Source of the DNA: an uncultured Acidobacteriota bacterium
GTDB taxonomy: Bacteria > Acidobacteriota > Vicinamibacteria > Vicinamibacterales > 2-12-FULL-66-21
Direction of reading: 5' to 3'
NCBI GenBank assembly: GCA_963734695.1
Contig: CAVTIL010000015.1
Coordinates: forward strand, 465,260 to 529,259
DNA: 64,000 bases
Program-made: the position numbers and the translations under genes
Shown: positions 1 through 64,000 of the stretch, one piece after another
How positions within the stretch are numbered: position 1 is the first letter of the stretch
Layout of the letters: every line of letters starts with the position of its first letter
Notes under the pieces: model-generated
What the model saw: only the letters and a program-made list of their open reading frames with translations
What the model was told of the DNA's origin: nothing
Database searches by the model: none

Positions 1-162
1 GCCTCGCCTCGGCGCCGTCTGTCACGACCATGCCCGAGATGGAGGCTGTTCCAACGGCAGGCTGACGAGAACCCTCCCGAACCGGCCGCTGCGTTTGTGC
101 GATCGCTGAACCGTTCCACCCGAGCGAAACGGCAAGACACATCGCAGGCAGCAAGCGCATTG

Positions 163-2145
163 CTATCGAGGCTCCCGGATCCGAAGATCGAGCGTTTTGG
201 ACTCGCCTTCACCGATCGACACTGCTGACGCGCCGCGACTCAGCGCATCGAGGAATGACAAGTCCTGCCAGTCTCCCGTGAGCTCGTCCGGGACGGCAAC
301 GACGAAGTAGGTTCCTGCCGGCAGCGGCGAGATTTTGTAAACACCGGTGGGCTCGACTCTGACACTGCGAAAGCGTCGCGGATTCAGCCACATGCTCGAC
401 CAGGTCTGGCTATCGGAAGGAAACACGATCACGCTGGCGCCCGGCTCGCTCGTGCCGGCGCCGTTCCTGACCGCGCCGACTATCTCGGTGCGCCGATCGG
501 TGAACGTGAAGCTGACGCCGGTCGCATCCGTGGTCTCGAGGTCGAGCGGGCTGTCCGATACATCGCGGCCGTTGTAGGTCACGGATTGAAGAAACCAGCC
601 CGGCGGAGGCGGCCCAACCCGAATGATGTACTTCCCGCCCGGGAGGCCGTAGGCACTGAACTGCCCGTACGTGTCGAATCGCCCGCTCACCTGCGCGAAG
701 CGCGCTGTCTGGGCGGTTGAGTCAACGATGACCGGGACCTGCATGAGTCGTGCGCCGGGCTTCTCTCGTGCGCCCACGAACTCGGCGCGGCCGACAATCG
801 TCAGCCCGCTGCGAAGCGTCAGGGACAGATTCGAGATGTCGTCGCGGCCGACGGCAAGAGGAAAGGTCGCCCAGCGCACAATCGACGGGTCCGTATACAA
901 GCGGGCATTTGCCAGTTCGGCTGACGAGATCGTTCCGCTCCCGATAAGGATAACGGTTGAGGCTCCCGACAGGCCGTCAGGTGGCCTCACCCCCTTGACC
1001 ACCCGGATCGAATAAAGGCCGACAGGCACGGCGGGGAAAACAAACGCCCCGGCACGGTCGGTCACCGTCGTCGCGATTTCCTGCTCGAGCGGCGTGTCGG
1101 CGGCATCCTCGGCCATGACCCGGACTGGTATGGATCCAACCTGGCCGTCGGTGCTCACAATCGAGCCCGAGACGCGCCTGGTGGCCACCGGCGCAATCTG
1201 AAAGTCAATTCCGCCGCGCTCCTCGCCGGAACCGACGGTCACCACCGTCGCGCGGAGCGGGCTCGGCGTATTCGGATGGAACGTCGTGGGGTAAGCGAAC
1301 ACATGACCATCGCTCGATGGCGCTGGTCCAATCGCCGATCGCCCCAGCGTCAAGAGGGCGTCACCCACTTGCATCGACGTGCCACGGCCCCCCGTAGTTG
1401 CGGCGCCGATTTCCGTAATGCCCGGCGCGCCGCCGCGACGCGCGTCCTCGGCCGCCGACACCGGCACAGAGACCTTGGTGGAGACGGCAGCAACCAGGTA
1501 GTCACCGGGGAACAAGCCGTGGATTCGGTAAACACCGCGGTCGTCGGTCCACCCAACGGTGCCAGCGGTGACGAATCGACGTTGTCCCGCCTGAATCGTG
1601 CGGAGAAACGCGCGCATCTGAATGCCGACGACGGGCTCGCCGGCCTCGTCCACGACGACGCCCGACACGGCGGAGTGCCTCCACAAATAGATCCGAAGGC
1701 CGCCTGCCTTCTGGCCATCGAAGAGCACCAGGATCTGCGCGTCGCCGGCCGGACGCCGGCGGCCATACGCGCCATTCAGATAGCCGGGTTTGACGGCTGT
1801 CAGCCTGAAGCTGCCCTTAGGCAGCTTGCGAAACACGAATCTGCCGTCCGAACCCGTCAGGACCCTCGGAGTTTCAGTGAGTTGGTTTGAGGCCGCGGGG
1901 ATTGAGCCGGGAAACGCGGGCGGCGACAGCGTCGCCTGCACGCTGATTTCGACAAGGACGCCACTGATGGGGCTTCCGGTTCCCGCGTCCAGGACTTGTC
2001 CGACCACGAGAGCGGATCTGGGCAGGGACGGTGCCAGTCCAGGCAACTGGCCCTGTGACAGCTCTCCGACCGCCAACACGCCGGCAAGCGCCCAGCAAGC
2101 GAGGTTCATACACACCATCAGTGTGCCTTTCGCCTGATCATCCAA
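163..2145 (-). CDS. secreted protein with tandem carboxypeptidase-regulatory-like (CarboxypepD_reg) beta-sandwich domains
   Basis: 660-aa ORF. N-terminal hydrophobic signal-like segment (MVCMNLACWALAGVLAVG). Repeated G-x-F-x-F-x-L-P-x-G-x-Y/L motifs typical of CarboxypepD_reg domains. No TonB-dependent barrel recognisable. Confidence 0.55.
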   Translation of the reverse strand: MDDQAKGTLMVCMNLACWALAGVLAVGELSQGQLPGLAPSLPRSALVVGQVLDAGTGSPISGVLVEISVQATLSPPAFPGSIPAASNQLTETPRVLTGSDGRFVFRKLPKGSFRLTAVKPGYLNGAYGRRRPAGDAQILVLFDGQKAGGLRIYLWRHSAVSGVVVDEAGEPVVGIQMRAFLRTIQAGQRRFVTAGTVGWTDDRGVYRIHGLFPGDYLVAAVSTKVSVPVSAAEDARRGGAPGITEIGAATTGGRGTSMQVGDALLTLGRSAIGPAPSSDGHVFAYPTTFHPNTPSPLRATVVTVGSGEERGGIDFQIAPVATRRVSGSIVSTDGQVGSIPVRVMAEDAADTPLEQEIATTVTDRAGAFVFPAVPVGLYSIRVVKGVRPPDGLSGASTVILIGSGTISSAELANARLYTDPSIVRWATFPLAVGRDDISNLSLTLRSGLTIVGRAEFVGAREKPGARLMQVPVIVDSTAQTARFAQVSGRFDTYGQFSAYGLPGGKYIIRVGPPPPGWFLQSVTYNGRDVSDSPLDLETTDATGVSFTFTDRRTEIVGAVRNGAGTSEPGASVIVFPSDSQTWSSMWLNPRRFRSVRVEPTGVYKISPLPAGTYFVVAVPDELTGDWQDLSFLDALSRGASAVSIGEGESKTLDLRIREPR

Positions 2146-2255
2146 TCATTTTATGCGGCCCACAGAAAAACAAGAGGCACAGGCGCGCAAGAATTCGTGG
2201 ACAGACCTTGCACCGTGCGTCGGGGGCTATTACTCTCAGGGCCCGAGTTCCTGCT

Positions 2256-3029
2256 GTGCCACTGCTCATCATCATCGGCCGACGCTTCTATGCCATCGCG
2301 ATTATCGCGTTCGGCCTTCAGCACCTCGCGCACGGCGATTTCGTCACGCGCGTCGTCTTGACATGGCCTGGCTGGATTCCAGGCCCTCCACTGGCGGCTT
2401 ACATCATCGGCGTCGTTCTGATCGGTGTGGGAATATCGATCTTCGCGTCGTGGCGAACGCGGGCCATCGCGTTGGCGACTGGCGCACTCCTGTTGGTGTC
2501 GTTCGTGTTTCTCAGCCTTCCCCGGGCATGGACCGATTGCCTCTGGTGCGGTCAATGGACGAGCGCGGGCAAGACGCTCGCGCTCGGCGGCGGCGCGTTT
2601 CTTGTCGTGGCAACGCTTCCCCGCCCGGAGCGAGGGCCTGCCTGGACCTGGGTTGCAGGCCGGGTCTTGTTCGCCCAGTTTCTTCTGTTGGCGGGAATCC
2701 AGCACTTCATGTGGGCGGGCGGCGTATCAGGGTTGGTACCCGCGTGGATACCCTACCCTCTCTTCTGGACCTACTTCGCCGGTTGCGCGCTTGCGGCTGG
2801 AGCGGTGGGTATCCTGATTCCGAAGACTATGCGCCTCGCCGGCGCGCTCGTTGGCCTGATGATTTTCAGCTGGGTGTTCCTCGTTCACCTTCCGCTGGCT
2901 GTTAGGTTCGGGGGCACTCAAAACGGCAACCAGATCACGGCAATGTTCGAGGCACTCGCGTTCAGTGGAATGGGGTTGATGATAGCCGGGCGCGCCGGCC
3001 CGACCAGCAGGGCCTCGCGAAGCTCGTGA
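2256..3029 (+). CDS. polytopic membrane protein, DoxX-like
   Basis: ORF frame 2031..3029. The hydrophobic core starts at an in-frame GTG at 2256 (VPLLIIIGRRFYAIAIIAFGLQHL...). At least 6 predicted TM helices. Start codon uncertain. Confidence 0.4.
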   Translation: MPLLIIIGRRFYAIAIIAFGLQHLAHGDFVTRVVLTWPGWIPGPPLAAYIIGVVLIGVGISIFASWRTRAIALATGALLLVSFVFLSLPRAWTDCLWCGQWTSAGKTLALGGGAFLVVATLPRPERGPAWTWVAGRVLFAQFLLLAGIQHFMWAGGVSGLVPAWIPYPLFWTYFAGCALAAGAVGILIPKTMRLAGALVGLMIFSWVFLVHLPLAVRFGGTQNGNQITAMFEALAFSGMGLMIAGRAGPTSRASRSS

Positions 3030-3091
3030 ACAGCACTCCGCCTGCCCTCGCCGCACGGTCTGGCGGCCAAAGTCGCATATAGTGCGCTCCC

Positions 3092-4408
3092 ATGACCACT
3101 TCTCCCACACACGCCCGCTACCGGGTCGTGGCGCTGGCGACCGCGCTCGGCATGATCACGTATCTCGACCGGGCGTGCATCGCAACGCTGGCACCGGGCA
3201 TCGTGAGGGATCTCGGGCTGTCGACCGTGCAAATGGGCTACGTGTTCACGGTGTTCCAGCTGGCCTACGCGCTCTTCGAGATCCCCACGGCCTGGTGGGC
3301 GGATCGCCGTGGCACTCGATCCGTCCTCTCACGCATCGTGTTGTGGTGGTCATGCCTGACGGCGGCGACGGGCGCCGCGTTCAGCTACCCGGCCATGCTC
3401 GCCGTCCGCTTCCTGTTCGGCATGGGCGAGGCGGGCGCGTGGCCGTGCGTGGCCCGCACGTTCTCCCGCTGGATTCCCGTTCGCGAACGCGGCAGAGTCC
3501 AGGGAGTCTTCTTCGCCGGTGCGCACCTGGTCGGCGGACTGACGCCGATGCTCGTCCTCTGGCTGCTCAATTTCCTGCACTGGCGGACGATCTTCATCTG
3601 CTTCGGCTCGGTCGGATTCATCTGGGTCGCCGTCTGGCACGTCTGGTTCCGCAACGATCCGTCGGAGCACCCGTCGGTCAATGAGGCGGAGCTGCAGACG
3701 ATCGTGTCGGGACGGCCGCCAGACAGCAGGCATGCCGCCGGGTGGGAATACTGGGGACGCCTCGCCCGCAGCAGAAACATGATTGCGATGTGCATCATGT
3801 ACATCCCCAACTGCATGATTTTCTACTTCTGCATCACGTGGCTGCCGACATACCTGAAGCAGCGGCACGGGTTCGACGCCGCGGCGCTCGGGATCTTCGC
3901 GGGCCTTCCGCTGATTGTCAGCATGCCCGGAGACCTGCTCGGCGGTCTCGTCACGGATCGACTCGTCGCCCGCTACGGGCTGCGCGTCGGCCGCTGCGGG
4001 CTCGGCGCCATTGCGTACGTGATCGCAGGCGTCGCGCTGCTCGCTGCGGCCGCCTCCTCCACGCCGATACTGGCCGCCGGGCTCATCGCGCTGGCGACGG
4101 GCATGACGATGTTTACGCTTGGCGCGGCGTGGGGAACGGTGATTGAAATCGGACGCAATCACGTCGGCGTCGTCGGCGCCACGATGAACTCCGTGGGCAA
4201 TCTCGTGGCGATGCTCAACCCGCTCATCGTGGCGTACTCGGTTCAGTGGTTCGGCAGCTGGAACCTGCCGCTGTATCTCATGGGCGTGCTCTTCCTCGTC
4301 GGCGCGTTCTGCTGGACCATCGTCCATCCCGAACGGCCGGTGTTCGCCGAGGAGCCGCTGCCGTCACCGGGCCGCGCGGCGTCGTCGCTCGGCACAGCGA
4401 CGGCATAA
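3092..4408 (+). CDS. MFS transporter (anion:cation symporter/ACS-like)
   Basis: 438 aa, 12 hydrophobic segments. MFS signature G-x-x-x-D-R-x-G-x-R ([12 protein letters not shown]) between TM2 and TM3. Intact ORF. Confidence 0.8.
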
Positions 4409-4444
4409 CTCGGCTCCCAGCTCTCAGCTCCCACCGCCGACGAC

Positions 4445-5482
4445 TCACGGGTGCGCGAAATCCAACCCGTGAGGGCGTCCCGCGTACGAGAGCCGCTGTA
4501 CGACCGTGTTTCCCTCAAAGTGATCGATGACTGCGACGCCCGGACTCGTCCCGCCCTCGAACGACGCGAATGTGTATCGGCCACTCGGCGACGTCCACTG
4601 GTGCCCGGCGATCGTCGTAGCCTGACCCGGCTCGCTCAAGGTGACGAGCTCGTACTCAAAGGTGCTGGTATCCACCACAGCCATCTGGGCGGGCGACGTG
4701 CGCAGGCCGACGGTCAAGAGCTTTTCGTTTGCCGACAGTTGCAGCGTATCGGGAAGTCCAAGGGTCAGCGGCTGCGGAAGCTCGAGCACTTTGGGGGTCT
4801 CGAGATCGACCACGGAAAGCTTGTTCTGCGATCGCTGGCTTACATATGCCAGCTTTCCGTTGTGGGTCACCGCGAGTTCGTGAATACCGGGCACGGATAG
4901 CCGCCACAGCACGGCCCCATTCAACGGGTCCATCGCGATGAGCTCGTTCCCACCCTCGTTGGCCAGGTAGAGCGTGTTCCCGTCGTTGTCGAAGACACCG
5001 GCGTGTACCCGGCCGTTGGTCGTCTGCGGGTTGCTGTCCCACGGTCCGAGCAGGGTGTCATCCCGCGTATCGATGACCGCAACCATGTCCGTGCCGTAGA
5101 GCCCGACTGCGACCAGGTTCCCGCCGGAACTGGCATGCACGTGGTGCGGACGCCAACCGGTCGTGAAAGGAATCCTGGTGATTAGATTGCCCGTCTCTTC
5201 GTCAAGAATCGCAATCGCGGGAGGCGTTCCGAACTCTTCGGCCACGTAGAGCTTGCCCTTGGCATAGGCCAGGTCGCCGGGCTGTGAGTTCGCCGCCATG
5301 GCGATGGTGTTGACCAGATCGCCGGTAGCGGCATCGAAACCGCGGATCGTATGGGCGCCGCGGTTGGCGACCCAGATTGTGCCGTTCACGGCCCGATGGT
5401 CCGCGCTGCCTGCGAAGGCAAGCGTTCCGGCGGCGATGACAAAGCCTAGACATGTGTGTGCAAAGTGACGTCGGTGTCTCAT
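4445..5482 (-). CDS. secreted YVTN-family beta-propeller repeat protein
   Basis: 345 aa with N-terminal signal-like segment. Repeated ~40-aa units with V/I-x-V-I/D-x-x-T/S patterns (VAVIDTRDDTLL, LSVVDLETPKVL, MAVVDTSTFE). Confidence 0.6.
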   Translation of the reverse strand: MRHRRHFAHTCLGFVIAAGTLAFAGSADHRAVNGTIWVANRGAHTIRGFDAATGDLVNTIAMAANSQPGDLAYAKGKLYVAEEFGTPPAIAILDEETGNLITRIPFTTGWRPHHVHASSGGNLVAVGLYGTDMVAVIDTRDDTLLGPWDSNPQTTNGRVHAGVFDNDGNTLYLANEGGNELIAMDPLNGAVLWRLSVPGIHELAVTHNGKLAYVSQRSQNKLSVVDLETPKVLELPQPLTLGLPDTLQLSANEKLLTVGLRTSPAQMAVVDTSTFEYELVTLSEPGQATTIAGHQWTSPSGRYTFASFEGGTSPGVAVIDHFEGNTVVQRLSYAGRPHGLDFAHP

Positions 5483-5671
5483 GGCTCCTCACTTCAACTG
5501 AGTGCTTTCGTTGTTTTGAACGCGCTGACGTGGATCGACTCCGACGGGGACAATACGGTGATCGCGGCCGCAAGCGCGATGCACATCGTGTGGACTGTGG
5601 GTGAACTTCGGGTGAACCACCCCGATTTGACGAGCCATCGCGCGACACCTACACTCTCGGTCCACCGAGCC

Positions 5672-7611
5672 ATGGACCGCAAGGAGCATCAGCGCCTCCG
5701 ATTCGGACCGTTCGAGTTCGACGTTGTCACCGGCGAACTCTACCGGCAGGGGGAGCGCGTACGGCTCCAGGAGCAGCCGCGACAGGTACTCTCGGCACTG
5801 CTCGAACGTCCGGGCGAGATTGTCAGCAGGAACGAACTTCGGGAGCGGCTGTGGAAGACAGACACCTTCGTAGACTTCGAGCACGGGCTCAACACCGCAA
5901 TCAAGAAGGTCCGGCGGGCGCTTGGCGATTCGGCTGAGGATCCCGCGTTCGTTGAGACACTGGCGCGGCGCGGTTACCGGTTCATTGCGCCCATAACTCC
6001 CCCGCAAAACGCCCTCCTCGCACCGGTCACTCCGGAGCGGAATGCAGCGACGACGGCAGCCCCGTCGTCTACGGGCCGGCCGTTGATCTTCTGGACGGTG
6101 ACACTGCTGCTGGCCACGGTCACGGCCGGCGGCATCTGGTTCGCCAATCGCTCAGTTGAGGACTACTGGACGTCCGAGTCCGAGGCGGGGGCGAAACCCC
6201 TCCACCTGGCAGTCATGCCATTGCGGATTCTTGCGGGATCCGGTGCCCTGGATTCGTCCTATCTCGGTGTGGGCGTCGCCGACGCGATCACGGCTCGCCT
6301 GGCGGGCACCCGCAGAATCGGATTGCGGCCTACGGCGGCAGTGCTCCAATACAAGGATACGGAGCCTGATCCCGTCGTCGTCGCCGAAGCGCTCGGCGTT
6401 CACTATCTGCTGCTCGGCACAATCCAGCAAGCGGACGACACCTATCGCGTCAGCGTGCAACTCGTCGGCGCCGATGGAATCGGGGTCTGGAATCGAACGT
6501 ACGATGAACCCCGCGCCGATCTGCTCGCACTACAGGATCGAATAGCGGAGCACGTGGCGTCGGCTCTCAAGGTCAACCTGTCGCCCCCGGAACGTGCGCG
6601 GCTTCATGTTCGGTACACGCAGAATCCTGCCGCGTACGACTTCTACTTCGAGGACGCGCGCTGCTGGTGAATTTCACCGAGGCCAACATGCGCGAGGCGA
6701 TGGGGTACTTCGAGCAGGCGCTCGCGCTCGATCAGAACTACGCGTTGGCCAGGGCTGCGCTCGCGACGAGCGCGGCATGGTTCAGCGTGCGATACGCACA
6801 CGAAAAGGAGACGCTGGCGTGGGGGCAACGAGCCGATCAGGAAGCGCGCCGAGCGCTCGAGCAGGACCCCTCGCTGGCGGACGCACACCTGGCGATCGCG
6901 AGCGCAGCGGGCACTCTCTACGGCGGATTCAACTGGAAGATCGTGCTCGAACGAACCAGCGAGGCGCTCGCGCTCGATCCATCGCTCGATCTCGCTCATG
7001 TCGCTCGCATGCGCGTCTTCTATCATCTCGGCGCATTCGATCAGGCCCGGGAGGAGGCGCGGCTTGCTCGCGGTCTGAATCCGAACAGAAACGACGAGAT
7101 CGATCGGCTCGAGATCGCGGTGCTGCTGTTCGCGGGCAACTATCCTCAGGCTGTCCAACAGGCGACCGGCCTTCTCCAGCGACAGACTGAAGTTCCCGCT
7201 CTTCGACAGTATCTGGGCCTCGCCCGTTACTACGCAGGAGATGCGGCCGGCGCCCGCGAAATGCTGGCTTCGCTCACGCGAGGCGGCAAACCGGACGTAC
7301 GCGGGCAGGCAATGCTTGCCTCGGTCGAGGCGGCAACCGGACTGAAAGACCAGGCGAGCGCCAGGGTCGCCAGGATTGTGAACGCTCCGGATCTGGATCA
7401 CCACGTTGCGTACAGCATCGGCGCCGCGCTCGCTCAGCTTGGAAGGATCGACGAGAGCCTCGTGTGGCTGCAACGCGCGGCCGACACCGGCTTTCCGTGC
7501 ACGCGCTGGTTCGAACAGGATCCGCTGCTCGAGCGCGTGCGCAGCCAGCCAGGGTTCGACCGTTTGCTCGGCCGTATGCGCGCGTCCGACCCGCGGCACG
7601 CGGACCATTAA
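5672..7611 (+). CDS. CadC-like membrane-anchored transcriptional regulator: OmpR/PhoB-type winged helix, TM, TolB-N-like periplasmic domain and TPR domain. Interrupted by an apparent 1-nt frameshift near 6645.
   Basis: ATG at 5672 (MDRKEHQRLRFGPFEFD...RGYRFI = trans_reg_C), followed by a TM segment (LIFWTVTLLLATVTAGGIWFA). The frame then switches. Frame 5456 ends ...AYDFYFEDARCW*, while the overlapping frame reads RVRLLLRGRALLVNFTEANMREAMGYFEQALALDQNYALA and continues as TPR repeats to 7611. A single-base change in ttctacttcgag restores YDFYLRGRALL. Confidence 0.6.
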
Positions 7612-7664
7612 TAGCGGCAGGACTGAGGCTGCCCGCTCGTCGGCCCGTGCTAACGTATCGGCCG

Positions 7665-9184
7665 ATGTGGATCTCCTGTCTTCTTGCGTTCATCGGCAGC
7701 GCGTGCACGCTCGTCATCGAATTGATCGCCGGCCGCATCATGGCGCCCTACATCGGCGTGTCGCTCTACACGTGGACGAGCGTCATCGGCGTGGTGCTGG
7801 CGGGGATGTCGGTCGGGAACTTCACCGGCGGCGTCCTGGCGGATCGCTTCGCTTCACGTCGCGCGCTGGCGCTGATCTTCATGGCGGGCGGCGTCTCGTG
7901 CTTGAGCATCCTGATACTCACGCATGCCATCGAGGGCGTGACGTTCGGTCTCTCGTTCCTGCCGCGTATCGTCTTCTCGATCGCGATCACTTTTTTTCTC
8001 CCCAGCTTCGTCCTGGGCATGGTTTCGCCGATGGTCGTGAAGCTGGCGCTCGCGAACCTCGAGCACAGCGGTCACACGGTCGGCACGATCTACGCCTCGT
8101 CCACCGTTGGCTCCATTGTCGGCACCTTCACCACCGGATTCTGGCTGATCTCCTGGCTCGGGACTCGACGGATCGTCTGGCTGGTGGCGGGCATCCTGCT
8201 GTTGACCGGTTTGCTGATCGCCATGCGCGATCGCTCGAGACGTAGCGCCGCCATCGTGGTCTCGAGCGCCCTCGCGATAGCATTTTTTGGAGCGATTGGA
8301 GCCGGGTGGGTGTCAGGGAAATACCGGGCTCCCTGCGATGTCGAGTCGAACTACTACTGCATCCGGGTGTTCGAGGCAGGCAACGACGGACACTCCGCCC
8401 GGGTCCTGATGCTGGATCGGCTGATTCACAGCTACGTGGTCCCGGACGATCCGCGCGCGCTGGACTACGGATACGAGCACGCGTATTCAGATTTGACCGA
8501 AACCCTCGCAATCGGCCGTGACCGGATCGACACCCTCTTCCTCGGCGGCGGAGGGTACACGTTCCCGAGGTACGTCGAAGCGGTGTACCCGCATCGACCA
8601 TCGACGTCGTCGAAATTGACCCTGCCGTCACCGCGACGGCGTACGAGCGCCTCGCGCTTCCCAGAACCTCGCGGATCCGATCGTTCAACCAGGATGCGCG
8701 AATGTTCCTGGCCGAGTGGATCGATCCCAAGCGGTACGATGTCATCTATGGCGATGCATTCAACGACCTGTCGATTCCGTTTCACCTGACGACCGTCGAG
8801 TTCAACCGGATCATTGCGAACCGTTTGAAGCCGGACGGCGTCTACCTGACGAACATCATCGACAAGTTCGAGGGCGGGGAGTTTCTCAAGGCGGAGGCGA
8901 ACGCCTTGCGCGCGGTTTTCCCTCACGTCTACGTCTTCGGACGAGGCGACACGTTCCTGCCGTTCGATCGGAACACCTACGTCATCATGGCGAGCCGGCA
9001 GCCGTTGAATCGTGAAGGGTTCGACGCGATTACATCCCGCGCGGATCCGTCGTCGCGAACGACACCGCTCTCCGAGTCACGGCTCGGCGCGTACCTGACT
9101 TCAGGACGCGCGCTGACGCTGACTGATGACTTCGTCCCAGTGGATCAGCTGCTTGCGCGGTTGTTCGTCGAGCGCGGCAACTGA
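7665..9184 (+). CDS. spermidine/spermine synthase-family aminopropyltransferase with N-terminal polytopic membrane domain. Apparent frameshift near 8592.
   Basis: ATG at 7665 (MWISCLLAFIGSACTLVIELIAG...), about 7 TM helices, then ...FLGGGGYTFPRYVEAVYPH. The frame switches to ...TIDVVEIDPAVTATAYERLALP...DVIYGDAFNDLSIPFHLTTVEF (the spermidine-synthase D-A-F-x-D motif), ending at 9184. The shift site lies in the tandem heptamer catcgac-catcgac (8592-8605). Confidence 0.6.
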
Positions 9185-10132
9185 TCACTGTGGAACGCCG
9201 TCAACCAGCCAGGCGAGGAGGCTCCGCCAGAATCTTTCGTGGGCCAGGGGCGGCGCCTTTGGCGCCATCACCCACTGCCATGAGTCCTGGATAGTGAAGA
9301 CCGCCGACTTTCCACGGCCTTGATTCTGAATGGCGAGCACGATCCGCTCCCGGCCGGATTCGTCCACGGCGTTGAGAAGCGTCGTGGCTCCTGGCTTCTC
9401 GGAGACAGCATTGACCGTTGATACCGGGGGCATTTCCAGCCACAACCGCGCAGCGGCCGCCGCGGTGTCGGCAATCCGGATTGCCGGGTGATTTACGCCC
9501 TCCGCTGTGGGCGTGACGATGAGATGGTCGACGATCCCGGGCGCCTGGCGCCGACCCGTTGACTCGATGATGATTGGCAACACGTGCGCGAGGGGTGTTC
9601 CGGCCCAACCCCCCTCGCCGAGCGATTGCCCGCCGCCAAGCACGAGCAGACCGCCGCCGCGCACGCCGACGAAGTCAGCGATCATCTGGTGTTGCTCTGA
9701 AGTGAATGCGCTTGCCTCGATGGGACCCAGAATGAGGCCGCGGTAGACGAATAGCTCCTCGGTCGTACGGGGGAAGCCGTTTCGCAACTCGTCGGGTCCT
9801 TCGCCGTTGAACCTGAGGTACTTGTTGTCCTTCGTGCGCTGCAACGTGACCAGCTGCGTGTCGGCGACGTCGTCCATGGCGCGCCTGAGGAATTTCATCT
9901 CCGGCCTCGGAGCGCCCTCCATGTACAGGATTCTCTTGCGCTGAACTCTCCGGCTGGTGGCCGGTGATGGCTGGCTGGCCTGCCGGCCGACAGGCGGCAG
10001 GACGCCGCGCGAGGAATGGCTCGCGTCAGCGCGCAACGTAATGTGGCCGGACCGATCGGTCCACACCGCGGAGACCACAAGCGCGCCGGCCGCGAACAGC
10101 CAGAATCTGAGGCCGCCTCTGGAGAGAGCCAT
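9185..10132 (-). CDS. hypothetical secreted protein (possible class-I glutamine-amidotransferase-like fold)
   Basis: 315-aa ORF with N-terminal hydrophobic segment (FWLFAAGALVVSAVW). Core motif LLVLGGGQSLGEGGWAGTPLAHVLP. No confident family assignment. Confidence 0.35.
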   Translation of the reverse strand: MALSRGGLRFWLFAAGALVVSAVWTDRSGHITLRADASHSSRGVLPPVGRQASQPSPATSRRVQRKRILYMEGAPRPEMKFLRRAMDDVADTQLVTLQRTKDNKYLRFNGEGPDELRNGFPRTTEELFVYRGLILGPIEASAFTSEQHQMIADFVGVRGGGLLVLGGGQSLGEGGWAGTPLAHVLPIIIESTGRRQAPGIVDHLIVTPTAEGVNHPAIRIADTAAAAARLWLEMPPVSTVNAVSEKPGATTLLNAVDESGRERIVLAIQNQGRGKSAVFTIQDSWQWVMAPKAPPLAHERFWRSLLAWLVDGVPQ

Positions 10133-10150
10133 CGTGCTTTTCCGGTTACT

Positions 10151-12670
10151 CTACTCCACTCTCAACGCGGCTATCGGATCAATCGCCGCTGCGCGACGCG
10201 CGGGCACGTAGCCTGCCACGAGTGCCGTGCCAATCAGGATCCCCGCAAAACCGGCAAAGACCCGAACGTCGCTGGTGGCGATCCCCAGGAGCCCGGCCTC
10301 CATCAACCGGCCGAGCGCGAGCGAGAGCCCCAAACCGATCGCCGAGCCGATCAGTGTCAGTCGCAGCGCCTGGCCAAGCGTCAGCCGCATTACATCGTGA
10401 CTCGAGGCGCCAAGCGCCATGCGAATCCCGATCTCGTGCCGGCGTTGCGCGACGAAATACGTGATCAACGCGTAGAGGCCGACCGAGGCCAGCAGCAGCG
10501 CGATGGCCGCGAAGACGGTCATGATCGCAGCCAGATACTGCAGGCCAATGGTTCGCTCATGGAGCGCCCGGCGCATCGTCATCACCTCGAACACCGGTTG
10601 GGCAGGGTCGACGCCGAGCAACGCGCGCCGCGCCGTGGGCGCGGCCGACAACGGATCTCCAACCGTGCGAATGACGAAACAGAGGTAGTCGCTCGTGGCC
10701 TGCCGAAGCGGCCGATACATGACCGGTGAATTCCGGCGGTTGAACCAGTCGTGGATGACATCCCCCGACACGCCGACGACGGTCAGCCACGGTCCCTTTG
10801 GCACTTTGACTCGACGTCCGATCGGATCTTCATTCGGCCAGAACTTCCGCGCCATGGATTCCGAAATAATGACAACCTGCGCCGTATCCTCACGATCGAA
10901 GTCCGTGAAGTCCCGGCCGCGCAGCACAGGAATCCGCATGGCCGAAAAATACTTGTCCGTCTGAACTCGGAAATCGACCGATGGCAGATTGTTCGCGTCC
11001 GGCGCGGGATGACCCTCGATCTCAATCTGATGAGACCGGTTGGAGCCGCTCGTGGGCATGTTGTTGATGGCGGCGGCCTGTTCGACACCCGCAATGCCGT
11101 TCAGCGCATCGAGGGCCTTCGCCACGAACTGACGACGCGACGGGTCATCCGGGTACACGCGCTCGGGCAGCACGAGCTTCATCGTCAGAAGGCCTTCGGG
11201 ATCGTAGCCTTGCGGTCCCGTGAGAAAGCGCCGCGTTCCGAGCACGCCAAGCCCGGCCGCGACGAGGAGCGGCAGCGCGATCGACATTTCGAGGACGACG
11301 ATCGCGCGGCGAAGATTCTGTCGCCCGGTCGACGTCCGCCCTCCCTCCTTGAGCGTGTCAACCACCGACGACGAGGCGGCCTGAAACGCCGGCAAGAGCC
11401 CGAACACACATGCCGTCAGAATCGCTGCGCCGAAGGTGAAGGTCACGAGCCTCAAATCAGGACCCAGCGACTCGAACCCGGGGACGAATCGCAGGATGTT
11501 CGCCGGCATGCTGACGCGGATCGCGTACAGGCTCACCCATGCGAATCCGAGCGCTGCTGGCACCGCGAGGAGGGCGAGCAGCGCGCTTTCTGTGAGCGAT
11601 TCACGGATGATCCGGCCGCGGCTCGCGCCGAGCGCCAGACGAACGCCGGTCTCATGTCGCCGTTCGGCCGCGCGCGCCAGGAGCAGGTTGGCGATGTTGG
11701 CGCACGCGATCAGGAGAACGATGACCGCCGATGCCTGCCACAGCGAGAGCATCGGCCCGGTCCCTTCGTCCAGCATCCCCTGGGTCAGCGTGTAGACCCG
11801 CACGCCATGGTCGCGGTTCGCTTCGGGATACTCGCGCGCGAGCCGCGCCGCCAGCACCGACATCTCTGATTGCGCGTCCTCGAGCGTCGCGCCGGATTGA
11901 AGGCGGCCAATAGCCGTGAGGTACCGTGGGTTACGTGGCGGCGTCGTCCCGGGATCGAACGCGAGGGGCGACCAGAGCTGACACCCTTCAGGAAAGGCAA
12001 ATCGCGGCGGCATGACCCCGATCACCTGGTACGGCACGCCGTCCAGGATCACGCTGCGCCCTATGACCGACGGAGCCGCCTCGAAGCGACGCCTCCACAA
12101 CGCGTCGCTCAGAATCACGACGCGATGCCGCCCGAACGTCTCATCGTCTCGCACGAACGTCCGGCCCAGCGCCGGCCGCACGTTCAGCGATTCGAAGAGG
12201 CCGCTGGTCACCTGGAAACCCGCCAGCCGTTCGGGTTCGCCCCGTTCGACCAGGTTGGCATCCCACCAGCCATACGCGGACAGGAACGTCAGCGTCCGCG
12301 AATCGGCGCGCCAATCAAAGAAGTTCGCCGGTGAAACTGATCCTTTCTTGTAGTCGAGGTTGGGCCCGCTCTCGGAAAGCAGGACGACTCTGTCGGGATC
12401 GTCAAGCGGATAGGGACGAAGCACGAGCCGATCGATGAGGTTGAAAATGGCAGCGTTCGCGCCGAGACCAAGCGCCAGCGTCATCGTCACGGTCAACGTG
12501 AGGAGAGGGCGTTTGAACAGCGCACGCCAAGCGTACTGGATGTCTTTTAGAACCTGCACCGGATTATCGTTTCTGATCGGTCGCAGGGTAACTCTACGCG
12601 CGCCAAGGAAGACAGGTTCAGGGATTGCTGTCCCGATTACGGCCGATGCCCCAGCCCGCGAGCGCGCCAA
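10151..12670 (-). CDS. ABC-type permease, ADOP family (MacB-like periplasmic domain plus two FtsX domains)
   Basis: 839 aa. Conserved N-terminus ...LKDIQYAWRALFKRPLLTLTVTMTLALGLGANAAIFNLI. Two FtsX-like 4-TM modules. C-terminal ...PARRAAAIDPIAALRVE. No adjacent ATPase gene. Start may lie at an internal codon. Confidence 0.8.
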   Translation of the reverse strand: MARSRAGASAVIGTAIPEPVFLGARRVTLRPIRNDNPVQVLKDIQYAWRALFKRPLLTLTVTMTLALGLGANAAIFNLIDRLVLRPYPLDDPDRVVLLSESGPNLDYKKGSVSPANFFDWRADSRTLTFLSAYGWWDANLVERGEPERLAGFQVTSGLFESLNVRPALGRTFVRDDETFGRHRVVILSDALWRRRFEAAPSVIGRSVILDGVPYQVIGVMPPRFAFPEGCQLWSPLAFDPGTTPPRNPRYLTAIGRLQSGATLEDAQSEMSVLAARLAREYPEANRDHGVRVYTLTQGMLDEGTGPMLSLWQASAVIVLLIACANIANLLLARAAERRHETGVRLALGASRGRIIRESLTESALLALLAVPAALGFAWVSLYAIRVSMPANILRFVPGFESLGPDLRLVTFTFGAAILTACVFGLLPAFQAASSSVVDTLKEGGRTSTGRQNLRRAIVVLEMSIALPLLVAAGLGVLGTRRFLTGPQGYDPEGLLTMKLVLPERVYPDDPSRRQFVAKALDALNGIAGVEQAAAINNMPTSGSNRSHQIEIEGHPAPDANNLPSVDFRVQTDKYFSAMRIPVLRGRDFTDFDREDTAQVVIISESMARKFWPNEDPIGRRVKVPKGPWLTVVGVSGDVIHDWFNRRNSPVMYRPLRQATSDYLCFVIRTVGDPLSAAPTARRALLGVDPAQPVFEVMTMRRALHERTIGLQYLAAIMTVFAAIALLLASVGLYALITYFVAQRRHEIGIRMALGASSHDVMRLTLGQALRLTLIGSAIGLGLSLALGRLMEAGLLGIATSDVRVFAGFAGILIGTALVAGYVPARRAAAIDPIAALRVE

Positions 12671-13010
12671 TGCCGGCGGTTACGCCACCCCAAACCAGAG
12701 CCGGGCCTCCAGGGCCCACCGGTGTGAAAACCTCGTTCTGATGGTGGTCATTCGCAGCCACGGCATAAGTAAGGAGAAAGCCGGCACTGAACCCGATCAT
12801 GGCGCCCGTCCACACCGGATGTCTCTCCATCCAGTTGCGGTTGTCCTGATTGTTACCGTCTGCGGACGGACGACTCGACGATCGCGTCTCGGCTCGGAAC
12901 TGCTTCTGCGGGTCCTTTCTAAGCGACGCTTTCGACAGCGGTCCTGGCTCAGCGCCGGCCAGAGACGCCTGAAACAGCGACACACAGCAGACGACAGCGA
13001 GGATCTTCAT
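12618..13010 (-). CDS. small secreted protein with C-terminal glycine-zipper membrane segment
   Basis: Start at MKILAVVCCVSLFQASLAGA (signal peptide). C-terminus GAMIGFSAGFLL...WGGVTAGIGALAGWGIG (glycine zipper). Overlaps the nominal 5' end of the ADOP ORF, so one of the two starts is wrong. Confidence 0.35.
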   Translation of the reverse strand: MKILAVVCCVSLFQASLAGAEPGPLSKASLRKDPQKQFRAETRSSSRPSADGNNQDNRNWMERHPVWTGAMIGFSAGFLLTYAVAANDHHQNEVFTPVGPGGPALVWGGVTAGIGALAGWGIGRNRDSNP

Positions 13011-13194
13011 GATCAGTTTCGGAGAGCAATACACAAGCCGCACTTCACACCCACAATCCCGTCCGGGATCATCTGATCGGGGCCCTCACAGATCACGTAA
13101 TTGGTGAATGCGGTTTCGAGATTGTAGGGACCAATCCAGCCCCACGTTTGAGCACTTCCGTCGTGATGTTCTAATCGCCGGATCGAAGGATTGG

Positions 13195-13246
13195 AAATTC
13201 GATTCGAGGATCCGGGATTCAGGATCAGTGATCAGCGATCAGGGAT
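13195..13246. repeat. degenerate heptamer array (GGATCCG/GGATTCA/GGATCAG/TGATCAG/CGATCAG/GGATTCA)
   Basis: Read directly between the ADOP stop (13247) and the upstream small gene: ggatccgggattcaggatcagtgatcagcgatcagggattca. Confidence 0.5.
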
Positions 13247-15682
13247 TCATTCCTGCCTGAGCGCCACCAGCGGATCGACACCGGCCGCGCGGCGCGCGGG
13301 AATGTAACAGGCGCCGAGCGCGACGAGAGCGAGCACCATCGCGACGGCTGCATAAGAAAGCGGATCCGCCGGCTGCACGCCGAAGAGTTGGCTGCGCAGC
13401 AGCCGCGTGGAGGCCAGGCTCACGCCAATTCCGATCACCAGACCGACGAGCACCAGTCTTCCACCCATCAGCAGCATCAAACCCAGCACGTGGCGGCGTG
13501 GCGCCCCCAAGGCCATGCGCACACCCAGTTCGTGAGTGCGTCGAAGCACGTGAAACGACAGGACGCTGTAAATGCCTGCGGCCGCGAGCGCGAGACCGAT
13601 GAGTGCAAACGCGCTGAACAGCGCCATCGTGAAGCGGGGCTGAATCACGTCTTCCCCGAGCACCTCGCTGACCGTTATCGGTCGGCCCAGGGGCTGATCC
13701 GGATCCATGGCCCGGAGGGCGGCACGAATCGGATTCAGCTGGAGATTGGGATCCGCGGCCGTCCGCACCGCGAGCATGCGCTGCAGTGGCGCGACGACGG
13801 AGTACGGCAGGACGACGACCGGGTTGGGATCGTTCCTGAGACCGGCGTTCCGCGTGTTGGCAATCATGCCGACGATCGTGACCTCCGCGCTGCGGCTCGA
13901 ATCGATGAGCGTGCGGGGAGGCGGATTCTGCAAGGCGCCGAGGCGCATGCGCGCACCAATCGGATTCTCGCCTGCCGGAAACAATTTCACGGCGGCTTCA
14001 TTGATGAGTGCGACGCGATCGCCACGTCGAATTTCGGCCGCGTCGAACATCCGACCGCCCAGGAGCCGGATGCCGAACACGCGCAGATGATCGGCCCCGA
14101 CGAAGTTCAGCCCGATGCGTTTCGAGTCGTCGGGCGTCTGGCCGACGACGGCGAAAGACGACTGGGTGCCGCCGAACGGGTGACCGACCGAAGCGGCTTC
14201 GATACCCGGCAGGGTGCGGACGCGATCGATCAGCGCCTCCACGAATTGATTGCGCTGATCGAAGGTTCCGTACTTGGCCGGGGGCAAGGGAACGCCGACG
14301 AGCAACACCCGATCGGCGCGGATACCGGGATCGACGCGATTGAGAACGAAGAAGGTCCGGATGGTCAGCCCCGCGCTGACGAGCAGGACGACCGACAACG
14401 CAACCTCGACAATCACCAGCACGTGACGGCTCCGTCCGCCGTCGCTCTCCAAACCGGTGCTGCGGCCTGCCTTCAACGTGTCCGCAATGTCCGGCCGCGA
14501 CATGCGAAGCGCCGGCACGACACCGAACAGGATGCCCGTCACCAGCGACACAAGGACGGAGAACGCGAGGACCGGCAGATTGATGGCGACGCGCGATTCA
14601 TTGGGCACATAGAACTCGGGCATCAGGCTCACGATCGTCCGGATGGCGCCAAACGCGAAAAGAACACCAAGAGCGCCCCCAGCCAGCGAGAGCAGCGTGC
14701 TCTCGGTGAGCAGTTGACGAAGCAGGCGACGTCGCCCGGCGCCGATCGACATTCTCACCGCCATCTCTCGGGTCCTCGCGGTGCCGCGGGCGAGCTGGAG
14801 GTTCGCGACGTTCGCACACGCGATCAGCAGGAGGAACCCGACCGCGCCGAGCAGGAGCTGAAGGCTCGTGCGCATTTCGCCGCTGGCTACGGTCACGTCG
14901 AGATAGTTCCTCAGCCTGGTGGTAAAACCTTGAGGTGGAAATGTGGACGGCTTCTCGTTCGCCAGGCGTTGATTGAAGGCTTTCAGCTGTTCTTCGGCCG
15001 AGGCCGGGGAGACGCCGGGCGCCAGCCGCATGATGGGATTCACAAAGAACAGATCGGTTCGACCCGGAGCGAGCGGAAGCCAGAACCCGTCGTTGCCGTA
15101 CCAGCCAAAACGCGGCGGCATTACGCCGATGATGGTGTGCGGCCGGCCGTTGAGCTGCATCGTCCGACCGATCGCAGACGGACTGCCCTCGAAGAGGCGC
15201 AGCCACAACCGGTGACTCAACACCACGACCGGTTCGGCCAGCCCGTCAGGCCGAATGTCCGACGGTTGAATCGTGCGCCCGGCAATGGGCGGCACGCCGA
15301 GGAAATTGAAGGCGTTGCCGGACAAGAGGACCCCGTTGACACTCTCCGGCGCAAATTCCCCCGCCAGGAGCACTGTTTCCTGGGAAGTGGCCATGACATC
15401 GGCAAACGCCTGGATTTCCGACAATTGACGCACCTCGTCCAGCTGGTAGGCCCGACCTCCGCGGCCGTCCGCTCCGCGAAGCTCCGGCGCCCAGATCTCC
15501 CCCGGCCTGGCGTACGGATACGGCGCGATGATGACGCCGTAGATCACGCTGAAAATCGCTGACGTCGCGCCGATGCCGAGCATCAGCGACAGGAGCGCCA
15601 CGAGCGTGAACGCCGGGCTCCGCCGAAACGATCGAAGGGCGTAGCCGAGATCCTGAGTCAGTCCCCCTAGCCAGCGGGTCAT
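13247..15682 (-). CDS. ABC-type permease, ADOP family (double FtsX)
   Basis: 811 aa. N-terminus MTRWLGGLTQDLGYALRSFRRSPAFTLVALLSLMLGIGATSAIFSVIYGV. Two FtsX modules. C-terminus PARRAAGVDPLVALRQE. Intact. Confidence 0.85.
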   Translation of the reverse strand: MTRWLGGLTQDLGYALRSFRRSPAFTLVALLSLMLGIGATSAIFSVIYGVIIAPYPYARPGEIWAPELRGADGRGGRAYQLDEVRQLSEIQAFADVMATSQETVLLAGEFAPESVNGVLLSGNAFNFLGVPPIAGRTIQPSDIRPDGLAEPVVVLSHRLWLRLFEGSPSAIGRTMQLNGRPHTIIGVMPPRFGWYGNDGFWLPLAPGRTDLFFVNPIMRLAPGVSPASAEEQLKAFNQRLANEKPSTFPPQGFTTRLRNYLDVTVASGEMRTSLQLLLGAVGFLLLIACANVANLQLARGTARTREMAVRMSIGAGRRRLLRQLLTESTLLSLAGGALGVLFAFGAIRTIVSLMPEFYVPNESRVAINLPVLAFSVLVSLVTGILFGVVPALRMSRPDIADTLKAGRSTGLESDGGRSRHVLVIVEVALSVVLLVSAGLTIRTFFVLNRVDPGIRADRVLLVGVPLPPAKYGTFDQRNQFVEALIDRVRTLPGIEAASVGHPFGGTQSSFAVVGQTPDDSKRIGLNFVGADHLRVFGIRLLGGRMFDAAEIRRGDRVALINEAAVKLFPAGENPIGARMRLGALQNPPPRTLIDSSRSAEVTIVGMIANTRNAGLRNDPNPVVVLPYSVVAPLQRMLAVRTAADPNLQLNPIRAALRAMDPDQPLGRPITVSEVLGEDVIQPRFTMALFSAFALIGLALAAAGIYSVLSFHVLRRTHELGVRMALGAPRRHVLGLMLLMGGRLVLVGLVIGIGVSLASTRLLRSQLFGVQPADPLSYAAVAMVLALVALGACYIPARRAAGVDPLVALRQE

Positions 15683-15785
15683 TCACGTCTCCTTGGTGTG
15701 CTGAGCCTTAGACGACCGGGCGACTGTTTCCGTTTGCGGCTGGTTGGCCACAAACGGGATATCCTGCTCCAGAGGTGACGTCACG

Positions 15786-16145
15786 ATGATGAGCCGGCAA
15801 CAACGAATCGCGCTCGTATTCGGCCTGGCGCTGCTGGCGGCAGGGTGCGGAGCGCTGAGCATCAAGCAGGTGCTGTCCGATCCAGGGAAGTTTCGCAACC
15901 AGACGCTGACGGTGCACGGCACCGTTGACGAAAGCGTCTCGGTGCTCGGGCGCGGGGCCTATCGAATCTCGGACGGCGACCAGAGCCTCTGGGTGGTCAC
16001 GAGCTCTGGGGCACCACGCAAGGGCGCTCACGTGAACGTCACGGGCCGTCTCCAGGAGGGCTACGACCTCAGCTTCATCAAGCTTCCGGATACGCTTCAG
16101 AACGGCGTGGTGCTGGTGGACGCGTCATACAAGGTGCGCGACTGA
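15786..16145 (+). CDS. small lipoprotein, function unknown (possibly OB-fold/BOF-like)
   Basis: MMSRQQRIALVFGLALLAAGC lipobox followed by a ~100-aa soluble domain. Confidence 0.45.
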   Translation: MMSRQQRIALVFGLALLAAGCGALSIKQVLSDPGKFRNQTLTVHGTVDESVSVLGRGAYRISDGDQSLWVVTSSGAPRKGAHVNVTGRLQEGYDLSFIKLPDTLQNGVVLVDASYKVRD

Positions 16146-16155
16146 ACTGACCGTC

Positions 16156-16192
16156 CCTTGACAGACCTGTCGGACTGCAAAACTAATAGGAA
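16156..16192 (+). promoter_or_regulatory. candidate promoter: CTTGACAG -35-like box plus conserved CTGCAAAACTAATAGGAAC block (copy 1 of 2)
   Basis: cttgacagacctgtcggactgcaaaactaataggaac lies immediately upstream of the GTG start at 16198. A near-identical block occurs at 35724-35758. Confidence 0.4.
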
Positions 16193-16197
16193 CCGCC

Positions 16198-16869
16198 GTG
16201 CGCCTGCAGTTCCACGACCTGACCTTCGATTCCGACACCCGCCAGCTCTGGGTCGGCACACGGGAGGCTCGCCTCTCTCCGAAGGCCTTCGATCTGCTCG
16301 CGCTGCTCGTCGGCTGCCGCCCGCGAGCCGTGTCCAAGGCGGAAATCCGGGAGCACCTCTGGCCCGGGACGTACGTGTCCGAGAGCAGTCTGCCGTCGCT
16401 CATCTCCGAGATCCGGGACGTCATCGCGGATCATCGACGGAAGCCCGGGTTGATTCGCACCGTGCACGGATTCGGCTATGCATTCCAGTGGGAGCAGGAG
16501 CCCGTCTCGGCGCCGGCCTCTCACAACGAGGCGCGCCACGGCTGGCTCATTGGCTCGACGGCCGAAGTGGCGCTCGTTCCCGGCGAGAACATTGTCGGCC
16601 GCGAGGGGGATGGTGTGATTGTGGTGAAGTCGAGCACCGTCTCCCGCCGTCACGCGCGCATTTCGCTCGATCCCAGCGGCGCGGTGGTGGAAGATCTCGG
16701 CAGCAAGAATGGCACCTACGTCAACGATCAGCGGATCAGCGCCCCGACGCCAATCGCCGACGGCGATCAGGTGCGAATTGGATCGCTGCTCTTCACCTTC
16801 CGGATGTCACTGGGATCCGAGACGACCGAGACGCAGGCGTCTCGCAGCGGACTGAAACTACGATCCTGA
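16198..16869 (+). CDS. transcriptional regulator with N-terminal OmpR/PhoB-type winged-helix DNA-binding domain and C-terminal FHA domain
   Basis: GTG start. N-terminus FDLLALLVGCRPRAVSKAEIREHLWPG...TVHGFGYAF (trans_reg_C). C-terminus NIVGREGDGVIVVKSSTVSRRHARISLD...LGSKNGTYVNDQRI (FHA: G-R...S-R-x-H...N-G-T). Confidence 0.7.
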   Translation: MRLQFHDLTFDSDTRQLWVGTREARLSPKAFDLLALLVGCRPRAVSKAEIREHLWPGTYVSESSLPSLISEIRDVIADHRRKPGLIRTVHGFGYAFQWEQEPVSAPASHNEARHGWLIGSTAEVALVPGENIVGREGDGVIVVKSSTVSRRHARISLDPSGAVVEDLGSKNGTYVNDQRISAPTPIADGDQVRIGSLLFTFRMSLGSETTETQASRSGLKLRS

Positions 16870-16885
16870 TTTCTGACCGCGCCGT

Positions 16886-19799
16886 TCACTTGTCGAGCAA
16901 CGTCCGCCAATCCATGACGACGACGAGTTGCGGATCGGGAAGGACCTTCAGAAGAAAGCGCTGACCGTTCTTGTCGACGGCGTACGGTCGGTTGTCGCCG
17001 CCCCTGATCTGTGTGGGGAACAACTTTTGAGGCACGCCCTGGGACACGCCGTTCGTCGCGTCAAAGCCAGCGGCCATCATCGTCCCATCGGGCGACACGA
17101 AGAAAAGCTCCTTGCCGTCCCCTCGCCAGCGGGGATACCGCCCGCCATCACGCGAAATAGTTCGCGCGGGGTCCTTGTTCGGGAACGGTCGGACGACGAT
17201 TTCGTAGCGGCCCGACGCGTTGGACTGGTAGGCGACCCAACGGCCGTCTGGCGAGAAGGTGCCATTGAGCTCGCTCTGTTTCGAGCTCACAAAGACCTTG
17301 GGCGTCCGGTCTCCGGACATGGACAGTGTCCACAGATCAAGATCTCCGTTCTTCTTGACGACGTTGAAGATCAGGACGTCGGCGCGCGACCAGGAGGCGA
17401 CCATGAAGCCGTTGGCTTCAGACTGCTCGACCTTCGCAAGAGGCACGTCGACCCCGCTACCATCGGAGTCGCGCAGAAACAGACTCTGGCCTCCCAGCCG
17501 GCCTGAGTTGAAGGCGATGTGCTTTCCGTCTGGCGACCACGCAGGGTCGAAGTCGGCGTGGTCATCCGTCAGAGGCGTCGCTCTTCCCGTCGTCAGTTCG
17601 ATCAGCCAGATATCGTTCTGCCGTTCGCCCGCGTGGACAGATAAGTTGGAAAAGGCCAGCTGCTGACCGTCCGGGCTCACATCGAGATTGCCGCCAGAAA
17701 ATCCCGGGGCGCCAACGGTTCCCACAGGTTGCCCGCTGCGGTCCACCCAGGTCAGCTGCGTTTCCGTTTTCGGCGGCGGCAGGAACACGAACCGGCCGTT
17801 CGTGGACACCGAGAACCCACGAGACCCCGGTAAGACTTGTGCTCGAAGGGCCACGGGATCGCCTTCCAGCCGGAGCGTTTCCTTATTGAAGGACTGCGCC
17901 ATCACGTTGCCGCCACGCGTGAAGAACACGTGTCCCGCGGCGTAGGCGACGGGGGACTCGAACGTTCCCATCACAACCGTGTCCGCCGTCGTCAGCGATC
18001 CCACGCGCAGCTCGTTTTTCATCCCAAGACCGGCGACGTACAGGAAACGTTGACCGTCCGGAAGGAACGCGGGCCGCCGATGCAGGGACGTCTGACGCTC
18101 GGTGACCGGTGTCGTGACCGGCGTCGCCATTCCGCCTCGCTTCACGTCGATTCGATACAGGTTGCCGTCGCTGGACGGCCCGAAGACGACGATGCCCTGG
18201 CTGTTCCAGGTCCCGGAAGGGGCCATCCCGAGACTCTCCCAGTTCTCGGGCATGGACACGGGCCATGGCAACGGCACGACCGCTGCTCCGCCGCTCGCCT
18301 TCACGGTTTTCAACTGATTGCCGGCAAAGAAACCTATCGACTGGCTGTCCGGGCTCCAGAATGGATTGCGCGCGCCATCCGTGCCACGAATCGGCCGTGC
18401 ATCGACCGCGGCCAACGATCGCACCCAAAGCGACGACCCGGCTTTCGAATTCGCGATGAACGCGACGTGTCGGCCGTCGGGAGACACGTTGAAATCGACC
18501 GCCTGTGTCGTGAAGCTCCAGCCCTCGGGAGGGAGAATTGGAAATTCGACGTGCTCGGGCACCGCCGGCGGCACGTCACGACGGTTGAGCAGCATCATTC
18601 CACCCAACGTCAGCGCGAGGGCTGCAGCAACAATCCAGCCGAGCCGGTCCCGAACGCGGCCTGACTTTGCCGGCGTCGCCTCAGTCGCCGACGCGGTCGA
18701 TGCGAGTGGTTTGCTCCCATCATCGAGTTCGATCCGTGCGTCCGCGATGTCGTGGAGCCGGTGGCGCGGATCCTTCTGCAAGCATCGATCGAGCAACGTG
18801 CGGATGGATGCCGGTGTTTTTGCGGGCAGCGCGGTCCAGTCTGGCGCGTGCTCCAGGATGCTAACGAACGTGTCGGAGATCGTGTCGCCGTCAAACGCCC
18901 GGCGCCCCGACAGCATTTCGTAGAGCACGCACCCGAACGCCCAGATATCTGTGCGTTTATCGACCGCCTGCCCGCGCGCTTGCTCCGGGCTCATGTAGGC
19001 CGGCGTCCCGAGAATCCGTCCCTCGTCGGTTCCGTCGAGCGAGCCCGGCGGCCGCTGGGTCAGGTCTCCCTCCAGACCAACGGCTATCGACTTGGCGAGG
19101 CCGAAGTCGAGCACTTTCACGCGTGTCTCGCTCGACGGCACGCCCGCGGCGTTTGCCGAGCTTTGCAGCACGATGTTGCCCGGCTTCAGATCGCGATGGA
19201 CGATGCCCTTCTCGTGCGCGGCGTCGAGTGCCTCGGCGATCTGGCGCGCAATCGCGAGCGCGTCTGCGATCGGCAGCGGTCCGCGTTCGAGCCGTTCCGC
19301 CAGCGTGGGACCCTCGACGAGCTCGAGGACCAACGCGGTCAGCGCCATCGGTTTCTTCCAGTCCGTAGATCGCGCCGATGTGCGGATGGTTGAGCGTGGC
19401 TAGGAGACGCGCTTCGCGCGCGAAGCGCGCGCGTCGTTCCGGGTCGGAGGTGAAGTGCGACGGCAGGATCTTGATCGCGACGTCGCGACCGAGCTTGCTG
19501 TCACGTGCGCGATAGACCTCGCCCATCCCGCCGGCACCGAGCGGCGCAACGATCGTGTACGGGCCGATCTGCCGGTTCAGCATCGGTACTCCGGTGGGAG
19601 CGCCTGCGACGATAGCCGCAGCGGGCGTTTCGAGGAAGCGACTCGACGCCGACTCGTGGACAAGCAGGGACTCCACTTCCTGTCGCAGCGACTCGTCTCC
19701 ATCGCACGCGTCCCTCAGGAACGCACGGCGCTCGGCTGGCGCGCGCCCCAGCGCCGCGTGATAGATGTCCGAGACGCGATCGCGCGATTCCGACGACAT
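16886..19799 (-). CDS. Ser/Thr protein kinase with TM segment and C-terminal PD40/TolB-like beta-propeller sensor. Apparent 1-nt insertion near 19345.
   Basis: N-terminal frame 18957..19799 holds the kinase subdomains (GAGGMGEVYRARD...VAIKIL) up to ...IYGLEETDG. The frame then switches to the 16886..19348 ORF (ALTALVLELVEGPTLAERL...HRDLKPGNIVL...DFG...PEQ). Relative to the downstream paralog (gatggcgtggccgcg), this copy reads gatggcgctgaccgcg. Confidence 0.7.
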
Positions 19800-19805
19800 A
19801 CCGTC

Positions 19806-22710
19806 TCATCTGGAGAGCAGCGCGCGCCAATCGAGGATGAGCCGGGGCGGCACATCGACCGGCAACGGAATCAGAAAGCGCTGACCATCCGCGCTGACCG
19901 CATACGGGTTGTTGTTTCCAAATCGAAGTGGCGTCGCGAAGAGTTTCTGCGGGGCAGCGGCGACGGAACCTGTCTTGGGATCGAAGCCCGCCGCCATCAT
20001 CGTGCCGTCTGGCGCCAGGTAGAACAGTTCCCTGCCATCCCGCCGCCACACAGGGTACATCCCTCCGTCGCGTGAGACCCTCAGAGCCGGTTCACCGGCT
20101 GGAAACGGCCAGACGTACACCTCGAGGGCGCCGTTCGCATCCGATTGATGCACGATCCAACGACCATCCGGAGACAGCTTTGCGTTCATCTCTTTATACT
20201 TCGTGTCTAGAAACAGCCTGGGCTTGCGATCGCCTGACATGTCTATCGTCCACAGGTCCTCACCGAGGTTATAGACAATGGTGTTGGTGAGTGACCAATC
20301 TGGTCCGGTGACGCCGCGGCTCGGCTCACGCGGCACCACTGACTCGGCCGCGCCGCGGCCATTCGAGGCAAGCATGGATAACCCGAACTGGCCTTGCGTG
20401 GGGATCGGCTTTTCGTTGAATGCGAGTCGCTGCCCGTCCGGGGACCAAGTGGGATCGAACTGCCATGCGGGGTAGTCGTCGGTCAGGCGCGTCGCAATTC
20501 CGGTGGACAGTTCGATCGTCCAGAGGTCGAACTCCTGGCGACCATCCTGTTCCGTCATGCGGGAGACTGCCAGGCGGTGCTCGTCCCGGCTCAGACCGAG
20601 GTTTATGTATACACCGACACCGCCGACGGTGCTACGAGGAGAGCCGTTTCGGTCGACCCACGTCAGCTGCGATTGGTCCCGCGCCGAGGCGCGGGTACAC
20701 GAGTCGGCCGGCCGCTGACACGGCGAACATCCCGTGCTGATTGTGAGGTTCGATACCGGTCCGCCGGCCCAGATCGATCGGATCACCGAGGAGCTTCCGG
20801 TTGTCCGGATCGAACCGCTGCGCCATGAGGTTGCCGCCGCGCACGAAGAAGAGATAGCCGGCCCCGTAAGCGGCATTCGACTCGAATGGCCCGATGATTT
20901 CGGCGGTCGCAGGTGTCAGCGATCCGACGCGCAGTTCGAAACTGGTGTCGCCGGCTAGATACAGGAAGTGTTGTCCGTCGTCGAGAAACCAAGGCCACCG
21001 GTCCCCGACGGCGGTGTTCTTCGGGATGGTGACCCGCGTCGCCTTCCCGCCTTTTGCGCTGATGCTATAGAGGGCGTGGTCGTCGAGCGGTCCGAACACG
21101 ATGATGCCACTGCTACTCCAGGTTCCGCCGCCGTTATTCGAGTGTTGGCCGCCGGCCGGACCTGCCGCACTCACTGTGAACGGAGACCCGCCGTCTAGAG
21201 GAACAGTCTTCAGGTTCCTGTCCTGAAGGTAGCCAATCGTCTTGCTATCCGGGCTCCAGAATGGGCCTCGCGCGCCTTTCGTATCGGGGATCTCGCGAGG
21301 CTCGACTGTGCCCAACGATCGAACCCACAGTGACGATCCGATCCTCGACGTTGCGATGAACGCGATGTGGCGGCCATCGGGCGAGACGGCGATTCCCTGA
21401 CTGGCGAAACGCGAGCTGTCTGGCGCGTTGACGGGGACCTCGACAAGTGCCGGCGTGGAGGGCGGTGCGGCTGGGCGATTGCGCAACGCAACCCAACCGG
21501 TAGCCGCGATCGCAGCCGTGAGGAGCCAGGGGAGCCAAGCTCGGGTGCCCTGCGCCCAGGGCATGGGCTCTTTGTCGGTCTCCTGGCCCTCGTGAGTGGC
21601 GCAGTCGTCGAGTTCGATGAGTACATCCGCGATGTCATGCAGCCGCTTGCGCGGATCTTTACGCAAGCATCGCTCGATCAATGTGCGGATCGATGCCGGT
21701 GTTTTTGTTGGTAGCGTCGTCCAGTCTGGCTGGTGCTCCAGAATTCTTGCGAACGTGTCGGAGATCGTCGCGCCGTCGAACGCGCGCCGGCCTGCCAGCA
21801 TCTCGAACAACACACATCCGAACGCCCAGATATCTGTGCGTTTATCGACCGCCTGCCCGCGCGCCTGCTCCGGGCTCATGTAGGCCGGCGTCCCGAGAAT
21901 CCGTCCCTCTTCGGTTCCATCGAGCGAGCCCGGCGGCCGCTGGGTCAGGTCTCCTTCGAGTCCGACTGCCATCGTCTTGGCCAGACCGAAGTCGAGCACT
22001 TTCGCGCGGGTCTCGCTCGACGGGACGCCCGCGGCGTTTGCCGATCTTTGCAGCACGATGTTGCCCGGCTTCAGATCGCGATGGACGATGCCCTTTTCAT
22101 GCGCGGCGTCGAGTGCTTCAGCGACTTGACGCGCAATCGCGAGCGCGTCTGCAATCGGCAGCGGTCCACGTTCGAGCCGTTCCGCCAGGGTTGGACCCTC
22201 GACGAGTTCGAGCACTAACGCGGCCACGCCATCAGTTTCTTCCAGCCCGTAGATCGCGCCGATGTGCGGATGGTTCAGAGTGGCGAGCAGGCGGGCTTCG
22301 CGCGCAAACCGTGCGCGTCGTTCCGGGTCGGAGGTGAAGTGCGTCGGCAGAATCTTGATCGCCACGTCGCGAGCGAGCTTGCTGTCACGTGCGCGATAGA
22401 CCTCGCCCATCCCGCCGGCGCCGAGCGGCGCAACGATTGTGTACGAGCCTATCTGGCGATTCAGGATCTGAGATCGGCCGTCCACACGTGTCAGGACGCC
22501 CGCGACCACGCCGACGGCGGCGGGTGTCTCCAGAAACGGCCCGGCTGCGGACTCGTAGGCGAGCAGCGACTCGACTTCGTGCCGGAGGGCCGCATCGCCA
22601 TCGCATGCCGCTTGCAGGAACCGAGCGCGCTCCGCCGCTGGACGCGCAAGCGCCGCATGATGAAGCTCCGAGATCCGTTTGCGTCGGTCTGGCTCCATGA
22701 CCTCGATCAC
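19806..22710 (-). CDS. Ser/Thr protein kinase with TM segment and C-terminal PD40 beta-propeller (tandem paralog). Apparent frameshift near 20690.
   Basis: The 692-aa N-terminal frame carries the full kinase domain (GAGGMGEVYRARD, HRDLKPGNIVL, DFGLAK, YMSPEQ), a TM segment and the start of the propeller. Its C-terminal tail is out of frame. ORF 19806..20876 continues with QLTWVDRNGSP...LILDWRALLSR, matching the C-terminus of the upstream paralog. Confidence 0.7.
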
Positions 22711-22796
22711 GCAGAGTCTACGCGCGTCGAGAAGAGGAGGCGCAAAAATCAGCCGACAGCTGTCATATTTCGGGGGATTCCCTCATTTCGAGGGGA

Positions 22797-23546
22797 TTAC
22801 TTCGTGATCGGTGCAGCCGCGGCCCCGTAGACCTGTCGGGACTTCACGCCCTGGAGCCAGACAACGGCCTTCAGTCCCACCGGCCCCCAGCCCTTCCCGA
22901 GCGGCAGCTGTTTCTCGACGACAGAGCTCGTCGCGCCCAGGGAATCGAGCCCCTGGAGCGTTCGCGCCACCGCCACATGATGAAGCGTTCTGCCATCGTT
23001 CTCGCCGCGCGTGACGACGGAGGAGAGGCCGTCTTCGGTGATGGCGGCAATCAGCTGAATCTTTTCCGTGTTAGCAGGTGCCGCGGGGAGATCGATCGAC
23101 AGACGGATTCTGTCTGCCACGAGCCGGGCGGTGACGCCGACGGGAAGATGCGGCCTCCCGGCTGCTGATTCAATCAAGCGGCTGGCCTTATCCTTTGCCG
23201 TCCCCTCGATCACGTCGTGGCCGTCCACGACGATCTGTGGCGTATACAAGTTGTCGCCAAAGACCGGCGAATAACTGCGCTGACGTGCTGTGAAGGCGGG
23301 AGACGAGAAGGCGTCCTTCCAACCCTGGTCGTTGAAGTAGTCCACGTGGAGGCCGACCGGGATGATCTGCGCCCGCGCGACTGGCTGGTCGCGCGACAGT
23401 GACTCGAGAAACGCATCAGCCGGAGGGCAGCTCGAGCAGCCTTCGGACGTATACAGCTCGACGAGTACCGGGACGCGCGGCGCCTGTGCCAGGCTGCCGC
23501 GCGCCGCCAGTGCGACGAGAACGGCGACACCAAGAGATGCTTTCAC
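22797..23546 (-). CDS. DUF1223-family thioredoxin-fold protein (secreted)
   Basis: Signal peptide MKASLGVAVLVALAARGSLAQA. Motif LYTSEGCSSCPPAD (CxxC) characteristic of DUF1223. Confidence 0.65.
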   Translation of the reverse strand: MKASLGVAVLVALAARGSLAQAPRVPVLVELYTSEGCSSCPPADAFLESLSRDQPVARAQIIPVGLHVDYFNDQGWKDAFSSPAFTARQRSYSPVFGDNLYTPQIVVDGHDVIEGTAKDKASRLIESAAGRPHLPVGVTARLVADRIRLSIDLPAAPANTEKIQLIAAITEDGLSSVVTRGENDGRTLHHVAVARTLQGLDSLGATSSVVEKQLPLGKGWGPVGLKAVVWLQGVKSRQVYGAAAAPITK

Positions 23547-23599
23547 GTCAGCTCAATGCTACACGGATTCATCCCGTCGCCCGCAATCCAACGTCCTGC

Positions 23600-24983
23600 C
23601 TACTGCGACCCGTCGTTGCTGGCCCAGTCGATAAAGAGTGCCGCGACGGATTTGCCCATGTTCGTGCCCGCCACGATGTCCATCGGGTAATGGATGCCGG
23701 CCCAGATGCGCGAGTCGCCGCTTTCCTTCCCGAGTGCTCGGGCCGCAGCGGCTCGGGTCGGGAAGAGATACGCAAGGATTTCCGACCTCGCGTGGAAAAC
23801 GTCGCGTGGTTCGACGGGTAGCTCGGGTGATTTGGCACCGGGAAGACCGGCAGGATCGTCGGGTCGAGTTGTGACGGTCGAATGTACCAGTAGGAGAACT
23901 TGCTTTCCTGGCTGGCGATGAACGCGTCGAACTGCACCGCCGAGACCAGCGCATACGCGCGCGCCGCCCGCGGCGGATTCTTGTCGAGCCGGTCCTCCGC
24001 CATCCATTTGTCCATGTAGCGGTAGACCCACGTGTTCAGGCCCTCAGGGCTCTGCCAGTAGAACGCCTTGTAGTTGGTCCCGAATGCTGTTTGGCCGCGC
24101 GGGGTGTTCTTGACGCACGAGCGGTTTCGTCCTTCACCGCCTGCGACGTGCAATCGGGCGGCGGTGGAGCATGGAACTGAGCCGCTGACGTCATGAGCAG
24201 AGGCCTGAAGAATTGTCCGGTGAAGTTCGCCGGGTTCGAGCCTTTCCAGCTGCAGGGGCCGGTCGGGACAGTGGCGGTCTGTGTGCTATCGGACCCGTCG
24301 GCCTTCGCCCGCGCGATTACCTGCTCGGCCACTTTCTGCCCGAGCGCGGCACCCGCCGCGACGTCACTCGGAAACTGAACGCCTGCCAGCACGCGAGACC
24401 GCCCGGCCTGATCGGCCATGTCCTGAAAGCCCTGCGCCTCGTTCGGGAAAAAGGACGCCAGCACTGCGGCTGCCGCCTGCGCCGCTGCGGCGTGTTCGGA
24501 TGGATACGACGGGCTGTCCGGCACGTCAACGGCGGTCGGCAGATTGTGATCCAGTTCGCTCGGCCTCGCCCGGTTGTAGAAATACTTCGATTCCCAGGCG
24601 GCTATCGTCGCGTCGTACATCGCCATGCTGACGTAGGTGTAGACGCGGTGCGCGAAGGCCGTCGTCGGCGTTCCCGCGAGCAGCCGGTTCGAGATCAGAT
24701 CCATCCAGCGATAGGCCGGCGAGCCGGCATCCCAGTAGGCGATCTGCGCGTTGATGTCGTCCGTGTTCTGGCCGATCAGGTCGGCCATCGCATGGAGCTC
24801 CGCGCGCGTCTCGTTGGGCGCGGGCGGCGGGGGCACCCTGTAGTCCTTGCCTGACGAAATCGTCCACGTGCGCCACTGGCCGGCGGTCGGCTCGACCGGA
24901 GCGCCCGAGTGCTTCTTCTCCGCGGAAAGCGGGATCGTGAGCATCAGCGTCACGATCGCGAGAACCAGATTGCGCGAACCCAT
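23600..24983 (-). CDS. secreted tandem PAP2-superfamily protein (acid phosphatase / vanadium-haloperoxidase-like). Two apparent frameshifts.
   Basis: Signal peptide MGSRNLVLAIVTLMLTIPLSA. First PAP2 motif set PSYPSEHA...SRVLAGVQFPSDVAAG (ORF 24036..24983). Second set PSYPSNHA (frame 23569..24153) and SRIWAGIHYPMDIVAG (frame 23600..24031). The three frames join only if shifts near 24100 and 23790 are corrected. Confidence 0.5.
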
Positions 24984-25055
24984 ATCTGCCTCCTCGAATG
25001 CGCGTCAGCGCGATACCAACGCGCTCACGCTAGCACTCGAGGACGGCAAGAATCT

Positions 25056-28000
25056 TCAGGGTTTTATGGTCTTTTCCTCAGTTACTTCAGTTTGACCTTC
25101 ACCGGGCCGTTCGCCTGGACGAAGACGCCGTTGGCGTCCGTCAGATCGATGTAGATGTTGTAGCAGCCGACCGTCGAACGGCTTCGTCTGCCAGTTGAAG
25201 TGCCAGGTAAACGACGTCGTGTCGTAGTTGAAATCGCTGTTGCCCGGCGCCTGCTTGTCCAGGAACGGCACGCCGGTTTCGCTACCGTTCGTGCAGCTGG
25301 TGAGCGTTCTGACGCGCACGATCGGAACAAGCGTCCTCGTGTCAACAGGCGTCGCGCCTGACAGGTATTGCCACAGGAGCGGCACGGCGCTGCCCTGGTT
25401 GGCCGTCGCGGGGACGATCAACCCGCCGAACGCGAACGACAGCTGCACCGTCACGGTGAAGCTCTTTGTTGATGCGTTGAGCGCAGCGTCTTTCGCTGTG
25501 CACGTCACCGACGACGTGCCAATCGGGAACGTCGATCCGCTCGCAGGGCTGCAGGCGACGGACACGACGCCGACCGCATCGGTCGCGGGAGGCGTCGGAT
25601 ACGACACCGGAGCGCCCGCCAGGTTTGCGGTCCCTTTCGTCACGTTCGCGGTGGCGCCGATCACCGGAGCCGTCGTGTCCCGGACGAGCACCGAGAAGCT
25701 GGACGAGGCCGTATTGGTCGCGGCATCCGACGCGCGGCACGACACCGTCGTGGTGCCAATCGGGAAGGTCGAGCCGCTCGACGGCGTGCACGAAACGGAC
25801 GTGACGCCGACCGCATCCGTGGCTGACGGCAGCGCGAAGGTGACGGCGGCACCGGCCGCACTCGTCGCTTCGACGACGATGCCTGCCGGAGTCGCGATCG
25901 CGGGCGCGGTCACGTCCTTGACCGTGACCTTGAACGAAGCGGTAGCAGTATTGCCGGCCGCGTCCTTCGCGGTGCAGGTCACAACCGTCAAGCCGACGTT
26001 GAATGACGTGCCGCTCGCCGGCGAGCAGGTCTGCGACACGACGCCGACCGCGTCGGTTGCGGCGACGTTATACGTCACGGTGGCGCTGGTCGCATTGGCG
26101 GCGGCGTTCACCGTAACGTCGGGTGTCGACGCGAACGTGGGCGGCGTGACGTCCTTGACGATGACGTTGAAGATGGTGGTCGCCGTGTTGCCGGCCGCAT
26201 CGGAAGCCGTGCAGGTCACCGTGGTCGAGCCGACGGCGAACACGTGAGCCGCTGGCCGGTGAACAGGACAGGGAGGTCACGCCGATGTTGTCTGCGGCGG
26301 TCGACTGAATAGGTCACGGTCGCGCTCGTCGCATCGGCCGCCGCATTGATCGTCGTGTCGCCTGTCGACCCGAACGTCGGCGGTGTGACGTCCCTGGGCA
26401 CGTCGCTCGTGCAGAACTGCGTGGGGTCCGACGTGTTGCAGGCCGGTGGAGCAACCGCCGGATCGGTCTCGTGTCCCGTGTTCTTCGCCTGCGCCGTCAC
26501 CACGACACCGGCCGCATCCGGGCTGAAGCCTGTCGTCCCGGTGATCCGGAGCGTGATCAGGATCGTCTCACCTGGTTCAACGGGGACGCTGGCCGTCGGG
26601 ACGACGTTCGGCGGAGCCACCGTATTGGCAATGATTTGATTCACCGCCGTCTGCACCGGCCTGCAGTTCTGCGGTCGTGGTCACCTTGTAAATCCGTCGA
26701 ACGATCAACTGTGTGCCGTGCGGCGGCGCGACGCTGAACAACGGGTTGATGTCGACGCCGGACGTGGTGTTGCCGTTCATCTTGACGGCCCACGTCACTT
26801 CTGAAATCGCCGAATTCTCGATGTCGGCGTTTTCAATGTCGGCGTTCTCGATGTCCGCGTTTTCAATGTCCGCGTACGGAAGCGTCGCGCTCTGGAAATC
26901 CGCGTTCTCGATGTCGGCGTTTTCAATGTCCGCAAACGACGGCGTAAAGGTCGGCAAATCCGGGTTTTCGATGTCCGCATTCGTCGTGTACGCGGAGAAT
27001 GTCTTGTTCTCGATGTCCGGATTGTGCAGCTCGACCGTCTTCAAGTTGAAGTTCTGGAAGTCGATGTTCGTGAAGTCAGGATTCTCGATGTCCGCGGAAA
27101 TCGGATTGCCATTCAGCTGCGCGGTTGCCGTCTCTCCGCCCGCGATAGGCGTGCAGCTTGACGGATCCGACTCGCTGACCTGCACCGTGATCGCCGGTGG
27201 TTGAATCGACGACGACGTGACGAAGACGGTCTTGACTGTCTCCCGATCGTCCAGGAATCGTCACGCAGGCATCCACGACCGGCGACGGCGAGCTCGTGTT
27301 GTACGGCGGCAGCGGCAGCTGCGCAAAGGTGGCGCGACCGGTCGTGCCCGACGGCGGCGCATCGGCCGGTTGGTTGCGCGATATGGAGCCTGTAGGTCTT
27401 CTTTTGCGGCGTCGTATTGCGCACCCAGACGACATAGGTCCGCTGAATGCTCCCTGTCGGTTTCGACGCCGACGGCACGGTGACGATCAGTCCGGGCTTG
27501 ATGGATGTGCCGAAAATCTCCTGGTTCCTGGTGTTCGCCAGCGGCGTCGCCGGTGAACACGCAGGATACGTCATCGTCGGATCGCCGACGCCGTCCTGCG
27601 GCGCCGTGAACGTCGGAGGCGTATAGCCGGTGGGCGCGACGAGATCGGCGATGGTGTTGCCGCGCAGCGATCGGTTGTCTCCCCACGCAACGAAGAACGT
27701 CGGCTTGACGTCGACGGGTGTCGTATTCGGCACCCAGGCTCGGGTCGCGGGATCGATCTTCCACTGCTTGCCGGCGACGGCAATGTAGTCGCCGACAAAC
27801 GGCGTCTTCCCCTGTTGGAAGATCCGGGAGTTCGCAAAGTTGTTCTCGAGCTGAGCGACGACTGGCTGCGTGTTGCCGCCCGCGAAGCCCGGCGGCGCGA
27901 GGCCGATCAGATAGCTGGAGACTTTGATCGACTGCGTCAGCGCGAACGGCGATGGCTTCGAGAAGACGAGCTTCGATCCATCCCAGACGCCTTGCGCCGC

Positions 28001-29362
28001 GCGCACGTCGATCGTGTGTCGGTGAACGTTCCCCTGCGCGTCACGGTAGTCGTTGACGAAGGGGAGTCCGTTGATCAGGGGCCCCTGGGACGGCGTCAGA
28101 TCGTCGCGCGTGTCGTACCACGCCACCTGCACGACGCCTTCGGACGCGCCGGCACTCGGAATGACCTGGAATCCGGGAAGCCCCGGGTAGTTGTCGACAA
28201 AGTCCGGGCTCCGCCACGATGTGCCGGTCGTCGTGCTGGAGTACTTGATTCGAGGAACGTTCGTCGATGGTTCTCGCTCCGCCCAGAAGACGTGGAATGC
28301 CCTGCCGTCGCTGACGAGCCACGGCAGCGCGTTGGTGCGGAACGTCACGTTGCTCGTGCCCTGATCGAAGGGGACGACGCTCGAGACGACGGCCAGCGTC
28401 CATTTCTTGCCGCGGTTGTCCGACACCGACGACATCACCGCATCGTGGCGTTGGAGTCCTTGAATCTGCGCCATGTCGCGATGAACCTGTCGCCAATCGA
28501 TGCCAGCGACACACCCTGATTGACGTTGACGGTCTGCGTGATCTTTGTGCCGGGCGTGTCCCACGTGAGACCGCAGTCGGTGGACTTGACCATCCAGATC
28601 GCGGTGTTGCTGCTCTGATCGCTGCCCAGGAAGATCGCATAGGCCACATCGACTTCGAATTTCTGGACTGTACGAATTCGCGGTCGTGCCATCCGGCCGC
28701 TTGAAAGGAATGTCGCACGTGCCCGGCAGCAGGCTGATCATCGATGCCGGCTTGTCGATGAAACGGCCGGCGACCCCGTTTGCAATCTGATGCGCAGGTT
28801 CGTTGGCGGGCTCGAACGGATAGCCGTCCTCCTTGTTCATCTCGACCCAGCGCTGGAAGAAGATGCCGCCGATCGTGTTGTCGCCGCGATTGCCGGCGAT
28901 GAAGACGTATCCCATGCCGCCGGGGAACGCGTTGACGGTCGGATCGGCGCCAAAGGCGAGGTTCAGCGACGGCGTGTCACCCTTGAAACCTGGAATCAGC
29001 CGGCTCACCCACGTGTCCCGGTTGCGAGACATCATGGCTCCCAGCCACGCGTCGCCGAGCACACCATCGGTGCGATCCGCTCCGCGGTAGTCGTTCGCGC
29101 CGCAGAAGACCGCGCCGGTTTCCGGCGAGATCGCGCACGACGGCTCGTTCTGCTGCTTCAGCCCGAATCCGGTAGCTTGCCTCCACAGAAGGGCGCCGTG
29201 GTACACGCCGGTGGTTGAGGCGTCGGGCCAACGAGCGTGAGGTTGCGACCGGGGACGCCCTGAGCGAACAGCAGTGAGTTCGGAGCAACGACCAGGGCAA
29301 CGACGATGATGATGAAGCGGTACAGGGATCGGCAGCGATCGAGCGCAGAGAGCAGCAATCAT
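25056..29362 (-). pseudogene. giant secreted multidomain protein (BNR/Asp-box sialidase-like propeller, ADIEN-type pentapeptide-repeat block, multiple HYR domains). At least 6 apparent frameshifts.
   Basis: AGGAGG-ATG at 29362. The signal peptide (RSLYRFIIIVVALVVAPNSLLFAQG) sits in a neighbouring frame. Asp-box STDCGLTWDTPGT in frame 28435..28692. Pentapeptide block ADIENADIENADIEN (26577..27185). HYR-like repeats TPPTF...VTCTAKDAAGNTA (25056..26243 and 26216..26656). The frames must be spliced repeatedly to give one continuous protein. Confidence 0.5.
26806..26940. repeat. 15-bp tandem repeat (gttttcaatgtcggc / gttctcgatgtccgc) encoding the ADIEN pentapeptide-repeat block
   Basis: Visible periodicity in the nucleotide sequence. 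The reverse strand encodes (A-D-I-E-N)n. Confidence 0.6.
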
Positions 29363-29596
29363 CCTCCTGAAAAATGAAGGTCAAGTCGTAAGAACGACTT
29401 TGCAGCGTTGACCTGAGCGAGAGGCGGGAGGAAAGGATCGAAGGGTTCCCGCAGCCCCATCAATATCAGATTAGCTCGACAGCAACAAGCTCTCCTTTTT
29501 GACCATGGTCGGAAGCAACAGCGGACAAGGGGTTTGGGCGGCAAAGAGCGCTGGACGGATGACTTTTGGCTGGCATCAGGAGGACTTCCGCGGTCT

Positions 29597-30940
29597 TCAC
29601 TGCTCCTGGACGGTCAAGCGGCGCATCATCGCTCGAAGCGTCCCGCCGGGATCCCGCGCGACGCCGCGGCCGACTTCGCCGAGCAGGCGCGCGGCTTGCG
29701 CCGCATTGCCGCCGGTTCGCTTCAGGGCCTCCTCGATCGCGATGCGCTGAAGCGCAGCGACTTCGTCCTTGAGGCTCATCGTACCGCGATCGATCCTCGT
29801 GGCCACGACGGCGCGGTCGATTGTGGCCTCGTCTTCGGGATCAGCCCCTCGCATCAACACGCGCTTCGGCAGATCGGACAGCAACACCTCGTTCCCGGCT
29901 CGCTTGTAGACGAGCGTCTCATACATCACATTGCGAAGCTCGCGGACGTTCCCGGGCCATGGATAGGCCAGCAAGGCCGCCAGCGCATCGGACGCAATCT
30001 CGACGACTGCATCACGCTTCTGCTCCCGCACGAAACGCTGCATGAAGTGCGTGGCAAGGGCCGGCAGATCTTCGAGCCGCTCTCGAAGCGGCAGGAGGTG
30101 AATCGTGACGATGGCGAGGCGCTCGTAGAGATCGGCTCCAAACAGGCCAGCGTGAATCAAGGACCGCAGGTCGCGGTTGGTCGCCGCCAGCAGGCGGAAA
30201 TCGACCTCGTGCCACGCGTTCTCGCCGAGCCGGTTGACGACTCGATCCTCTATCACGCGCAGTAGCTTCGTCTGCGTCTCGAGGGGCGTGTCGTCGATTT
30301 CGTCGAGGAACACCGTCCCGCCTTCGGCCGCCATGATCTGGCCGTCGTAGCGTTGCACCGCGCCCGAAAAGGCGCCGCGGGCGTAGCCGAACAGCTGCGC
30401 CTCCATCAGGTCGTTGGGGATTGCGGCGCAGTTGATCGCCACGAACCCCTTCGGGGCCCGAGGCGACCACGCGTGGAGCAACCGTGCGATCACTTCCTTG
30501 CCCGTACCGGTCTCGCCCGTGATCAAGACCGGCATCGATGTCGGCGCCACGCGGGCCGCCTGCTCGACGACGGCCCGCATCGCAGCACTGCCGGCGACGA
30601 TGTGAGCCGGCGGTTGCGGCGCGTCGTGCGCAATTGCAAGTTCCTGGAGCCGCGCAATCAACTTCGCGGGCGCGTCAGCGGCGGCCAGTGACAGTGCGGC
30701 ATATGCGCCGCGCCTCACCGCCTCGATCGCTCGGGACGCACTGATCGAGGACGTCGAGACCCAGATCCAGCGCGAGATGCCGTGAGGCGCCGACGGGGGC
30801 CGTCCGCTGGACGTGCTGATGACCGCCGACCGGTCGTGGTCCGTGTTATCGCGACGCTCGATGGTGAACCGGGCGTCGGTCAGGGCGCGCGCCACCGCGC
30901 GCGGAGGCGGTGATCCGGTCCACGTGATGATTTGCGGCAT
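29597..30940 (-). CDS. sigma-54-dependent transcriptional activator (bacterial enhancer-binding protein, Fis-family HTH) with atypical N-terminal domain
   Basis: Walker [22 protein letters not shown] variant of the GAFTGA sigma-54 contact loop. Walker B FLDEID. R-finger region. C-terminal HTH ([12 protein letters not shown]). The N-terminal ~130 aa does not look like a standard receiver, GAF or PAS domain. Confidence 0.8.
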
Positions 30941-31027
30941 GACATTATTTTAATGATGTTTTGCCATGAATTTAATCGCACTTTATCGTCTGACACACTG
31001 AAAAGCGCCCATTTCCTGACCTTCCAG

Positions 31028-31045
31028 GCGGTGCACGCCATGCAG
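31028..31045 (+). promoter_or_regulatory. candidate sigma-54 promoter (-24 GG / -12 GC) for the flotillin gene
   Basis: ggcGGtgcacgccatGCag: GG at 31030-31031 and GC at 31042-31043, giving canonical 10-nt spacing with a -12 TGCA. Lies 55 nt upstream of the ATG at 31098, which has a GGAGGAG RBS. The cognate bEBP gene is divergent. Confidence 0.45.
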
Positions 31046-31097
31046 TTCTCTTCATTCGGCCGATTCGAATGTCCGGTCGGCGTGGAGGAGACACATC

Positions 31098-32903
31098 ATG
31101 ACCCTGTCGTACGCACTCGTTCTCGAAGTCGCAGCCGCGATCCTGGCCGGTCTCGGCGCGATCGTGGTTCTCTCGAGCATTCGTGTCATCAAGGAGGATG
31201 AGTCGGGACTGGTGATCAAGCGATTCGGACCGCCGCTGCCGTCCGGCCGGATCATCGCGCTCAACGGCGAGGCCGGCTATCAGGCGCGTCTCTTGTCGCC
31301 AGGGTGGCACTTCGGGCTCTGGCGCTGGGAGTACAAGGTGGAGCGCGTTCCGATGGTGGTGATCCAACCGGGTGAGATCGCGCTGGTCGTCGCCGCCGAT
31401 GGTGAGACCATCCCGCCTGAGCGTGTGCTCGCGCATACGGTGGCGTGCAACGACTACCAGGATGCTGAGGGCTTTCTCGTCAACCACGGAGAGCGCGGCC
31501 GGCAGATTTCGGTGCTGACGGCCGGCACGTACCGTATCAACCCGGCGCTCTTCGAAGTCGTGACACCGGCCACGGCCAAGGCGCATGACATGGTGCCGGC
31601 GCAGTTGCACGTGTATCAGGTGCCGCCCGATCGCGTGAGCATTGTCACGATGCTGGACGGACGACCGATTTCGGCAGGCGATCTCGCCGGCCCTGTCGTA
31701 GCCGGACATGAGAGCTTCCAGCGCGGTCAGGCGTTCATGGACGCCAACGGCTGCCGCGGTCTGCAGGAGGAGGTGCTGCTGTCAGGCTCGTGGAACCTCA
31801 ACCCGTGGCTCGTGCAGGTCGAGCAGGTCCCGCTCACGGAGATCCCGATCGGGTACGTGGGCGTGGTCGTGAGCTACGTCGGGCGTGAACACCTGGACGT
31901 GTCGGGTGACGCGTTCACGCACGGCGATCTGGTGGAACGCGGACGCAAGGGCGTGTGGGTCGAGCCGCTCCTGCCCGGCAAGCACCCCATCAACGTGCGC
32001 GTCATGAAGGTGGAGCTCGTGCCGACGACGAACATCGTGCTGAACTGGGCGCAGCGAACCGAGGCGCATCACTACGACGAGCGGCTGTCGTCCATCAATG
32101 TGCGCTCGAAGGACGGGTTCTCGTTCAGCCTGGACGTGTCGCAGATCATCCATATCGGCATGAAGAACGCGCCGAGGGTCATCTCGCGCGTGGGCTCGAT
32201 GCAGAACCTCGTCGATCACGTCCTGCAGCCGACGGTCGGTAACTACTTCAGGAACTCGGCTCAGGAGGTGACCGTTCTCGATTTCCTGTGGGCGAGATCG
32301 GAGCGCCAGCGGGAGGCGTTTCAGAACATCCGCAAGGCGGTCGAGGCGTACGACGTGGAGTGCATCGACACGCTGATCGGCGACATCGCGCCGCCGGCGG
32401 AATTGATGAAGACCCAGACTGACCGCAAGATCGCGGCGGAGCTGCAGCGCACCTACGACGCGCAGCGCGAGGCGGAGATTCAGCGCCAGACGCTGGAGCG
32501 CGAAACGGCGATCGCGAACCTGCAGAGCGAGGTCGTTCGCTCCGAACAGATGGTGCGCATCTCGCAGCAGAACGCCCTCGCGGCCGCGGAAACGGCGCGA
32601 GGCGAGGCCAACGCGACCAAGTTGCGCGCGGAAGGCACCGCGGCGGCGGTTCGCATGGCGGGCGACGGTGAAGCCGCGGCAGTCCGTGCGGTCGGCGCCG
32701 CGAAGGCCGAAGCCTACCGCCTGGGCATCGAGGCGGTCGGCGCCGCCGGGTATACCTCCATGCAGATGGCGTCGATCCTCGGCGAGAACAAGGTGAAGCT
32801 GGTACCCGACATCGCCGTCAGCGGCGACGGCGGAGGACTGGTCAACGCCATGCTGGCGCGGCTGCTGGCAACAGGCGGGTCGGTCGAACCGCCGAAGCGC
32901 TAA
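31098..32903 (+). CDS. flotillin-like SPFH/band-7 domain membrane protein
   Basis: 601 aa. N-terminal TM (LVLEVAAAILAGLGAIVVLSS). SPFH domain. Long Ala/Glu-rich coiled-coil flotillin tail (AAETARGEANATKLRAEGTAAAVR...). Intact. Confidence 0.8.
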   Translation: MTLSYALVLEVAAAILAGLGAIVVLSSIRVIKEDESGLVIKRFGPPLPSGRIIALNGEAGYQARLLSPGWHFGLWRWEYKVERVPMVVIQPGEIALVVAADGETIPPERVLAHTVACNDYQDAEGFLVNHGERGRQISVLTAGTYRINPALFEVVTPATAKAHDMVPAQLHVYQVPPDRVSIVTMLDGRPISAGDLAGPVVAGHESFQRGQAFMDANGCRGLQEEVLLSGSWNLNPWLVQVEQVPLTEIPIGYVGVVVSYVGREHLDVSGDAFTHGDLVERGRKGVWVEPLLPGKHPINVRVMKVELVPTTNIVLNWAQRTEAHHYDERLSSINVRSKDGFSFSLDVSQIIHIGMKNAPRVISRVGSMQNLVDHVLQPTVGNYFRNSAQEVTVLDFLWARSERQREAFQNIRKAVEAYDVECIDTLIGDIAPPAELMKTQTDRKIAAELQRTYDAQREAEIQRQTLERETAIANLQSEVVRSEQMVRISQQNALAAAETARGEANATKLRAEGTAAAVRMAGDGEAAAVRAVGAAKAEAYRLGIEAVGAAGYTSMQMASILGENKVKLVPDIAVSGDGGGLVNAMLARLLATGGSVEPPKR

Positions 32904-32955
32904 CGAACGATGGCTCCCCCGCTCCGCGGTTTCGGCCGCGGGGCGGGTGACGCCG

Positions 32956-35697
32956 TCAGGGTTGCGGTCGTCCTGACGCAACGCGTCTTTTTAGATCCTC
33001 GAACCAATTGACCACGAGGTTGATCTGCGCGGCAGGCACGTCGGGCTCCACCGGCTGAACCATCAGGAATCGTCCATCTGCCGCCACGTCGTAGCCGGCA
33101 CCGCCGGTGTCGGTTCGCATGTAGTGACCCTCGAAGAGCACTCGCGGAAGCCCGGCAGCCAGCGTCGGCTTGTTCGATATCCGGACCGCCAGCATCGTGT
33201 CCTGTCGACGGTAGTACAACTCCTGGCCATTCCGTGACCAGGCAGGCTCATAGCCTCCATCGATCGAGACCTGCAGCTTGGCGCCGGGACCCGGGAAGGC
33301 CCTTACATAGATCTCGCTCTTGCCGGACTCGTCCGACGAATACGCGAGCGAGTGGCCGTCTGGTGCGAAGCGGGCGCCTCCCTCTACGGATCCCGTCTTC
33401 AGAAATACCTGCGGCTCACGCCGATCCATCTGAAGGACCATGAGGTCCGGCCCGGTGCCGGTCGAGGTATCCACGAACGCCAGGGACTTGCCATCCACTG
33501 ACCACGACGTCGGAGTCTGAAGGTTCTCGCTCGTGGTCAATCGCTTCTCTTCGCCGCCGCCGTCCACCGCCTTCACGTACAGATTCCGAAAGCCGGTCCG
33601 GCTCCCGCGATAGACGATGCGCGTGCCGTCCGGGGACCAGGTCGCGGATTGGCTACTCCCCACCGACGTCGACGTCAACGCGGCCAACGTGTGCCGAGTC
33701 AGGTCGTAGATCCATATGGCCTCGATAGCGCCCAGCGTGGTGAAAGCAAGATATTGTCCGTCGGGCGAGAGCATTGGATCCGTATACCCGCGCGGCGGCA
33801 GCGGCAGCGGATCGACGTTTCCGCCGGGGTCAACCCACACCAGCCGTCGGTCAAAGCGCCTCGGCGCTGCCGGGAGATAGGCCAGCAAGCCCGAGCCGGA
33901 CACAGTGAAGTGCGCGCCTTCATCGTCGAAGGCTCGTTCAGGCAGCGCCACTGGCGCACCGCTCACCTGCAGCTGCGAGAGATCGAACGGCACCGCAAAC
34001 AGCGCGTCGTCTCTGGAATAGACGATGTGTCCGGAGGATACGTACCGGCCCGTGCTCGCCCCCGGGACCAGTACCCGACGTTCGCCTGAGCCCAGCATGT
34101 GCAGATGAAGGTGTCTTTCATCCGACCCCGGACCGGTCCAGACCGTGAAGATGACGGCCGCACCGCCCGGCAGCATCTGCGGCCATCGATGGCTCACCTC
34201 GCCTTTGCTCCGGTCGAGCGTCGTGACCACGGTTGCCGAACCGCCCGCGGCAGAGACCTTCCACAAGGCCGAGGTGTTCGTCGGGGCAAAGTAGATCGTA
34301 TCGTCAGCCGCCCAGGTTCCGCCCTCGGTGCTCGCCGCGTCGCAAACGCTCTGGACGGCCCCACCAGTCGTGGGCACCCTCTTGAGTTTGCCCGTCGAGA
34401 AAAACCCGATCGACTGGCCGTCCGGGGAGAAGAATGGCGCGACGGCTTGCTCGGTTCCGGGGATTGCGCGTGTTTCCAGGCTGTCGACCGCGCGAATGAA
34501 GATCTGGGTCGTGCCTCCATGCAGGCCGATGTAAGCGAGCAATGTGCCGTCGGGAGACAACGCGATCGAGGGCCGTAGCGGATCCCCTATCAGGTCGCCC
34601 GGTGGCAACGGCATGGCGAGGCGGACGACGGGAGACGGAGGGACACTCGCCAGAGGTTTCAACGCCCACGTTGCAGCGACTGCAGCAACGACCGCAGCAA
34701 GGACGAGGACCGCTGCACGAGTGATTGAAATCCCTTTTCGCTGATTCGACGTTTCCGCTCTCGCGGCAGGGGAGACGTCGATCGCGGTCGCTGAGCTGCT
34801 CTCCAGCACCCACGTCAACTCGCGCGCGACGTCGCGGGCGCTCTGCCATCGATCCTCCGGGTCCTTCGCAAGACACGTCGCGATCAATCGGTCCAGCGCA
34901 CGAGGCGCCACCGGCTGGAGCGTCGACGCCGGTGGTGGCGTATCGCTCATGATCGAGCGCATCAGGCTCATCCGGCTGGGTCCGTCGAACGCCTTCTTGC
35001 CCGTGATCATCTCGTGGAGCAGCGTTCCAAACGCAAAGATGTCCGTTCTGGCGTCCGTCTCCTGCCCCTCGAGCTGTTCCGGCGCCATGTACTGCAGTGT
35101 GCCCAGAACCTCTCCTGCAACGGTCACATCGGCCTCGGTCGCGCCTACCGAGACCAACGCGCTCTGAGGATCCCGGAGCTTCGCCAGACCGAAGTCGAGC
35201 AGCTTCACACCGCTCTTGGTCAGCATCACGTTCCCGGGCTTCAGGTCCCGGTGCGTCACGCCGTGCCGATGCGCCTGATCCAGGGCGTCCGCGATCTCAA
35301 TTGCGTAGCGCAGCGTCTCGGGGATCCGAATTGGGCCGTGCTGGAGACGTGCGGCCAGTGTTTCGCCGTTCACGAGTTCCATCACGAGAAAGTCAATCTG
35401 CTCGTGGCGGCCCACGTCGTGAAGCGTGGTGATATGCGGGTGGTTCAACCCCGCGATCGTGCGTGCTTCGCGCTCGAAGCGGGCGCGGGCCTCGGGGTAC
35501 GACGACAAGTGCGCCGGGATGACTTTGATGGCGACGCTTCGATTGAGGCGGGGATCGCGCGCCTCGTAGACCTCGCCCATGCCACCGGCGCCAATGAGGG
35601 CGACGATTTCGTAGTGCCCCAGCCGGTTTCCTGCGGTCAAAGGCATGATTTGTCCAGGAGTGGCTGGATTATGGCATCGATCGAGCGGGCGGACCAT
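32956..35697 (-). CDS. Ser/Thr protein kinase with TM segment and large C-terminal PD40/WD40-like beta-propeller domain
   Basis: 913 aa. Kinase motifs GAGGMGEVYEARD, AIKVI, HRDLKPGNVML, DFGLAK, YMAPEQ. Then a TM segment (VLVLAAVVAAVAATWAL) and repeated PD40-like units (SPDG...LAF/LAY). Intact. Confidence 0.8.
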   Translation of the reverse strand: MVRPLDRCHNPATPGQIMPLTAGNRLGHYEIVALIGAGGMGEVYEARDPRLNRSVAIKVIPAHLSSYPEARARFEREARTIAGLNHPHITTLHDVGRHEQIDFLVMELVNGETLAARLQHGPIRIPETLRYAIEIADALDQAHRHGVTHRDLKPGNVMLTKSGVKLLDFGLAKLRDPQSALVSVGATEADVTVAGEVLGTLQYMAPEQLEGQETDARTDIFAFGTLLHEMITGKKAFDGPSRMSLMRSIMSDTPPPASTLQPVAPRALDRLIATCLAKDPEDRWQSARDVARELTWVLESSSATAIDVSPAARAETSNQRKGISITRAAVLVLAAVVAAVAATWALKPLASVPPSPVVRLAMPLPPGDLIGDPLRPSIALSPDGTLLAYIGLHGGTTQIFIRAVDSLETRAIPGTEQAVAPFFSPDGQSIGFFSTGKLKRVPTTGGAVQSVCDAASTEGGTWAADDTIYFAPTNTSALWKVSAAGGSATVVTTLDRSKGEVSHRWPQMLPGGAAVIFTVWTGPGSDERHLHLHMLGSGERRVLVPGASTGRYVSSGHIVYSRDDALFAVPFDLSQLQVSGAPVALPERAFDDEGAHFTVSGSGLLAYLPAAPRRFDRRLVWVDPGGNVDPLPLPPRGYTDPMLSPDGQYLAFTTLGAIEAIWIYDLTRHTLAALTSTSVGSSQSATWSPDGTRIVYRGSRTGFRNLYVKAVDGGGEEKRLTTSENLQTPTSWSVDGKSLAFVDTSTGTGPDLMVLQMDRREPQVFLKTGSVEGGARFAPDGHSLAYSSDESGKSEIYVRAFPGPGAKLQVSIDGGYEPAWSRNGQELYYRRQDTMLAVRISNKPTLAAGLPRVLFEGHYMRTDTGGAGYDVAADGRFLMVQPVEPDVPAAQINLVVNWFEDLKRRVASGRPQP

Positions 35698-35723
35698 CCG
35701 CCAGGCCGCATCGACGCAGAAGA

Positions 35724-35758
35724 CTTGACAGTTCCCCGCCGCTGCAAACTAATAGGGA
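35724..35758 (+). promoter_or_regulatory. candidate promoter: CTTGACAG plus CTGCAAACTAATAGGGAC block (copy 2 of 2)
   Basis: cttgacagttccccgccgctgcaaactaatagggac lies about 55 nt upstream of the ThuA-like gene start at 35810. It matches 16156-16192 except for a 1-nt spacer difference. Confidence 0.4.
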
Positions 35759-35809
35759 CGTCAATTCGGACCATGCCCGCCATGGTTCGGCACACTCCGA
35801 GGTCCTCTC

Positions 35810-36748
35810 ATGACGACGGCATTTACCCGTTTCAGCCGCATCAGTCCGCTCTTCGTCGCCCTCGCGATCGTCGCCGCCCCCCACATCCTGAACGGCGCCA
35901 ATAAGCGCATCGTCCTCATCGCCGGCAGGCCGAGCCACGCGCCGGGTGAGCACGAGTTCCGCGCGGGATCGATGCTGCTCCAGAAGGCGCTCAGCGGCGT
36001 CAGCGGCGTCACCGTGGATGTCATCACGATGGGCTGGCCGACCAAGACCGTCGACGGGCAGGTCGTTGACGACAACGCTGCGCTCGACAACGCCGATGCG
36101 GTTTTGATCTACGCCGACGGCGGCGGCGGTCATCCGGCCATCCAGCGCGATCACATGAAGGTCATCGACGCGCTGGCGGCGAAGGGTGTCGGCCTGGGCT
36201 TCGCGCACTACGGCGTCGAAGTGCCGGCCGGCCCGACAGGCGAGGCGATGCAGCGCTGGAATGCCGGCTATTACGAAACGAATTTTTCAGTGAACCCGAT
36301 GTGGAGTCCGGCATTCGACAAGTTCCCGAACCACCCGGTGACCAGGGGCGTCAAGCCGTTCGGCAACAACGACGAGTGGTACTTCAACATGCGCTGGACC
36401 GGCGACGCGTCGTTGATGAAGCGGCTGACGCCGATCCTGACGGCAAAGCCTAGCGACGAGGTTCGGAAGGGACCGTATGTCTCTCCCAAGGGCCCCTACC
36501 CGCACATCATCGCGGACAGCGGCAAGGTCGAGACGATGATGTGGGTGTACGAGCGGCCGGATGGCGGCCGAAGCTTCGGGTTTACGGGCGGCCACACGCA
36601 CACCAACTGGGGTGATGTGAGTCAGCGGAAGGTCGTCCTGAATGCGCTGCTGTGGATCGCCAAGATGGACGTGCCCGCTGGCGGGGTCCAGGACTCAATC
36701 ACGCCGGCAGATCTGACAGTGAACCTCGACGACAAGAGAAGGAAATAA
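35810..36748 (+). CDS. ThuA-family (class I glutamine amidotransferase-like) secreted protein
   Basis: 312 aa. Signal peptide ISPLFVALAIVAAPHILNGA. Motifs IVLIAGRPSHAPGEHEF and DAVLIYADGGGGH typical of ThuA domain proteins. Confidence 0.65.
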   Translation: MTTAFTRFSRISPLFVALAIVAAPHILNGANKRIVLIAGRPSHAPGEHEFRAGSMLLQKALSGVSGVTVDVITMGWPTKTVDGQVVDDNAALDNADAVLIYADGGGGHPAIQRDHMKVIDALAAKGVGLGFAHYGVEVPAGPTGEAMQRWNAGYYETNFSVNPMWSPAFDKFPNHPVTRGVKPFGNNDEWYFNMRWTGDASLMKRLTPILTAKPSDEVRKGPYVSPKGPYPHIIADSGKVETMMWVYERPDGGRSFGFTGGHTHTNWGDVSQRKVVLNALLWIAKMDVPAGGVQDSITPADLTVNLDDKRRK

Positions 36749-36751
36749 TCG

Positions 36752-37821
36752 TCACTGAAAGTACGCGTCGACGGTTTCGATGGAGCCGTCGGCGCGGTAC
36801 TTCAACTCGGTGACCTTGATGTTGCGCAGGTGCGTCTGCCCTCCCGACAACTGCGCGTCGTGGTAGAAGAGGTACCACTTTCCCTTGAATTCAACGATGG
36901 AGTGATGATTCGTCCAGCCGAGGACCGGCTCAAGTACTTTGCCGCGGATGGTGAAGGGACCGTACGGCGACTTCGCCGTGGCGTACATGATGAAGTGCGT
37001 GTCGCCGGTTGAGTACGAGAAATAGTACGTCCCGTTGTACTTGTGCATCCACGACGCTTCGAAGAAGCGCCGCCCGTTGTCTCCATAGGTCAGCGGCTTG
37101 CCTGCTTCATCGACGAGCACACATCCTTTGGCGCCTCCGCGAGGCTGACCATGTCGTCGCCAAGCCGCGCAACCTTCGCGCTGAGTGCAGGCTGATCCTT
37201 TGCGGGATACTCATCCTTGGCGACATAGGTGCCCGTCGCCCAACGCTGCAGCTGCCCGCCCCAGATGCCGCCAAAGTACATGTAGTACTTGCCGTCAGCG
37301 TCCTTGAAGACTGCCGGATCGATGCTGTACGTGCCCTTGATCGCTTCGGACTGTGCCTTGAACGGACCGGCAGGCTTGTCGGAAACGGCGGCGCCAATCC
37401 GGAAGACGTCCTGCTTGTCCTTCACCGGAAAGTACAGGTAGTACTTCCCGCCCCTCTCGGCCGCGTCAGGCGCCCACATCTGCCGGCCTGCCCACGGCAC
37501 ATCCTTGATGTCGAGCGCGACGCCGTGATCGGTGACCGGGCCGCCGACCGCGTCCATCGAAAGCACATGGTAGTCGCGCATGGCGAAGTGGCTGCCGAGA
37601 TCATCAGGAGGAACGCCGGCGTCGATGTCGTGCGAAGGGTAGATGTAGATCTTGCCGTTGAAGACGTGGGCGGAAGGATCGGCGGTGTAGATCTCCTTGA
37701 TGAGCGGCTGTGTCAGAAACTTCGCCGGATCCGGTTTCTGGGCGGCCCCGCCCTGGCCACCCACCAGCGCCGCAGACGCGACAACAGCAACAACCACACC
37801 CGTGATTCCGCATCGGCACAT
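36752..37821 (-). CDS. glycoside hydrolase family 43 (beta-xylosidase/alpha-L-arabinofuranosidase-like). Apparent frameshift near 37110.
   Basis: N-terminal ORF 37090..37821 has a signal peptide plus a GH43 core (ADPSAHVFNGKIYIYPSHD, GGKYYLYF). C-terminal ORF 36752..37120 has YYFSYSTGDTHFIMYATAKSPYGPF and GKWYLFYH. The two overlap by about 30 nt. Confidence 0.7.
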
Positions 37822-37966
37822 GATTCAGCCCCGCGATCAAGCAGCCCTGAAGGGCTGCGCTACATACCCTGAACACGTGAGAGAAGCGTGGTGAGCATAG
37901 ACCGACCGTTGACGACGAGCAACTATCCTGGCGGGAACCGCGCGCAGGAGTTGTATAAACAGGTGC

Positions 37967-38800
37967 ATGCGGGGACTGAACCGCCTCACGTTTGCAGCGG
38001 CGGCTCTACTCCTGGGCGCGTGGTCCCCGGGTTGCGGCGGCTCGTCTGCCTCGACAACACCGACCTCAATACCGCCTCCCGCTGCGCAATCATGGGCTGA
38101 CGAGTTCGATGGCCCCGCGAACACGCTGCCAGATCCCGCAAAGTGGACTTACGATCTCGGCAACAACAACGGGTGGGGAAATCGGGAACTGGAGAACTAC
38201 ACGAATCTCGTTCAAAACGTGCACGTCGATGGCTCCGGTCACCTGATCATTCACGTGGACCAGAGCGGTTCCACCTACACGTCGGCGCGAATCAAGACAC
38301 AAGGATTGTTCTCGGCGCGGTACGGCCGTGTCGAGGCTCGCATCCGGCTGCCATTCGGCCAGGGCATCTGGCCGGCGTTCTGGATGCTGGGGACCAACAT
38401 CACGTCTGTCGGATGGCCGCAGTGCGGAGAAGTCGACGTGATGGAGAACATCGGCCGCGAACCGTCGGTCAACCACGGCAGCCTTCACGGGCCCGGCTAC
38501 TCGGGCGGGAATTCGGTCACCGGACTGTTCACGCTCCCCGGCGGAGTGAAATTCTCAGACGACTTTCACGTGTTCGCGGTGCAGTGGGCGGCGCAGAGTG
38601 TCGCGTTCTCCGTGGACGGCAATACCTACAGGACCGTCACGCCCGCAACGCTTCCGCCCGGAGCGCCGTGGGTCTTCGACAGTCCGTTCTTTCTGATCCT
38701 GAACGTCGCCGTCGGCGGCAATTTCCCTGGGAACCCCGACGCGAGCACGCAGTTTCCGCAGGAGATGATCGTCGATTACGTCCGGGTATCCGGCGCGTAA
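37967..38800 (+). CDS. glycoside hydrolase family 16 (laminarinase/beta-glucanase-like) lipoprotein
   Basis: Lipobox LLLGAWSPGC. GH16 core with EVDVME-type catalytic motif (GEVDVMENIG). Intact, 277 aa. Confidence 0.8.
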   Translation: MRGLNRLTFAAAALLLGAWSPGCGGSSASTTPTSIPPPAAQSWADEFDGPANTLPDPAKWTYDLGNNNGWGNRELENYTNLVQNVHVDGSGHLIIHVDQSGSTYTSARIKTQGLFSARYGRVEARIRLPFGQGIWPAFWMLGTNITSVGWPQCGEVDVMENIGREPSVNHGSLHGPGYSGGNSVTGLFTLPGGVKFSDDFHVFAVQWAAQSVAFSVDGNTYRTVTPATLPPGAPWVFDSPFFLILNVAVGGNFPGNPDASTQFPQEMIVDYVRVSGA

Positions 38801-39000
38801 CGGAGGAGACGGAGAGCACGGAACAAGATCAACACGGAGGCACGGGGGCACGGAGGGTTGTCCGTCACTCGCTGAGAACCTGCCTCACGCTGAGGGCGCT
38901 CAGGAACCAGTCTCGCGCAGAGGTCGCAGAGCGCGCAAATACTTGTTCGTTCTGGGTTCTCGGTGATCTCGACGCGAATCGGACGAGCGTGGCTGGCCCG

Positions 39001-39020
39001 ACGCCGGCTGTCGCCGGCGT
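39001..39020. terminator. GC hairpin between convergent genes (acgccggc-tgtc-gccggcgt), possible bidirectional terminator
   Basis: 8-bp perfect stem read directly. No clear U-tract, so confidence is low. Confidence 0.3.
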
Positions 39021-39069
39021 TCAAGGGCACACTGGAATTGAGAGCACGAACGCTTCAGAGTCCCCTCCG

Positions 39070-39414
39070 TCACGGTCTGACAGCCATCCGCACCCGTTCG
39101 CTGTGGAGCTCGTGCAAGAGCCGCATGATGTTGTACGCCGTCAGCTCCACGAGCACCGTCGTCACCTTCGAATGAAGCGGATCGCTCAGCTCACCTTCGA
39201 CGTTCTTCATCGCCGCAACGAGGCGCTGCTCCTGCCCGGCGAGCTCCTGCTTCGAGACCACGCCGTCGGCCAGCGCGCTCGTGAAAGATTCCAGCTTGCT
39301 GACGCGTTCCTGGATTGCCGGGTGCTCCGCTTTCTCATCGAACCAACTCGTTCGTGCCACGAGATACCTCATTTCTTCCTTTTGCGCTGGGGCCCTCCGC
39401 CTCCGCGCGCTCAA
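39070..39414 (-). CDS. small alpha-helical hypothetical protein, last gene of the AAA-ATPase operon
   Basis: 114-aa ORF. A more likely start is the ATG at 39372 (MRYLVARTSWFDEK), preceded by AAGGAAG. No recognisable family. Confidence 0.45.
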   Translation of the reverse strand: MSARRRRAPAQKEEMRYLVARTSWFDEKAEHPAIQERVSKLESFTSALADGVVSKQELAGQEQRLVAAMKNVEGELSDPLHSKVTTVLVELTAYNIMRLLHELHSERVRMAVRP

Positions 39415-39518
39415 TGTTATCCGCGCTACGGCGAGACCTCGCCGGAGCCTTTGGCGTAGGCGGGCACCCCCAGCGCTCGCTCGTTCGCTCGCGCCGGCTG
39501 ATCGCTACGACTTTCCAC

Positions 39519-41288
39519 TCACAGATCTTTCACCAGCTGTTTCAGCGCGGTCAGCCGCTCCTGCAGCGCCGCGCGGCCGCCTGGCACGTCGGTCTTCTTG
39601 ACGATGAGCGGCGGCAGGAACTGCCGGTCGGTGCACTCGAGAATCGCCGCGGTTTCCTGGAGCTCGCGTTCGAGACCCTGCGTGGACGGCATGAACTCTG
39701 AGACCACTCGCGCCAGCGCTTCACGGGTCACGCGACTCGTGCCCGCGAGAATGGACGCGCGCCAGGCACGGCCGACCATGCCTTCGATGTCGGCGCCGGA
39801 CAGCTGGCCGAGTTGCGGAATAGGCGGCACGTCTTCAATCGCCAGCTGCGACCCGAGTTTCTTCGCGAGAATGACGAACATCTGGCGGACTTCTGCTTCC
39901 TCGGTCGGATAGAAGAGTGGGATGTGCACTTCCGCCCGGCCCTGGCGCTTGAGATCGATCGGCAGCAGATCGGGACGGGCCGTCAAAAGCATCCAGACAA
40001 TCCGGCCGCGGTACTGTGTGTCCCCCATCTGCGCGGCAATCATCGCGAAGACGCGGCTCGACGTTCCGGAATCGCCTTCGGCTTCGCGGCTCCCGAGCGC
40101 GGCGTCGGCTTCATCCACCACGACCACGACGGGCCCCATCGCGCGCAACACCGACAGTACGCGCTCCAGATTGCCCTCGGTCTCGCCGACGTACTTCGAG
40201 CGGAAGTTCTTGAGGATCACGCAGGGAACACCGATCTCGCCGCTCACGCACTGCGCGAGAAACGACTTTCCCGTTCCCACCGGGCCGCACAACAAGTAAC
40301 CCATCGGGAGGCTGTCGAGTGCGCCTCGTTTGAGGAGGGCCGCGTCCTCGCGGAGCCGCGCTTTCGCCGCCTCATGACCAACGACCGTATCGAGCGTCCA
40401 TCTGGGTTCGATGAATTCAAGCAGGCCGCGGCACTGACGCTCGAGCAGGCGCTTCTTCAAAGACCGGAACGCGGCCGCATCGAGGCGCTTGCCGCTCTCG
40501 CGGGCCGACTGAATGAGCACGTTGAGATCGGTCTGCGAAATACCCGCGGTCAGCTTGGCGAGCTCGGTGGCATCGAAGTCAGAATAGTCCGCGAGCGGAC
40601 GGTCCGTCGTCGTTGCCCTCACGAACGCCTCGCGCGTCTGCTCCCCGGGCAGCGGGACCTCGATGGTCGCCACGTGCGGATTGCCAGTGAGACGATCGCT
40701 CAGGTCGGCGAGCTTCTCATCAATCATCACGAACGCCATGTTCAAACGCTTCACGTGGGGACTCATGGCCCAGTTCAGCATCGTCACCAACTGAGAGGAC
40801 GCCTGCATGTTGAGCCGGCCAGGCTCGCCCGCGGGGAACACATACGAAGCCTGATCCATGATCAGCGCGAGACTCTGACGATCGTCTTCGGCCGCCATGA
40901 TATTGGCCCGGACGAAACGATCCACGAGGGTAAAGGTCGCGGCCGGATCCTTCGAGAGCGCGCTGAGGTCGCCCAGCTTCTTGTTGGCGAGCGTCACCAT
41001 CTCCTTGAGACGTTTTTCATCGCGCCCCGCGAACGCGCGCAACCCGCGGCCCAGGTCGTAGTGCAGCACCAGCGACCACCGGCCGAACAGCTGCTCGGCC
41101 AGGAACTCCGCCAGGACGCCGTATGGCATGCCATCGTCGGCGCCGATGCGGAAGAGGTCGTACGTGTTTCCGCAGAGAACGAACGCGGCCGTTGTTCCGG
41201 AGAAATAAAGGTCAGCCAGCTGCGACGCCCACGGCGGAAACCACACCGGCAGGTCGGTTGGGCGTCGAGGTCGAGACTCAGGCATCAT
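39519..41288 (-). CDS. classic-clade AAA+ ATPase with ~330-aa N-terminal domain of unknown function
   Basis: 589 aa. C-terminal AAA module: Walker A LLCGPVGTGKSFLA, Walker B VVVVDEADA, sensor-1 LLTARP, arginine finger region DLKRQGRAEV, and a classic second region of homology SGADIEGMV. The start overlaps the upstream gene by 11 nt. Confidence 0.8.
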   Translation of the reverse strand: MMPESRPRRPTDLPVWFPPWASQLADLYFSGTTAAFVLCGNTYDLFRIGADDGMPYGVLAEFLAEQLFGRWSLVLHYDLGRGLRAFAGRDEKRLKEMVTLANKKLGDLSALSKDPAATFTLVDRFVRANIMAAEDDRQSLALIMDQASYVFPAGEPGRLNMQASSQLVTMLNWAMSPHVKRLNMAFVMIDEKLADLSDRLTGNPHVATIEVPLPGEQTREAFVRATTTDRPLADYSDFDATELAKLTAGISQTDLNVLIQSARESGKRLDAAAFRSLKKRLLERQCRGLLEFIEPRWTLDTVVGHEAAKARLREDAALLKRGALDSLPMGYLLCGPVGTGKSFLAQCVSGEIGVPCVILKNFRSKYVGETEGNLERVLSVLRAMGPVVVVVDEADAALGSREAEGDSGTSSRVFAMIAAQMGDTQYRGRIVWMLLTARPDLLPIDLKRQGRAEVHIPLFYPTEEAEVRQMFVILAKKLGSQLAIEDVPPIPQLGQLSGADIEGMVGRAWRASILAGTSRVTREALARVVSEFMPSTQGLERELQETAAILECTDRQFLPPLIVKKTDVPGGRAALQERLTALKQLVKDL

Positions 41289-42201
41289 TCCGGAGCACCC
41301 CGCGTAGATCGGATTCGAGAATGGCCGGCGGCTCCTCGAGCTGTTCGCCGAGCCCGGTGAGGTGCTGAAGCTCGCTCACGGCCTTTTCGGTCTGCCGCAT
41401 GCTCTCCGCGGCGGAATCAACCTGGCTGCTCAGGAAGTCCGGATCCTGGCGGTTCACGGCCATTTCAGCGAGCGCCTGAATCTTTCCTTCGATGCGGTCC
41501 AGTTCGACGCTGACGAACTCGGCGTTCTTCCTGGCCTTCCCGAAATTGTCGAGACGCAGCTCGCCCATCGCAATGCTGTCCTGGAGCGAACGCACGACCC
41601 GGTCGTCGCCTGATGCCTGCGCCGCGGCCAGGCTCTTTCGCAGCTCTTCGAGGCGGCCGGAGATCTCCTGGCCATCCATGGTCTTCAGGAACCGATCGAG
41701 GGCCGTTTTCGACATCAGCAGTCGAAGGAAGAGCCAGAGCAGGCGATCGAGGCCCGGCGTACGAATGTCTTCCACCGACGACGCTTGAGTCCCCGCCGCG
41801 CCGCGAACGCCGGCGGCGATGCCGCGCATTTCGAGACACCGCGCGTGCAGGCGCTCGAAGCGGGTCCGCGCCTCGGCGGGCAACCCGCCCAACATCGTCA
41901 CTAGCGACACTGCGGGTGCGGCAGGAACGTCGTCGAACGGGCGCGATCGGGTGGCGTGCATCTTGGCATCGATCGCCCCGCGAAAACGTGGCATCGAAAT
42001 CAGACCGGCGAGATAGGCCAGTTCACCCGCGCCTACGAGCGGCAGCAACACCGGCGCCAGCGGTGTCAACGCTGCCGCGGCGGTTCCGCCGAGGAAGAAC
42101 AGCAAATTCCATCGAAACAGAAACGCTTCCTTGAGGTAGGTGCGCGTGTCCGCGCCCTGAGGCGGCACGTTCGGCGGCAGGCTATCGGGCGCCTTAACCA
42201 T
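41278..42201 (-). CDS. membrane protein with two N-terminal TM helices and a ~170-aa C-terminal coiled-coil region
   Basis: 307 aa. TM1 LLFFLGGTAAAALTPLAPVLLPLVG and TM2 LAYLAGLISMP, then heptad-rich segments (LEELRKSLAAAQASGDDRVVRSLQDSIAMGELRLDNFGKARKNAEFVSVELDRIEGKIQALAEMA). The start overlaps the upstream ABC ATPase stop by 8 nt. Confidence 0.6.
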   Translation of the reverse strand: MVKAPDSLPPNVPPQGADTRTYLKEAFLFRWNLLFFLGGTAAAALTPLAPVLLPLVGAGELAYLAGLISMPRFRGAIDAKMHATRSRPFDDVPAAPAVSLVTMLGGLPAEARTRFERLHARCLEMRGIAAGVRGAAGTQASSVEDIRTPGLDRLLWLFLRLLMSKTALDRFLKTMDGQEISGRLEELRKSLAAAQASGDDRVVRSLQDSIAMGELRLDNFGKARKNAEFVSVELDRIEGKIQALAEMAVNRQDPDFLSSQVDSAAESMRQTEKAVSELQHLTGLGEQLEEPPAILESDLRGVLRNDA

Positions 42202-43094
42202 CGCCAGCCCGAGTCGATTCGCACAGATTGTCGATGATGTCGCGGATCTCGAAGACGTATCGCATGAACTCCGGCTCGCGCTGCATCTCTTTCGGCGGCC
42301 GGTCGGGGGACGGGACCTCCATCTGCTTCAGAATCGTGCCGGGCGCCGACGAGAAGATGTAGACGCGGTCCCCCAGGTACACCGCCTCCTCAATGGAGTG
42401 TGTCACGAAGAAGACCGTCGCCTGCGGCCTCGCGCCAGAGATCGACCAGCAGCGCCTGCATGTGGAGCCTGGTGGTCGGATCGAGCGCACCGAACGGTTC
42501 GTCCATGAGGATGATGCGCGGCGAGAGAATCAGCGTCCGGGCGATCGCCACGCGCTGTCTCATGCCGCCGGACAGCTCGCTGGGATACTTCGTGGCGTCC
42601 CGCTTCACATCCAGTCCGACCTTGGCAATCCACTCGCGCGCGCGTTCGCGGCGTTCCGCTGCAGGCACGCCACGACATTCCAACCCGAACGCCACATTGT
42701 CTTCGACGGTGCGATTGTCGAACGACGTGTAGTCCTGGAAGACCATGCTTCGATCGGCGCCCGGGCGTTCCACGCGATTGCCCGCGACCAGCACGGTTCC
42801 CTCGGTCGGCGGATGATGCGGCCGAAGCCCGGCGATCAGACGGAGCACTGTCGATTTCCCGCAGCCCGACGGGCCGAGGATCGCGATGAACTCGCCCTTA
42901 TGCGGCAGGTCTGGCACTGAGAACGTGATGTCGCGAACGATGGTCACGCTGCCGAAGCGCTTCGTGACGTTCTTGAATTCGACGACGTTGCCAAGAGCGG
43001 CGGGTGCGGCCTGGGGATCGCTCACGTCAGTCCTCGACCGCACGATACGGGAACAACCCGCGCTGGAACCAGAAGAGCACGCGGTCGATGCCAT
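42194..43094 (-). CDS. ABC transporter ATP-binding protein (NitT/TauT family, SsuB/TauB-like). Apparent frameshift near 42450.
   Basis: Frame 42390..43094 has Walker A GPSGCGKST, Q-loop, signature LSGGMRQRVAIA and Walker B IILMDEP. The C-terminal helical region with H-loop (TVFFVTHSIEEAVYLGDRV) is in frame 42194..42490. The true start is probably near 43030, just after the permease stop. Confidence 0.7.
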
Positions 43095-43848
43095 ACGCGA
43101 GCACGCCGATGATCATCAGGATCAGGATGATGTGCTCGGACAGGCCTCGCCGCTGGCTTGCCATGAGGAGATATCCGAGCCCGTGCTCGGCGTTGATCAG
43201 CTCGGCGAGCATGATATAGCCGAAGGCCAGCCCGAACAGGTGCCGCAGGCTGTTGTAAATGTCGGGGAGCGCGAGCGTGACGAGCACCTTCAGCACGACC
43301 TGGTGCGCTTTGGCGCCAAGCGTTTGCGCGGTTTCGACGTACCGATCCGGTACGCCGACGACTGCAGCCACCGCGTCCGAGTACACGAACGGCACGCACG
43401 CGATGAAGATGAACATCACCTTCTGCGTCTCGTCGATCCCGAACCAGAGAATCGTCAGCGGGATGAGTGCGGCAACGGGCAGATTGCGTCCGAAGAGCGC
43501 GATCGGCGCGCCGGCTGCTTCAATCACCCGCCACGCGCCGGCGGCAATGCCGAGCGGCACGCCGACGAGCGCCGCCAGGCCAAACCCGACCAGTACCCGT
43601 TTCAGCGTGGCCGCGATGCTCTGCAGCAACGCCCGTTCCTTGAACAGGCTGGGGAAGCTTCGAATCACTTCGCCCGGACTCGGCAGAATCACCGGCGAGA
43701 TCCAGCGATCCTCGGATCCCAGTCCTGACGTCGCGATCCACCACACGAGCACGATGACGCCGACGGCCAGTGCGCCGACGAGCTGCCGCGTCATTCGCGG
43801 CGGCGAGATGCGCAGCGCCAGGAGTTCGGGTTTGGCGTCGCCCGGCAT
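43027..43848 (-). CDS. ABC transporter permease (NitT/TauT family)
   Basis: 273 aa, 6 TM helices. Binding-protein-dependent permease loop (TAQTLGAKAHQVVLKVLVTLALP). Intact. Confidence 0.8.
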   Translation of the reverse strand: MPGDAKPELLALRISPPRMTRQLVGALAVGVIVLVWWIATSGLGSEDRWISPVILPSPGEVIRSFPSLFKERALLQSIAATLKRVLVGFGLAALVGVPLGIAAGAWRVIEAAGAPIALFGRNLPVAALIPLTILWFGIDETQKVMFIFIACVPFVYSDAVAAVVGVPDRYVETAQTLGAKAHQVVLKVLVTLALPDIYNSLRHLFGLAFGYIMLAELINAEHGLGYLLMASQRRGLSEHIILILMIIGVLAYGIDRVLFWFQRGLFPYRAVED

Positions 43849-45578
43849 TTACTTCGCGCCCGGCGCCGCTTCCGCCGGGTACACCTTCACCTCGACGCGT
43901 CGGTTCTTGGCGTTGTTCTCGGGATCGGACGGGTCAGCCGGGCGATCCCATCCGATCCCGGCGGTTGAGAACTGATTCGGCTGCAGCGACGGGAACTTCC
44001 GCACGATTGCTTCCTTCACGGAATTCGCGCGGTTCAACGACAGTTCCTGGACCAGGCTCTTCGGCACCGACGCCTTCATCGACGCGTCGGTATGTCCTTC
44101 GATCACGATCCGCGCCGCCCCGTACTGCCCTGCTAGCTTGCCAATCTCCTCGACGACGAATCCTACATTCGGGTCGTACAGCTCTTCGGTGTCCTTGCCG
44201 CCGGCGTCGCGCGTCACCTTCTTGTTGAGATCCCACGAGTTGGGGAAGAAATGGATGACCACGGTCTTGGTCAGGATCTCGTCCTTCTCGCCTTGAACCG
44301 TTCCGGCTGACGCCGGCGCGAAGTGGACGTCGTACTCGTTCTTCTGCGACGCGTATTTCGGCTCGGAGGCCAGCTTCTGGATGATGGAGAAATCCATTAC
44401 CTGATCGAACGGTGTCTGCTCGGTCACCGCGTTGATCCGCTTGTAGAGGAAGTACGCGTGGACCAGGTGCGCTCGAAACTGGTCGGGTTGTTTTGATTCA
44501 GGAAGAAGTCGCGGTTCTCGGCGTAGTTGGTCGAGTGCGCATCGCCGAGCATCCCGAGCGCGTCACCTTCAGGAATCGAGTAGCCCGCGGCCATCAGCTT
44601 CGCGACCTTCTGCTTCGAGTCCTGCGACTTCAAATCCACCATGGCGTCGAAAATGCCACGGGTGATCCCTTCCATGATGTCGGGATTGTCTTTGGCAAAG
44701 TCGGCGCGCGCGAACCACACGTCCGCGATCAGCTTGTTCGCCGTCGCCGTCGTCACGAGCATGTGATTGCCCTTGACCTTCTCGAGGTTGTAGATGTCGG
44801 GCGCCCAGCTGACCACGCCGGCAAGGCGCTTGTCGGCATTGAACGCTGCGGCCGCCTGGAACGCATCCTGGGTGAACTTGAACTCGATTTCTGCGGGCTG
44901 AACGCCCGCGTTGATGAGCGCGTTGAGGATGAAGAAGTGTGACGGCGAGTTCTGAGCCAGCACCACCGTCTTGCCGCGCAAATCGGCCATCGTCTTGATC
45001 GCGTCGCGGACGACGATGCCGTCGCCGCCGTTCGACCAGTCGACCTGCTGATACACGCGAGGCATGACGCGCGAGTCCTTGCGCAGGCCTTCGAGAAAGA
45101 GCGGGATCATGTCGAGCGTCGCCCAGCCGATGTGCAGGTTGCCGGCCGCGTACGCGTCGCGCATCACGATCGGATCGTCACTCAGCACGAGCTCGACCTT
45201 GAAGTCCTTGCCGCCGGGCGTCTTCCACAGCTTGCCGGGCTTGAAGCCGTTGTTCGCGAGAATGATCGGGCTCCAGCCGGCCCACACGTTGATGCCGAAT
45301 CGCACCGTGCGGTCGGCCATCGGCTTGTAGCTGGAGATGCCCTTGACCTCCGGCAGACGTGTCGCCGCGACGTAGTTGTATTCCTTGACCGTCGTGATGC
45401 CGGCGCTGTCCGGCGCTTCGGCGCCGCTCTGCATCTTCTTCAGCTCGTCGGCCGAGAATTGACCGGTCTGCGACTTCGGTCCAATCGCGCCATACCGCCA
45501 GAGCGCGAGACCGACGAGACCGAGCACCATCACCAGGACGGCGACGTAGAAAGTGGGTCTGGGCTTTCCGTTGGCCAT
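43849..45578 (-). CDS. NMT1/SsuA-like periplasmic substrate-binding protein fused to a C-terminal OmpA-like domain. Apparent frameshift near 44440.
   Basis: 384-aa SBP frame (TM anchor FYVAVLVMVLGLVGLALW, NMT1-like core) ends artificially in ...FERTWSTRTSSTSGSTR*. The adjacent frame reads through (...HAYFLYKRINAVTEQTPFD...) into the 192-aa ORF, which carries an OmpA-family motif set (IVIEGHTDASM...LSLNRANSVKEAIV...NRRVEVKVY). Confidence 0.55.
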
Positions 45579-45615
45579 GAATCCATGCTCCTGTCAGCTG
45601 CCCATGGAGGCTGCA

Positions 45616-46462
45616 TTACACTCTTCTCCGAGGGCTTCGCCTCTCGGATCCCAACACGCGCTCTGCGCGCGCTTCGTCGGCGCGCTCCTGCGCTGTTTGG
45701 ATTAATTCGTTTGTTTCTCGGTGGCTTTTTCGGCCGCGGGTCCGAGATCCTTCGCCGTCTGGCGCGATCGGCGATGTCTCGGGTGACTTCAAGCCCAGTT
45801 CGACCTCGAAGTCGGTGAGCGCCTGCTCGGCGAGCTGGCCTTGCATGCGCTCCTCGGCCTGGATCTCGGCGATGCCCTTCTGCGACAGATCCGCCGCCAC
45901 GCGCACCTTGCCGCGGTTCTGATCGATCTTCTGCTGGATGACGCTCTCGATCTCGCCGAAGTCCGTCGTCAGGTTCATGTCGAACGTCTCGGAGAGCTTG
46001 GCGATCTCGGCCTCGGCCGCGCTCATCTTCAGCTCGGCGTCGTACTTCTGGATCTTCTCGCGCAGCTCGATCAGCTTTTCGTTCGCGTGCTGGATCTTCT
46101 TCAGGCTGTTGCCGTAGGCGGTCTCGTGCATCTGGAGCTGGCCTTCGTTGGCCGCCAGCTCCTCCTTCGGCCTTCTGCAGCTCGAGCGCGAACTTTGCCG
46201 CGGTGGTGCGATCGCCGGCCTTGAGGTAGGCCTTCGTCTCCGCTTCGAGCTTCTGCACGTGCGACTTGTTGGCGGAGACCTGCCGGGTGACCCGCTCGAC
46301 GAGCCCGCGGTACTGCTCGAGGCCGGTGCGCCCTTCCTTGAGCTGCTCGACGGCGCGGTCGTACTCGTATCGCATCTGGGCCACCGGATCGGCCTCCCAG
46401 AAGATGTTCGCGACCTTGTTGATCTGCGCCACGAACGCGGACCAGAACTTGTGGAAAATCAC
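45616..46462 (-). CDS. pspA: PspA/IM30 (Vipp1) family protein. Apparent frameshift near 46150.
   Basis: N-terminus MIFHKFWSAFVAQINKVANIFWEADPVAQMRYEYDRAVEQLKEGR...AKFALELQKAE matches the PspA helix-1/2 pattern. Charged coiled-coil remainder (LKKIQHANEKLIELREKIQKYDAELKMSAAEAEIAKL...) is in the 45616..46131 frame. Confidence 0.65.
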
Positions 46463-46487
46463 GGAGGCTCCTTCTGAACACTACGAG

Positions 46488-47268
46488 TTACTTCCCGGCG
46501 GGTTCCCGCTCGCCGCCGGCCGCCTCGGCAAGAATCTTGCCCTGGTAGATACCGTCGAGCGCCGTGCGCAGCTCGACGCCGGTTCCGGCGCCGATCACAT
46601 CGCCGCCGACGTCCTTCAGAAACGCGAACTTTTCCGGGCTCGTATCGAACGCGACGAAGTAGGTCTGCACGCCGCCTTCACTCTTCCGCCAGATGTCGCG
46701 CGCCACGTCATCGGGGCTGCGGCCGTTCGTGTTCTCGCCGTCGGTGACGACGAGCAGGTACTTGCGGAACACGCCGGCGCGATACAGGTCTGGACGCGCC
46801 TCGCGCATCGCCTCGCCGATCGCCGTGCCGCCGCCCGGCCGCGGCAGGTTCGCCAGCGTCGAGCGAACCGACGCGCGATCGTACGGCTGAATCGGCCGCA
46901 GGACGTGGACGCTGCTCGAAAAGCTGTAGACGCCAATCTTGATTGGAAAGTCCGGCCGGCGGGCGATGAACGCGTCGGTCGCGTCGAGCATCGCCTCGAG
47001 CGCTTCCTGCGCGACGACGTACTTCGGTCGCGAGTCGCCGGGCGGCGTTCTGCTTCATCGATCCCGAGGTGTCGACCAGGATCGCGACCGCGGCACCGAG
47101 TCCCTCTTCGACTTCGGCCTGATACGGCGCGTCGGACTCCGGAGCGTCGCGGGTCGAGGCCTTGGACCTGTCGCGGTGTGCCGCCGGCTGGCAGGCCAGA
47201 AGAAGCGACGGCAGCAGGATGGCGAGAGCCAACCCCCGTGTTCGTCCAGCGATGGAGCGGGTGTTCAT
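46488..47268 (-). CDS. von Willebrand factor A (vWA) domain lipoprotein. Apparent frameshift near 47040.
   Basis: Lipobox LAILLPSLLLAC. MIDAS motif AILVDTSGSM in the N-terminal frame. YLLVVTDGENTNG and vWA C-terminal half in frame 46488..46991. Confidence 0.6.
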
Positions 47269-47329
47269 GCCCGGTGTGGGGGAGTGTATCGTCGCGGTCT
47301 CATGCGATCAAGCACAGGAAGAACCCTCA

Positions 47330-47782
47330 TCACGCCCTCGACGGGCCCAAGTCCGAGGTGCAATTCGGACAGCGGGACGCTTTCGCGGGAATGCGCGAAA
47401 TGCAGAACGGGCAGTCCTTCAGGTCCGGCGCCGGCGGCGCGGGCGCCGGGGCTTTCATGCGGTTGATCTGCCGGACCATCAGAAAGATCACGAACGCCAC
47501 GATCAGGAACTCGAGCAGGGTATTCAGAAAGATGCCGTAGTTGATGGTCGGCGCGGCGGCTTTCTGCGCGTCCGCGAGGGACGCGTACGCTTGTCCGTTC
47601 AGTGCCACGAACAGGTTCTTGAAGTCGATGCGCCCGATGACCATCCCGATGGGAGGCATGACGATGTCGTTGACCAGCGAGGTCACGATCTTGCCGAAGG
47701 CCGCACCGATGATGACGCCGACCGCGAGATCCACCACGTTGCCGCGCGCCGCGAAATCACGGAACTCTTTCATCATGGACAT
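47330..47782 (-). CDS. mscL: large-conductance mechanosensitive channel MscL with C-terminal CxxC...CxxC zinc-ribbon extension
   Basis: [20 protein letters not shown] (TM1 signature), then TM2. Tail [22 protein letters not shown]. 150 aa. Confidence 0.85.
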
Positions 47783-47952
47783 TGAGGAGTCTCATTTCTT
47801 ACTTTGCGCTGGGACCCCACCCCCAGCGCCTGCCAGCGCTCGCGCCCTCGCTCGCGCCGGCTCATCGCGGCGACGTCCCATTTAGTCAGCTGTCAGTCTC
47901 CGATTGCCGGTTGCCAGCTTCCAGATCGAAGCGGTGAATGGAGCCGGCCACC

Positions 47953-48015
<63 letters not shown>

Positions 48016-48019
48016 GAAA

Positions 48020-49261
48020 CTACTTCTTGTAACTAATCCGATAAATCACCCCAGCGAAATCGTCCGACACGAGCAGCGCACCATCGGGCATGACAAAGAC
48101 ATCGGCTGGACGCCCCCACGTCTTCCCGGTCGTCTGCGTGCCGCGCGTGCCGGCCACGCCCTGCAGCCAGCCTTCGGCAAACGGCGTAAAACTGGTGACG
48201 TTCTCACCCTGAAGCTTCGCCACCATCACACGGTAGCCGAGCGGTACGGACCGATTCCACGAGCCATGCTCCGCGATGAAGATCTGGTTCCGATATTCAG
48301 CAGGAAACATGGTGCCGGTGTAGAACCGCATGCCAATCGCGGCACCGTGTGGATCGAGTTTGCGCGCCGGCGGCTGGAACTCGCTGCACGCATGCTTGTC
48401 GCCGAACTCCGGGTCCTTGATCTCGCCAGCGTGGCAGTACGGAAATCCGAACGCGAGGCCCTTCTTCGGCGCGTGGTTCAATTCGTCCGGCGGAATGTCG
48501 TCGCCGAGGAGATCGCGGCCGTTGTCGGTGAACCACATCTCGTGCGTCTGGGGATGCCAGTCAAACCCGACGCTGTTGCGAACGCCGCTGGCGAAGATCT
48601 CCGTCGCGGTGCCGTCAGGCTTCATGCGGAGGATCGTCGCGAAACGCGGATCCTCCGGCCGTTCGCACACGTTGCACGGCCCGCCGACCGGGACGTAGAG
48701 CAGCCCGTCGGGTCCGAACCGGATGAACTTCTGACCGTGATGCGATTCGGTGGGCAGATCACTTTTCACGACCACCGGCGCGGGCGGCTTTTCCAGTTGT
48801 GACTCGATGTCGTCGTAGCGCGTGACGCGACTGATTTCGGCGACGTAGAGCGACCCGTCGCGGAACGCGACGCCGCTTGGATCCTTCAGGCCCTCCGCGA
48901 TCGTGAAGACCTGATCGGCCTTCTGATCGTGATCGCGATCGACGATCGCGTAGACCTTGTTGAAATCGCGGCTGCCGACAAACAGCGTGCCCTTCGCACC
49001 CATCACCATCTCGCGGGCGTGCGCCACTCCGGTCGCGTACAGATCGATGTGGAATCCCGGGGGCAGCGTGATTTGGTCCAGCGGCAGGGACGGTGGCGCC
49101 TGGGCCGTCCAGCCGCCGAGGGCGGCGACCGCGATCGTGGCGGCAAGAAGCTTGTACATAAAGTAAGGAGCATAGTCGATCGACGGTTTGGCGCGAGTTG
49201 GGGGTCGGATGTTAAATTTTTCGCTTTGTGCTATTTTCATAGCACCTTTTACCGGATCCAA
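48020..49261 (-). CDS. PQQ-dependent soluble sugar (glucose/sorbosone) dehydrogenase family beta-propeller protein
   Basis: 413-aa ORF. Probable true start at MYKLLAATIAVAALGG (about 49159, signal peptide). Motifs HHGQKFIRFGPDGLLYV and GFDWHPQTHEMWFTDNGRD typical of the GSDH family. Confidence 0.7.
   Translation of the reverse strand: MDPVKGAMKIAQSEKFNIRPPTRAKPSIDYAPYFMYKLLAATIAVAALGGWTAQAPPSLPLDQITLPPGFHIDLYATGVAHAREMVMGAKGTLFVGSRDFNKVYAIVDRDHDQKADQVFTIAEGLKDPSGVAFRDGSLYVAEISRVTRYDDIESQLEKPPAPVVVKSDLPTESHHGQKFIRFGPDGLLYVPVGGPCNVCERPEDPRFATILRMKPDGTATEIFASGVRNSVGFDWHPQTHEMWFTDNGRDLLGDDIPPDELNHAPKKGLAFGFPYCHAGEIKDPEFGDKHACSEFQPPARKLDPHGAAIGMRFYTGTMFPAEYRNQIFIAEHGSWNRSVPLGYRVMVAKLQGENVTSFTPFAEGWLQGVAGTRGTQTTGKTWGRPADVFVMPDGALLVSDDFAGVIYRISYKK
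49228..49245. promoter_or_regulatory. perfect 7-bp inverted repeat GTGCTAT-tttc-ATAGCAC in an AT-rich divergent promoter region; candidate BlaI operator
   Basis: Read directly. 75 nt upstream of the blaI ATG at 49321, within the locally AT-rich block gttaaatttttcgctttgtgctattttcatagcacctttt. Confidence 0.4.
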
Positions 49262-49320
49262 CCGTCCAATGCCTTAGAACGCAGTTTTTGAACGGTCTGC
49301 GGACGGAGATATCGCAAAAA

Positions 49321-49710
49321 ATGACGAATCGACCTCATAACGACCTCAGCCGCCGAGAGCGTCAAATTATTGACATCCTCTATGCGAACGGCCAGGCGAC
49401 CGCCGCTGAAGTTCAAGCGGCGCTCCCCGAACCGCCCAGCTACTCGGCAGTCCGGGCGATGCTTCGGATTCTCGAAGAGAAAGGGCACGTCAGGCACGAA
49501 CAGGACGGCCCTCGCTATATCTACCTGCCGACGCTCGGCCGGGACAACGCCCAGCGCTCCGCGCTGCATCACATGTTGAAAACCTTCTTTGACGGTTCTG
49601 CCGAACAGGCCATCTCCGCCCTGCTGGACGAGTCGTCGCAGAAACTTTCGGACGCTGAGCTCGATCGGCTCGCCAGGCTGATCGACCAGGCGCGGAACGC
49701 CGGAGCCTGA
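49321..49710 (+). CDS. blaI: BlaI/MecI/CopY-family penicillinase-repressor-type transcriptional regulator
   Basis: MTNRPHNDLSRRERQIIDILYANGQATAAEVQAALPEPPSYSAVRAMLRILEEKGHVRHE is a winged-helix Penicillinase_R signature. About 130 aa. The stop lies 2 nt before the BlaR1-like gene. Confidence 0.8.
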   Translation: MTNRPHNDLSRRERQIIDILYANGQATAAEVQAALPEPPSYSAVRAMLRILEEKGHVRHEQDGPRYIYLPTLGRDNAQRSALHHMLKTFFDGSAEQAISALLDESSQKLSDAELDRLARLIDQARNAGA

Positions 49711-49712
49711 TA

Positions 49713-52009
49713 ATGAGCATCTTTCACTTCTTGCCTGTGGACTCCGGCACCTCATGGCTCCCCGTCGCCAGCGTCGTCCTGAAGGCCACGCTGATGCTGG
49801 CTGCCGCCGGCGCCGCCGCGTTTACTCTCCGTCGCAGGTCTGCCGCGCTGCGCCACATGATCTGGACGCTCGCGCTCGCCGGGGTTCTGCTGCTGCCCGT
49901 ACTGTCGATTGCGTTGCCGAGGTGGCAACTGTCGTTGGTGAAGATCGAGAAGGCAGCCTTCGCTCCCGCGCCGTGCGAAGGCTGTCTCGCCGAAGCGGCC
50001 GTGGCCGCGAAGGCGGACGCACAGTCAGCAACCCGCAGCCAGGAGTCGGAGAGCAATCGCCACCAGCCAATAACCAGAAGCCAGCAGCCAGAAGCCAGCC
50101 CTTCGACTCGCGCTGCCACCGACGCTCGCTCAGGGCAGGCAGCCAGCCTGTCATGGTCCACGATTCTGCTGGTGACTTGGATGGCAGGCGCGCTGTTGAT
50201 CCTCGCGCGCCTTGCCGCAGGGATCGTCGCGGTCCGATGGATGTCCCGGCGAGCCGAGCGCGTGACCGACGCGCCATGGCTGGCGCAGGCTCGATCGCTT
50301 GCGGCGGAGCTCGGGATCTCTTCACGGATCGCGTTTCTGCGCAGCAGTGGCGCATCCATGCCGATGGCGTGGGGCATCCTGCGCCCTGCCGTGTTGATGC
50401 CGGCGGTTGCCGACGAGTGGCCGGCCGAGCGGCTGCGGATCGTGCTGCTCCACGAGCTTGCGCACGTCAAGCGGCGCGACTGTCTCACGCACATGCTCGC
50501 GCAGGTCTCGTGCGCGTTGCACTGGTTCAATCCGCTGGCGTGGATGGCCGCCCGGCACGTTCGCCAGGAACGCGAACGCGCATGCGACGACCTGGTTCTC
50601 GCCGCTGGCACACGCGGTCCGGACTACGCCGATCAGCTCATCGAGATCGCACGGGTGATGCGCTCCGGCCGATTCCCCGCGATCATGGCGGGAGCGAGCC
50701 TGGCGATGGCGCACCGCTCGGAGCTCGAAGGCCGTCTCATGGCCATCCTGGATCCGAGCGTTCCTCGAGCGCGCGCTTTCGCGCGTGCGCGCCGCGGGAG
50801 CCACGTCGCTCTTCGCGCTGGCGGTCATGCCGCTGGCGTCAATGCAGCCCTGGACGATCGTCTCCACGCCTGGGGAGACACCCGCGCCAGCGGCCGTTCA
50901 GCAGAGCGCGTCTGCCGTCACGGCTCAATCGCCGACGCCCACGCCCACGCCAACGCCAACGCCGACGCCGACACCGTCAGATTCGTCCGACCGCTCGCAC
51001 CGGATCGACGCGGATAGCGCGGCTCACAGCGCGAGCGCGGCCGCGCAGTCGGCCGTTCAAAGCGCGGTGCAGAGCGGAATCCAGAGCGGGGTTCAAGCCG
51101 GCGTGCAGTACGGGGTCGCCGGCGCGATGGCGGGCGTGCAGGCCGTAACTGGCCACTTCGACGTCGGGACCCTCAATGCGGCTATCAACGCAGGTTTGGA
51201 CGCAGCCGCGCAGGCCGCGGCGAATCCGCATGACAACGGCGGCCGTCCGAGCAAGGCGGATCCCAGGACCGTTGCGGCCTTGACGGCGGCACTGAAGGAC
51301 ACAGACAAGGACGTTCGCGAAACCGCGATGCACGCGCTCGTGCAACTGCGCGATCCAAGTATTTTCGATCCGCTCGTCCAGGCGCTGTCTGATGGCTCGC
51401 CTGATGTGCGCGAGCAGGCCGCGTTCGGGCTCGGACAGCTTCGCGATCCGCGCGCCGTCGAACCACTGATCGGCGCGTTGAAGGATCAGAACGCGGACGT
51501 GCGCCAGCAGGCGGCATTCGCGCTCGGGCAGATTCGCGACCACAGTGCGGTTCCTGGCTTGAGCGCCGCGCTGAAGGATTCGAGCGACGACGTGCGCGAG
51601 CAGGCAGTCTTTGCGCTCGGGCAGATTCGCGACCCGGCGTCGGTCGATGCCCTCGTCGTGGCGGTGCGCGACACCAAGGCCGACGTCAGGCAGCAGGCCG
51701 TGTTTGCGCTCGGGCAGATTCGCGATCGGCGCGGCGTCGAGCCGCTCATCTCTGCCTTGAAGGATCCGGCTGCCGACGTGCGCGAGCAGGCCGCGTTCGC
51801 GCTCGGGCAGATTCGTGACCCCCGCGCGGTGGAACCGCTGGTGATTGCGCTGAAAGACAGCGTCTCTGATGTGCGCGAGCAGGCCGCGTTTGCGCTCGGG
51901 CAGATTCGCGACCCACGCGCGATCGACGGTCTGACGACGGCGCTCAAGGACTGCGAGCGCCGACGTTCGACAGCAGGCGGCGTTCGCGCTCGGGCAGCTG
52001 GCTCGTTGA
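49713..52009 (+). CDS. BlaR1/MecR1-like M56 peptidase membrane sensor fused to a Pro/Thr linker and C-terminal HEAT-repeat domain. Apparent frameshifts near 50790 and 51965.
   Basis: 4-TM M56 domain with HELAHVKRRD (HExxH) in ORF 49713..51017. The frame switches to ORF 50785..52023, which has a (PT)n linker and about 8 repeats of ALKDxxxDVRxQAAFALGQIRDPRAVEPL. The final repeat is only in frame (DVRQQAAFALGQLAR*) after a shift near 51965, giving a stop at 52009. Confidence 0.55.
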
Positions 52010-52013
52010 TTTC

Positions 52014-52082
52014 TGATTGCTGATTGCTGATTGCTGATTGACTCGGCCCAATCAGCAATCAGCAATCGACAATCAGCAATCG
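52014..52082. repeat. inverted array of heptamer repeats: (TGATTGC)x4, 9-nt loop, (GCAATCA)x4; potential ~30-bp hairpin
   Basis: tgattgctgattgctgattgctgattga ctcggccca atcagcaatcagcaatcgacaatcagcaatcg, read directly after the BlaR1-HEAT stop. Confidence 0.7.
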
Positions 52083-52084
52083 AA

Positions 52085-52124
52085 GGGCGGGGCCAAAGGC
52101 CCCGCCGACCCATTGGTGTGTTTT
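52085..52124 (+). terminator. Rho-independent terminator-like hairpin (GGCGGGGCC-aaa-GGCCCCGCC) followed by a U-rich tract
   Basis: 9-bp GC stem with 3-nt loop at 52086-52106, then gacccattggtgtgttttc. Confidence 0.5.
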
Positions 52125-52148
52125 CAGATGCTACGTTTTTAGCAGGAG

Positions 52149-52916
52149 ATGCGCATGACTCCCCTCGCTGTCTTTGTTCGGACCCTACTCAAGACGAGCG
52201 CCGTGTTCATCGGCGTCACGACCGTAATGCTGCACCCGTCGTTCGAATGGTCCCGCGCCTCCGGGTTGTCCACGTCGTACACGCGCGTCGTGACGGCGCG
52301 GCAGAGCCCGGCAGAAGCGGCCGTCGATGCACTCGTCGCGGCGCTGAAAGACACGGATGCGGGCGTCAGGCGCCAGGCGGCGGCTGCGCTTGGCGACATC
52401 GGCAACGCGCGCGCGGTGACGGGATTGATCGACGCGCTGAAGGACGCCGACCCGGACGTGCGTCAGCACGCGCTGTCGGCGCTCGGCGAGATCGGTGACC
52501 GCCGTGCCGTCACGGCCATCGCGGGCCTCCTGAAGGACAGTTCGCCTTCGATTCGCAGGAGCGCGGCGTCCGCGCTTGGCGAGCTTGGAGACAGCACGGC
52601 GGTCGATCCCCTCATCGCCGTCATCAATGATGCGAATGCCGATGTGCGGAGACACGTCATCTCGGCGCTCGGAGAACTGGGTGACTCTCGAGCGCTGCCG
52701 GCGTTGACGACCGCGCTCAAGGACGCAGATGTCGCGGTGCGTCGAGCGGCCATACAGGCGATCGCCGAGATCGGCGACGGAGGCGGGGGGCATCGTTTCA
52801 ACGTGCACGTACCCAGTCCCCATCCCCATCCGCATCCGCACCCGAATCCCAACCCGAACCCCAATCCCAATCCGAATCCAAACCCGCGGCTCCAGGAATT
52901 CAGCCAGGAGCAGTGA
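52149..52916 (+). CDS. HEAT-repeat (PBS-lyase-like) protein with C-terminal HPHPHPNPNPNP low-complexity tail
   Basis: Six ALKDxDxxVRxxAxxALGxIGDxRAV repeats. Signal/TM-like N-terminus. Tail PHPHPHPHPNPNPNPNPNPNP. Intact, 255 aa. Confidence 0.7.
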   Translation: MRMTPLAVFVRTLLKTSAVFIGVTTVMLHPSFEWSRASGLSTSYTRVVTARQSPAEAAVDALVAALKDTDAGVRRQAAAALGDIGNARAVTGLIDALKDADPDVRQHALSALGEIGDRRAVTAIAGLLKDSSPSIRRSAASALGELGDSTAVDPLIAVINDANADVRRHVISALGELGDSRALPALTTALKDADVAVRRAAIQAIAEIGDGGGGHRFNVHVPSPHPHPHPHPNPNPNPNPNPNPNPRLQEFSQEQ

Positions 52917-53896
52917 CGTGATTCGGACCCTCGTCGCTTCACTGACCGCGCTGGTGACGCTGGCCGCGTCGGCGAACGAGTATCACGACATCCAGGCGCG
53001 GAGCATGCGCGAACTCATCGCAGATCTTGCCGCGCAGGATCCTGTTGTCAGAGCGCGTGCCGCGTGCGAGATGCGCGAACTGGGCGACACGGCGCGTCGA
53101 TGCCATTCAGCCTCTCGCGAGCATGCTCGGCGATGCGGCGCCGGTCGAACCGCAGGTCTGCAGCCGCAACTGGTGGCGCGGCAACCCCAACGACCTCACA
53201 TCGCCCGGCGAGCAGGCTGCCGCGGCGCTGGTGGCGATCGGCACGCGCGCGTTTCAACCGGTGTTGGGTGCGCTTCGCAGCACGACATGGACGGCTCGTC
53301 GCAACGCCGCGTGGGCCCTGGGCGCGTTCGACGATCAGCGCGCCGTCGATGCGCTGGTCGAAGCATTGAAGGATCGTGAACCCGGCGTTCGCGAGCAGGT
53401 GGCGTGGGCGCTCGGCGCCATCGACGACAAACGTGCCGTACAGGCACTCATCGGTGCCTTGAAAGACACCGATCCGCGCGTCCGCAGACAGGCCGCATGG
53501 GCGCTCGGCGCCATTGACGATCCGGCCGCAGCGGACGCGCTCTCGGCGGCACTCAGCGATAGCGACGAACCGACGCGGGCGCAGGCCGCGTGGGCGCTCG
53601 GCGCGATAGACGACCGAAGCGCCGTGCCGGCGCTGATTCGAGCGTTGGAGGATCACGCCGAGCGCGTCCGGAAACAGGCCGCGTGGGCGCTTGGCGCGAT
53701 CGATGACTCACGAGCGGTGGACGCACTCGTCAAGGCGCTGTCGGACCAGAGCCAGGGCGTCCGCCAGCAGGCAGCCTGGGCGCTCGGCGCCATCGGCGAT
53801 TCGCGGGCGCTGCCCGGCTTGCTGCCAGCGCTCAAGGACACCGACGCGGGCGTGAGGAAGCAGGCCGCATGGGCGATTGGCGCGATCGGAAAGTGA
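52917..53896 (+). CDS. HEAT-repeat protein (third in a row). Apparent frameshift near 53095.
   Basis: GTG start with signal-like VIRTLVASLTALVTLAASA and a first HEAT unit in frame 52729... After a shift at about 53095, the continuation in ORF 53027..53896 has about 8 repeats of VREQVAWALGAIDDKRAVQALIGALKD. Confidence 0.55.
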
Positions 53897-53906
53897 GGGT
53901 CGGTCG

Positions 53907-56398
<2,492 letters not shown>

Positions 56399-56401
56399 AC
56401 A

Positions 56402-58820
56402 TTGCGGACGTTACTCCAGGATTTGCGTCACGGCGTCCGATTGCTGCTCGGCTCGCCAGGCTTCACCGTTGTTGCCGTCGCGGCGCTCGCGCTCGGTATC
56501 GGCGCCAACACCGCCATCTTCAGCGTGGTCAATACGGTTCTCATTCAGCGCCTGCCCTACAGGGACCCCGATCGTCTCGCGATCGTCTGGGAACACAACC
56601 TTCCGCGCGACCGCAAGAACAACGTCGTGTCGCCCGCCAATTTCCTTCATTGGCGGGAAATGAATCGCACGTTTGACGAGATGTCGATCGTGAGCATGAC
56701 ATTCCGCACGGCGTATACCGGCGACGGGGAGCCCGAAGAACTGCCGATGCAGATCGTGAACGCCACGCTGTTCCCGATTCTCGGAGTCAACGCCGCAGTT
56801 GGACGGGTATTCACGGCGGCGGAGGATCAGCCGAACGCCAATCGATTCGTCATCCTCAGCGATCGGTTCTGGAAGCGGCGGTTCGCCGCCGATCCGCGCG
56901 TCATCAACCGTGGCATCAGGCTCGGCGGGAACCTTTTTACCGTGGTGGGGGTCATGCCGCCTGGATTCTCCATTCTCGACAAGAACGTCGACGTCTGGGT
57001 TCCGGCAGGATTCTCGGCGGAGGCCCGCGCGCCACAGGGCCGCTGGACCATGGTCGTCGCGCGGTTGAAAGATGGCGTCACGTTTCCGCAGGCACAGGAC
57101 GACATGACCCGCGTGGCCAGCGAGCTGACGCGGAAGTTTCCGAATTTCGACACCGGATGGACCGCGCGGGTCGTGCCGCTGAAGGAACAGCTGACTGGCG
57201 ATGTCCGCCCTGCTCTTCTCGTACTGCTTGGTGCCGTCGGGTTCGTGCTGCTCATCGCCTGCGCGAACGTGGCCAACCTGCTGCTCGCGCGCGCGACGAG
57301 CCGTCAGCGAGAGCTCGCGGTTCGCGCCGCGCTGGGAGCGGATCGTGCGACGTCTGATCAGGCAGCTGCTCGCCGAAAGCCTGCTGCTCGCTGTGGTCGG
57401 CGGCGCCGCGGGCGTTGGTCTTGCCTGGTGGGGGCTTCGATTTCTGCGGACCGTGGTCTCGGCAAACCTGCCGGTTTCACGGCTGGAGTTTGTCGGACTC
57501 GACCCATGGGTCCTTTCGTTCGCCTGTGTGGTTGCCCTCGCAAGCGGCCTGCTGTTCGGCGTGATCCCGGCATTCACCGCTGCGGGCAGCAGCCTGACCG
57601 ATGCGCTCAAAGAGGGCGGGCGAACTGGAAGCGCGAGCCGCGGGAGACGTGCACGGCACGCCCTGGTCGTGATCGAAATGGCGCTTGCGCTCGTTCTCTT
57701 GGTTGGAGCGGGACTGCTGGTCCGCAGCTTCATGACGTTGATGCGCGTCGATCCCGGCTTCGATCCGTCTCGAACCGTGACCATGAAGGTCACGCTGCCT
57801 TCCGCGAGCTATCGGGATGAAGGCCGGTCGATTGCCTTCTTCGACCGCTTGTTCGCTCGCCTCGACACGCTGCCCGGCGTTCAGGCCACCGGCGGTGTGA
57901 GCTTCCTGCCTCTCAACGGACTGGGAGCCGCGACAAGCTTCTTCATCGAGGGACACGAGAAGCCCCGCACCGGAGACGAGCCGGTCTCGGACGTCCGAGT
58001 CGTCACGCACGACTACTTCAAGGCCATGGGCATTCCGCTCTTGCGTGGACGTCTCTTCGACGGCCGTGACACGGCGCCGAAGACCAGGCGCATCATCGTG
58101 AGCGAGATGCTGGTCAAGAAGTATTTCGGCGACGTGGATCCAATCGGACGCCGGATCGTCCTCGCGTGGAACGACGAGGGCCCGGACGAGATCATCGGCG
58201 TCGTGGGCGATATCCGATCGGCGAGCCTCGAAACCGAGCCCAAAGGCGCGAGCTATCTTCCACCGGCCCGATTCGCGTATCCATTCACGACCGTCGTGGT
58301 GAAGACCCGGGACGAGAGCTTGAGCGTCGTGCCCGCGCTGGTCAACGCGGTGCACGAAATCGACCCGGACGTGCCGGTCGCCGACATCATGCCGATGACG
58401 GCAGTCATCTCCGTGTCCACGGCCGAGCGCCGCGTCACGATGATCATGCTGATGATCTTTGCGGCCGTGGCGCTTGTGCTGGCCTCGGTTGGAATCTACG
58501 GGGTCATCAGCTATTCCGTCACGCAGCGTACCCAGGAAATTGGGATCCGGATGGCCCTGGGAGCGCAGCGCGCTGATGTGCTGCGGATGGTTGTCGGCCG
58601 TGCCATGGTCCTGGCCGTCGCAGGAATCGGGCTCGGCGCCCTAGGTGCGTTTGCCCTGACCCGGCTCATGTCGAAGCTGCTTTTCAGCGTGCGCCCCGAG
58701 GATCCTCTGACGTTCGCGGCGGTGGCTGCTCTGCTGGCGGTGGTGGCCGCCCTGGCGAGCTACCTTCCTGGACGCCGGGCCACGCGCGTCGATCCCGTGG
58801 TGGCGCTCAGGGCTGAATGA
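56402..58820 (+). CDS. ADOP-family double-FtsX permease. Single apparent frameshift near 57340.
   Basis: TTG start. [42 protein letters not shown]... in-frame to ...[10 protein letters not shown]. The frame then switches to ORF 57201..58820 ([25 protein letters not shown] ... second FtsX ... [17 protein letters not shown]). Confidence 0.75.
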
Positions 58821-58886
58821 CAAGGGATAAGCACCTTTTCCCCTGTTTCCTGCCTCTGCCGTTCTTTTGCGGTACGATTCGCGTGC

Positions 58887-60200
58887 ATGCTGGTGGCCTG
58901 GGCGATCATCGCCCTGCTCATTCTCCTGACCGGCTTATTTGTGGCTGCGGAGTTCGCAGCGGTCAGCGCCAGGCGGAGCCGCCTTCGCAGGATGGCAGAG
59001 GACGGAAACGTCCTGGCAGCCCGAATCCTGCCCGTCCTCGAAGATCCCGGAGCGCTCGACCGTTACATCGCGGCGTCGCAGATAGGCATTACGCTGTCCA
59101 GCCTGATCCTCGGCGCCTACGGGCAGGCGACACTTGCGCCGCGGCTGGAACCGTTCCTCGAGCGCTTTGAACGCATGCAGCCGGCGACCGTCGAGTCGGT
59201 CGCCGCCGGCATCGTGCTGACGTTTCTCACCACGCTTGCCGTGATTCTGGGCGAGCTCGTGCCGAAATCGCTCGCGCTGCAGAATCCCACCCGCACGGCG
59301 CTCTTCACCGTTCTTCCGATGCAGTGGTCGATCCGCGTCTTCTCGTGGTCGATCAACTTCCTCAACGGCAGCGCTGTTTTGCTGCTCAAGGCGCTCCGCA
59401 TTCCCTCGACCGGCCACCGGCACGTGCACTCGCCGGAGGAGATCGCGCTGCTGATCGCGGAAAGCCGCGACGGCGGCCTGCTCGAGCCCGAGGAACAGGT
59501 CCGCCTTCACCGGGCACTCCGGCTGGGACTGCGCAGTGCGCGACAGTTGATGGTCCCGCGCGCGCGCCTCGCGGCCATCGATGCGTCGCTGCCCTTCGAA
59601 GACGTTCTGCGGACCGTGGCGGCGAGTCCGTACAGCCGGCTTCCGGTTTACCGCGGGTCGATGGACAACATCATCGGCATCCTTCACACGAAGGATGTCG
59701 TGACGCGTTACGTCCAGGCGAGCGGTCTGACGGTGAGCATTCTGCTCCGGCCGATCGTGCGCGTGCCCGATACGATGGCCGCAGATCGTCTGCTGACATT
59801 CCTGCGTGAGCGCCGAAGCCACCAGGCGCTGGTCGTCGATGCCAACGATTCGGTGGTAGGTCTCATCACGCTCGAGGACGTGGTCGCCGAACTGCTCGGC
59901 GGCGTGTCGGACGAGTTCAAGTCGATGCAGGCGCGGCCGATCCGTCTCGCGGACGGACGTCTCCGCCTTCCGGGATCGATGCGGCTGGATCAGGCCGCCC
60001 GGCTCATGGGGTCTGCGTGGCGCAGCCTCGATCGGACCGTCGCCGAGCAAATCACGACGGTCCTGGGCCGCATTCCTGAGCCGGGTGAGGAAGTCGACGT
60101 CGACGGCGTCCATGTCGAAGTCGAAGCGCTCGACGGGAATGCCATCACGTCGGTCATCGTCGGCGAACGGCTCAAACAGGACGAAGGCGCAGGGGCGTGA
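58887..60200 (+). CDS. CNNM/HlyC-CorC family transporter (DUF21 membrane domain, CBS pair, CorC_HlyC)
   Basis: 437 aa. N-terminus LVAWAIIALLILLTGLFVAAEFAAVSARRSRL (DUF21). CBS-pair region. C-terminal transporter-associated domain. Intact. Confidence 0.8.
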   Translation: MLVAWAIIALLILLTGLFVAAEFAAVSARRSRLRRMAEDGNVLAARILPVLEDPGALDRYIAASQIGITLSSLILGAYGQATLAPRLEPFLERFERMQPATVESVAAGIVLTFLTTLAVILGELVPKSLALQNPTRTALFTVLPMQWSIRVFSWSINFLNGSAVLLLKALRIPSTGHRHVHSPEEIALLIAESRDGGLLEPEEQVRLHRALRLGLRSARQLMVPRARLAAIDASLPFEDVLRTVAASPYSRLPVYRGSMDNIIGILHTKDVVTRYVQASGLTVSILLRPIVRVPDTMAADRLLTFLRERRSHQALVVDANDSVVGLITLEDVVAELLGGVSDEFKSMQARPIRLADGRLRLPGSMRLDQAARLMGSAWRSLDRTVAEQITTVLGRIPEPGEEVDVDGVHVEVEALDGNAITSVIVGERLKQDEGAGA

Positions 60201-61486
60201 CGGCCTTCTTGATCATCGCGGCGCTGATCATCCTGAACGGGCTGTTCGTCGCGGCGGAGTTTGCCATCGTGGGCGCCCCGCGGGCCGCGATCGACCAGAA
60301 AGCGCACGAGGGCAACAGGCTCGCGCGCGCCGTGCAGCGCATCTTCGACGATCCCAAACAGCAGGATCGGTACATCGCAACCGCGCAGCTCGGCATCACC
60401 ATAGCCAGCCTCGGCCTGGGCATGTATGGCGAGCATGTGCTGGCCGACGGGCTCTACGAATTGCTCGGCGGCCATGGACTGCCGCAACTCTTCGCGTCGC
60501 ACGGACTGGCGAGCACGCTGGCGGTCGTGATCCTGACCTACTTCCACATCGTCATCGGCGAAATGATTCCGAAGTCTCTCGCGCTGCAGCGCGCGGAGCA
60601 GCTGGCGATGTGGATCACGCCTCCGATGCGCTGGATCCGCAACGCCCTGTTCCCGTTCGTGCTGGCGCTCAGCGCGCTGGGGAACTATGTGTTGAAGCTG
60701 CTTGGCGTCAACCGCCAGGCGCAGGCCGCCGATCAGTACTACACGGCCGAGGAACTGCAGCTCATCGTGCAGGAGAGCGAGGACCTCGGCGCCATTCGCG
60801 CCGAGTCCGGACAGATGCTGCAGGAGCTGTTCGAGTTCGGCGGCCTGTCGGCCGGTGAGGCCATGGTGCCGCGAGTCCGCGTGGTCGGCATTCCGCTCGG
60901 GACGCCGCCCGATCAGATCCGCGAGCTTCTCGGACGGACGCCCCACACGCGCTACCCGATCTACGAGCGGGATCTGGATCACATCATCGGCATGGTTCAC
61001 ATCAAGGATCTGCTGGGTGTGCTTCTGCGCGGCGAGGCGATTGGACGAACTCACGTGCGGCCCCTGCCGCTGGTTCCCGAAACCGCGCTCCTTGATTCAG
61101 TGCTGTCGACGATGCGGCGGGAGCGGACGCAGATGGTGATCGTTCTCGACGAGCACGGGGGCACCGCCGGCGTCGTCACGCTCCAGGACCTGTTCGAAGA
61201 GGTCGTCGGCGAGATCGAAGAGGGTCCTCTCACGGCACCGCAGGTGTATCGCGACCCGAGCGGACGACTGCGCGTGCCTGGAACGATGCGACTCGACGAA
61301 CTGGGCCAGGAATTCGATCTCGATCTGGAGCACGAGGACGTCGACAGCGTCAGCGGCCTGGTGCTCACGCTTCTTGGCCGGCCTCCCGCCGTCGGCGACA
61401 CGATTCGTTACGAGCGCCTGCAGTTGGAGGTGACCAGGGTCAAAGGCCACGGCGTCGATGAATGCGCGGTATCGCTCGTGCCGTGA
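60197..61486 (+). CDS. CNNM/HlyC-CorC family transporter (tandem paralog)
   Basis: 429 aa. LIIAALIILNGLFVAAEFAIVGAPRAAI. Same architecture as the upstream gene. Its start overlaps the upstream stop (GTGA). Confidence 0.8.
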   Translation: MTAFLIIAALIILNGLFVAAEFAIVGAPRAAIDQKAHEGNRLARAVQRIFDDPKQQDRYIATAQLGITIASLGLGMYGEHVLADGLYELLGGHGLPQLFASHGLASTLAVVILTYFHIVIGEMIPKSLALQRAEQLAMWITPPMRWIRNALFPFVLALSALGNYVLKLLGVNRQAQAADQYYTAEELQLIVQESEDLGAIRAESGQMLQELFEFGGLSAGEAMVPRVRVVGIPLGTPPDQIRELLGRTPHTRYPIYERDLDHIIGMVHIKDLLGVLLRGEAIGRTHVRPLPLVPETALLDSVLSTMRRERTQMVIVLDEHGGTAGVVTLQDLFEEVVGEIEEGPLTAPQVYRDPSGRLRVPGTMRLDELGQEFDLDLEHEDVDSVSGLVLTLLGRPPAVGDTIRYERLQLEVTRVKGHGVDECAVSLVP

Positions 61487-61519
61487 GTCGAGCGATGCGT
61501 CACAAGTTCGGTATCGTCG

Positions 61520-62797
61520 TCAGATCTCCCCACGCGCCGCCGCGAGCTCGAGCTGCTGATCGGTCGCCTCGACGAATTCCCCTTCCCACTTCGCGATCAC
61601 CACAGTCGCCAGGCAGTTGCCGATCACGTTCGTCATTGTTCGCGCCATGTCCATCAGCTCGTCCACACCCAGGATGAGTGTCACCCCCTCGAGAGGCAGC
61701 CCGTAGCTGGCAAGCGTGCCCGCGAGAATGACCAGAGACGCCCGGGGTACTCCCGCCACGCCCTTGCTGGTCAGCATCAGCGTGACCAGCATCGTGATCT
61801 GGTGCCCGATCGTCAACTGCACGCCGGCGGCCTGCGCGACGAACACGGCTGCCAGCGAGAGGTACAACGTCGTCCCATCGAGATTGAAACTGTAGCCCAG
61901 CGGAAGGACGAACGACACGATGCGCCGCGGAACACCCAGGCGCTCGAGCGCCTCCATCGCGCGCGGCAGTGCGGCTTCGCTCGACGTCGTCGAGAACGCA
62001 ATGATCGCCGGTTCCTTGACCGCGCGGATGAACTTCCGGAGCGGGACCTTGAACAGGAGGGCGATCGGAAGGAACACGGCAAGGATGAGAACGGCCAGGG
62101 CGCCGTAGAGGGTCGCGACGAGCCAGGCCAGGTTGTACAGCACGCCGATGCCGCCATGGCCGACGGTATAGGCAATGGCCGCACCGACGCCGACAGGCGC
62201 GTAGTGCATCACGATGTTCGTGAACTTGAACATCGTCTCGGCGAGCGCTTCGCACCAGGCCAGCACCGGTCGTCCCTTGTCGCCAATCATGCCCAGCGCA
62301 ATCCCGAAGAAAATGCTGAACACGACGATTTGAAGCACGTCCCCTTTGGCCATCGCATCCAACAGCGATTCGGGAACGACGTGAAGGAGGATCTGATCCC
62401 ACGTCTGAGGCTTGGCCGTTATGTCGGATGCCTGGCCTATCGGCAGGTTGACGCCGACTCCGGGCTTCGTCAGGTTGACCGCAACGAGCCCAATCACCAG
62501 CGCGAGCGTGGTGACGACTTCGAAGTAGATGAGTGCCCGCAGTCCCATCCGTCCGACGACCTTGAAGTGGCCTGCCCCGGCGATCCCCGCCACGAGCGTT
62601 GCGAAGATCAGCGGTGCGATGACCATCTTGATCAGCCGAAGGAACAACTGGCTGAAGGGACGGAAGTAGACGGCATATCCCGGGTGCGTGGCGTCGATAA
62701 TGGCGCCGACAATGATGCCGAGGATCAGGCCGGCGAAAATCTGCTGGGTCAGCGTGAAGCCGCGTCGCGGCGTGAGCGGGGTTGCGGCCTGTGCCAT
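61520..62797 (-). CDS. dicarboxylate/amino-acid:cation symporter (DAACS; DctA/GltP family)
   Basis: 425 aa. 8-10 hydrophobic segments and re-entrant-loop motifs (AFSTTSSEAALP, NLDGTTLYLSLAAVFVAQ, GVPRASLVILAGTL). Intact. Confidence 0.85.
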   Translation of the reverse strand: MAQAATPLTPRRGFTLTQQIFAGLILGIIVGAIIDATHPGYAVYFRPFSQLFLRLIKMVIAPLIFATLVAGIAGAGHFKVVGRMGLRALIYFEVVTTLALVIGLVAVNLTKPGVGVNLPIGQASDITAKPQTWDQILLHVVPESLLDAMAKGDVLQIVVFSIFFGIALGMIGDKGRPVLAWCEALAETMFKFTNIVMHYAPVGVGAAIAYTVGHGGIGVLYNLAWLVATLYGALAVLILAVFLPIALLFKVPLRKFIRAVKEPAIIAFSTTSSEAALPRAMEALERLGVPRRIVSFVLPLGYSFNLDGTTLYLSLAAVFVAQAAGVQLTIGHQITMLVTLMLTSKGVAGVPRASLVILAGTLASYGLPLEGVTLILGVDELMDMARTMTNVIGNCLATVVIAKWEGEFVEATDQQLELAAARGEI

Positions 62798-62858
62798 CGA
62801 ATCGTGTCCTCCCCGGAGGCGCCGGGATCACGGGATTCTATCCGAACTGAAACGAACA

Positions 62859-62981
62859 GGTTCTACAGGGTTCTGCTGGGTTCTACGAGGTTCTGCAAGG
62901 TTCTGCAAGGTTCTCTGAACCGAATGAACCCCGAACGAACCCCGTAGAACCTTGTAGAACCCTGTAGAACCCTGCAGAACC
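62859..62981. repeat. 10-bp-phased pentamer array: (GGTTC-N5)x6 followed by (N5-GAACC)x7, an inverted pair of direct-repeat arrays
   Basis: GGTTC starts at 62859, 69, 79, 89, 99 and 909. GAACC starts at 62917, 27, 37, 47, 57, 67 and 77. Exact 10-nt periodicity. Unit consensus GGTTCTRCAR. Lies between the methyltransferase stop (62993) and the DctA-like start (62797). Confidence 0.85.
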
Positions 62982-62992
62982 TGAAGTGAGTT

Positions 62993-63733
62993 CTAAATCC
63001 ATAGACTGCGGGCGGTCAGCTCGCGCGGATCTAGTCCGGCCGAGCGACCGAGGAGGCGCTGACGCTCGGGAAGGTCGATTCTGAACCGCCACTCGTCGGC
63101 TCTGCCGCCACCGGCCACGAACCGGTCCTGCCATTCGGCCCACCAGGCGAGTGCGCGTTTCGCAATCGGCTCGATCACGAGCACGTGCGCACCCTGTTCG
63201 CGTGCGTCAAGCAGTTTGATCAGCAGTACCGACCGCGCGTCATCGTCGATCTCGTTGATTGAATAGGCAGCCAGGATTCCGTGGCCTTTACGGCCACGAA
63301 TTGGCGCGCGCATCATGTCGCCTTGCCCCGCGTATCCGCCGATGCCGAACTGCCGGTACGTCCAGCTGGCCTCGGACACCGCCCACGGATGCTTGTCGAC
63401 GCCGTTGATTGAGGACCCGCTCTCCATCGCCCACGCCGCGCCAGCCGCACCCGTGCCGCAGCCGAGATCCAGTATGTGGGCAACATATCGCGCGCGATCG
63501 ATCGCCCGGACGATTTCACGGGTGACCAGAAAATGGAAAGGCCCGTAGAACAGCCCGAACGCGGCTCGTTTTCCTGCCGTGCTCAATGCGGCTCCCTGCG
63601 CCAGCTTCGACCGGCGCTCGACGTAGCACGACGAAAGGGAACGCAGCGCGCGGGCCACCTCGGAGGGCCTGAGGTTCGCGAGATGCCGTTTGTCCAGCGC
63701 CGCCAGCCAGTCAGAGAACGACGTGTCTGTCAC
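62993..63733 (-). CDS. class I SAM-dependent methyltransferase
   Basis: 246 aa. Motif I ILDLGCGTGAAGAAWA. Acidic motif II region. Intact. Confidence 0.65.
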   Translation of the reverse strand: MTDTSFSDWLAALDKRHLANLRPSEVARALRSLSSCYVERRSKLAQGAALSTAGKRAAFGLFYGPFHFLVTREIVRAIDRARYVAHILDLGCGTGAAGAAWAMESGSSINGVDKHPWAVSEASWTYRQFGIGGYAGQGDMMRAPIRGRKGHGILAAYSINEIDDDARSVLLIKLLDAREQGAHVLVIEPIAKRALAWWAEWQDRFVAGGGRADEWRFRIDLPERQRLLGRSAGLDPRELTARSLWI

Positions 63734-63786
63734 AGTTAGGACATTGTGGCACTGGATCTTTCAGGGGGCACGGAGGAGACGAAGAC

Positions 63787-64000
63787 CTACAGCTCCACCT
63801 GCATACCGAGCTCAACTACCCGTTCGGGAGGAATCTTGAAGAACGCATTCGCGCGCATGGCATTGCGGGCAATCAGCACGAAGAGCCGTTCGCGCCACAG
63901 CGGCAGCCCGGGGCGGCGAGTCGCCAGTAACGTCTCAATGCCGAGAAAGAACGTCGTCTCGTTCAGGTCGAGCGGGAAACCGCGGGCCGAGGCCTCCTCG
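63787..64000 (-). CDS. kup: potassium uptake protein Kup/HAK/KT family, C-terminal fragment (gene continues beyond window)
   Basis: The reverse-strand frame with no stop up to the window edge ends ...RERLFVLIARNAMRANAFFKIPPERVVELGMQVEL*. This matches the conserved Kup C-terminus (...FRIPPNRVVELGTQVEI). Confidence 0.55.
   Translation of the reverse strand, partial: EEASARGFPLDLNETTFFLGIETLLATRRPGLPLWRERLFVLIARNAMRANAFFKIPPERVVELGMQVEL

Follow-up and report, generated by a model that had tools for sequence, protein, structure and literature searches.

A sigma-54 enhancer-binding protein gene divergent from a flotillin-like SPFH gene: a probable activator-target module found in three bacterial phyla

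In Enterobacteria, the pspF-pspA(BCDE) locus pairs the gene of a sigma-54 enhancer-binding protein (bEBP) with a divergent sigma-54-dependent gene for a membrane-associated coiled-coil protein, and the upstream sites in the shared spacer overlap the activator's own promoter region. PspA is a membrane-associated, oligomeric, coiled-coil stress protein, PspF represses its own promoter, and the control of the pair operates without a histidine kinase. FleQ is a bEBP in which a degenerate receiver is combined with AAA+ and HTH domains. Among flotillins, FloT of B. subtilis is encoded in the yuaF-floT-yuaI operon, under the stress sigma factor sigma-W. The c-di-AMP (ydaO/yuaA) riboswitch class is known for genes of osmotic, cell-wall and potassium homeostasis. 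We analysed a locus that shares the layout of pspF-pspA, and in which the target is an SPFH protein instead of PspA/IM30.

The window, a stretch of 64,000 nucleotides from an uncultured soil Acidobacteriota bacterium, contains a bEBP gene and an SPFH/Band-7 gene that diverge from a spacer of exactly 157 bp (Table 1). A sequence-only reading of this DNA had described a 157-bp AT-rich intergenic region and a pspF-pspA-like layout with a flotillin as the target. The length is exact and the AT-richness was measured for the first 59 nt of the spacer (30941-30999), where the GC content is 32% vs 64% for the window, a composition reached by 18 of the 63,941 59-nt windows in the 64 kb. The likeness to pspF-pspA is borne out by the divergent genes, the promoter and the upstream sites. 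We conclude that the two genes probably constitute a dedicated sigma-54 activator together with its target, the bEBP being most likely what switches on the SPFH gene.

Table 1. Coordinates of the genes, protein domains and spacer elements of the bEBP-SPFH locus, numbered along the window.
Feature	Position	Strand	Basis
bEBP gene: pseudo-receiver, AAA+ sigma-54 activator domain and Fis-type HTH	29597..30940	-	ORF, Pfam
C-terminal Fis-type helix-turn-helix, aa 396-421	29678..29755	-	Pfam HTH_8
AAA+ sigma-54 interaction domain including the GAFSGA loop, aa 115-281	30098..30598	-	Pfam, motifs
N-terminal pseudo-receiver domain, about aa 1-105	30626..30940	-	fold comparison
UAS1, CATTATTTTAATGATG, 16-bp palindrome at 3 nt from the bEBP ATG	30943..30958	.	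matrix, conservation
UAS2, 16-bp imperfect palindrome CATGAATTTAATCGCA	30965..30980	.	matrix, conservation
Dyad GAAAAGCGCCCATTTC, conserved, between UAS2 and the -24/-12 element	31000..31015	.	palindrome scan
Sigma-54-type promoter CGGTGCACGCCATGCA, GG 31030-31031, GC 31042-31043, predicted start near 31055	31029..31044	+	
5'-UTR hairpin, arms 31059-31067 and 31074-31081, just 5' of the RBS GGAGGAG (31084-31090)	31059..31081	+	
SPFH 'flotillin-like' gene, 601 aa, Band_7 aa 249-463	31098..32903	+	ORF, Pfam

Firstly, we characterised the activator. The bEBP, a protein of 447 residues by the ORF call on the 64-kb window, has the AAA+ domain, GAFSGA loop and C-terminal HTH that had been read from the letters. 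Pfam matches Sigma54_activat (PF00158) at 1.6e-61, together with AAA_lid_14, and HTH_8 at 1.2e-5 (25.3 bits vs a 22-bit cut-off), while Walker A (GETGTGKE, aa 142), Walker B (VFLDE, aa 210) and the sigma-54 contact loop of the GAFTGA type (GAFSGA, aa 189-194, nt 30359-30376) are all intact. No NCBIfam equivalog model matched the protein at or above its cut-off; the PspF models lie far under theirs (TIGR02974, 256 vs 444 bits; a second model, 222 vs 529), and TIGR01818, for the NtrC class, gives 288 bits vs a cut-off of 559. No Shine-Dalgarno sequence was found ahead of the bEBP ATG (30940). The N-terminal domain had been called non-canonical, and residues 1-118 indeed match no Pfam family, Response_reg (PF00072) included, but its fold is that of a degenerate receiver and not a novel one. 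Fold comparison of the predicted structure is the only informative approach here, a search of the domain profile against PDB sequences having returned nothing meaningful. The modelled fold is trimmed, with helices unassigned between b2-b3 and b3-b4, and no Asp or Glu is conserved among 32 homologs where b1 and b3 end. The protein thereby resembles the FleQ/FlrA-type bEBPs, where a receiver-like fold without the phospho-acceptor aspartate is followed by AAA+ and HTH domains; it differs from them by its N-terminal domain without Pfam similarity, its trimmed fold, its other target, and a conserved T-x-S-x-R-x-P loop and WIW strand that are particular to this bEBP family. From response-regulator bEBPs of the NtrC/DctD/NtrC1 type, the protein differs in that it lacks a conserved acidic pocket, an acceptor aspartate, a Response_reg match and an adjacent histidine kinase (no such gene adjoins the pair in the loci compared), and its linker is proline-rich whereas theirs is coiled-coil. 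PspF, for its part, has no N-terminal regulatory domain, in contrast to the 105-aa pseudo-receiver found here. The Ser/Thr kinase encoded at 32956-35697 was considered as a partner of the pseudo-receiver and rejected, because it is not conserved beside the pair in relatives.

Secondly, we examined the target. The Band_7 domain of the SPFH protein (PF01145) is matched at 2.9e-21 (76.7 bits vs a 23.6-bit cut-off). In an AlphaFold2 model of low confidence (pLDDT 44, from a shallow 32-sequence alignment), the secondary structure comprises an N-terminal helix (aa 5-27) and a long helix (aa 440-563), and the conserved region in between the first helix and the Band_7 domain (aa 28-248) is beta-rich. 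The protein is 92-94% identical to its nearest relatives, which indicates strong constraint. Relatives carry the name 'YqiK' from JGI annotators. The designation of the target as a flotillin holds for the Band_7 domain and the long coiled coil, but it is a loose label, as the similarity to YqiK and flotillin-2 is marginal: phmmer against the PDB gives 1.3e-4 for QmcA and 1.6e-3 for flotillin-2, and direct comparison with E. coli YqiK is unconvincing (BLASTP E 0.004, confined to the coiled coil; probability of 2.5% in hhalign). A search of NCBIfam gave no match. With YqiK (yqiJK) and FloT, the protein shares its plan: a membrane anchor, an SPFH domain and a long coiled coil at the C-terminus. 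It differs from them by an extra, highly conserved beta-rich region of ~220 aa before the SPFH domain, by the absence of an NfeD/YqiJ partner (neither in the window nor in relatives does an NfeD-family gene adjoin the SPFH gene), and by its predicted control through sigma-54 and a bEBP, not an ECF sigma factor. The strong RBS that had been noted before the gene is present as GGAGGAG, and the gene is monocistronic, since the next gene is convergent. A terminator-like hairpin at 32975-32987 was not counted as part of the locus, having 5 bp only and lying inside the convergent kinase ORF.

Thirdly, we assessed the conservation of the pair. In 48 loci, spread over Vicinamibacterales, Myxococcota and Rokubacteriota, the bEBP gene adjoins the SPFH gene in divergent orientation, with flanking genes that vary. 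A divergent bEBP homolog lies ~100-600 bp from the SPFH ortholog in the window and in 41 genome loci among L001-L050, and also beside the ortholog in 6/6 closer metagenomic relatives; these related loci share ancestry, so that the counts are not independent. The synteny comparison that had been suggested for Acidobacteriota thus reveals a pair conserved in, and beyond, that phylum. In 29 loci of Cyanobacteria, Verrucomicrobia and Chloroflexi, no bEBP was found within 6 kb of the SPFH ortholog. A c-di-AMP riboswitch (RF00379) precedes the ortholog in 12/12 Verrucomicrobia-type loci tested, and none was detected in the window, where control would instead be exerted on transcription initiation by a protein activator. 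Since a sigma-54 module is found in some lineages and a c-di-AMP riboswitch in another, the SPFH gene family appears to be tightly regulated by devices that differ from lineage to lineage.

Fourthly, we analysed the -24/-12 element. In the window, GGTGCACGCCATGCAG (31030-31045) covers the GG and GC of the predicted promoter, 54-55 nt ahead of the SPFH ATG. Taken in isolation, this promoter, which the sequence-only reading had placed before the flotillin gene, is at chance level. It has the GG-N10-GC spacing but more than two mismatches to TGGCAC-N5-TTGCW, and its -24 reads GGTGCA vs GGCACG in the general consensus. In the sigma-54 matrix scan that had been put forward as a check, run on the window with an approximate matrix, it scores 3.3 bits (shuffle p 0.275) and ranks only 320 of 127,970 positions. 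Picking the promoter by consensus or matrix scans of the window alone fails, stronger matches being present elsewhere, inside genes. Comparison across loci rescues the motif. Nearly all of the 48 loci carry GG-N10-TGCA at the matching position of the SPFH strand, with a family consensus yGGC..g-N4-aTGCA located 30-55 nt ahead of the ATG. When the 120 nt next to the ATG are scored in these adjacent loci, the top plus-strand hits have a median of 9.5 bits vs 1.8 for the opposite strand (loci with at least 8 bits: 27 vs 2); for non-adjacent loci the median is 1.1 bits. Where the gap is 400-600 bp, the promoter is found 5' of an inserted small ORF preceding SPFH in 4/5 loci (L032, L035, L036 and L038). 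The GG and TGCA are invariant in 7 close relatives while the neighbouring bases drift, and in relatives with 85-94% SPFH identity the conserved footprint comprises only UAS1, UAS2, the GG, ATGCA, one dyad and the UTR hairpin. Hence, the window promoter draws its significance from the conservation of its position and of its GG/TGCA bases in related loci, and from nothing else; it illustrates how a sigma-54 promoter would escape matrix scans of a single genome.

The low score could also mean that the module is ancestral and that its promoter has decayed here (GGTGCA at -24), leaving the SPFH gene poorly inducible or silent. The 3.3 bits measured here vs the family median of 9.5 agree with such a loss, as do the generally lower scores of the Vicinamibacterales relatives (4-8 bits). 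We consider decay distinctly improbable, however, because both ORFs are intact and the SPFH protein remains highly conserved, the upstream sites are the best of the window, the GG, the TGCA and their exact spacing are retained, and GGT variants recur in L004, L006, L012, L027, L029, L030 and L083.

We analysed the AT-rich part of the spacer with an upstream-site matrix seeded from the family itself, from which the window sites were left out when the window was scored. With this matrix, built from other loci only, UAS1 is the top match in all 64 kb (19.0 bits) and UAS2 the second best (15.8 bits); the background rate of matches is 0.094 per kb. The centres of the two sites are 22 bp apart, about two helical turns, and lie 79.5 bp (UAS1) and 57.5 bp (UAS2) from the -24 GG. 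Related loci carry two CRTGATTnnAATCAYG palindromes spaced by 21-23 bp, and their distances to the GG fall into classes of ~50, ~60 and ~71 bp that differ by one helical turn. Paired and conserved palindromes at helically phased distances support the earlier proposal that the AT-rich spacer would be the binding region of the bEBP. The same part of the spacer contains a sigma-70-like sequence, TTGCCA-17-TATCGT (30961-30989, SPFH strand, 9/12), the sole such match in 29000-33500, which together with the weakness of the -24/-12 match in the window would fit an SPFH gene transcribed mainly from a sigma-70 promoter, the bEBP regulating itself or a distant gene. This is quite unlikely: the hexamers overlap the conserved palindromes and are themselves not conserved in close relatives, where the GG and ATGCA are, and synteny, promoter and upstream sites co-vary over three phyla. 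In addition, Myxococcota loci in which the bEBP gene has moved away (L010, L022, L025, L029 and L043) retain both kinds of element, upstream sites and -24/-12, in front of SPFH. A purely coincidental association of adjacency and motif would be in keeping with the chance frequency of GG-N10-GC in the window (1149 observed vs 1122 expected), but it is barely credible, being contradicted by 48 loci in which the pair recurs along with promoter and upstream sites, at helically phased spacing and amid variable flanks.

For the preferred reading, that of a dedicated activator and its target, the following mechanism can be proposed. Sigma-54 RNA polymerase would wait at the -24/-12 element in a closed complex; the bEBP would bind UAS1 and UAS2 via its C-terminal Fis-type HTH and form an AAA+ ring, and ATP and the GAFSGA loop would open the promoter. 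The product would be a monocistronic mRNA, starting near the predicted position, that encodes the SPFH/flotillin-like membrane protein, which appears to be made on demand and not constantly. We infer the dependence on sigma-54 in vivo from the sequence elements described above; no ORF with an RpoN box was found in the 64-kb window or in the 87 loci searched. The overlap of the upstream sites with the bEBP's own promoter region, as in pspF-pspA, suggests autoregulation. The bound bEBP probably represses its own, possibly leaderless, promoter too, as PspF does, because UAS1 lies so close to the bEBP start codon and the bEBP gene has no Shine-Dalgarno sequence. The activity of the bEBP would be gated via the pseudo-receiver, which is devoid of acceptor residues; as this domain is not phosphorylatable on aspartate, gating would fall to a ligand, to a partner protein or to some other modification and not to a histidine kinase. 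For the SPFH protein, we favour a role in membrane or osmotic stress, because the Verrucomicrobia-type orthologs sit behind c-di-AMP riboswitches. A bolder conjecture, speculative and on balance rather unlikely, is that the SPFH protein and the bEBP form a self-contained sensor of membrane state, an independent analogue of PspA-PspF in which the scaffold or the membrane state would control the bEBP via the pseudo-receiver, and that the family is a conserved effector of osmotic, turgor and envelope homeostasis.

The locus had further been taken to suggest a sigma-54-controlled membrane-microdomain or envelope-stress regulon, and a PspA homolog had been placed 13 kb away; the sequence does not bear out a regulon, and the PspA link is weak. 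Since no further paired upstream sites were found in the 64-kb window, the pair is, on its sequence, predicted to be a single-target module and not a regulon. The supposed homolog, ORF 45530-46462 (minus strand), matches PspA_IM30 over aa 1-107 only, with 26.1 bits vs a 33.9-bit cut-off; past aa 107 it is low-complexity, and a better-looking coiled-coil ORF continues in another frame. We downgraded the PspA link on account of this sub-threshold match and of a possible frameshift in the ORF. A sigma-54-like palindrome 66 nt 5' of the same ORF was likewise set aside, as it is part of the VWA gene that comes before.

What bacterial SPFH/flotillin-like proteins do physiologically is largely unclear, and a study of nine of them in Pseudomonas (2026) reported no clear phenotypes (PMC13086221); regulated expression of one highly conserved family narrows the search for function. 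We found no prior description of a sigma-54-controlled flotillin or SPFH gene, in agreement with the earlier statement that such regulation is undescribed, nor of c-di-AMP in connection with a flotillin, in the searchable literature, most subscription journals lying outside it. That Acidobacteriota, Myxococcota and Rokubacteriota have a private sigma-54 activator for it, and Verrucomicrobia a c-di-AMP riboswitch, points to inducers like membrane, osmotic or envelope stress. The module provides material for tests, namely a defined promoter, two defined operators and carriers that can be cultured (Corallococcus, Hyalangium and Vitiosangium), and an orphan bEBP subfamily of the bEBP-rich myxobacteria gains a likely target. 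The conjecture of a membrane-state sensor, if true, would open up the physiology of a widespread family of bacterial flotillin-like proteins for the first time.

Two minor elements complete the spacer. GAATCAGGCCTGATTTC-like sequences occur in relatives at the same place as the dyad, which could be the site of a bending protein or a third regulator site. The 5'-UTR hairpin is a weak candidate for a conserved structure: its 9-bp stem persists in 5 close relatives, where the changes seen are all of the G-U kind and no compensatory pair occurs, and in locus L081 a 35-nt insertion falls within the loop.

The ORFs and their Pfam domains confirm the divergent arrangement proposed in the sequence-only reading, in which a sigma-54 enhancer-binding protein (bEBP) gene and a flotillin-like SPFH gene are separated by a spacer of 157 bp. 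The bEBP carries Sigma54_activat (aa 115-281, 1.6e-61) and AAA_lid_14 domains and, in its C-terminal part, HTH_8 (aa 396-421); its Walker A (GETGTGKE, aa 142), GAFSGA loop (aa 189) and Walker B (aa 210) motifs are intact. The best matches place the source group in Vicinamibacterales, Acidobacteriota. The 59 nt of spacer nearest the bEBP gene are 32% GC against 64% for the window, and only 18 of the 63,941 segments of 59 nt counted over its whole length are equally AT-rich. On its downstream side the SPFH gene is followed by a convergent Ser/Thr kinase gene with PD40 repeats, so it is monocistronic. We consider it probable that the bEBP, bound at 30943-30980, activates its neighbour, the SPFH gene, from a promoter at 31029-31044, a reading supported by synteny, by the position of the promoter element and by phased palindromes.

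Features of the window discussed in the text
Feature	Position	Strand	Description
Ser/Thr kinase gene	16886-19348	minus	
PD40 ORF	19806-20876		follows the kinase ORF 20632-22710 as a separate ORF
Ser/Thr kinase gene	20632-22710	minus	only kinase domains matched
Repeat ORF	26577-27185	minus	ADIEN pentapeptide run
bEBP gene	29597-30940	minus	447-aa ORF, Pfam domains
UAS1 (upstream palindrome)	30943-30958		19.0 bits, rank 1 in 64 kb (matrix from other loci only)
Sigma-70-like match	30961-30989	plus	TTGCCA-17-TATCGT
UAS2 (upstream palindrome)	30965-30980		15.8 bits, rank 2 in 64 kb (matrix from other loci only)
Dyad	31000-31015		GAAAAGCGCCCATTTC
-24/-12 element	31029-31044	plus	CGGTGCACGCCATGCA
SPFH gene	31098-32903	plus	601-aa ORF; Band_7/SPFH domain aa 249-463 (Pfam)
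Ser/Thr kinase gene	32956-35697	minus	adjoins the SPFH gene
PspA-like ORF	45530-46462	minus	PspA_IM30 match, sub-threshold
ORF near PspA-like ORF	45616-46131	minus	
ORF near PspA-like ORF	46488-46991	minus	
ORF near PspA-like ORF	47330-47782	minus	
Sigma-54-like match	46527-46542		GGGCAAGATTCTTGCC, palindromic, 10.8 bits

The -24/-12 motif, the ribosome-binding site and the distances agree with the sequence-only reading. By itself, the motif is no evidence of a promoter. The window contains 1149 copies of GG-N10-GC where 1122 would be expected, and the motif departs from TGGCAC-N5-TTGCW at more than two positions. An approximate sigma-54 matrix based on the published consensus gives it 3.3 bits (shuffle p 0.275) and rank 320 among 127,970 window positions; the GG/GC spacing is present, but scans of the window alone do not single the motif out. 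The SPFH strand also has a sigma-70-like match.

For the synteny comparison, 32 aligned SPFH homologs served as the query against one genome per species. This gave 583 relatives, of which the best 80 loci (L001-L080) were retained, and six closer metagenomic relatives were added (L081-L086). All locus counts are drawn from related genomes. With the window bEBP as tblastn query, an opposite-strand bEBP homolog was found beside the SPFH gene, typically 100-200 bp upstream, at 41 loci among L001-L050, from Vicinamibacterales, many Myxococcota and Rokubacteriota; at a few additional Myxococcota loci it lies at a distance of 2-4 kb. None of the 29 loci of Cyanobacteria, Verrucomicrobia and Chloroflexi has a bEBP homolog within 6 kb. 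rpoN is rare in Cyanobacteria (PMC12316311). The metagenomic relatives (SPFH protein 85-94% identical) keep the pair in 6 of 6 cases while their flanking genes vary; what is conserved is therefore the gene pair together with its spacer. Three Ser/Thr kinase genes lie within 20 kb, two of them with C-terminal PD40/beta-propeller repeats; the one adjoining the SPFH gene is not kept next to the pair in relatives.

We then compared the best plus-strand matrix score within 120 nt before the SPFH start across 48 adjacent loci (the 41 genome loci, the six metagenomic relatives and the window). The median was 9.5 bits against 1.8 bits on the opposite strand, with 27 of 48 loci reaching at least 8 bits against 2 on the opposite strand; non-adjacent loci had a median of 1.1 bits. 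The matches lie 30-55 nt before the ATG, further where the UTR has insertions, and give the consensus yGGC..g-N4-aTGCA. By position, CGGTGCACGCCATGCA in the window is orthologous to the CGGCGCACTCCATGCA of its nearest relatives, and GGT variants also occur in L004, L006, L012 and L083. An alignment restricted to the seven nearest sequences shows that most of the spacer differs between them and that the GG and ATGCA persist, as do two AT-rich palindromes, a dyad and a UTR hairpin. The gap between the genes is 400-600 bp in five of the 48 loci, and in four of these (L032, L035, L036, L038) the upstream sites and promoter precede an inserted ORF of ~130 aa, followed by the SPFH gene. This Myxococcota ORF (at 5456-5848, plus strand, in L035) begins MKFQI.../MRFQI... 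and forms a two-gene operon with the SPFH gene; Pfam gives it only sub-threshold bacterial PH domain matches (E ~0.07).

A 16-bp palindrome with the consensus CRTGATTnnAATCAYG occurs twice in the AT-rich stretch of the spacer; its background is 0.094 matches per kb in ~0.94 Mb of related loci. The centres of the two copies are 21-23 bp apart across loci, and the distance from the proximal palindrome to the -24 GG falls into classes of ~50, 60 and 71 bp, one helical turn apart (mean resultant length 0.65 for a 10.5-bp period, n=38, the loci being phylogenetically non-independent). Such rigid, phased spacing points to a functional connection between the palindromes and the -24/-12 element, and this geometry is our strongest argument that the motif is a real promoter. 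In Myxococcota L010, L022, L025, L029 and L043 the bEBP gene is non-adjacent, yet both palindromes and the promoter are kept, which fits action in trans on this promoter. UAS1 and the start codon of the bEBP gene are 3 nt apart, likewise in relatives, and no Shine-Dalgarno sequence precedes that codon in the window or in relatives; the bEBP's own promoter must therefore overlap the predicted binding sites. We infer that the bEBP is negatively autoregulated and that its mRNA is possibly leaderless. A conserved dyad separates the upstream sites from the -24 element and recurs at the same position in L081-L086 and L002; it is perfect in L002 and L085 (AAATCAGGCCTGATTT), includes an everted TGATT half-site and could be a site for a bending protein or a third regulator.

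The SPFH protein starts with a hydrophobic helix, followed by a conserved stretch of ~220 aa that matches no Pfam family, the Band_7 domain and a long C-terminal helix. It is 78-94% identical within the order, ~70% to Myxococcota and ~60% to Cyanobacteria, Verrucomicrobia and Chloroflexi homologs over ~570 aa. Such similarity between phyla is unusually high, takes in the ~220-aa stretch as well, and suggests strong constraint or horizontal transfer. The label "flotillin" is a loose one, since similarity to solved or named flotillins is marginal: QmcA matches at 1.3e-4, flotillin-2 at 1.6e-3, and E. coli YqiK at E 0.004 over the coiled coil only (hhalign probability 2.5%). "Flotillin-like SPFH protein" is the defensible name. 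In all 12 Verrucomicrobia-type loci tested with Rfam (L055, L060, L063, L065, L067, L069, L070, L071, L072, L073, L076, L078), a c-di-AMP riboswitch (RF00379) precedes the ortholog on the gene's strand, ~100-400 nt before the start, and scores 47-64 bits, above the gathering score of 38 (for example L065 5648-5805 and L070 5618-5785, both plus); neither the window nor 12 cyanobacterial and Chloroflexi loci contain one. The SPFH family thus appears to be under two unrelated tight controls in different phyla. Since c-di-AMP riboswitches typically govern osmotic, cell-wall and potassium homeostasis genes, a role in membrane or osmotic stress is our best guess for the SPFH protein. Our literature search, of incomplete coverage, found no paper on flotillin/SPFH genes and c-di-AMP riboswitches. 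L060, a MAG labelled Chitinophaga, also has a GOLLD RNA (RF02032, 161.9 bits, 10711-11150, minus) ~5 kb from the SPFH gene, and L070 a cluster of ~ten tRNA genes.

The proposed resemblance to pspF-pspA was borne out in layout: no kinase takes part, the bEBP is divergent, a predicted sigma-54 promoter serves a membrane-associated oligomeric protein, and the upstream sites overlap the promoter of the activator itself. The target differs in not being PspA, and membership of the bEBP in the PspF family is ruled out by its regulatory domain and its scores under the PspF cut-off. Pseudo-receiver bEBPs are already known (the FleQ class), and Bacillus floT is a flotillin gene under the stress sigma factor sigma-W. 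In the literature covered, incompletely but including sigma-54 regulon surveys, no paper joins flotillin/SPFH genes with sigma-54, RpoN or a bEBP. Of the PspA homolog reported 13 kb away, a sub-threshold PspA_IM30 match remains (aa 1-107, 26 bits); a plausible coiled-coil continuation sits in another frame, suggesting that the ORF may be frameshifted or misassembled. On the same strand it is preceded by genes for a VWA-domain protein and MscL, and the sigma-54-like match 66 nt upstream of its start falls within the VWA coding sequence. The palindrome scan of the window found no paired upstream sites there, so nothing links this ORF to the bEBP-SPFH module. Elsewhere in the window, the ADIEN run (NADIENADIENADIENADIENS) is an unusual short protein-level tandem repeat.

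Follow-up and report, generated by a model that had tools for sequence, protein, structure and literature searches.

A conserved PspA-containing envelope locus with a tandem AAA+ ATPase in an uncultured Acidobacteriota bacterium and its relatives in other phyla

A locus of nine co-directional genes in an uncultured Acidobacteriota bacterium, including those for the membrane-repair protein PspA/IM30, a tandem AAA+ ATPase and a membrane-integral helical protein, probably represents a single trans-envelope, PspA-centred membrane-maintenance module that has its own unfoldase and is coupled to a periplasmic sensor or importer; judged from sequence, we give this reading a probability of about 55%. 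The parts of the module are inherited together across phyla, and a vWA lipoprotein and a 96-aa protein accompany them in many lineages. Current reviews credit bacteria with relatives of ESCRT-III (PspA, Vipp1) but with no disassembly ATPase of the Vps4 kind (PMC7619361). Since the operon family described here encodes PspA beside a dedicated unfoldase, the turnover of PspA polymers becomes directly testable, and the periplasmic parts suggest a way of linking the state of the envelope to membrane remodelling on the cytoplasmic side. The idea itself has already been published (Ravi et al. 2024), which limits the value of the present finding; later reviews overlook it.

Organization of the locus and its interrupted reading frames

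The window analysed is a 64,000-nucleotide stretch (GCA_963734695.1, CAVTIL010000015.1:465260-529259). According to the ORF table, the cluster at positions 39070-47782 comprises nine genes, all on the minus strand, listed here in the 5′ to 3′ order:

47330..47782, minus: MscL mechanosensitive channel, 150 aa (Pfam MscL, E=4.8e-43), with a C-terminal CxxC...CxxC tail
46488..47268, minus: vWA-domain lipoprotein, 259 aa when repaired, with a signal peptide, LLLAC lipobox and DTSGS MIDAS motif (VWA_2, 1.1e-13; VWA, 2e-11)
45702..46462, minus: PspA/IM30, 252 aa when repaired (PspA_IM30 on residues 1-216, E=2.8e-10)
43849..45578, minus: solute-binding protein of the NMT1/TauA/SsuA type with a C-terminal OmpA-like domain, 576 aa when repaired
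43027..43848, minus: ABC permease of the NitT/TauT family, 273 aa, intact (Pfam BPD_transp_1)
42194..43025, minus: ABC ATPase, 276 aa when repaired, GTG start at 43025 (Pfam ABC_tran, 1.6e-30)
41278..42201, minus: helical protein with two transmembrane (TM) segments, 307 aa, without a Pfam, NCBIfam or PADLOC family
39519..41288, minus: tandem classic AAA+ ATPase, 589 aa (Pfam AAA on residues 331-457)
39070..39360, minus: three-helix protein, 96 aa; start taken from tblastn and from orthologue lengths of 94-99 aa

An earlier, sequence-only reading of this DNA described an eight-gene co-directional locus; the common strand was right, but eight junctions (61, 25, 37, 0, −68, −8, −11 and 104 nt from 5′ to 3′ in the ORF table) imply nine genes. 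The distances it gave are reproduced from the ORF table, whereas several of the boundaries behind them have to be moved. The true stop of PspA is at about 45702, approximately 123 nt rather than 37 nt before the binding-protein gene; with the ABC ATPase starting at 43025, the claimed overlap of about 60 nt with the permease gene is absent; and the small gene most likely begins at 39360, giving a protein of 96 rather than 114 aa and a gap of about 158 nt after the AAA gene. Overlaps of 8 and 11 nt join the ABC, TM-helical and AAA genes. Scans of the locus for promoters, terminators and sigma-54 sites gave nothing above background, so the operon structure is deduced from spacing and conservation only.

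The same reading made no mention of five single-base indels that interrupt four of the genes and were judged here by comparison with two intact relatives: an extra C near 47043 in the vWA gene, extra Cs at 46169 and 45762 in the PspA gene, a missing C near 44457 in the binding-protein gene, and an extra C at 42426 in the ABC ATPase gene. Single-base edits restore the full-length proteins of 259, 252, 576 and 276 aa, respectively, which match those of the relatives. In this copy the frameshifts are most likely sequencing or assembly errors; if they are real, this particular copy of the cluster is non-functional. A decaying, inactive pseudogene cluster would account for five indels within about 5 kb across four genes, all of them in the public record, and for the presence in the protein collection of intact products from the 729-kb source contig but not of the repaired ones; the exact look-up that failed to find the latter decides neither for error nor for a pseudogene. 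Still, decay appears unlikely. Each indel is a one-base change within a C run of one to three bases, the frames are clean outside the indels, the proteins are 84-91% identical to those of relatives and free of stop codons, and the interleaved permease, TM-protein and ATPase genes are intact. Moreover, a GH43 gene at about 37100, outside the cluster, also looks split, and separate indels occur in L001, a related long contig. Together with the 729-kb size of the source contig, these observations point to assembly error rather than decay.

Conservation of the gene set and its accessory members

The core order PspA>SBP-OmpA>permease>ABC ATPase>TM-helical>AAA does not vary among the close loci that are long enough to reveal it, and such loci span Acidobacteriota, Gemmatimonadota and Myxococcota, with Solibacteraceae and Longimicrobia represented. 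Within Vicinamibacterales, the cluster proteins are 85-99% conserved and syntenic, and at least 468 GTDB species genomes carry this operon family. A more distant clade, with about 35% identity in the ATPase N-domain, contains the same parts in shuffled orders, e.g., TM-helical>AAA>PspA>SBP>...>vWA, vWA>PspA>SBP>...>TM-helical>AAA, or PspA>AAA>small. Of its 14 long loci, 13 contain PspA, and no Pfam family other than PspA_IM30 recurs there beside the ATPase. The vWA lipoprotein and the 96-aa protein reappear in this clade as well. Co-linearity across phyla and retention of the parts after rearrangement bear out the proposal that these genes form one functional module.

The opposite view, that separate units (MscL; vWA-PspA; a sulfonate/taurine-type ABC importer; the TM-helical/AAA/small trio) came to lie side by side by chance, is largely refuted by this conservation. 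The gaps of about 123 nt between PspA and the binding protein and of about 158 nt between the AAA and small genes could hold internal promoters, the promoter and terminator scans speak neither way, and MscL is not conserved with the rest. Against it, six genes remain co-linear in several phyla and stay together after rearrangement in the distant clade, while the flanking genes vary between loci (e.g., L001 vs. L002). The same genes occur together in more than 100 loci, a clustering far beyond chance, and we regard chance neighbourhood as very improbable.

PspA itself is securely assigned: the repaired protein scores 40.6 bits against PspA_IM30 (Pfam cut-off 33.9), intact 252-aa orthologues occur in L001 and L002, and orthologues are annotated PF04012. 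The gene upstream of it had been taken to encode a vWA lipoprotein, an identity that its two VWA family matches, signal peptide and lipobox support. Most loci of Vicinamibacterales have it upstream of PspA, as do L065, L076 and L078; it occupies other positions in the distant loci L125, L129, L142, L149 and L155, and is a recurrent accessory component. MscL is found upstream only in L001, L003, L004, L005, L008, L009 and L019; L002 and every more distant locus lack it. It counts as an accessory neighbour outside the conserved module, kept only in the closest relatives, and its earlier inclusion as a component is not upheld.

The 96-aa protein is a lineage-variable accessory of the ATPase. It is encoded in 60 of the 82 close loci, among which those of Gemmatimonadota lack it, and it reappears in the distant loci L088, L095 and L106 in the arrangements PspA>AAA>small and AAA>small. 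Its AF2 model (pLDDT 68) has helices at residues 14-31, 37-57 and 60-94, and the protein has no family in Pfam, NCBIfam or PADLOC. Foldseek returned nothing significant for this model; the best TM-scores (0.57/0.64) were obtained with the MIT domain of VPS4B, which at E=1.9 and with a model of such pLDDT is a lead only, so that the MIT fold suggested earlier is not demonstrated. The protein was also considered as PspAA or PspAB of Ravi et al., and this was rejected, since PspAA has a beta-sheet and the small protein is all-helical.

The claim that this gene combination is not a described system does not hold. Its architecture appears in Ravi et al. 2024 (mSystems 9:e00847-23; PMC11237479, main text, Text S2.2 and Table S3) as a PspA/TM-Snf7/inactive-AAA+AAA/ABC/PBPB-OmpA operon, exemplified by OGG56892.1 of Candidatus Handelsmanbacteria, and those authors independently made the same functional proposal (PMC11237479). 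From PspA to the ATPase, the present locus has the same genes in the same order (Table S3), and the inactive plus active AAA ATPase and the fusion of a periplasmic binding protein with OmpA are common to both. Unlike here, where both recur, the vWA lipoprotein (the paper's "X(s)") and the 96-aa protein were not named as components.

The ATPase, its membrane partner and the periplasmic half

The first AAA domain of the ATPase (D1, residues ~1-325) is degenerate and bears VLCGNTYD in place of a Walker A motif, while the second (D2, ~326-540) has a complete set of motifs (GPVGTGKS, VVVDEAD, the pore loop KYVGE, and KRQGR); as read from these motifs, D2 is predicted to be active and D1 inactive. 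A profile of the N-domain matches D1 and D2 of p97/Cdc48 at 3e-9, and a single-sequence search again gave AAA; this N-domain family comprises 1256 clusters at 50% identity (E<=1e-3). The best PDB matches of D2 are VAT, Cdc48/p97, AFG2, NVL and NSF (E from 1e-31 to 1e-26), and Vps4 is not among the best 60. Among NCBIfam models, CDC48 scores 80 bits vs. 49 bits for CdvC, the former (TIGR01243) having a cut-off of 803. The assignment to the classic clade (Vps4/FtsH/spastin-like) is therefore right as to the clade, given the Walker A and B motifs, KYVGE pore loop and arginine finger, but not as to the likeness to Vps4, the protein being VAT/Cdc48-like. Nor does the N-terminal part resemble MIT, as had been thought possible for the first 330 aa: there is no MIT match in Pfam, and the N-terminal 325 aa are a degenerate classic AAA domain. 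With Cdc48/p97/VAT the ATPase shares its best sequence matches in both domains and the tandem D1-D2 layout. It differs in that only about 30 residues precede D1, where the family consensus shows a short conserved LPxW...WA motif and no double-psi beta-barrel, in that D1 lacks Walker A, and in its bacterial, membrane-associated gene context.

Matches of the ATPase to the PADLOC IetA models (3.3e-17) and to NCBIfam IteA (9e-15) raise the question whether the locus is an anti-phage or conflict system with an IetA-like AAA ATPase at its centre. These matches are confined to the generic AAA domain and fall short of those to Cdc48 and PAN, the cluster contains no IetS-like protease or other defence gene, and its conservation and synteny within Vicinamibacterales are of a housekeeping kind, with no occurrence in defence islands; a defence role was rejected as highly improbable.

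The gene of the TM protein immediately precedes that of the ATPase in each of the 82 close loci and in 28 of the 36 distant ones, and it overlaps the ATPase start by 11 nt; the overlap and the invariance of this partner in close loci favour the proposed translational coupling of the two. From the N- to the C-terminus, the hydropathy and charge profile and the AF2 model give an amphipathic helix, a TM hairpin (~31-70) and a cytoplasmic all-helical domain. In the model (pLDDT 74 overall, ~90 for residues 146-285), this domain consists of a 50-residue hairpin and two short helices followed by a PP-containing linker, with helices at 149-197, 200-251, 254-267, 269-282 and 299-304. The C-terminal third is acidic, and the protein ends in a conserved PPxIL...DL tail. 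In the AF2 model such helices fit an ESCRT-III-like layout, i.e., a long alpha1-alpha2/3 hairpin, alpha4, alpha5 and a flexible tail. However, an ESCRT-III fold, which had been envisaged for this protein, is not demonstrated by the searches. In the Foldseek ranking, CdvB2 comes sixth and CdvB thirtieth (E 0.4-0.8), surrounded by hairpins of BAR, toxin and SMC proteins; 17 diverse members of the family gave no Snf7 or PspA match at E<=10; the profile matched no PDB sequence; and hhalign assigned a probability of 1.4% vs. the cognate PspA and 1.5% vs. a small Snf7/CHMP alignment (32% for PspA vs. Snf7 as a control), the alignments being shallow for a remote relationship (Neff 3.4-4.6). The gene in the same position was described by Ravi et al. 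2024 (PMC11237479) as a divergent TM-anchored Snf7, an assignment not reproduced here at the available alignment depth.

The two fragments of the binding-protein gene match Pfam NMT1, Phosphonate-bd and OmpA, and intact 576-aa orthologues carry both domains; among PDB sequences, TauA (6ssy, 6.8e-12) and Omp38 (3.6e-10) are matched. The permease matches NCBIfam SaoP, TauC and SsuC-like models, and cluster members are named NitT/TauT permease in source records. Binding protein, permease and ATPase all match importers of the TauABC/SsuABC (NitT/TauT) type best, although matches to these families, including those of the binding protein to the NCBIfam urea, SsuA and TauA-type models, are all below the cut-offs, so that no ligand follows from them. 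In contrast to such importers, the binding protein has an N-terminal membrane anchor and a peptidoglycan-binding OmpA domain, and some loci contain it without permease and ATPase.

Proposed function and comparison with known systems

In the module as proposed, the TM helical protein would recruit the ATPase hexamer to the cytoplasmic face of the inner membrane, the likely contact being its conserved acidic C-terminal PPxIL tail. Using ATP, the ATPase would extract, unfold or recycle subunits of the PspA assembly and possibly also of assemblies formed by the TM protein itself, and might in this way give turnover to an otherwise static ESCRT-III-type polymer, a task that falls to Vps4 in archaeal and eukaryotic cells. 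The periplasmic half (the binding protein with OmpA, the vWA lipoprotein and, in loci that have it, the ABC transporter) may report or correct an envelope or solute condition and thereby decide where or when remodelling occurs.

The ATPase could instead act on the transporter or other membrane proteins. It is conceivable, albeit a good deal less probable than the PspA-centred module, that the locus serves the quality control of membrane proteins, with the TM protein as an adaptor, the ATPase extracting damaged or mis-assembled inner-membrane or periplasm-facing proteins (e.g., the anchored binding protein or the permease), and PspA only sealing the membrane. Such a role agrees with an ATPase that is nearer to VAT, Cdc48/p97 and AFG2, which are segregases, than to Vps4 and that lacks an MIT domain, with the elusive ESCRT-III homology of the TM protein, and with the commonest gene order, in which the transporter genes lie between PspA and the ATPase pair. 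Yet PspA is the most constant partner. Some loci, of the types PspA>AAA(>small) and TM-helical>AAA>PspA, have no permease or ABC ATPase gene next to these genes, which rules the transporter out as a universal client.

With the classical Psp/Lia systems (pspF-pspABC of E. coli, liaIH of B. subtilis) the PspA-centred module shares the PspA/IM30 effector, and an anchoring function like that of LiaI or PspBC could fall to the small integral membrane partner. PspF, PspB, PspC, LiaI/F and two-component genes were found neither in the cluster nor in the annotated neighbourhoods of its relatives, there is no sigma-54-like site upstream, and the AAA protein, in contrast to the classical Psp activator of the NtrC type, is a classic-clade unfoldase.

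A bolder and rather tentative proposal is that several bacterial phyla possess a functional counterpart of ESCRT-III/Vps4 made from different parts. A Cdc48-like tandem unfoldase would disassemble PspA polymers after recruitment by a membrane-integral helical protein whose C-terminal tail would be MIM-like, and in some lineages the 96-aa protein would serve as a separate three-helix adaptor resembling MIT. The peptidoglycan-tethered binding protein and the vWA lipoprotein would gate the whole from the periplasmic side. The link between the ATPase and PspA has already been proposed; the novelty would lie in the tail motif, the vWA component and the small protein acting as an adaptor. As in the ESCRT-III/Vps4 (CdvB/CdvC) systems of archaea and eukaryotes, a polymer-forming ESCRT-III-superfamily protein (here PspA) is encoded together with a classic-clade AAA ATPase bearing a threading pore loop, and the gene immediately before that of the ATPase encodes a helical protein with a C-terminal tail motif, an arrangement shared with archaeal loci (Makarova et al.). 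The differences are considerable: there is no MIT domain, the AAA domains are in tandem with a dead D1 and are closest to VAT/Cdc48 rather than Vps4, an ESCRT-II-like winged-helix gene is lacking, the partner is membrane-integral, and periplasmic components are coupled to the system. In line with the PspA-centred module proposed above, an ABC-type binding protein, ProX, is also encoded in archaeal ESCRT loci (Makarova et al. 2024).

Gene content and reading frames of the cluster

The ORF table places nine consecutive genes on the minus strand at 39070-47782. The cluster is real, as the sequence-only reading had it, and the junction distances given there are reproduced from the table, which means that nine genes were in hand while eight were written in the title; that description was also imprecise in missing five indels and in placing some starts wrongly.

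Genes of the cluster at 39070-47782, in order, all on the minus strand
Gene 1: MscL (Pfam MscL, 4.8e-43)
Gene 2: vWA lipoprotein (Pfam VWA)
Gene 3: PspA (Pfam PspA_IM30), stop shifted to about 45702
Gene 4: solute-binding protein (Pfam NMT1/Phosphonate-bd and OmpA)
Gene 5: ABC permease (Pfam BPD_transp_1)
Gene 6: ABC ATPase (Pfam ABC_tran), start at 43025
Gene 7: 307-aa protein, hydrophobic hairpin and long helical C-terminal part (the TM protein)
Gene 8: AAA ATPase, 589 aa (Pfam AAA on residues 331-457)
Gene 9: small helical protein, start 39360, 96 aa as in relatives

Neither the 307-aa protein nor the small one matches a family in Pfam, NCBIfam, or PADLOC. Comparison with relatives puts the start of the ABC ATPase gene at 43025, so the 60-nt overlap proposed in front of it disappears.

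In the ORF table, several genes are divided between two overlapping ORFs that lie in different frames. Five one-base indels, in four genes of the cluster, were located by three-frame translation, tblastn with the intact proteins of a relative, and DNA alignment to two relatives.

Indels relative to intact relatives
Near 47043: extra C, vWA gene
46169: extra C, PspA gene
45762: extra C, PspA gene
Near 44457: missing C, binding protein gene
42426: extra C, ABC ATPase gene

Single-base edits give clean products of 259 (vWA), 252 (PspA), 576 (binding protein), and 276 aa (ABC ATPase). The repaired PspA matches PspA_IM30 across residues 1-216, exceeding the curated cut-off, and the repaired vWA protein matches VWA_2 and VWA. 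The protein collection holds the intact products of the 729-kb public source contig without the repaired ones, indicating that the indels are present in the public record itself. Assembly error is the likelier, if unproven, cause, rather than real mutation, since each indel is a one-base change within a C run of one to three bases and the reading frames around all five are clean. Moreover, a GH43 glycoside hydrolase at 36752-37821 (minus) appears to be broken into two ORFs (243 and 122 aa) that lie in different frames where a relative has a single 356-aa gene, which fits indel errors elsewhere in the contig, and a related 181-kb contig, L001, bears its own single-base indels near window-equivalent positions 46854 and 41740, by which the vWA and TM-protein genes called there are truncated to 106 and 189 aa.

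The AAA ATPase and its helical partners

The N-terminal 325 residues of the AAA ATPase, searched as a single sequence, match the lid region of p97, Cdc48, Rix7, and PAN, and a 20-sequence profile of this domain matches both D1 and D2 (the N- and C-terminal AAA domains) of p97/Cdc48 (3e-9), with the aligned stretch running from Walker B to the lid. The Walker A position of D1 reads VLCGNTYD, so this domain is not expected to bind nucleotide in the usual manner. In D2, the motifs are complete (GPVGTGKS, VVVDEAD, the KYVGE pore loop, and KRQGR), and the closest solved structures are VAT, Cdc48/p97, AFG2, NVL, and NSF (1e-31 to 1e-26), while Vps4 is not found among the best 60 PDB matches. On the motifs of both domains and the best structural relatives, the protein is assigned as a Cdc48-like tandem AAA ATPase with a dead D1 and without an MIT or double-psi-barrel N domain. 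Thus, the Vps4-like ATPase with MIT-like features that had been anticipated is not what the cluster encodes: the N-terminal part is a degenerate AAA domain.

The TM protein has an AlphaFold model with a pLDDT of 74 (about 90 over residues 146-285), which predicts a short amphipathic helix, a hydrophobic hairpin at about 31-70, two more helices, a hairpin of two helices of about 50 residues each (149-197 and 200-251), short helices at 254-267 and 269-282, and then a proline-containing linker. The C-terminal end bears a conserved PPxIL...DL segment, and the final third of the protein is acidic (net -7). Such a predicted layout is as expected for an ESCRT-III protein with a tail motif, but the ESCRT-III/Snf7 fold suggested for the 307-aa protein stays unproven; homology was not found with Foldseek, hhalign, or Pfam. 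A profile search of PDB sequences gave no match, and 17 diverse members gave no Snf7 or PspA match even at E<=10. With Foldseek, no match was better than E 0.12, and CdvB2 and CdvB were interspersed in the ranking with BAR domains, SMC coiled coils, and pore-forming toxins. In hhalign, with shallow alignments (Neff 3.4-4.6), the 125-sequence family profile reached a probability of 1.4% against the cognate PspA family and 1.5% against a six-sequence Snf7/CHMP alignment, for which the PspA family, used as a control, scored 32%; Pfam confirmed each of the six sequences as Snf7. At this alignment depth, the TM protein may still be a remote ESCRT-III relative, a kinship that has its basis in the literature rather than in these results.

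The small protein has predicted helices at 14-31, 37-57, and 60-94 (pLDDT 68). Foldseek with this model returned nothing significant; the best TM-scores belong to the VPS4B MIT domain (0.57/0.64), but with E=1.9, so that a possible MIT-like fold serves as a lead only. Many members carry the JGI label "predicted transcriptional regulator".

Conservation of the module and its published counterpart

Soil metagenomes are rich in close relatives of both the ATPase and the TM protein; among the best 120 matches, they are 85-99% and 78-100% identical, respectively, and the named ones belong to Vicinamibacterales. The contigs of two relatives carry the same block with the genes intact, one of them with MscL absent and both flanks different. 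When GTDB was scanned at one genome per species, with an ATPase N-terminal domain alignment as the query, 468 species proved to carry relatives; the best 80 loci were retrieved and searched by tblastn with the module proteins. Every locus with sufficient contig reach has PspA > binding protein-OmpA > permease > ABC ATPase > TM protein > AAA in identical order and strand, across Solibacteraceae, a Marinacidobacterales MAG, Myxococcota, Longimicrobia, and Gemmatimonadota. The vWA gene lies 5' of PspA in most Vicinamibacterales and in a few loci elsewhere (L065, L076, L078), the small gene lies 3' of the ATPase in 60/82 loci and is absent from Gemmatimonadota, and MscL is restricted to the seven closest loci.

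The N-domain family as a whole comprises 1256 clusters at 50% identity (E<=1e-3). From a distant clade, in which this domain is only about 35% identical, 80 metagenome loci were retrieved and searched with iterated HMMs. In 28 of the 36 loci with at least 1 kb of upstream sequence, the ATPase is immediately preceded by the TM protein, and PspA takes this place in 2 further loci; PspA is directly downstream in 10/46 loci and present in 13 of the 14 long ones, PspA_IM30 being the sole recurrent Pfam family among the ATPase neighbours. The TM protein-AAA pair recurs with PspA in the close loci and the distant clade alike. The architectures include the window's own order; TM protein > AAA > PspA > binding protein-OmpA > (Tat-signal flavin amine oxidase) > vWA; vWA > PspA > binding protein > ... 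> TM protein > AAA; and PspA > AAA > small. That these parts are kept through rearrangement argues strongly for a joint function, and for vWA and the small protein as true accessory members; chance adjacency of the genes is poorly supported, as is a defence system.

In three distant loci (L088:9816-10106, L095:3478-3807, L106:2325-2747), the 96-aa protein is encoded directly 3' of the ATPase, with PspA present and the TM helical protein absent, so the small protein tracks the ATPase and not the TM protein.

The sequence-only reading was right in spirit to couple PspA with the AAA ATPase and TM protein; it was wrong on novelty and on a Vps4/MIT-like ATPase. It had been stated that the combination is not a described system; the same operon architecture is, however, found in Ravi et al. 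2024 (PMC11237479), where bacterial PspA goes together with a double-AAA protein whose N-terminal copy is inactive, and ATP-dependent membrane remodelling, likened to Snf7/Vps4, is proposed. The locus is a further member of this computationally described operon family. The vWA lipoprotein and the 96-aa helical protein, unnamed as components there, are added here as recurrent ones. The biology is attractive and exists in the literature as a published prediction; experimental work on this module was not found in a literature search. According to a 2025 review (PMC7619361), a Vps4-like ATPase appears absent from bacteria, and Makarova et al. 2024 describe ESCRT systems only in archaea and eukaryotes, with some archaeal ESCRT loci including a ProX binding protein.

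Possible mechanism, periplasmic half, and flanking sequence

The binding protein combines a membrane anchor at its N-terminus with an NMT1/TauA/SsuA-type domain matching TauA (6.8e-12) and an OmpA-like domain matching Omp38 (3.6e-10); with the anchor and the OmpA-like domain, it can bridge the inner membrane and peptidoglycan. The permease and the ABC ATPase are of the NitT/TauT type; for the binding protein and these two alike, all family scores fall under the cut-off. The vWA protein carries a lipobox and a DxSxS MIDAS motif.

Beyond what is shown, namely the co-inheritance of the parts, the domain state of the ATPase, and the predicted topology, a course of events may be proposed. The TM protein, plausibly through its C-terminal tail, would bring the ATPase to the cytoplasmic side of the membrane; the ATPase would extract or recycle PspA subunits and perhaps those of the TM protein as well; and an envelope or solute signal would come from the peptidoglycan-tethered binding protein, the vWA lipoprotein, and, where present, the transporter. 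In the main rival reading, the ATPase acts as a segregase of membrane proteins, with the role of PspA limited to protecting the membrane. Loci without the transporter speak against the latter as the segregase client, although the client may be another protein.

In the rearranged loci L129 (9742-11214) and L142 (9535-11001), a flavin amine oxidase of about 490 aa with a Tat-type signal is encoded between the binding protein-OmpA and vWA genes, and the permease and ABC ATPase are absent nearby. The neighbour gives a hint of function: the binding protein may deal with an amine or polyamine, or act as a sensor and not as a transport subunit.

At the C-terminus of MscL (47330-47430), CPFC...(9 residues)...CPNC resembles a zinc-ribbon tail on the channel. 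Between a GSDH-like gene and MscL, at 47955-48015, lies a perfect tandem array of a 7-nt unit, (GCGAACC) x 8.7 (100% identity), which is missing from the syntenic relative L001 and could be an artefact of assembly or a site of contingency or slippage. At 49288-51017 (plus), the gene for a BlaI/MecI-type repressor (140 aa) precedes that for an M56 BlaR-like membrane protease, a pair found also in L001. Finally, a 412-aa ORF at 50785-52023 (plus) bears a (TP)n tract and many tandem units of about 31 aa (...DVREQAAFALGQIRDPRAVEPL...), which look like HEAT/PBS-type repeats.

Follow-up and report, generated by a model that had tools for sequence, protein, structure and literature searches.

At positions 39519-41288 on the minus strand of the window, the 64,000-nucleotide stretch of DNA analysed here, an open reading frame encodes a 589-residue AAA ATPase. 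It belongs to a cluster that the initial annotation did not include in its reading: a PspA/IM30 protein, an ABC importer and a VWA-domain protein are encoded upstream, and the gene for the membrane-anchored partner of the ATPase, TMcc, is itself joined by an overlap to the gene for the ABC-transporter ATPase. From the upstream end, the features are as follows.

46488..47268, minus strand: VWA-domain lipoprotein-like gene, present in some clades only; apparent frameshift near 47043
45702..46462, minus strand: PspA/IM30, bacterial ESCRT-III superfamily (homology, PF04012); apparent frameshifts near 46170 and 45762
43849..45578, minus strand: substrate-binding protein (NMT1/Phosphonate-bd type) fused to an OmpA peptidoglycan-binding domain (SBP-OmpA); apparent frameshift near 44481
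43027..43848, minus strand: ABC permease, BPD_transp_1 (open reading frame, homology, Pfam)
42194..43025, minus strand: ABC transporter ATPase (PF00005, 1.4e-30); apparent frameshift near 42425
41278..42201, minus strand: TMcc, a 307-residue membrane-anchored helical protein translationally coupled to the ATPase (open reading frame, 11-nucleotide overlap)
39519..41288, minus strand: tandem AAA ATPase, 589 residues, an inactive D1 followed by an active classical D2 (open reading frame, PF00004)
40404..41288, minus strand: D1, residues 1-295 of the ATPase, a degenerate, inactive AAA domain (motif degeneracy, alignments)
39519..40403, minus strand: D2, residues 296-589, an active classical AAA module with lid and conserved C-terminal extension (Pfam, NCBIfam and PDB sequence matches, alignments)
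39070..39372, minus strand: s97, a small conserved open reading frame of 97-101 residues with no family match (83% identity to the 97-residue open reading frame of locus L001)

The TMcc stop and the ATPase start overlap by 11 nucleotides (ATGATGCCTGA), and in orthologues this junction is typically -4 or -11 nucleotides, which bears out the coupling to an upstream membrane helical protein that had been read from the window. A second overlap, of 8 nucleotides (ATGGTTAA), joins the TMcc start to the stop of the ABC-transporter ATPase gene upstream of it. Start and stop overlaps had been claimed for both neighbours of the ATPase gene, but on the downstream side there is none: the ATPase stop lies at 39519 and the 114-residue open reading frame starts no further upstream than 39414. 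That longest possible start of s97 leaves a gap of 104 nucleotides, the likely ATG at 39372, which is preceded by AAGGAAG, leaves 146, and the start supported by homology is at 39360; the counterpart in L001 occupies 11530-11823. The 146-nucleotide spacer is unusually long, most orthologues having 3-40 nucleotides at this point. No match to s97 was found in Pfam.

Five apparent frameshifts interrupt the VWA, PspA (two), SBP-OmpA and ABC-transporter ATPase genes, leaving the permease, TMcc, AAA ATPase and s97 genes intact, and all five sites lie outside long homopolymers. They may be either assembly indel errors or real decay; with PspA, the binding protein and the transporter ATPase affected, the system in the window is thus perhaps partly decayed, or the assembly is error-prone. 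Read over three frames, the window PspA is 89-96% identical to the intact 252-residue PspA_IM30 protein of L001, and its N-terminal fragment matches PF04012. Scans for promoters and terminators across the cluster gave nothing above shuffles.

Beyond s97, the window holds a plus-strand gene at 37967-38800 for a secreted protein with the look of a family-16 glycoside hydrolase (laminarinase-like, 'EVDVMENIG'), adjoining a GH43-like gene (36752-37821), which also appears split at about 37100, and a ThuA-like open reading frame (35810-36748). On the minus strand at 32956-35697, a 913-residue protein appears to combine an N-terminal Ser/Thr protein-kinase-like domain with C-terminal TolB/WD40-type β-propeller-like repeats.

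Domain architecture of the ATPase

The ATPase is a tandem (type-II) AAA protein in which the C-terminal domain, D2, retains the catalytic equipment and the N-terminal domain, D1, does not. By its Pfam profile the protein is a classical-clade AAA ATPase, PF00004 covering residues 331-457 (E = 5e-23; 82.4 bits against a gathering cut-off of 21.2). The D2 motifs—Walker A GPVGTGKS, Walker B VVVVDEAD, pore loop KYVG and the arginine fingers in KRQGR—are invariant or near-invariant in 10-29 relatives, and across 29 diverse members GPxGTGK[ST], DEAD, a [YW]-V-G pore loop and R-Q-G-R arginine fingers are kept; the corresponding key residues here are K341, D392-E393, Y366 in the pore loop and R448/R451. 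A complete classic AAA module had been proposed, and the Pfam match, both Walker motifs and the arginine fingers agree with this, but two details had to be revised. At sensor-1 the canonical asparagine is replaced by alanine (T436-A437), a position that varies among A, C, S and N in the family alignment beside an invariant threonine, and the segment 'SGADIEGMV', taken for the second region of homology, is part of the lid subdomain, the second region of homology being TARPDLLPIDLKRQGRAE.

Judged by relative HMM scores, a crude proxy for clade affinity, D2 stands nearest to Cdc48 (80 bits in NCBIfam), followed by PAN (74), FtsH (59), IteA (55) and CdvC/Vps4 (49), every one of these scores being far under the cut-off of its family, and the top sequence matches in the PDB are VAT, p97, AFG2, NVL and Rix7. 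Membership of Cdc48/p97/VAT, FtsH, Vps4/CdvC, SpoVK and CbbX was considered and rejected in each case. For Cdc48/p97/VAT, TIGR01243 gives 80.4 bits against a cut-off of 802.65, the Cdc48 N-domain is missing and D1 has no P-loop. For FtsH, the score is 59 bits against 600, Peptidase_M41 is not matched and hydropathy reveals no transmembrane segment in the ATPase (maximum KD 1.35). For Vps4/CdvC, NF041006 gives 49 bits against 650 over the AAA core only, and there is no MIT domain. SpoVK, CbbX or a clade of known unrelated function, raised by the initial annotation as assignments that would overturn its reading, were looked for as well; SpoVK and CbbX are absent from the NCBIfam matches at E <= 0.1, and the protein matched no family known to have an unrelated function.

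No Pfam or NCBIfam family was found over residues 1-330, and a Pfam search of the ATPase matched neither MIT, the Cdc48 N-domain nor Peptidase_M41, in agreement with the original view that the N-terminal region is not an MIT, FtsH-N or Cdc48-N domain. The suggestion made at that stage of a degenerate nucleotide-binding-like fold proved correct. Where a Walker A motif is expected D1 has FVLCGNTYDL, and in place of Walker B it has LALIMDQAS; in the 29 diverse members the strand-loop F-[VI]-L-H-G-N-x-x-D-L occupies the place of GPxGxGK[ST], and h-h-h-h-D-[YHQ]-A-[EQ] that of hhhhDE. Both the P-loop lysine and the Walker-B glutamate are absent. The region nonetheless folds as an AAA domain, and because about 200 residues align at 13-18% identity, the N-terminal half is a degenerate, catalytically dead AAA domain. 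Searched against 1.84 billion cluster representatives, with family representatives counted at 50% identity, residues 1-320 gave 1,231 matches at E <= 1e-3, of which 550 reach E <= 1e-10; most full-length members have 560-610 residues, and the N-terminal domain therefore defines a large family of its own.

Some relatives, of 818-856 residues (P0155, P0211 and P0230), are extended at the N-terminus by about 250 residues. The added region looks like one more incomplete copy of the dead domain ('...WAKNPKYRQHDFTVVLLADRAQDLN...GVPHPDEPPRLAYI' is an example), which suggests, from the sequences, three-tier variants.

Conservation of the gene cluster

On the long contigs of homologues the order is VWA, PspA_IM30 (252 residues), SBP-OmpA (562-576 residues), BPD_transp_1 permease, ABC ATPase, TMcc, ATPase and the 97-residue open reading frame, a gene content and order that the window shares. 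A scan with one genome per GTDB species found carriers in at least 591 species-level genomes from five or more phyla, with Acidobacteriota, Gemmatimonadota, Myxococcota, Planctomycetota and Lysobacterales among the matches listed and one cultured carrier, Paraliomyxa miuraensis SMH-27-4 (Myxococcota, locus L053). A further 80 loci came from a metagenome scan whose seeds were distant members (about 30% identity to the window protein in D1), and neighbourhoods were counted in a uniform HMM analysis of 160 loci. Among genome loci with upstream sequence, the gene directly upstream of the ATPase is TMcc in 60 of 71 and PspA in 9; with wide flanks, PspA, TMcc, SBP-OmpA, permease and ABC ATPase are present in all 35. 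The distant set has TMcc directly upstream in 47 of 54 loci and, with wide flanks, PspA in 16/16, TMcc in 15/16, SBP-OmpA in 10/16 and ABC ATPase in 8/16. The small s97 gene occurs across phyla in 29 of the 35 wide genome loci and was not detected in Gemmatimonadota or in the distant set.

At least four gene orders are distinguished by clade. The arrangement PspA-SBP-perm-ABC-TMcc-AAA-s97 is joined by PspA-AAA-s97-(VWA)-SBP-perm-ABC-TMcc and by TMcc-AAA-PspA-SBP, and further orders are PspA-AAA-s97 alone (L059, L066) and PspA-x-TMcc-ECH-CorC-AAA. That the same genes recur in varied orders speaks for selection to keep them together and against the mere inheritance of a single operon. PspA, TMcc and the ATPase stay associated despite the reshuffling, which makes a strong case for a functional link.

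Some neighbours are confined to particular clades. In one sub-clade (L146, 3675-9707; also L147, L151 and L155), an enoyl-CoA hydratase gene and a CNNM/CorC transporter gene lie between TMcc and the ATPase, and a 150-residue protein without a domain match is encoded between PspA and TMcc. Ahead of PspA there is a thymidine-phosphorylase-like gene, an arrangement also found in the Archangium example given by Ravi et al. An AbiEii toxin-like gene follows the cluster directly on the opposite strand in the close relatives L001 (11935-12942) and L002 (7309-8316); it is not conserved elsewhere.

Both the architecture and the operon are on record, so that the initial description of the protein as uncharacterized was overstated: Ravi et al. 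2024 (mSystems 9:e00847-23; PMC11237479, main text and Table S3) list a PspA-associated 'inactive-Classical-AAA + Classical-AAA' architecture and its operon, exemplified by AEY64320.1 and the neighbourhood of OGG56892.1. The protein described here has the same dead N-terminal AAA domain followed by an active classical one, lies near PspA/IM30 and is accompanied by the ABC ATPase, the permease and the PBPB+OmpA fusion, in the order given for Handelsmanbacteria (PspA -> PBPB+OmpA -> TM permease -> ABC-ATPase -> TM+Snf7 -> ATPase). Computational work has thus already described this family and operon type, of which the present protein is an ordinary example. The s97 gene is not mentioned in that published operon description, and we found no experimental study of any family member in the literature.

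The membrane partner TMcc

TMcc contains a hydrophobic stretch of about 40 residues (residues ~30-69; KD up to 1.72). Its AF2 model is all-helical, with confident prediction over residues 100-290 (pLDDT ~83-94), and contains a helix of 52 residues and, behind a Pro-rich linker, a short one at the C-terminus. Orthologues in related clusters have 291-309 residues and no domain match. Ravi et al. (PMC11237479) label this protein 'SIG+TM+Snf7', that is, a transmembrane segment with a divergent Snf7 domain. We looked for such a relationship along four lines. An alignment of the TMcc family with the PspA family of the operon by hhalign gave E = 0.35; nine diverse orthologues had no Pfam match to Snf7 or PspA_IM30 even at E <= 10; a TMcc family profile found no ESCRT-III chain among PDB sequences; and in a Foldseek comparison with the PDB no match had an E value under 0.08, CdvB2 standing at about 0.6. 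An ESCRT-III (Snf7) assignment is compatible with these data, and homology is unproven here.

The conserved C-terminal tails of the TMcc family (ELQxLTGLxxxxEEPPxIL) and of the operon PspA (DFEVELGLKSPETTP...KDLGP; at about 45702-45800 in the window) are similar by eye and can be written as one pattern, hydrophobic-x-x-[LF]-[EQ]-x-x-[LT]-G-[LMI]-x(4-6)-P. Such a likeness could reflect a shared recognition peptide for the ATPase. We do not regard a common motif as established: the hhalign score of 13.2 compares with 8.9 +/- 2.0 for column shuffles, a difference of about 2 SD that is statistically weak, and some shuffles score higher (maximum 16.1).

Predicted role in PspA remodelling

What is observed here is the arrangement of the domains, the state of their motifs, the translational coupling and the linkage of the genes; from these we infer an oligomeric state, a substrate, a direction of action and a physiological trigger for the system. 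With moderate confidence, we propose that the ATPase acts with PspA and TMcc at the inner membrane, where it would remodel or take apart assemblies of PspA and/or TMcc. As a type-II AAA+ unfoldase the protein would form a two-tier hexamer, in which the dead D1 ring most likely serves a structural role and docks substrate or adaptor, namely PspA and/or TMcc. D2, a fully equipped motor, would thread subunits through its pore by ATP hydrolysis at the cytoplasmic face of the membrane, with TMcc as a membrane tether for the ATPase or as a co-polymer; the ABC importer, with its peptidoglycan-anchored binding protein, may link the module to envelope or solute stress. An equivalent role was predicted independently by Ravi et al. 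2024 (PMC11237479), who propose ATP-dependent membrane remodelling comparable to Snf7/Vps4. Counting against it are the replacement of the sensor-1 asparagine by alanine, the lack of an MIT domain, the higher D2 scores for Cdc48 and PAN than for CdvC/Vps4, the apparent frameshifts in the PspA, binding-protein and transporter-ATPase genes of the window, and the tail likeness of PspA and TMcc, which is weakly above chance.

Silent rings have precedent among type-II AAA proteins: one catalytically silent ring is also found in Pex1/6 (D1) and NSF (D2). The ATPase shares with Cdc48/p97/VAT, Pex1/Pex6 and NSF the two-tier tandem arrangement and its top D2 sequence matches, and differs from Cdc48/p97/VAT in having no double-psi-barrel N-domain and a fully degenerate D1. 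In E. coli, PspF is likewise an AAA+ protein tied functionally to PspA, but PspF is a bEBP of the NtrC type, which activates transcription and carries an HTH domain, whereas the ATPase described here is a classical-clade tandem AAA protein without a DNA-binding domain.

With Vps4/CdvC, which recognizes the C-terminal MIM motifs of ESCRT-III polymers, the likeness lies in the classical-clade AAA module, the aromatic pore loop, the genomic coupling to a protein of the ESCRT-III superfamily (here PspA) and, as predicted here, a role in polymer disassembly. It is nevertheless a tandem and not a single AAA protein, has no MIT domain and scores nearer to Cdc48 (80) and PAN (74) than to CdvC/Vps4 (49 bits) in NCBIfam. 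Linked as it is to a bacterial ESCRT-III protein and a membrane-anchored helical protein, it is therefore a candidate bacterial stand-in for Vps4. On the reading proposed here, to which we give an even chance, it would be a functional analogue descended from a Cdc48-like tandem AAA protein; it is no orthologue of Vps4. A more specific form of this idea, which we put forward tentatively as falling somewhat short of an even chance, is that the family constitutes a bacterial ESCRT-III disassemblase, an independently evolved, Cdc48-derived tandem AAA protein in which the dead D1 ring replaces MIT and captures the conserved C-terminal tails of PspA and of TMcc, as an ESCRT-III-like partner, while D2 threads them.

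Vps4 takes ESCRT-III apart by threading (cited in PMC11746142); for bacteria, a 2025 review (PMC7619361) states that a Vps4-like ATPase "appears absent in bacteria", and intrinsic nucleotide hydrolysis or general chaperones have been proposed as alternative means of ESCRT-III disassembly (PMC11746142). The family bears directly on how bacterial ESCRT-III proteins (PspA, Vipp1) are disassembled and recycled. A disassemblase would mean that an ATP-driven ESCRT-III cycle operates in many soil and aquatic bacteria, contradicting the textbook and review view that bacteria have no Vps4-like ATPase. With the family locked to PspA in every well-sampled locus and one carrier in culture, the question is directly testable. 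The idea itself comes from Ravi et al. 2024, so that novelty would lie in its demonstration and in the recognition mechanism, and the value of the present analysis is therefore confirmation and sharpening: structure identifies D1 as an AAA domain that has lost its activity, the gene linkage has been counted and survives changes of gene order, and the Snf7 homology of the partner is flagged as unverified.

The best placed of the alternatives, although in our judgement unlikely, is membrane-protein extraction or quality control, in which TMcc is a mere membrane adaptor (compare Cdc48/p97 receptors or the Msp1/FtsH anchor) that recruits an unfoldase to pull out damaged or mis-inserted proteins, with PspA merely co-expressed to seal the membrane under stress. 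The resemblance of D2 to Cdc48/VAT/PAN-type unfoldase modules, the conserved pore loop and the predicted membrane hairpin of TMcc would all fit, as would the failure of hhalign, Pfam and PDB profile searches to support TMcc as an ESCRT-III protein. Set against these, the conserved neighbours include no protease gene, and no wide locus lacks PspA, which in some gene orders adjoins the ATPase, a tighter association than mere co-regulation predicts.

An improbable reading makes the ATPase and TMcc accessories of the ABC importer that assemble, gate or recycle a peptidoglycan-tethered transporter, so that the cluster would serve solute uptake or osmotic adaptation. The overlap of TMcc with the ABC-transporter ATPase gene in the window and the presence of all transporter genes in 35 of 35 wide genome loci speak for it, but it is weakened because distant relatives often have no transporter yet retain PspA and TMcc (ABC ATPase in 8 and SBP-OmpA in 10 of 16 wide loci, against 16 for PspA and 15 for TMcc), and L059 and L066 retain PspA-AAA-s97 only.

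That the protein is a general cytosolic Cdc48-like proteostasis unfoldase without a particular tie to its neighbours, as its top sequence matches (VAT, p97 and AFG2) might suggest, is very improbable: both the Cdc48 N-domain and an active D1 are missing, and in nearly all of the 160 loci, through several gene orders, it is linked to TMcc and PspA. An anti-phage defence ATPase akin to IetA/IteA is scarcely credible, for the PADLOC IetA models that match the D2 region (E = 3e-17) and NCBIfam IteA (NF042959, 54.7 bits against a cut-off of 510) span the generic AAA module only, no IetS-type or other protease is seen among the conserved neighbours, the AbiEii gene beside the cluster in L001 and L002 is not a conserved companion, and the cluster is carried with PspA on the chromosome and is conserved across phyla, as a variable defence island would not be.

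Follow-up and report, generated by a model that had tools for sequence, protein, structure and literature searches.

What does a BlaR-type membrane protease respond to when its penicillin-binding sensor domain is replaced by HEAT repeats? The question is raised by a locus in a 64-kb stretch of DNA (hereafter the window) from an uncultured bacterium of the Vicinamibacterales (Acidobacteriota), in which a BlaI-type repressor gene, an M56 protease gene carrying HEAT repeats (M56::HEAT) and two further HEAT-repeat genes lie in a row. The reading that we find reasonably probable takes the locus for a regulated-proteolysis switch of the BlaI/BlaR type whose sensor is non-canonical, and holds sequencing errors to be the most likely cause of the frameshifts in the window.

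Gene organization of the locus

The features of the locus, with the basis of each assignment, are as follows.

49229 to 49244, no strand assigned: putative BlaI operator 1, TGCTATTTTCATAGCA (TGCTA-N6-TAGCA), 77 nt 5′ of the blaI ATG (comparative motif search)
49321 to 49710, plus strand: blaI, winged-helix repressor of the BlaI/MecI/CopY family, 129 aa, intact (Pfam, orthologue comparison)
49713 to 52009, plus strand: M56::HEAT sensor-protease gene, ~763 aa after removal of two 1-base insertions (open reading frames, Pfam, orthologues, AF2)
50451 to 50465, plus strand: HELAH zinc motif of M56::HEAT
50568 to 50591, plus strand: ERERACDD (EXXXD motif) of M56::HEAT
50932 to 50973, plus strand: (PT)7 linker of M56::HEAT
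52006 to 52106, plus strand: two hairpins between the M56::HEAT stop and operator 2 (folding: -77.7 kcal/mol, z = -9.0)
52129 to 52144, no strand assigned: putative BlaI operator 2, TGCTACGTTTTTAGCA, abutting AGGAGA 5 nt before the heat3 ATG (motif search)
52149 to 52916, plus strand: heat3, HEAT-repeat protein of 255 aa, intact (Pfam, L001 orthologue with 87% identity, AF2)
52918 to 53896, plus strand: heat4, HEAT-repeat protein of ~325 aa, with a GTG start 1 nt past the heat3 stop (Pfam, repeats, relatives)
53907 to 58820 (53907 to 56395 and 56411 to 58820), plus strand: two duplicated MacB/FtsX-type permease genes of the ADOP family (orthologues, TIGR03434)

The repressor matches Penicillinase_R (PF03965) over profile positions 1-115 of 115 with 102.3 bits (cutoff 22.6; E = 3e-29), and is 95% identical to its orthologue in the related locus L001. 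The gene starts at ATG 49321. Its stop at 49710 is followed by the M56 ATG at 49713, which is the 2-nt spacing reported in the preliminary description, and blaI stands directly 5′ of the M56 gene in 82/82 related loci. No gene starts at position 49228, where that description had the region begin; an 18-bp palindrome holding the putative operator happens to begin at exactly this base. The top NCBIfam match of the repressor, CopY_TcrY (TIGR02698), scores 47 bits against a cutoff of 121.95, and assignment as a CopY/TcrY copper repressor was rejected; the 129-residue sequence contains no Cys, hence no CxC motif and no C-terminal CxCx4CxC site. BlaI_of_BCL (NCBIfam) is likewise under its cutoff. 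The cleavage site of Staphylococcus aureus BlaI, which we take to be N101-F102, shows no obvious conservation in the window BlaI.

The M56::HEAT protein

The reconstructed protein is laid out as TM1-3, a gluzincin domain, a TM4-like helix (50800-50844), the (PT)7 linker, a low-complexity (VQSx)n segment and eight HEAT repeats (51256-52006), so that the predicted course of an M56 domain running through (PT)7 into about eight PBS-type repeats is seen in the sequence. Pfam finds both parts of the expected architecture, Peptidase_M56 (PF05569; 121 bits, cutoff 31) and HEAT_2/HEAT_PBS, the latter in place of the transpeptidase domain PF00905, for which there was no Pfam match. HELAH and E-x3-D are invariant across 29 aligned orthologues. 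Assignment to BlaR1 itself fails (blaR1_generic 94 bits, cutoff 400; sensor_BlaR1 20 bits, cutoff 1200), and the sequence match to PDB 8EXP covers only ~95 residues (E = 5e-4). The repeats are of the 31-residue PBS type with the consensus QAAFALGQIRD. The HEAT domain of the orthologue P0004 is modelled by AF2 as a helical solenoid with a pLDDT of ~97; the model is poor in the latter half of the protease domain.

In the published topology of BlaR and PetP, HEXXH is cytoplasmic and the C-terminal domain periplasmic. The window protein has three strongly hydrophobic segments and a weak fourth (TM4, ~1.4 Kyte-Doolittle), which falls under the detection threshold in 2/3 sequences; AF2 does build a helix there (residues 366-388), at low pLDDT. 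A positive-inside charge pattern, the helix following the protease domain and a TM4 motif that is invariant in the orthologue alignment (P385, A387, Q390, W392) are consistent with the BlaR arrangement, as are other M56 proteins in the same scan with extracytoplasmic C-terminal domains (SBP_bac_1, SecDF_P1_head, CarboxypepD_reg plus redoxin). Because TM4 is weakly hydrophobic and of low AF2 confidence, we only infer that the HEAT domain lies in the periplasm.

Single-base insertions in the window

The M56::HEAT gene is interrupted in the window by two single-base insertions (~50776 and ~51953) and heat4 by one (~53095), each an extra base relative to four intact relatives. The preliminary description had put frameshifts at 50790 and 51965; these are real in the sequence as given, and the third had been missed. 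The family itself is not split: M56 and HEAT domains form one gene in more than 120 orthologues, all single intact open reading frames with 51-81% identity (most 60-70%). Among the 120 homologues listed, HELAH occurs in 120/120 and both Pfam domains in all; the C-terminus AFALGQ[LI]AR is exact in 109/120, with a close variant in the remainder, and BLASTP coverage is full-length (94-100%) for most.

The in-frame segments of the broken genes are 72-90% identical overall to the L001 protein (first 60 residues of heat4, a short piece, 72%; M56 core 74%; others 82-90%), a range that overlaps the 84-95% of the intact neighbouring genes, and there is therefore no sign of relaxed selection. The ADOP genes of the window are also frame-broken, and similar fragmentation is seen in L005 and L010, loci from long-read MFD MAGs. 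Because neighbouring genes and other long-read MAGs are broken alike, the insertions are most likely sequencing errors. It is quite improbable that the locus is truly broken here, with M56::HEAT, heat4 and the ADOP genes as pseudogenes, or with a split system made of a truncated M56 protein and a TM4-anchored HEAT protein. The insertions are indeed present in the sequence as given, GTG 50785 opens a 412-aa reading frame just 5′ of the TM4-like helix, and at least 9 frame changes fall within ~8 kb (50.7-57.4 kb) while mscL, GSDH, blaI and heat3 are intact. Against decay stand, besides the overlapping identities and the uninterrupted orthologues, the nature of all three events as single-base insertions, the like pattern in the same genes of the long-read MAGs L005, L010 and L083 (the last with a split M56), and the intact state of the relatives L001-L004 in other assemblies, of which L002 and L003 are not from long-read projects.

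The free HEAT-repeat proteins and the ADOP permeases

Two further HEAT-repeat genes do follow M56::HEAT, as had been described. At its N-terminus the heat3 product has a hydrophobic helix (signal or anchor) that is conserved; five HEAT repeats and a C-terminal X-Pro tail at ~52821-52886 follow. This tail was described as (HP)4(NP)9; the (HP)4 part stands, and the remainder reads (NP)7. It is conserved in L001-L004, L007 and L008, and the His-Pro tail is absent from L017 and outside the Vicinamibacterales. AF2 models heat3 as a helical solenoid (pLDDT 78-91) with a disordered tail, and the model gives no sign of docking of the tail. In the heat4 product a Sec-type signal peptide (…LAASA–NEY) is accompanied by an N-terminal module in which two Cys are invariant and by six "QAAWALGAIDD" repeats. 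The QAAWALG consensus attributed to both free proteins thus applies to heat4 alone; that of heat3 is AA[AS]ALG[DE]I. HEAT_2 (Pfam) scores 181 bits in M56::HEAT (eight repeats), 132 in heat3 and 230 in heat4. A role as phycobilin lyases was rejected for the HEAT proteins (CpcE 81-103 bits, cutoff 330; NblB 78-101, cutoff 300).

Downstream, the spacing is 1 nt between heat3 and heat4 and 10 nt between heat4 and the first ADOP gene. The window ADOP genes match in pieces across frames, with at least five frame changes in the first and at least one in the second; the intact L001 orthologue scores 843.5 bits with TIGR03434 (cutoff 622.3) and has two MacB_PCD plus FtsX units. Since they are co-oriented and start 10 nt past heat4, the ADOP permeases are probable output genes of the module. 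Downstream of the module, two genes for CNNM/CBS/CorC divalent-cation transporters form a conserved pair.

Putative operators and hairpins

The palindrome TGCTA-N6-TAGCA has exactly two matches in the window, against 0.25 expected, and 0/100 shuffles reach two. The first lies inside a block conserved in L001-L003. The second, only 5 nt from the heat3 start codon, is kept in position in L001-L005, L007 and L010; L001 and L002 have the palindrome at both equivalent positions, and L006 and L008 have the second site but lack an exact match 5′ of blaI. Across the related loci, which span many phyla, the motif stands 5′ of blaI exactly in 45/82 and with up to one mismatch in 60/82. There are 83 exact sites in ~0.98 Mb, compared with ~0.4 expected from composition for ~1.02 Mb, and with up to one mismatch allowed 106/123 sites fall within the 450 nt preceding blaI. 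A sigma-70-like promoter was looked for close to the two palindromes, and none was detected.

Because this palindrome stands before both blaI and the first free HEAT gene, the two sites support, at the level of sequence, co-regulation of the blaI unit and the free HEAT genes, as the preliminary description had supposed. Between the units, the two hairpins together look like a terminator or attenuator. The first hairpin (52006-52083), which is window-specific, has a long stem in which (TGATTGC)n pairs with its complement; at 52086-52106 a GC-rich stem-loop follows, which L001 and L002 also have, with different sequence.

Distribution and gene linkage

The fusion had been thought lineage-specific, which it is not: it occurs in Acidobacteriota (Vicinamibacterales, Blastocatellia, Thermoanaerobaculia), Gemmatimonadota including Longimicrobiales, and Rhodothermales. 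A free HEAT gene lies directly 3′ in 20/22 assessable M56::HEAT loci versus 0/58 other M56 loci (Fisher p = 7e-17). In reverse sampling, 4/4 sampled free-HEAT homologues sit in such modules, and the four-gene synteny is intact in L001-L003. That blaI, M56::HEAT, heat3 and heat4 form one conserved module is thus supported.

In Blastocatellia, Thermoanaerobaculia and Gemmatimonadota the sensor and its partner share lineage-specific repeat subtypes, the sensor's repeat consensus being 0.94-1.00 identical to that of its own partner versus ~0.76 to others. In Vicinamibacterales the repeat surfaces of the sensor (F/Q/RD) and heat4 (W/A/DD) differ, and for this reason "partner" fits the free proteins better than a simple "decoy".

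A proposed proteolytic switch and its alternatives

In the mechanism that we propose, BlaI dimers would bind TGCTA-N6-TAGCA at two places, the site 5′ of blaI-M56::HEAT giving autoregulation and the site 5′ of heat3-heat4-ADOP controlling the output unit. The M56 protein would keep the core of BlaR1 (membrane part and gluzincin domain) facing the cytoplasm, and beyond TM4 and the X-Pro/low-complexity linker the eight-repeat HEAT solenoid would face the periplasm. A periplasmic cue, for which an extended ligand such as a protein or peptide is the likeliest candidate, would act on the HEAT surface and activate the protease, BlaI would be cleaved, and both units would be derepressed. The free HEAT proteins, paralogues of the sensor domain, would be induced and exported to the same compartment. 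Their most likely part there is to tune the sensor, whether as decoys that titrate ligand or as partners for docking, and the effector role would fall to the ADOP permeases.

Copper is a known signal for one M56/BlaI pair, PetRP, and the cue might instead be a periplasmic divalent metal, bound by the His-Pro tail of heat3 or by the HEAT proteins as in a PetR/PetP- or CopY-like metal sensor, with metal handling as output. CopY_TcrY as the best NCBIfam match of BlaI, the (HP)n tail conserved in heat3 orthologues and the conserved downstream CNNM/CBS/CorC gene pair would suit such a sensor. Yet that CopY_TcrY match is far under its cutoff (47 versus 122), a Cys motif is missing from the repressor, the tail has the restricted distribution given above, the CNNM genes have no operator and larger gaps from heat4, and the module is coupled directly to MacB/FtsX-type ADOP permease genes rather than to metal pumps. 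We consider a metal sensor unlikely. It is also conceivable that the HEAT domain is no sensor at all, and is a cytoplasmic or passive scaffold for substrate recruitment or oligomerisation, with the free HEAT genes as mere regulon cargo of unrelated function. The weak, poorly modelled TM4 would allow this, and HEAT and alphaRep scaffolds are generic protein binders. Such a scaffold is nevertheless hard to square with the positive-inside pattern and conserved TM4 motif, the clearly extracytoplasmic domains of other M56 fusions at the equivalent position, the export signals and invariant Cys pair of the partners, and the tight, cross-phylum linkage of sensor-type and free HEAT genes with shared repeat subtypes, and we regard it as very unlikely.

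A more specific version of the regulated-proteolysis switch can be offered tentatively, as a possibility well short of an even chance. Here blaI, M56::HEAT and the free HEAT genes of Acidobacteriota, Gemmatimonadota and Rhodothermales would form a distinct three-component system, in which exported paralogues under BlaI control serve as mimics of the receptor or as co-receptors and determine the threshold at which the proteolytic switch responds, possibly through recognition of long X-Pro repeat stretches, for example the (HP)n(NP)n tail of heat3 or the (PT)n linker of the sensor. If true, this decoy-receptor feedback logic would be one not described for BlaR-type systems, and TGCTA-N6-TAGCA would be a previously undescribed operator common to a very broad clade of BlaI-like repressors.

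Relation to known systems and significance

The locus shares with BlaR1/BlaI and MecR1/MecI of Staphylococcus and Bacillus (PDB 8EXP/8EXS) a Penicillinase_R gene adjoining a gene for an M56 gluzincin protease with HEXXH and EXXXD, the order TM1-3, protease and then, as presumed here, TM4 and an extracytoplasmic C-terminal domain, and a palindromic, here putative, operator 5′ of both the regulator operon and a second, output unit. Unlike these β-lactam sensor-transducers, the window M56 protein has no transpeptidase/PBP sensor domain; blaI precedes the M56 gene, the operator is TGCTA-N6-TAGCA, and the outputs would be HEAT proteins and ADOP permeases rather than β-lactamase or PBP2a. Pairing of an M56 protein and a BlaI-family repressor with no β-lactam sensing is known from CenIR (Clostridioides difficile), PetRP (Synechocystis), PvmSR (Pseudomonas aeruginosa), Rv1845c/Rv1846c and MAB_2414c/2415c. 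The M56 proteins of those systems either lack a C-terminal domain or end in a short unstructured tail, in contrast to the large, confidently modelled eight-repeat solenoid and dedicated free paralogues found here, and the PetR site is GAC-N5-GTC.

The M56::TonB_C fusions of Bacteroidota (B. thetaiotaomicron TonB1/TonB10), likewise uncharacterised, also join M56 to a periplasmic protein-interaction domain; the domain is a different one, and no paralogous free partner has been reported for it. With PBS-lyase-type HEAT proteins and the artificial alphaRep binders the repeats share the 31-residue unit, ~50% identity to the alphaRep consensus and a TM-score of ~0.8-0.9 on target. They differ in being predicted to be exported or membrane-tethered, and in the uniformity, within any one protein, of surface positions that usually vary.

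The M56::HEAT system is an uncharacterised variant of the known BlaI/BlaR family. The preliminary description had called it uncharacterised, which agrees with the literature searched, where we found no paper describing such a system. According to a 2026 survey of M56 architectures, most M56 proteins have no PBP domain and have diverse C-termini, and the nine architectures that reach 100 InterPro entries do not include HEAT (PMC13492132). Because this C-terminal diversity is already published, no concept is overturned by the fusion. BlaR-type M56 proteases are widespread, and those studied so far are a β-lactam-sensing minority and a few sensor-less cases. With its binder-like folded sensor domain, free paralogues, candidate operator at two promoters and candidate ADOP output, M56::HEAT is a tractable model for signal perception by non-PBP BlaR-like sensors in abundant, poorly studied soil phyla, and the predicted operator offers a handle for mapping the regulon of this BlaI clade across many phyla.

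Gene organization of the module

The preliminary description of this locus, in which a BlaI repressor gene is followed by a gene for a BlaR1-type M56 membrane protease with a C-terminal HEAT-repeat solenoid (M56::HEAT) and by two further HEAT-repeat genes (heat3 and heat4), was confirmed with small corrections.

Genes and putative operators of the module and its surroundings (window positions)
47333-47782, minus strand, mscL
48023-49159, minus strand, PQQ-type glucose/sorbosone dehydrogenase-like gene
49229-49244, operator 1 (putative), upstream of blaI
49321-49710, plus strand, blaI (Pfam Penicillinase_R, whole profile, 102 bits)
49713-52009, plus strand, M56 protease gene, M56::HEAT (reconstructed protein: Peptidase_M56 121 bits, HEAT_2 181 bits, HEAT_PBS 157 bits)
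52129-52144, operator 2 (putative), 5 nt before the heat3 start
52149-52916, plus strand, heat3, HEAT-repeat gene
52918-53896, plus strand, heat4, HEAT-repeat gene
53907-58820, plus strand, two ADOP-family duplicated MacB/FtsX-type permease genes
58821-61486, plus strand, two CNNM/CBS/CorC genes

The module lies in a window of ~64% GC. Only 2 nt separate the blaI stop from the M56 ATG, and the intergenic gaps in heat3-heat4-ADOP are 1 and 10 nt. The reconstructed M56 protein contains HELAH, ERERACDD (the EXXXD motif) and (PT)7, together with eight repeats of 31 residues that follow the pattern D-V-R-[EQ]-Q-A-[AV]-F-A-L-G-Q-I-R-D. The heat3 product has five HEAT repeats followed by a C-terminal (HP)4(NP)7, where (NP)9 had been described, and heat4 encodes a Sec-type signal peptide followed by six QAAWALGAIDD repeats. 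Two other functional assignments were rejected: a CopY-type direct metal repressor identity for BlaI, by score and the lack of cysteine, and a phycobilin-lyase function of the HEAT proteins, by the NCBIfam cutoffs.

Frameshifts in the window sequence

As given, the window sequence changes frame twice in M56::HEAT and once in heat4, and alignment to four intact relatives places one extra base per change at ~50776, 51953 and 53095. The first ADOP gene has at least five frame changes and the second has one, near 57346; the assembly seems to be indel-rich across the ADOP genes (53907-58820). By contrast, mscL, the dehydrogenase gene, blaI and heat3 are intact. For the rest of the window, overlaps of stop-to-stop ORFs are an ambiguous measure of frameshift density in the absence of homologues.

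These changes are probably assembly errors, with an intact copy in the organism, judging from comparisons with relatives. In-frame pieces of the broken genes retain 72-90% protein identity to their orthologues in the syntenic locus L001, a range that overlaps the 84-95% of the intact neighbours; the module genes and ADOP orthologues are uninterrupted in four comparison loci (L001-L004); and the genes that are broken in the window are also in pieces in two loci from long-read metagenome-assembled genomes of the MFD set (L005, L010). The M56 gene is also split in L083. True decay of the locus in the window organism is a minority possibility. Programmed frameshifting is unsupported, since the three sites have no common slippery motif and relatives show no shift; adjoining genes are broken as well. 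The reconstructed M56::HEAT protein was used as the query in a homology search.

The M56::HEAT fusion and its predicted topology

Sequence comparison indicates that the fusion is real and common. The 763-aa query listed 120 proteins of 706-861 aa with 51-81% identity (most 60-70%), and coverage is full-length for nearly all of them. Both PF05569 with HEAT families and the HELAH motif are present in 120/120 of these listed homologues, 109 of which end exactly in ...AFALGQ[LI]AR and the remainder in a close variant.

In an AF2 model of one orthologue (P0004), the HEAT solenoid has a pLDDT of ~97 and TM1-3 with the first half of the protease 70-93; TM4 corresponds to a low-confidence helix (366-388), and the TM2-TM3 loop and linker are disordered. 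The solenoid is ~50% identical to alphaRep artificial binders, which were designed from the same repeat family, and the M56 part weakly matches the BlaR1 structures 8EXP/8EXS (E = 5e-4 over ~95 residues). AF2 was also run on heat3 alone to look for docking of its X-Pro tail in its own groove, and the tail was disordered. The linker from (PT)n to the HEAT domain of M56::HEAT is a tetrapeptide repeat, (V-Q-S-x)n in the window (~51000-51130) and (G-V-x-x)n in locus L037 (4309-6663), that differs in length among orthologues (also L001, 6001-8409) and is modelled by AF2 as helical at very low confidence.

The TM1-TM2 loop of the M56 protein is short and Arg-rich, the stretch that follows TM3 carries positive charge, and a weakly hydrophobic but conserved helix lies C-terminal to the protease domain. 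The predicted topology fits that published for BlaR/PetP, with a cytoplasmic HEXXH and a periplasmic C-terminal domain. At the equivalent position, other scanned M56 proteins carry SBP_bac_1, SecDF_P1_head, or CarboxypepD_reg plus redoxin (thioredoxin/AhpC-like) domains, all of extracytoplasmic types. From sequence, model and analogy, we infer that the HEAT domain is periplasmic. The BlaI-linked M56 proteins with these domains, in L077 (4979-8617), L058 (5872-10287) and L080 (5827-10047), are further uncharacterised sensor variants; SBP_bac_1 is a periplasmic solute-binding domain.

Distribution and linkage to free HEAT genes

An alignment was used to scan one genome per GTDB species, and ORFs were classified in 82 loci, the closest of which have ~79-83% DNA identity to the window. 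The blaI gene lies directly upstream of the M56 gene in 82/82. The fusion had been thought lineage-specific; it is not, being found in Acidobacteriota (Vicinamibacterales, Blastocatellia, Thermoanaerobaculia), Gemmatimonadota including Longimicrobiales, and Rhodothermales. A separate HEAT gene follows immediately downstream in 20 of the 22 M56::HEAT loci with downstream sequence, as against a nearby HEAT gene in 0/58 other M56 loci (Fisher p = 7e-17). Reverse sampling gave the same arrangement: 4/4 sampled heat4 homologues sit in blaI-M56::HEAT-(heat3)-heat4 modules, from a search that was dominated by repeat matches, did not return the closest orthologues and served solely to sample genomic contexts. 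Vicinamibacterales relatives retain the CNNM/CBS/CorC_HlyC transporter pair (window 58821-61486; L083-L086) downstream of the module, with or without intervening ADOP genes; in the window no operator precedes it.

Members of the heat4 family share a signal peptide and an invariant pair of cysteines, which fits an exported, disulfide-bonded protein. In some relatives, as in P0147 and P0154 (L083, 5001-5858), one free HEAT gene combines the N-terminal hydrophobic helix of heat3 (MxPLAVFFRT...) with the Cys module of heat4 and W-type repeats, suggesting that heat3 and heat4 derive from a single membrane-tethered partner by fission or duplication. In Blastocatellia, Thermoanaerobaculia and Gemmatimonadota the repeat subtype is lineage-specific and common to sensor and free partner (consensus identity 0.94-1.00 to the own partner vs ~0.76 to others). 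Sensor and heat4 repeats diverge in Vicinamibacterales, with an F/Q/RD surface in the sensor and a W/A/DD surface in heat4. The sensor repeats are only 69% alike as DNA (93-bp period) but nearly uniform as protein, which favours selection for the repeated surface over recent duplication.

Candidate operators and intergenic DNA

Upstream of blaI, an intergenic block conserved in the syntenic loci L001-L003 contains GTGCTAT-N4-ATAGCAC. The core palindrome TGCTA-N6-TAGCA has exactly two matches in the 64-kb window, also with one mismatch allowed, against 0.25 expected (0/100 shuffles reach 2), and both positions are matched in L001-L005, L007 and L010. Across the 82 loci and the window (~0.98 Mb) there are 83 exact palindromes, where base composition predicts ~0.4 for ~1.02 Mb. 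In the 450 nt upstream of blaI, 45/82 loci have an exact site and 60/82 have one when a single mismatch is tolerated; of all 123 sites at that tolerance, 106 fall within this interval. This is strong comparative evidence for a candidate autoregulatory BlaI operator common to a broad clade, and operator 2 points to heat3-heat4-ADOP as a second BlaI-controlled unit in the Vicinamibacterales group.

Tandem palindrome pairs are usual upstream of blaI, with starts ~19-21 or ~43-44 bp apart (L011, L013, L024, L034, L036, L044, L047, L050, L052, L054, L055, L061, L066, L070, L079 and others). They occur in Gemmatimonadota, Planctomycetota, Verrucomicrobiota and Acidobacteriota regardless of the M56 C-terminal domain, and look like a pan-clade operator architecture.

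A sigma-70 promoter scan of 49100-54000 found no consensus promoter. Inspected by eye, operator 2 is overlapped by TTGnnG-N17-TTTTTA in the window and in both L001 and L002, and operator 1 contains TATTTT, a weak hint that the AT-rich operator spacer may also serve as a -10 element. A GC-rich hairpin is located between the M56 stop and operator 2, also in L001 and L002; an additional long hairpin (52006-52083), formed by (TGATTGC)x4.9 and then the complement (CAATCAG)x4.7, is confined to the window and absent from both.

Elsewhere in the window, intergenic arrays include a perfect (GCGAACC)x8.7 between the dehydrogenase gene and mscL (47955-48015) and 14-mer and 10-mer arrays (13201-13249, 62858-62981); such short arrays may form a family of small repeat elements. 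Two opposite-strand ORFs overlap where a tandem repeat occupies 26815-26978; its 15/30/60-bp periods are nested (2.3-7.5 copies).

Relationship to known BlaI/BlaR-type systems

The module resembles BlaI/BlaR1 in its mode of working, but M56::HEAT is not a BlaR1: the PBP domain is absent, and blaR1_generic gives 94 bits where its cutoff is 400. In a 2026 study of C. difficile CenIR, ~15,000 InterPro M56 proteins were sorted into 254 architectures, with a PBP domain in only ~6% of the proteins surveyed and HEAT absent from the nine architectures represented by 100 or more entries (PMC13492132). Among characterised non-β-lactam relatives, PetRP is copper-responsive (doi 10.1101/2020.07.31.226407) and has the site GAC-N5-GTC, and PvmSR and the mycobacterial BlaIR systems lack a sensor domain. 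M56::TonB_C fusions are mentioned in the literature and unstudied; no relevant paper emerged from literature searches on M56 combined with HEAT or on PBS-type HEAT proteins of the periplasm.

The proposal of a proteolytic signalling module is supported by the conserved gene linkage and the common candidate operators, and the HEAT proteins might act in it as sensor or decoy. The M56::HEAT system is a new, uncharacterised variant of the BlaI/BlaR-type system.

Follow-up and report, generated by a model that had tools for sequence, protein, structure and literature searches.

Phased GGTTC modules form a dispersed family of intergenic repeats in Acidobacteriota

The window analysed here, a stretch of 64,000 nucleotides from an uncultured bacterium of the order Vicinamibacterales (phylum Acidobacteriota; contig CAVTIL010000015.1), contains a block of short phased repeats between a methyltransferase gene and dctA, both on the minus strand. 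The initial annotation had proposed a cooperative protein-binding array or an iteron-like element, possibly regulatory for a neighbouring gene, that could also fold into a long hairpin. Its description of the gene context was accurate, with the methyltransferase stop codon 11 nt away and the dctA start 62 nt beyond the block. An exact look-up of the window DctA protein gave no recorded match. Vicinamibacterales-group Acidobacteria are among the most abundant soil bacteria, and to our knowledge almost nothing is known about their genome architecture and gene regulation. The features discussed below are collected in Table 1.

Table 1. Coordinates of the repeat block, its neighbours and related features (window positions unless a locus is named)
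Feature	Position	Strand	Description
SDF/DctA-like sodium:dicarboxylate symporter ORF (context only)	61520..62797	-	PF00375, E 1.9e-121
dctA leader, independent of the element	62807..62840	-	TAGAAT -10-like box and CCCGGCGCCTCCGGGGAGGA; from comparison of orthologs
dctA-proximal arm	62859..62913	+	Six GGTTC cores at exact 10-bp phase, without doubled-core junction
Irregular centre/hairpin apex	62914..62932	.	TCT turn and GAACC cores at 62917 and 62926 (9-/11-bp spacing)
Methyltransferase-proximal arm, canonical module	62933..62981	-	Five 10-bp-phased GGTTC cores on the minus strand
Spacer from methyltransferase stop codon to first core	62982..62992	-	11 nt; diverged in orthologs
Class I SAM-dependent methyltransferase-like ORF (context only)	62993..63733	-	PF13649
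Heptamer array examples	L003 2228-2290; L066 2903-2984; L085 4319-4395, 6461-6543; L087 530-662; L113 422-486
PadR + MacB_PCD/FtsX neighbour examples	L044 3448-6882; L118 4092-7220

Within the block, six GGTTC cores start at 62859, 62869, 62879, 62889, 62899 and 62909, in 10-bp steps throughout, and seven GAACC cores follow at 62917, 62926, 62937, 62947, 62957, 62967 and 62977. The proposed exact 10-bp phasing of thirteen half-sites holds for the six GGTTC cores and the outer five GAACC cores, whereas the innermost two GAACC intervals measure 9 and 11 bp; a degenerate GAACG is located at 62933. In the methyltransferase-proximal arm the phased cores are followed by an out-of-phase doubled core, GGTTCGTTC (GAACGAACC on the plus strand, 62933-62941). 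The units of the dctA-proximal arm consist of GGTTC plus TACAG, TGCTG, TACGA, TGCAA and TGCAA, and with six cores this arm belongs to a rare class (3/74 Acidobacteriota arms). The pattern GGTTC-N5-GGTTC occurs ten times in the 64-kb window, nine of them within the block, versus 0.15 expected from shuffles (ten was reached in 0/100), and both TRF and a repeat finder returned period-10 arrays in the block with arms of 47 nt that are 85% complementary. Outside the block there are 12 near-matches to the unit in the window versus 7.6 expected, i.e. single copies are not enriched.

The anticipated potential for a long hairpin or cruciform was confirmed by stable folds on both strands, as the predicted RNA fold reaches -88.5 kcal/mol (z -11.4) on the minus strand and -86.6 kcal/mol (z -13.0) on the plus strand, and the DNA fold scores -42.4 (z -9.9). 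CRISPR arrays alternate repeats of 24-48 bp with unique spacers of about the same length; the block, with its 10-bp units and semi-conserved spacers of 5 nt, is not one of them, as had been stated. In an Rfam search of the block region only two miRNA-precursor matches appeared, both below threshold (25 bits against a gathering score of 77), and these are generic long-hairpin artefacts.

One genome per bacterial or archaeal species was scanned with (GGTTC-N5)x3-GGTTC, which gave at least 116 loci, and about 45 of the matches listed came from MAGs assigned to Vicinamibacterales, 'Acidobacteriota' or Thermoanaerobaculia. A GGTTC array followed within 400 bp by a GAACC array was present at no fewer than 23 loci in 10 MAGs, all Acidobacteriota among the matches listed, and the reverse order was found at none of these 23 loci. 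Viral contigs contained 91 matches to the phased motif, none of them palindromic. The family is multi-copy and, among the matches listed, limited to Acidobacteriota (Vicinamibacterales and relatives). Several MAGs have at least five to eight loci each, and single 8-kb loci can carry two or three arrays; the loci were examined as 8-20-kb stretches and the copy numbers are lower bounds. The genome of the window itself is not among the matches listed, and the coding segments of the window share 70-75% nucleotide identity with Acidobacteriota MAG loci that bear the family. In the literature, which we covered incompletely, we found no description of a GGTTC-decamer family, and this is absence of evidence only.

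The elements are intergenic, 80-570 bp long, and always have GGTTC outermost at the 5' end, with a centre that varies in length and sequence and inner parts in which the unit length ranges from 5 to 13 nt; one-armed (solo) modules are common. Many copies begin 0-16 nt from stop codons and fill convergent gaps. By the calls of a crude GC3-based gene finder, the module-bearing gaps are divided into convergent, tandem and divergent ones as 24/57/19%, compared to 21/58/21% in the background, so that no enrichment in convergent gaps is apparent at this level of gene calling. The 73 ORFs flanking modules match 103 Pfam families and encode ordinary transport and metabolic functions. MacB/FtsX is the commonest neighbour family, and gene pairs of a PadR and a MacB_PCD/FtsX permease adjoin the modules most often (5 MacB and 3 PadR among the 73 ORFs), which may reflect a very large paralogue family in Acidobacteria. 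Transposases were absent from the 25 most frequent Pfam families of these ORFs and from ten individually examined ones.

Comparison of the arms revealed a defined module. Counted from the outer end at exact 10-bp phase, 51 of the 74 Acidobacteriota arms have five cores, 11 have four and 3 have six, whereas in other taxa the numbers of arms with four to seven cores fall monotonically (31, 19, 11 and 5), as expected from the search threshold. In 41 of the 51 five-core arms the fifth core is followed by a doubled core in the form GGTTCGGTTC, GGTTCTGTTC or GGTTCGTTC. The module is thus a segment of about 50 bp with five sites spaced by 10 bp and usually a sixth core offset by half a turn (GGTTC[G]GTTC); given the exact spacing, the five sites lie on one face of the duplex. 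Two such modules arranged head-to-head around a variable centre make up the palindrome at 62859-62981. The unit consensus is R-GGTTC-Y-R-C-N, with T (.63) or C (.29) at position 6, A (.56) or G (.36) at position 7, C (.90) at position 8, a free position 9, and G (.66) or A (.30) at position 10; the preference at position 6 varies by genome, which is either T-type or C-type. The arms were ascertained with exact GGTTC, so the family-wide conservation of the core is partly built in, a bias that the comparison of orthologous sites mostly avoids.

Element lengths share no common remainder modulo 10, and together with the existence of solo modules this implies that each arm acts as an independent unit. 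Copies of a master element would share the order of their spacer variants, but elements of one genome show no such shared order (3.41 vs 3.37, p = 0.23). The two arms correspond only weakly, with a spacer identity of 3.45/5 for matched units, slightly above the 3.14/5 of unmatched ones (permutation p = 0.009). A different spacer set, GGTTCCAGAG / GGTTCTCGAG, occurs in the Vicinamibacterales MAG SMAG_U3631 (L034 3200-3830 and L043 4380-4620), where the modules have a small GGCCTTCGGCC hairpin at either end; L034 shows 17 phased cores, and its centre measures 250 bp.

The evolution of the block could be followed at its own site. Orthologs of the methyltransferase were found at 97% to about 63% identity, and contigs were examined for several of them, complemented by additional orthologous copies from a metagenome scan that have the conserved dctA leader; the gene order Kup - methyltransferase - SDF/DctA - CNNM is conserved. 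Six lineages possess the element in the methyltransferase-dctA gap, namely the window, L117, L243, L118/L119, L224 and L235. In L229 it is truncated, with part of one arm left, and in L121 and L123 it is reduced to a single GTAGAACC adjoining the same downstream flank. The element is absent from this gap in L122, L231, L240 and L244, as well as in L124 and L125, which have an extra GGDEF gene and, in the position of the element, an ordinary GC-rich hairpin after the methyltransferase stop. The latter may point to a terminator slot. The carriers and L121 group together at about 85% methyltransferase identity, and the empty or remnant sites fall mostly outside it. The element has been gained, truncated and lost at this orthologous site.

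The L121 junction, gtggatgTAGAACCtgg, is the expected product of a deletion between two GTAG copies, one at the stop codon and one in the last unit, and L121, L123 and L229 look like deletion remnants. The pattern at this site thus resembles a single old gain with repeated decay afterwards, and not recent hopping. In the only near-identical pair, L118 and L119, which represent the same species in two samples, there is one SNP in the element and the copy number is equal. The repeat units of L117 appear as 9-mers (GGTTCTACA). Spacing drift between close relatives was rejected as the reason, since the closely related L243 has regular 10-mers; L117, L123 and L243 are error-prone long-read 'contig_N' assemblies with many split genes, probably due to homopolymer frameshifts, and the 9-mers of L117 most likely result from shortened GGG runs. 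A second polymorphic orthologous site lies between a MacB-like permease gene, whose stop it directly follows, and the CNNM gene; here a solo GAACC module is present in L118 (16760-16930, 9 cores) and L121 (6688-6805, 5 cores); the corresponding gap has no such module in the window (58821-58886), L117, L122, L124 and L125.

Whether the block serves dctA can be judged from the dctA leader. It contains a TAGAAT -10-like box (62835-62840) and CCCGGCGCCTCCGGGGAGGA (62807-62826), which is a small hairpin of 5 bp (CCCGG/CCGGG) that overlaps the ribosome-binding site (Shine-Dalgarno). The leader may act as an element of translational control. Its CCCGGCG...GGGGAGGA form is found, exact or slightly changed, in every ortholog compared (L118, L121-L125, L224, L229, L231, L235, L240, L243 and L244), with or without a GGTTC element; most orthologs also have the TAGAAT box, which takes the form TACAAT in L122, and in L117 another sequence stands in its place. 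The phased geometry, which resembles iteron and parC-type arrays, and the location just upstream of the dctA leader would fit an operator or iteron array acting locally on dctA or the methyltransferase gene, or else a site for replication or partition. However, the family is dispersed beside unrelated genes, the leader is retained in L121, L122, L123, L231, L240 and L244 where the element is absent or reduced to one core, and there are no rep/par genes nearby, the flanking genes being those for the methyltransferase and the DctA-like symporter. The dispersal and the element-free syntenic relatives that keep the leader hairpin contradict a locus-specific function, to which we assign only a minute probability. 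The regulatory or iteron-like role considered in the initial annotation is therefore not supported for dctA or the methyltransferase, and the genome scan has revealed what that annotation had named as the counter-case, a repeat family in many intergenic gaps next to unrelated genes. Almost certainly, the block belongs to a lineage-specific interspersed repeat and does not regulate dctA. Situated between the methyltransferase stop and the dctA leader, it could insulate the two transcription units. In Alphaproteobacteria and Acidobacterium, LexA-type sites are direct repeats of the form GTTC-N7-GTTC; this candidate was set aside because the spacing here is GTTC-N6-GTTC.

The five orthologous copies from the window, L243, L118, L224 and L235 were compared over the outer 45 nt of each arm. 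At core positions there were 0/250 and 4/250 pairwise mismatches in the two arms, whereas spacer positions mismatched in 42% and 40% of the comparisons. The stop-to-core flanks have diverged among these copies; the GGTTCGTTC junction on the proximal arm is kept in 5/5, and so is the module with five phased cores. Pairing between the arms was assessed over the outer 45 nt of both arms in 16 elements. The cores pair in every element since the arms were chosen by exact cores, whereas the free spacer position is unpaired in 9, 7, 12 and 8 of the 16 elements, which is the chance level, and the R position of the units often gives A.C mismatches between the arms. Overall arm complementarity, 89.4%, exceeds the 85.8% of shuffled controls (0/500 shuffles were as high), and a one-sided G.U asymmetry is strong in some elements (10:0 in L029, 18:4 in L019); on account of both, some selection on a single-stranded hairpin may also have acted. 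On the other hand, invariant cores, drifting spacers and pairing at the chance level at the free spacer position argue for selection on the phased sequence and not on hairpin pairing. These comparisons show a strong constraint on sequence and 10-bp phase and a weak one, if any, on base pairing.

An alternative in which the selected feature is the long hairpin itself, in RNA or single-stranded DNA, would give the element, between the methyltransferase gene and dctA, a role in REP-like transcription termination, in stabilising mRNA 3' ends or as an RNase III site, with the 10-bp units merely recording how the stem grew. It draws on the very stable folds of both strands, the many copies located 0-16 nt from stop codons and filling convergent gaps, the GC-rich hairpin that follows the methyltransferase stop in relatives devoid of the element, and the slight excess of arm complementarity over shuffle controls. 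It does not explain why solo modules, unable to fold alone, are common, why the variable spacer position pairs at chance, or why the cores are invariant in sequence beyond mere complementarity. Intrinsic (Rho-independent) terminators consist of a short GC-rich stem-loop followed by a U-tract, and a consensus scan of 62600-63200 detected no U-tract or intrinsic terminator. Of 13 tandem contexts, folding favours the sense strand in 8 and the antisense strand in 5, i.e. without bias, and the gap types, as far as crude gene calls can tell, match the background. We regard this explanation, of which the structured terminator named in the initial annotation is one form, as possible but rather unlikely. 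Rho rut-like C-rich arrays were rejected as well, since solo modules are of mixed orientation to the direction of transcription (about 7 to 4).

A purely selfish MITE, i.e. a non-autonomous transposon that lacks any host role and whose long terminal inverted repeats are arrays of transposase-binding sites, would account for multi-copy intergenic elements of 80-570 bp with fixed arm polarity and a variable centre, and also for the lineage-specific unit variants (T or C at position 6), as in co-evolution with a cognate enzyme. Also in its favour, tyrosine transposases with long inverted repeats on their flanks are reported from Acidobacteria (PMC3733652). Against it, no target-site duplication is seen, as the longest common substring of the flanks averages 3.67 compared to 3.35 in a null of mismatched flank pairs; the inspection of the neighbouring ORFs described above yielded no transposase; and no gene lies between the arms in any copy found. 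Moreover, the orthologous copy keeps intact cores across lineages whose methyltransferases are only about 85% identical, and the losses resemble microhomology deletions, not excisions. This explanation is rather improbable in our judgement. Neutral growth of a microsatellite-like array in place, by replication slippage and fold-back template switching, could be expected in genomes where tandem arrays of other short units abound (heptamers roughly every 10 kb, some of which are palindromic), and the inner unit length does vary from 5 to 13 nt. Yet the outer core count is sharply peaked at five, palindrome polarity is 23 to 0 among the matches listed, the unit consensus recurs at unrelated loci and across genomes, and the cores are unchanged across orthologs while the adjacent spacers drift, which leaves neutral growth very unlikely.

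The comparative data are better fitted by a cooperative protein-binding array than by a pure hairpin, since in orthologs the cores and the 10-bp phase are invariant and the spacers drift without compensation between the arms; this part of the original proposal stands, detached from the regulator or iteron function for dctA or the methyltransferase. Under the array reading, an oligomerising sequence-specific protein would bind the five phased sites cooperatively on double-stranded DNA, and the hairpin would be largely a by-product of the inverted arrangement of modules. Candidate binders are an enzyme that mobilises the family itself and host proteins acting in the nucleoid, in insulation or in termination. 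At the locus studied here, the element would at most keep the transcription units of the methyltransferase and dctA apart, acting just upstream of the dctA leader as a roadblock, a hairpin or both. That the module is kept because such a protein binds its five sites on duplex DNA, with the hairpin secondary, is the reading we prefer, at about even odds. The invariance of the cores could in principle come instead from gene conversion with other genomic copies. A more specific version, which we put forward tentatively and would not yet favour, is that the module serves as a chromosomal platform for an oligomerising DNA-binding protein, so far overlooked, of Vicinamibacterales-type Acidobacteria and is host-selected at hundreds of intergenic sites; the platform protein might have a role such as nucleoid organiser, transcription-unit insulator or roadblock terminator.

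Several other short-unit repeats are present in the window and in related loci. A second palindromic array at 52007-52081 (and 52085-52106) consists of (TGATTGC)x5 and then the complementary (GCAATCA-like)x5; it extends over the stop of a HEAT-repeat ORF (50785-52023, plus strand), lies 67 nt ahead of the next ORF, and is followed by a GC-rich hairpin, GGGCGGGGCC-AAA-GGCCCCGCC. Related CTGATTG/CAATCAG heptamer palindromes occur in the Kup-methyltransferase gap of L124. At 47955-48015, only 4 nt away from where the minus-strand ORF 48020-49261 stops, there is a one-armed array (GCGAACC)x8.7 whose units are 100% identical; it has the GAACC core of the block in a 7-nt period and looks recently expanded. 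The inner runs of L034 include GAACCCG x7 and GAACCCA x7. One-armed GGATTC / GATCAG(T) heptamer-like units at 13180-13250 abut the stop of an 811-aa ORF (13247-15682, minus strand), and in L117, L122, L243 and L121 units of this type build long palindromes between the Kup and methyltransferase genes; the corresponding gap of the window (63734-63800) is free of them. The Acidobacteriota loci L001-L113 contain heptamer arrays with many unrelated units, about one per 10 kb away from GGTTC seeds, and inverted heptamer pairs are found in L061 (5394/5489) and L023 (2541/2837). It should be noted that (CCCAAT)x11 at 52812-52879, inside the 3' end of a plus-strand ORF (52149-52916), is probably a coding Pro-Asn repeat and not an intergenic array. 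The heptamer arrays suggest that these Acidobacteriota genomes are generally rich in short-unit intergenic repeats, much like cyanobacteria with their STRRs.

For the window, the tempting inference that the array controls dctA is removed. More generally, a phylum-specific module with five sites on one face and invariant cores points to a specific molecular partner, for which the module could be used as bait. The elements are also of practical concern, as they break short-read assemblies (several arrays lie at contig ends), are distorted by homopolymer errors in long-read assemblies, and could be mis-called as CRISPR arrays or regulatory sites.

Among known repeats, the REP/BIME elements of Proteobacteria, which are mobilised by RAYT, resemble the GGTTC family in being multi-copy, intergenic, lineage-specific and located beside unrelated genes, in occurring as singletons and head-to-head pairs, often just after stop codons, and in their rapid turnover between relatives. 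A REP unit is itself a hairpin of 20-40 bp that carries a GTAG or CGTC tag at its end (PMC3733652), whereas the GGTTC unit is a non-self-complementary direct 10-mer, present in five phased copies, and a hairpin requires two opposed modules. GTAG is found inside many GGTTC units (CTGTAGAACC), alternating with GCAG. No association with a RAYT (Y1 transposase) gene was seen within the 8-20-kb stretches examined. Bacterial MITEs (Correia of Neisseria, ERIC/IRU, Nezha and Chunjie) are likewise intergenic, commonly of about 80-300 bp, and fold into long hairpins, and the GGTTC family shares with them terminal inverted repeats (arms of at least 45 nt) and a variable centre. In contrast to MITEs, it has no target-site duplication, no cognate IS was found, its inverted repeats are internally periodic, and the orthologous copy is old with intact cores. 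In distribution and turnover, the family behaves like REP/BIME elements or MITEs, while failing the unit structure of the former and the target-site duplication of the latter.

Arrays of 10-11-bp direct repeats that are bound cooperatively by oligomerising proteins include parC, bound by ParR in type II partition, the OmpR and PhoB sites and the MraZ boxes. Like the GGTTC module, they are arranged head-to-tail at one helical turn, in about five copies, with a constrained core and free spacers; however, they are single-locus arrays with the cognate gene nearby, whereas the GGTTC module occupies many chromosomal intergenic sites. DNA uptake sequences (DUS/USS) occur as inverted pairs downstream of genes and similarly represent a 10-mer motif inverted in intergenic DNA, but the GGTTC motif is not enriched as single copies and comes in blocks of five. 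Cyanobacterial STRRs are phylum-specific, short, tandemly repeated heptamers that litter intergenic DNA. The GGTTC family is comparable in forming phylum-specific short-unit intergenic arrays, and the same Acidobacteriota loci carry many heptamer arrays; it differs from the open-ended heptamer runs of STRRs by its 10-nt unit, fixed number of five copies and defined junction. If the platform reading is true, the GGTTC modules would represent a class of dispersed protein-binding repeats distinct from the hairpin-type REPs.
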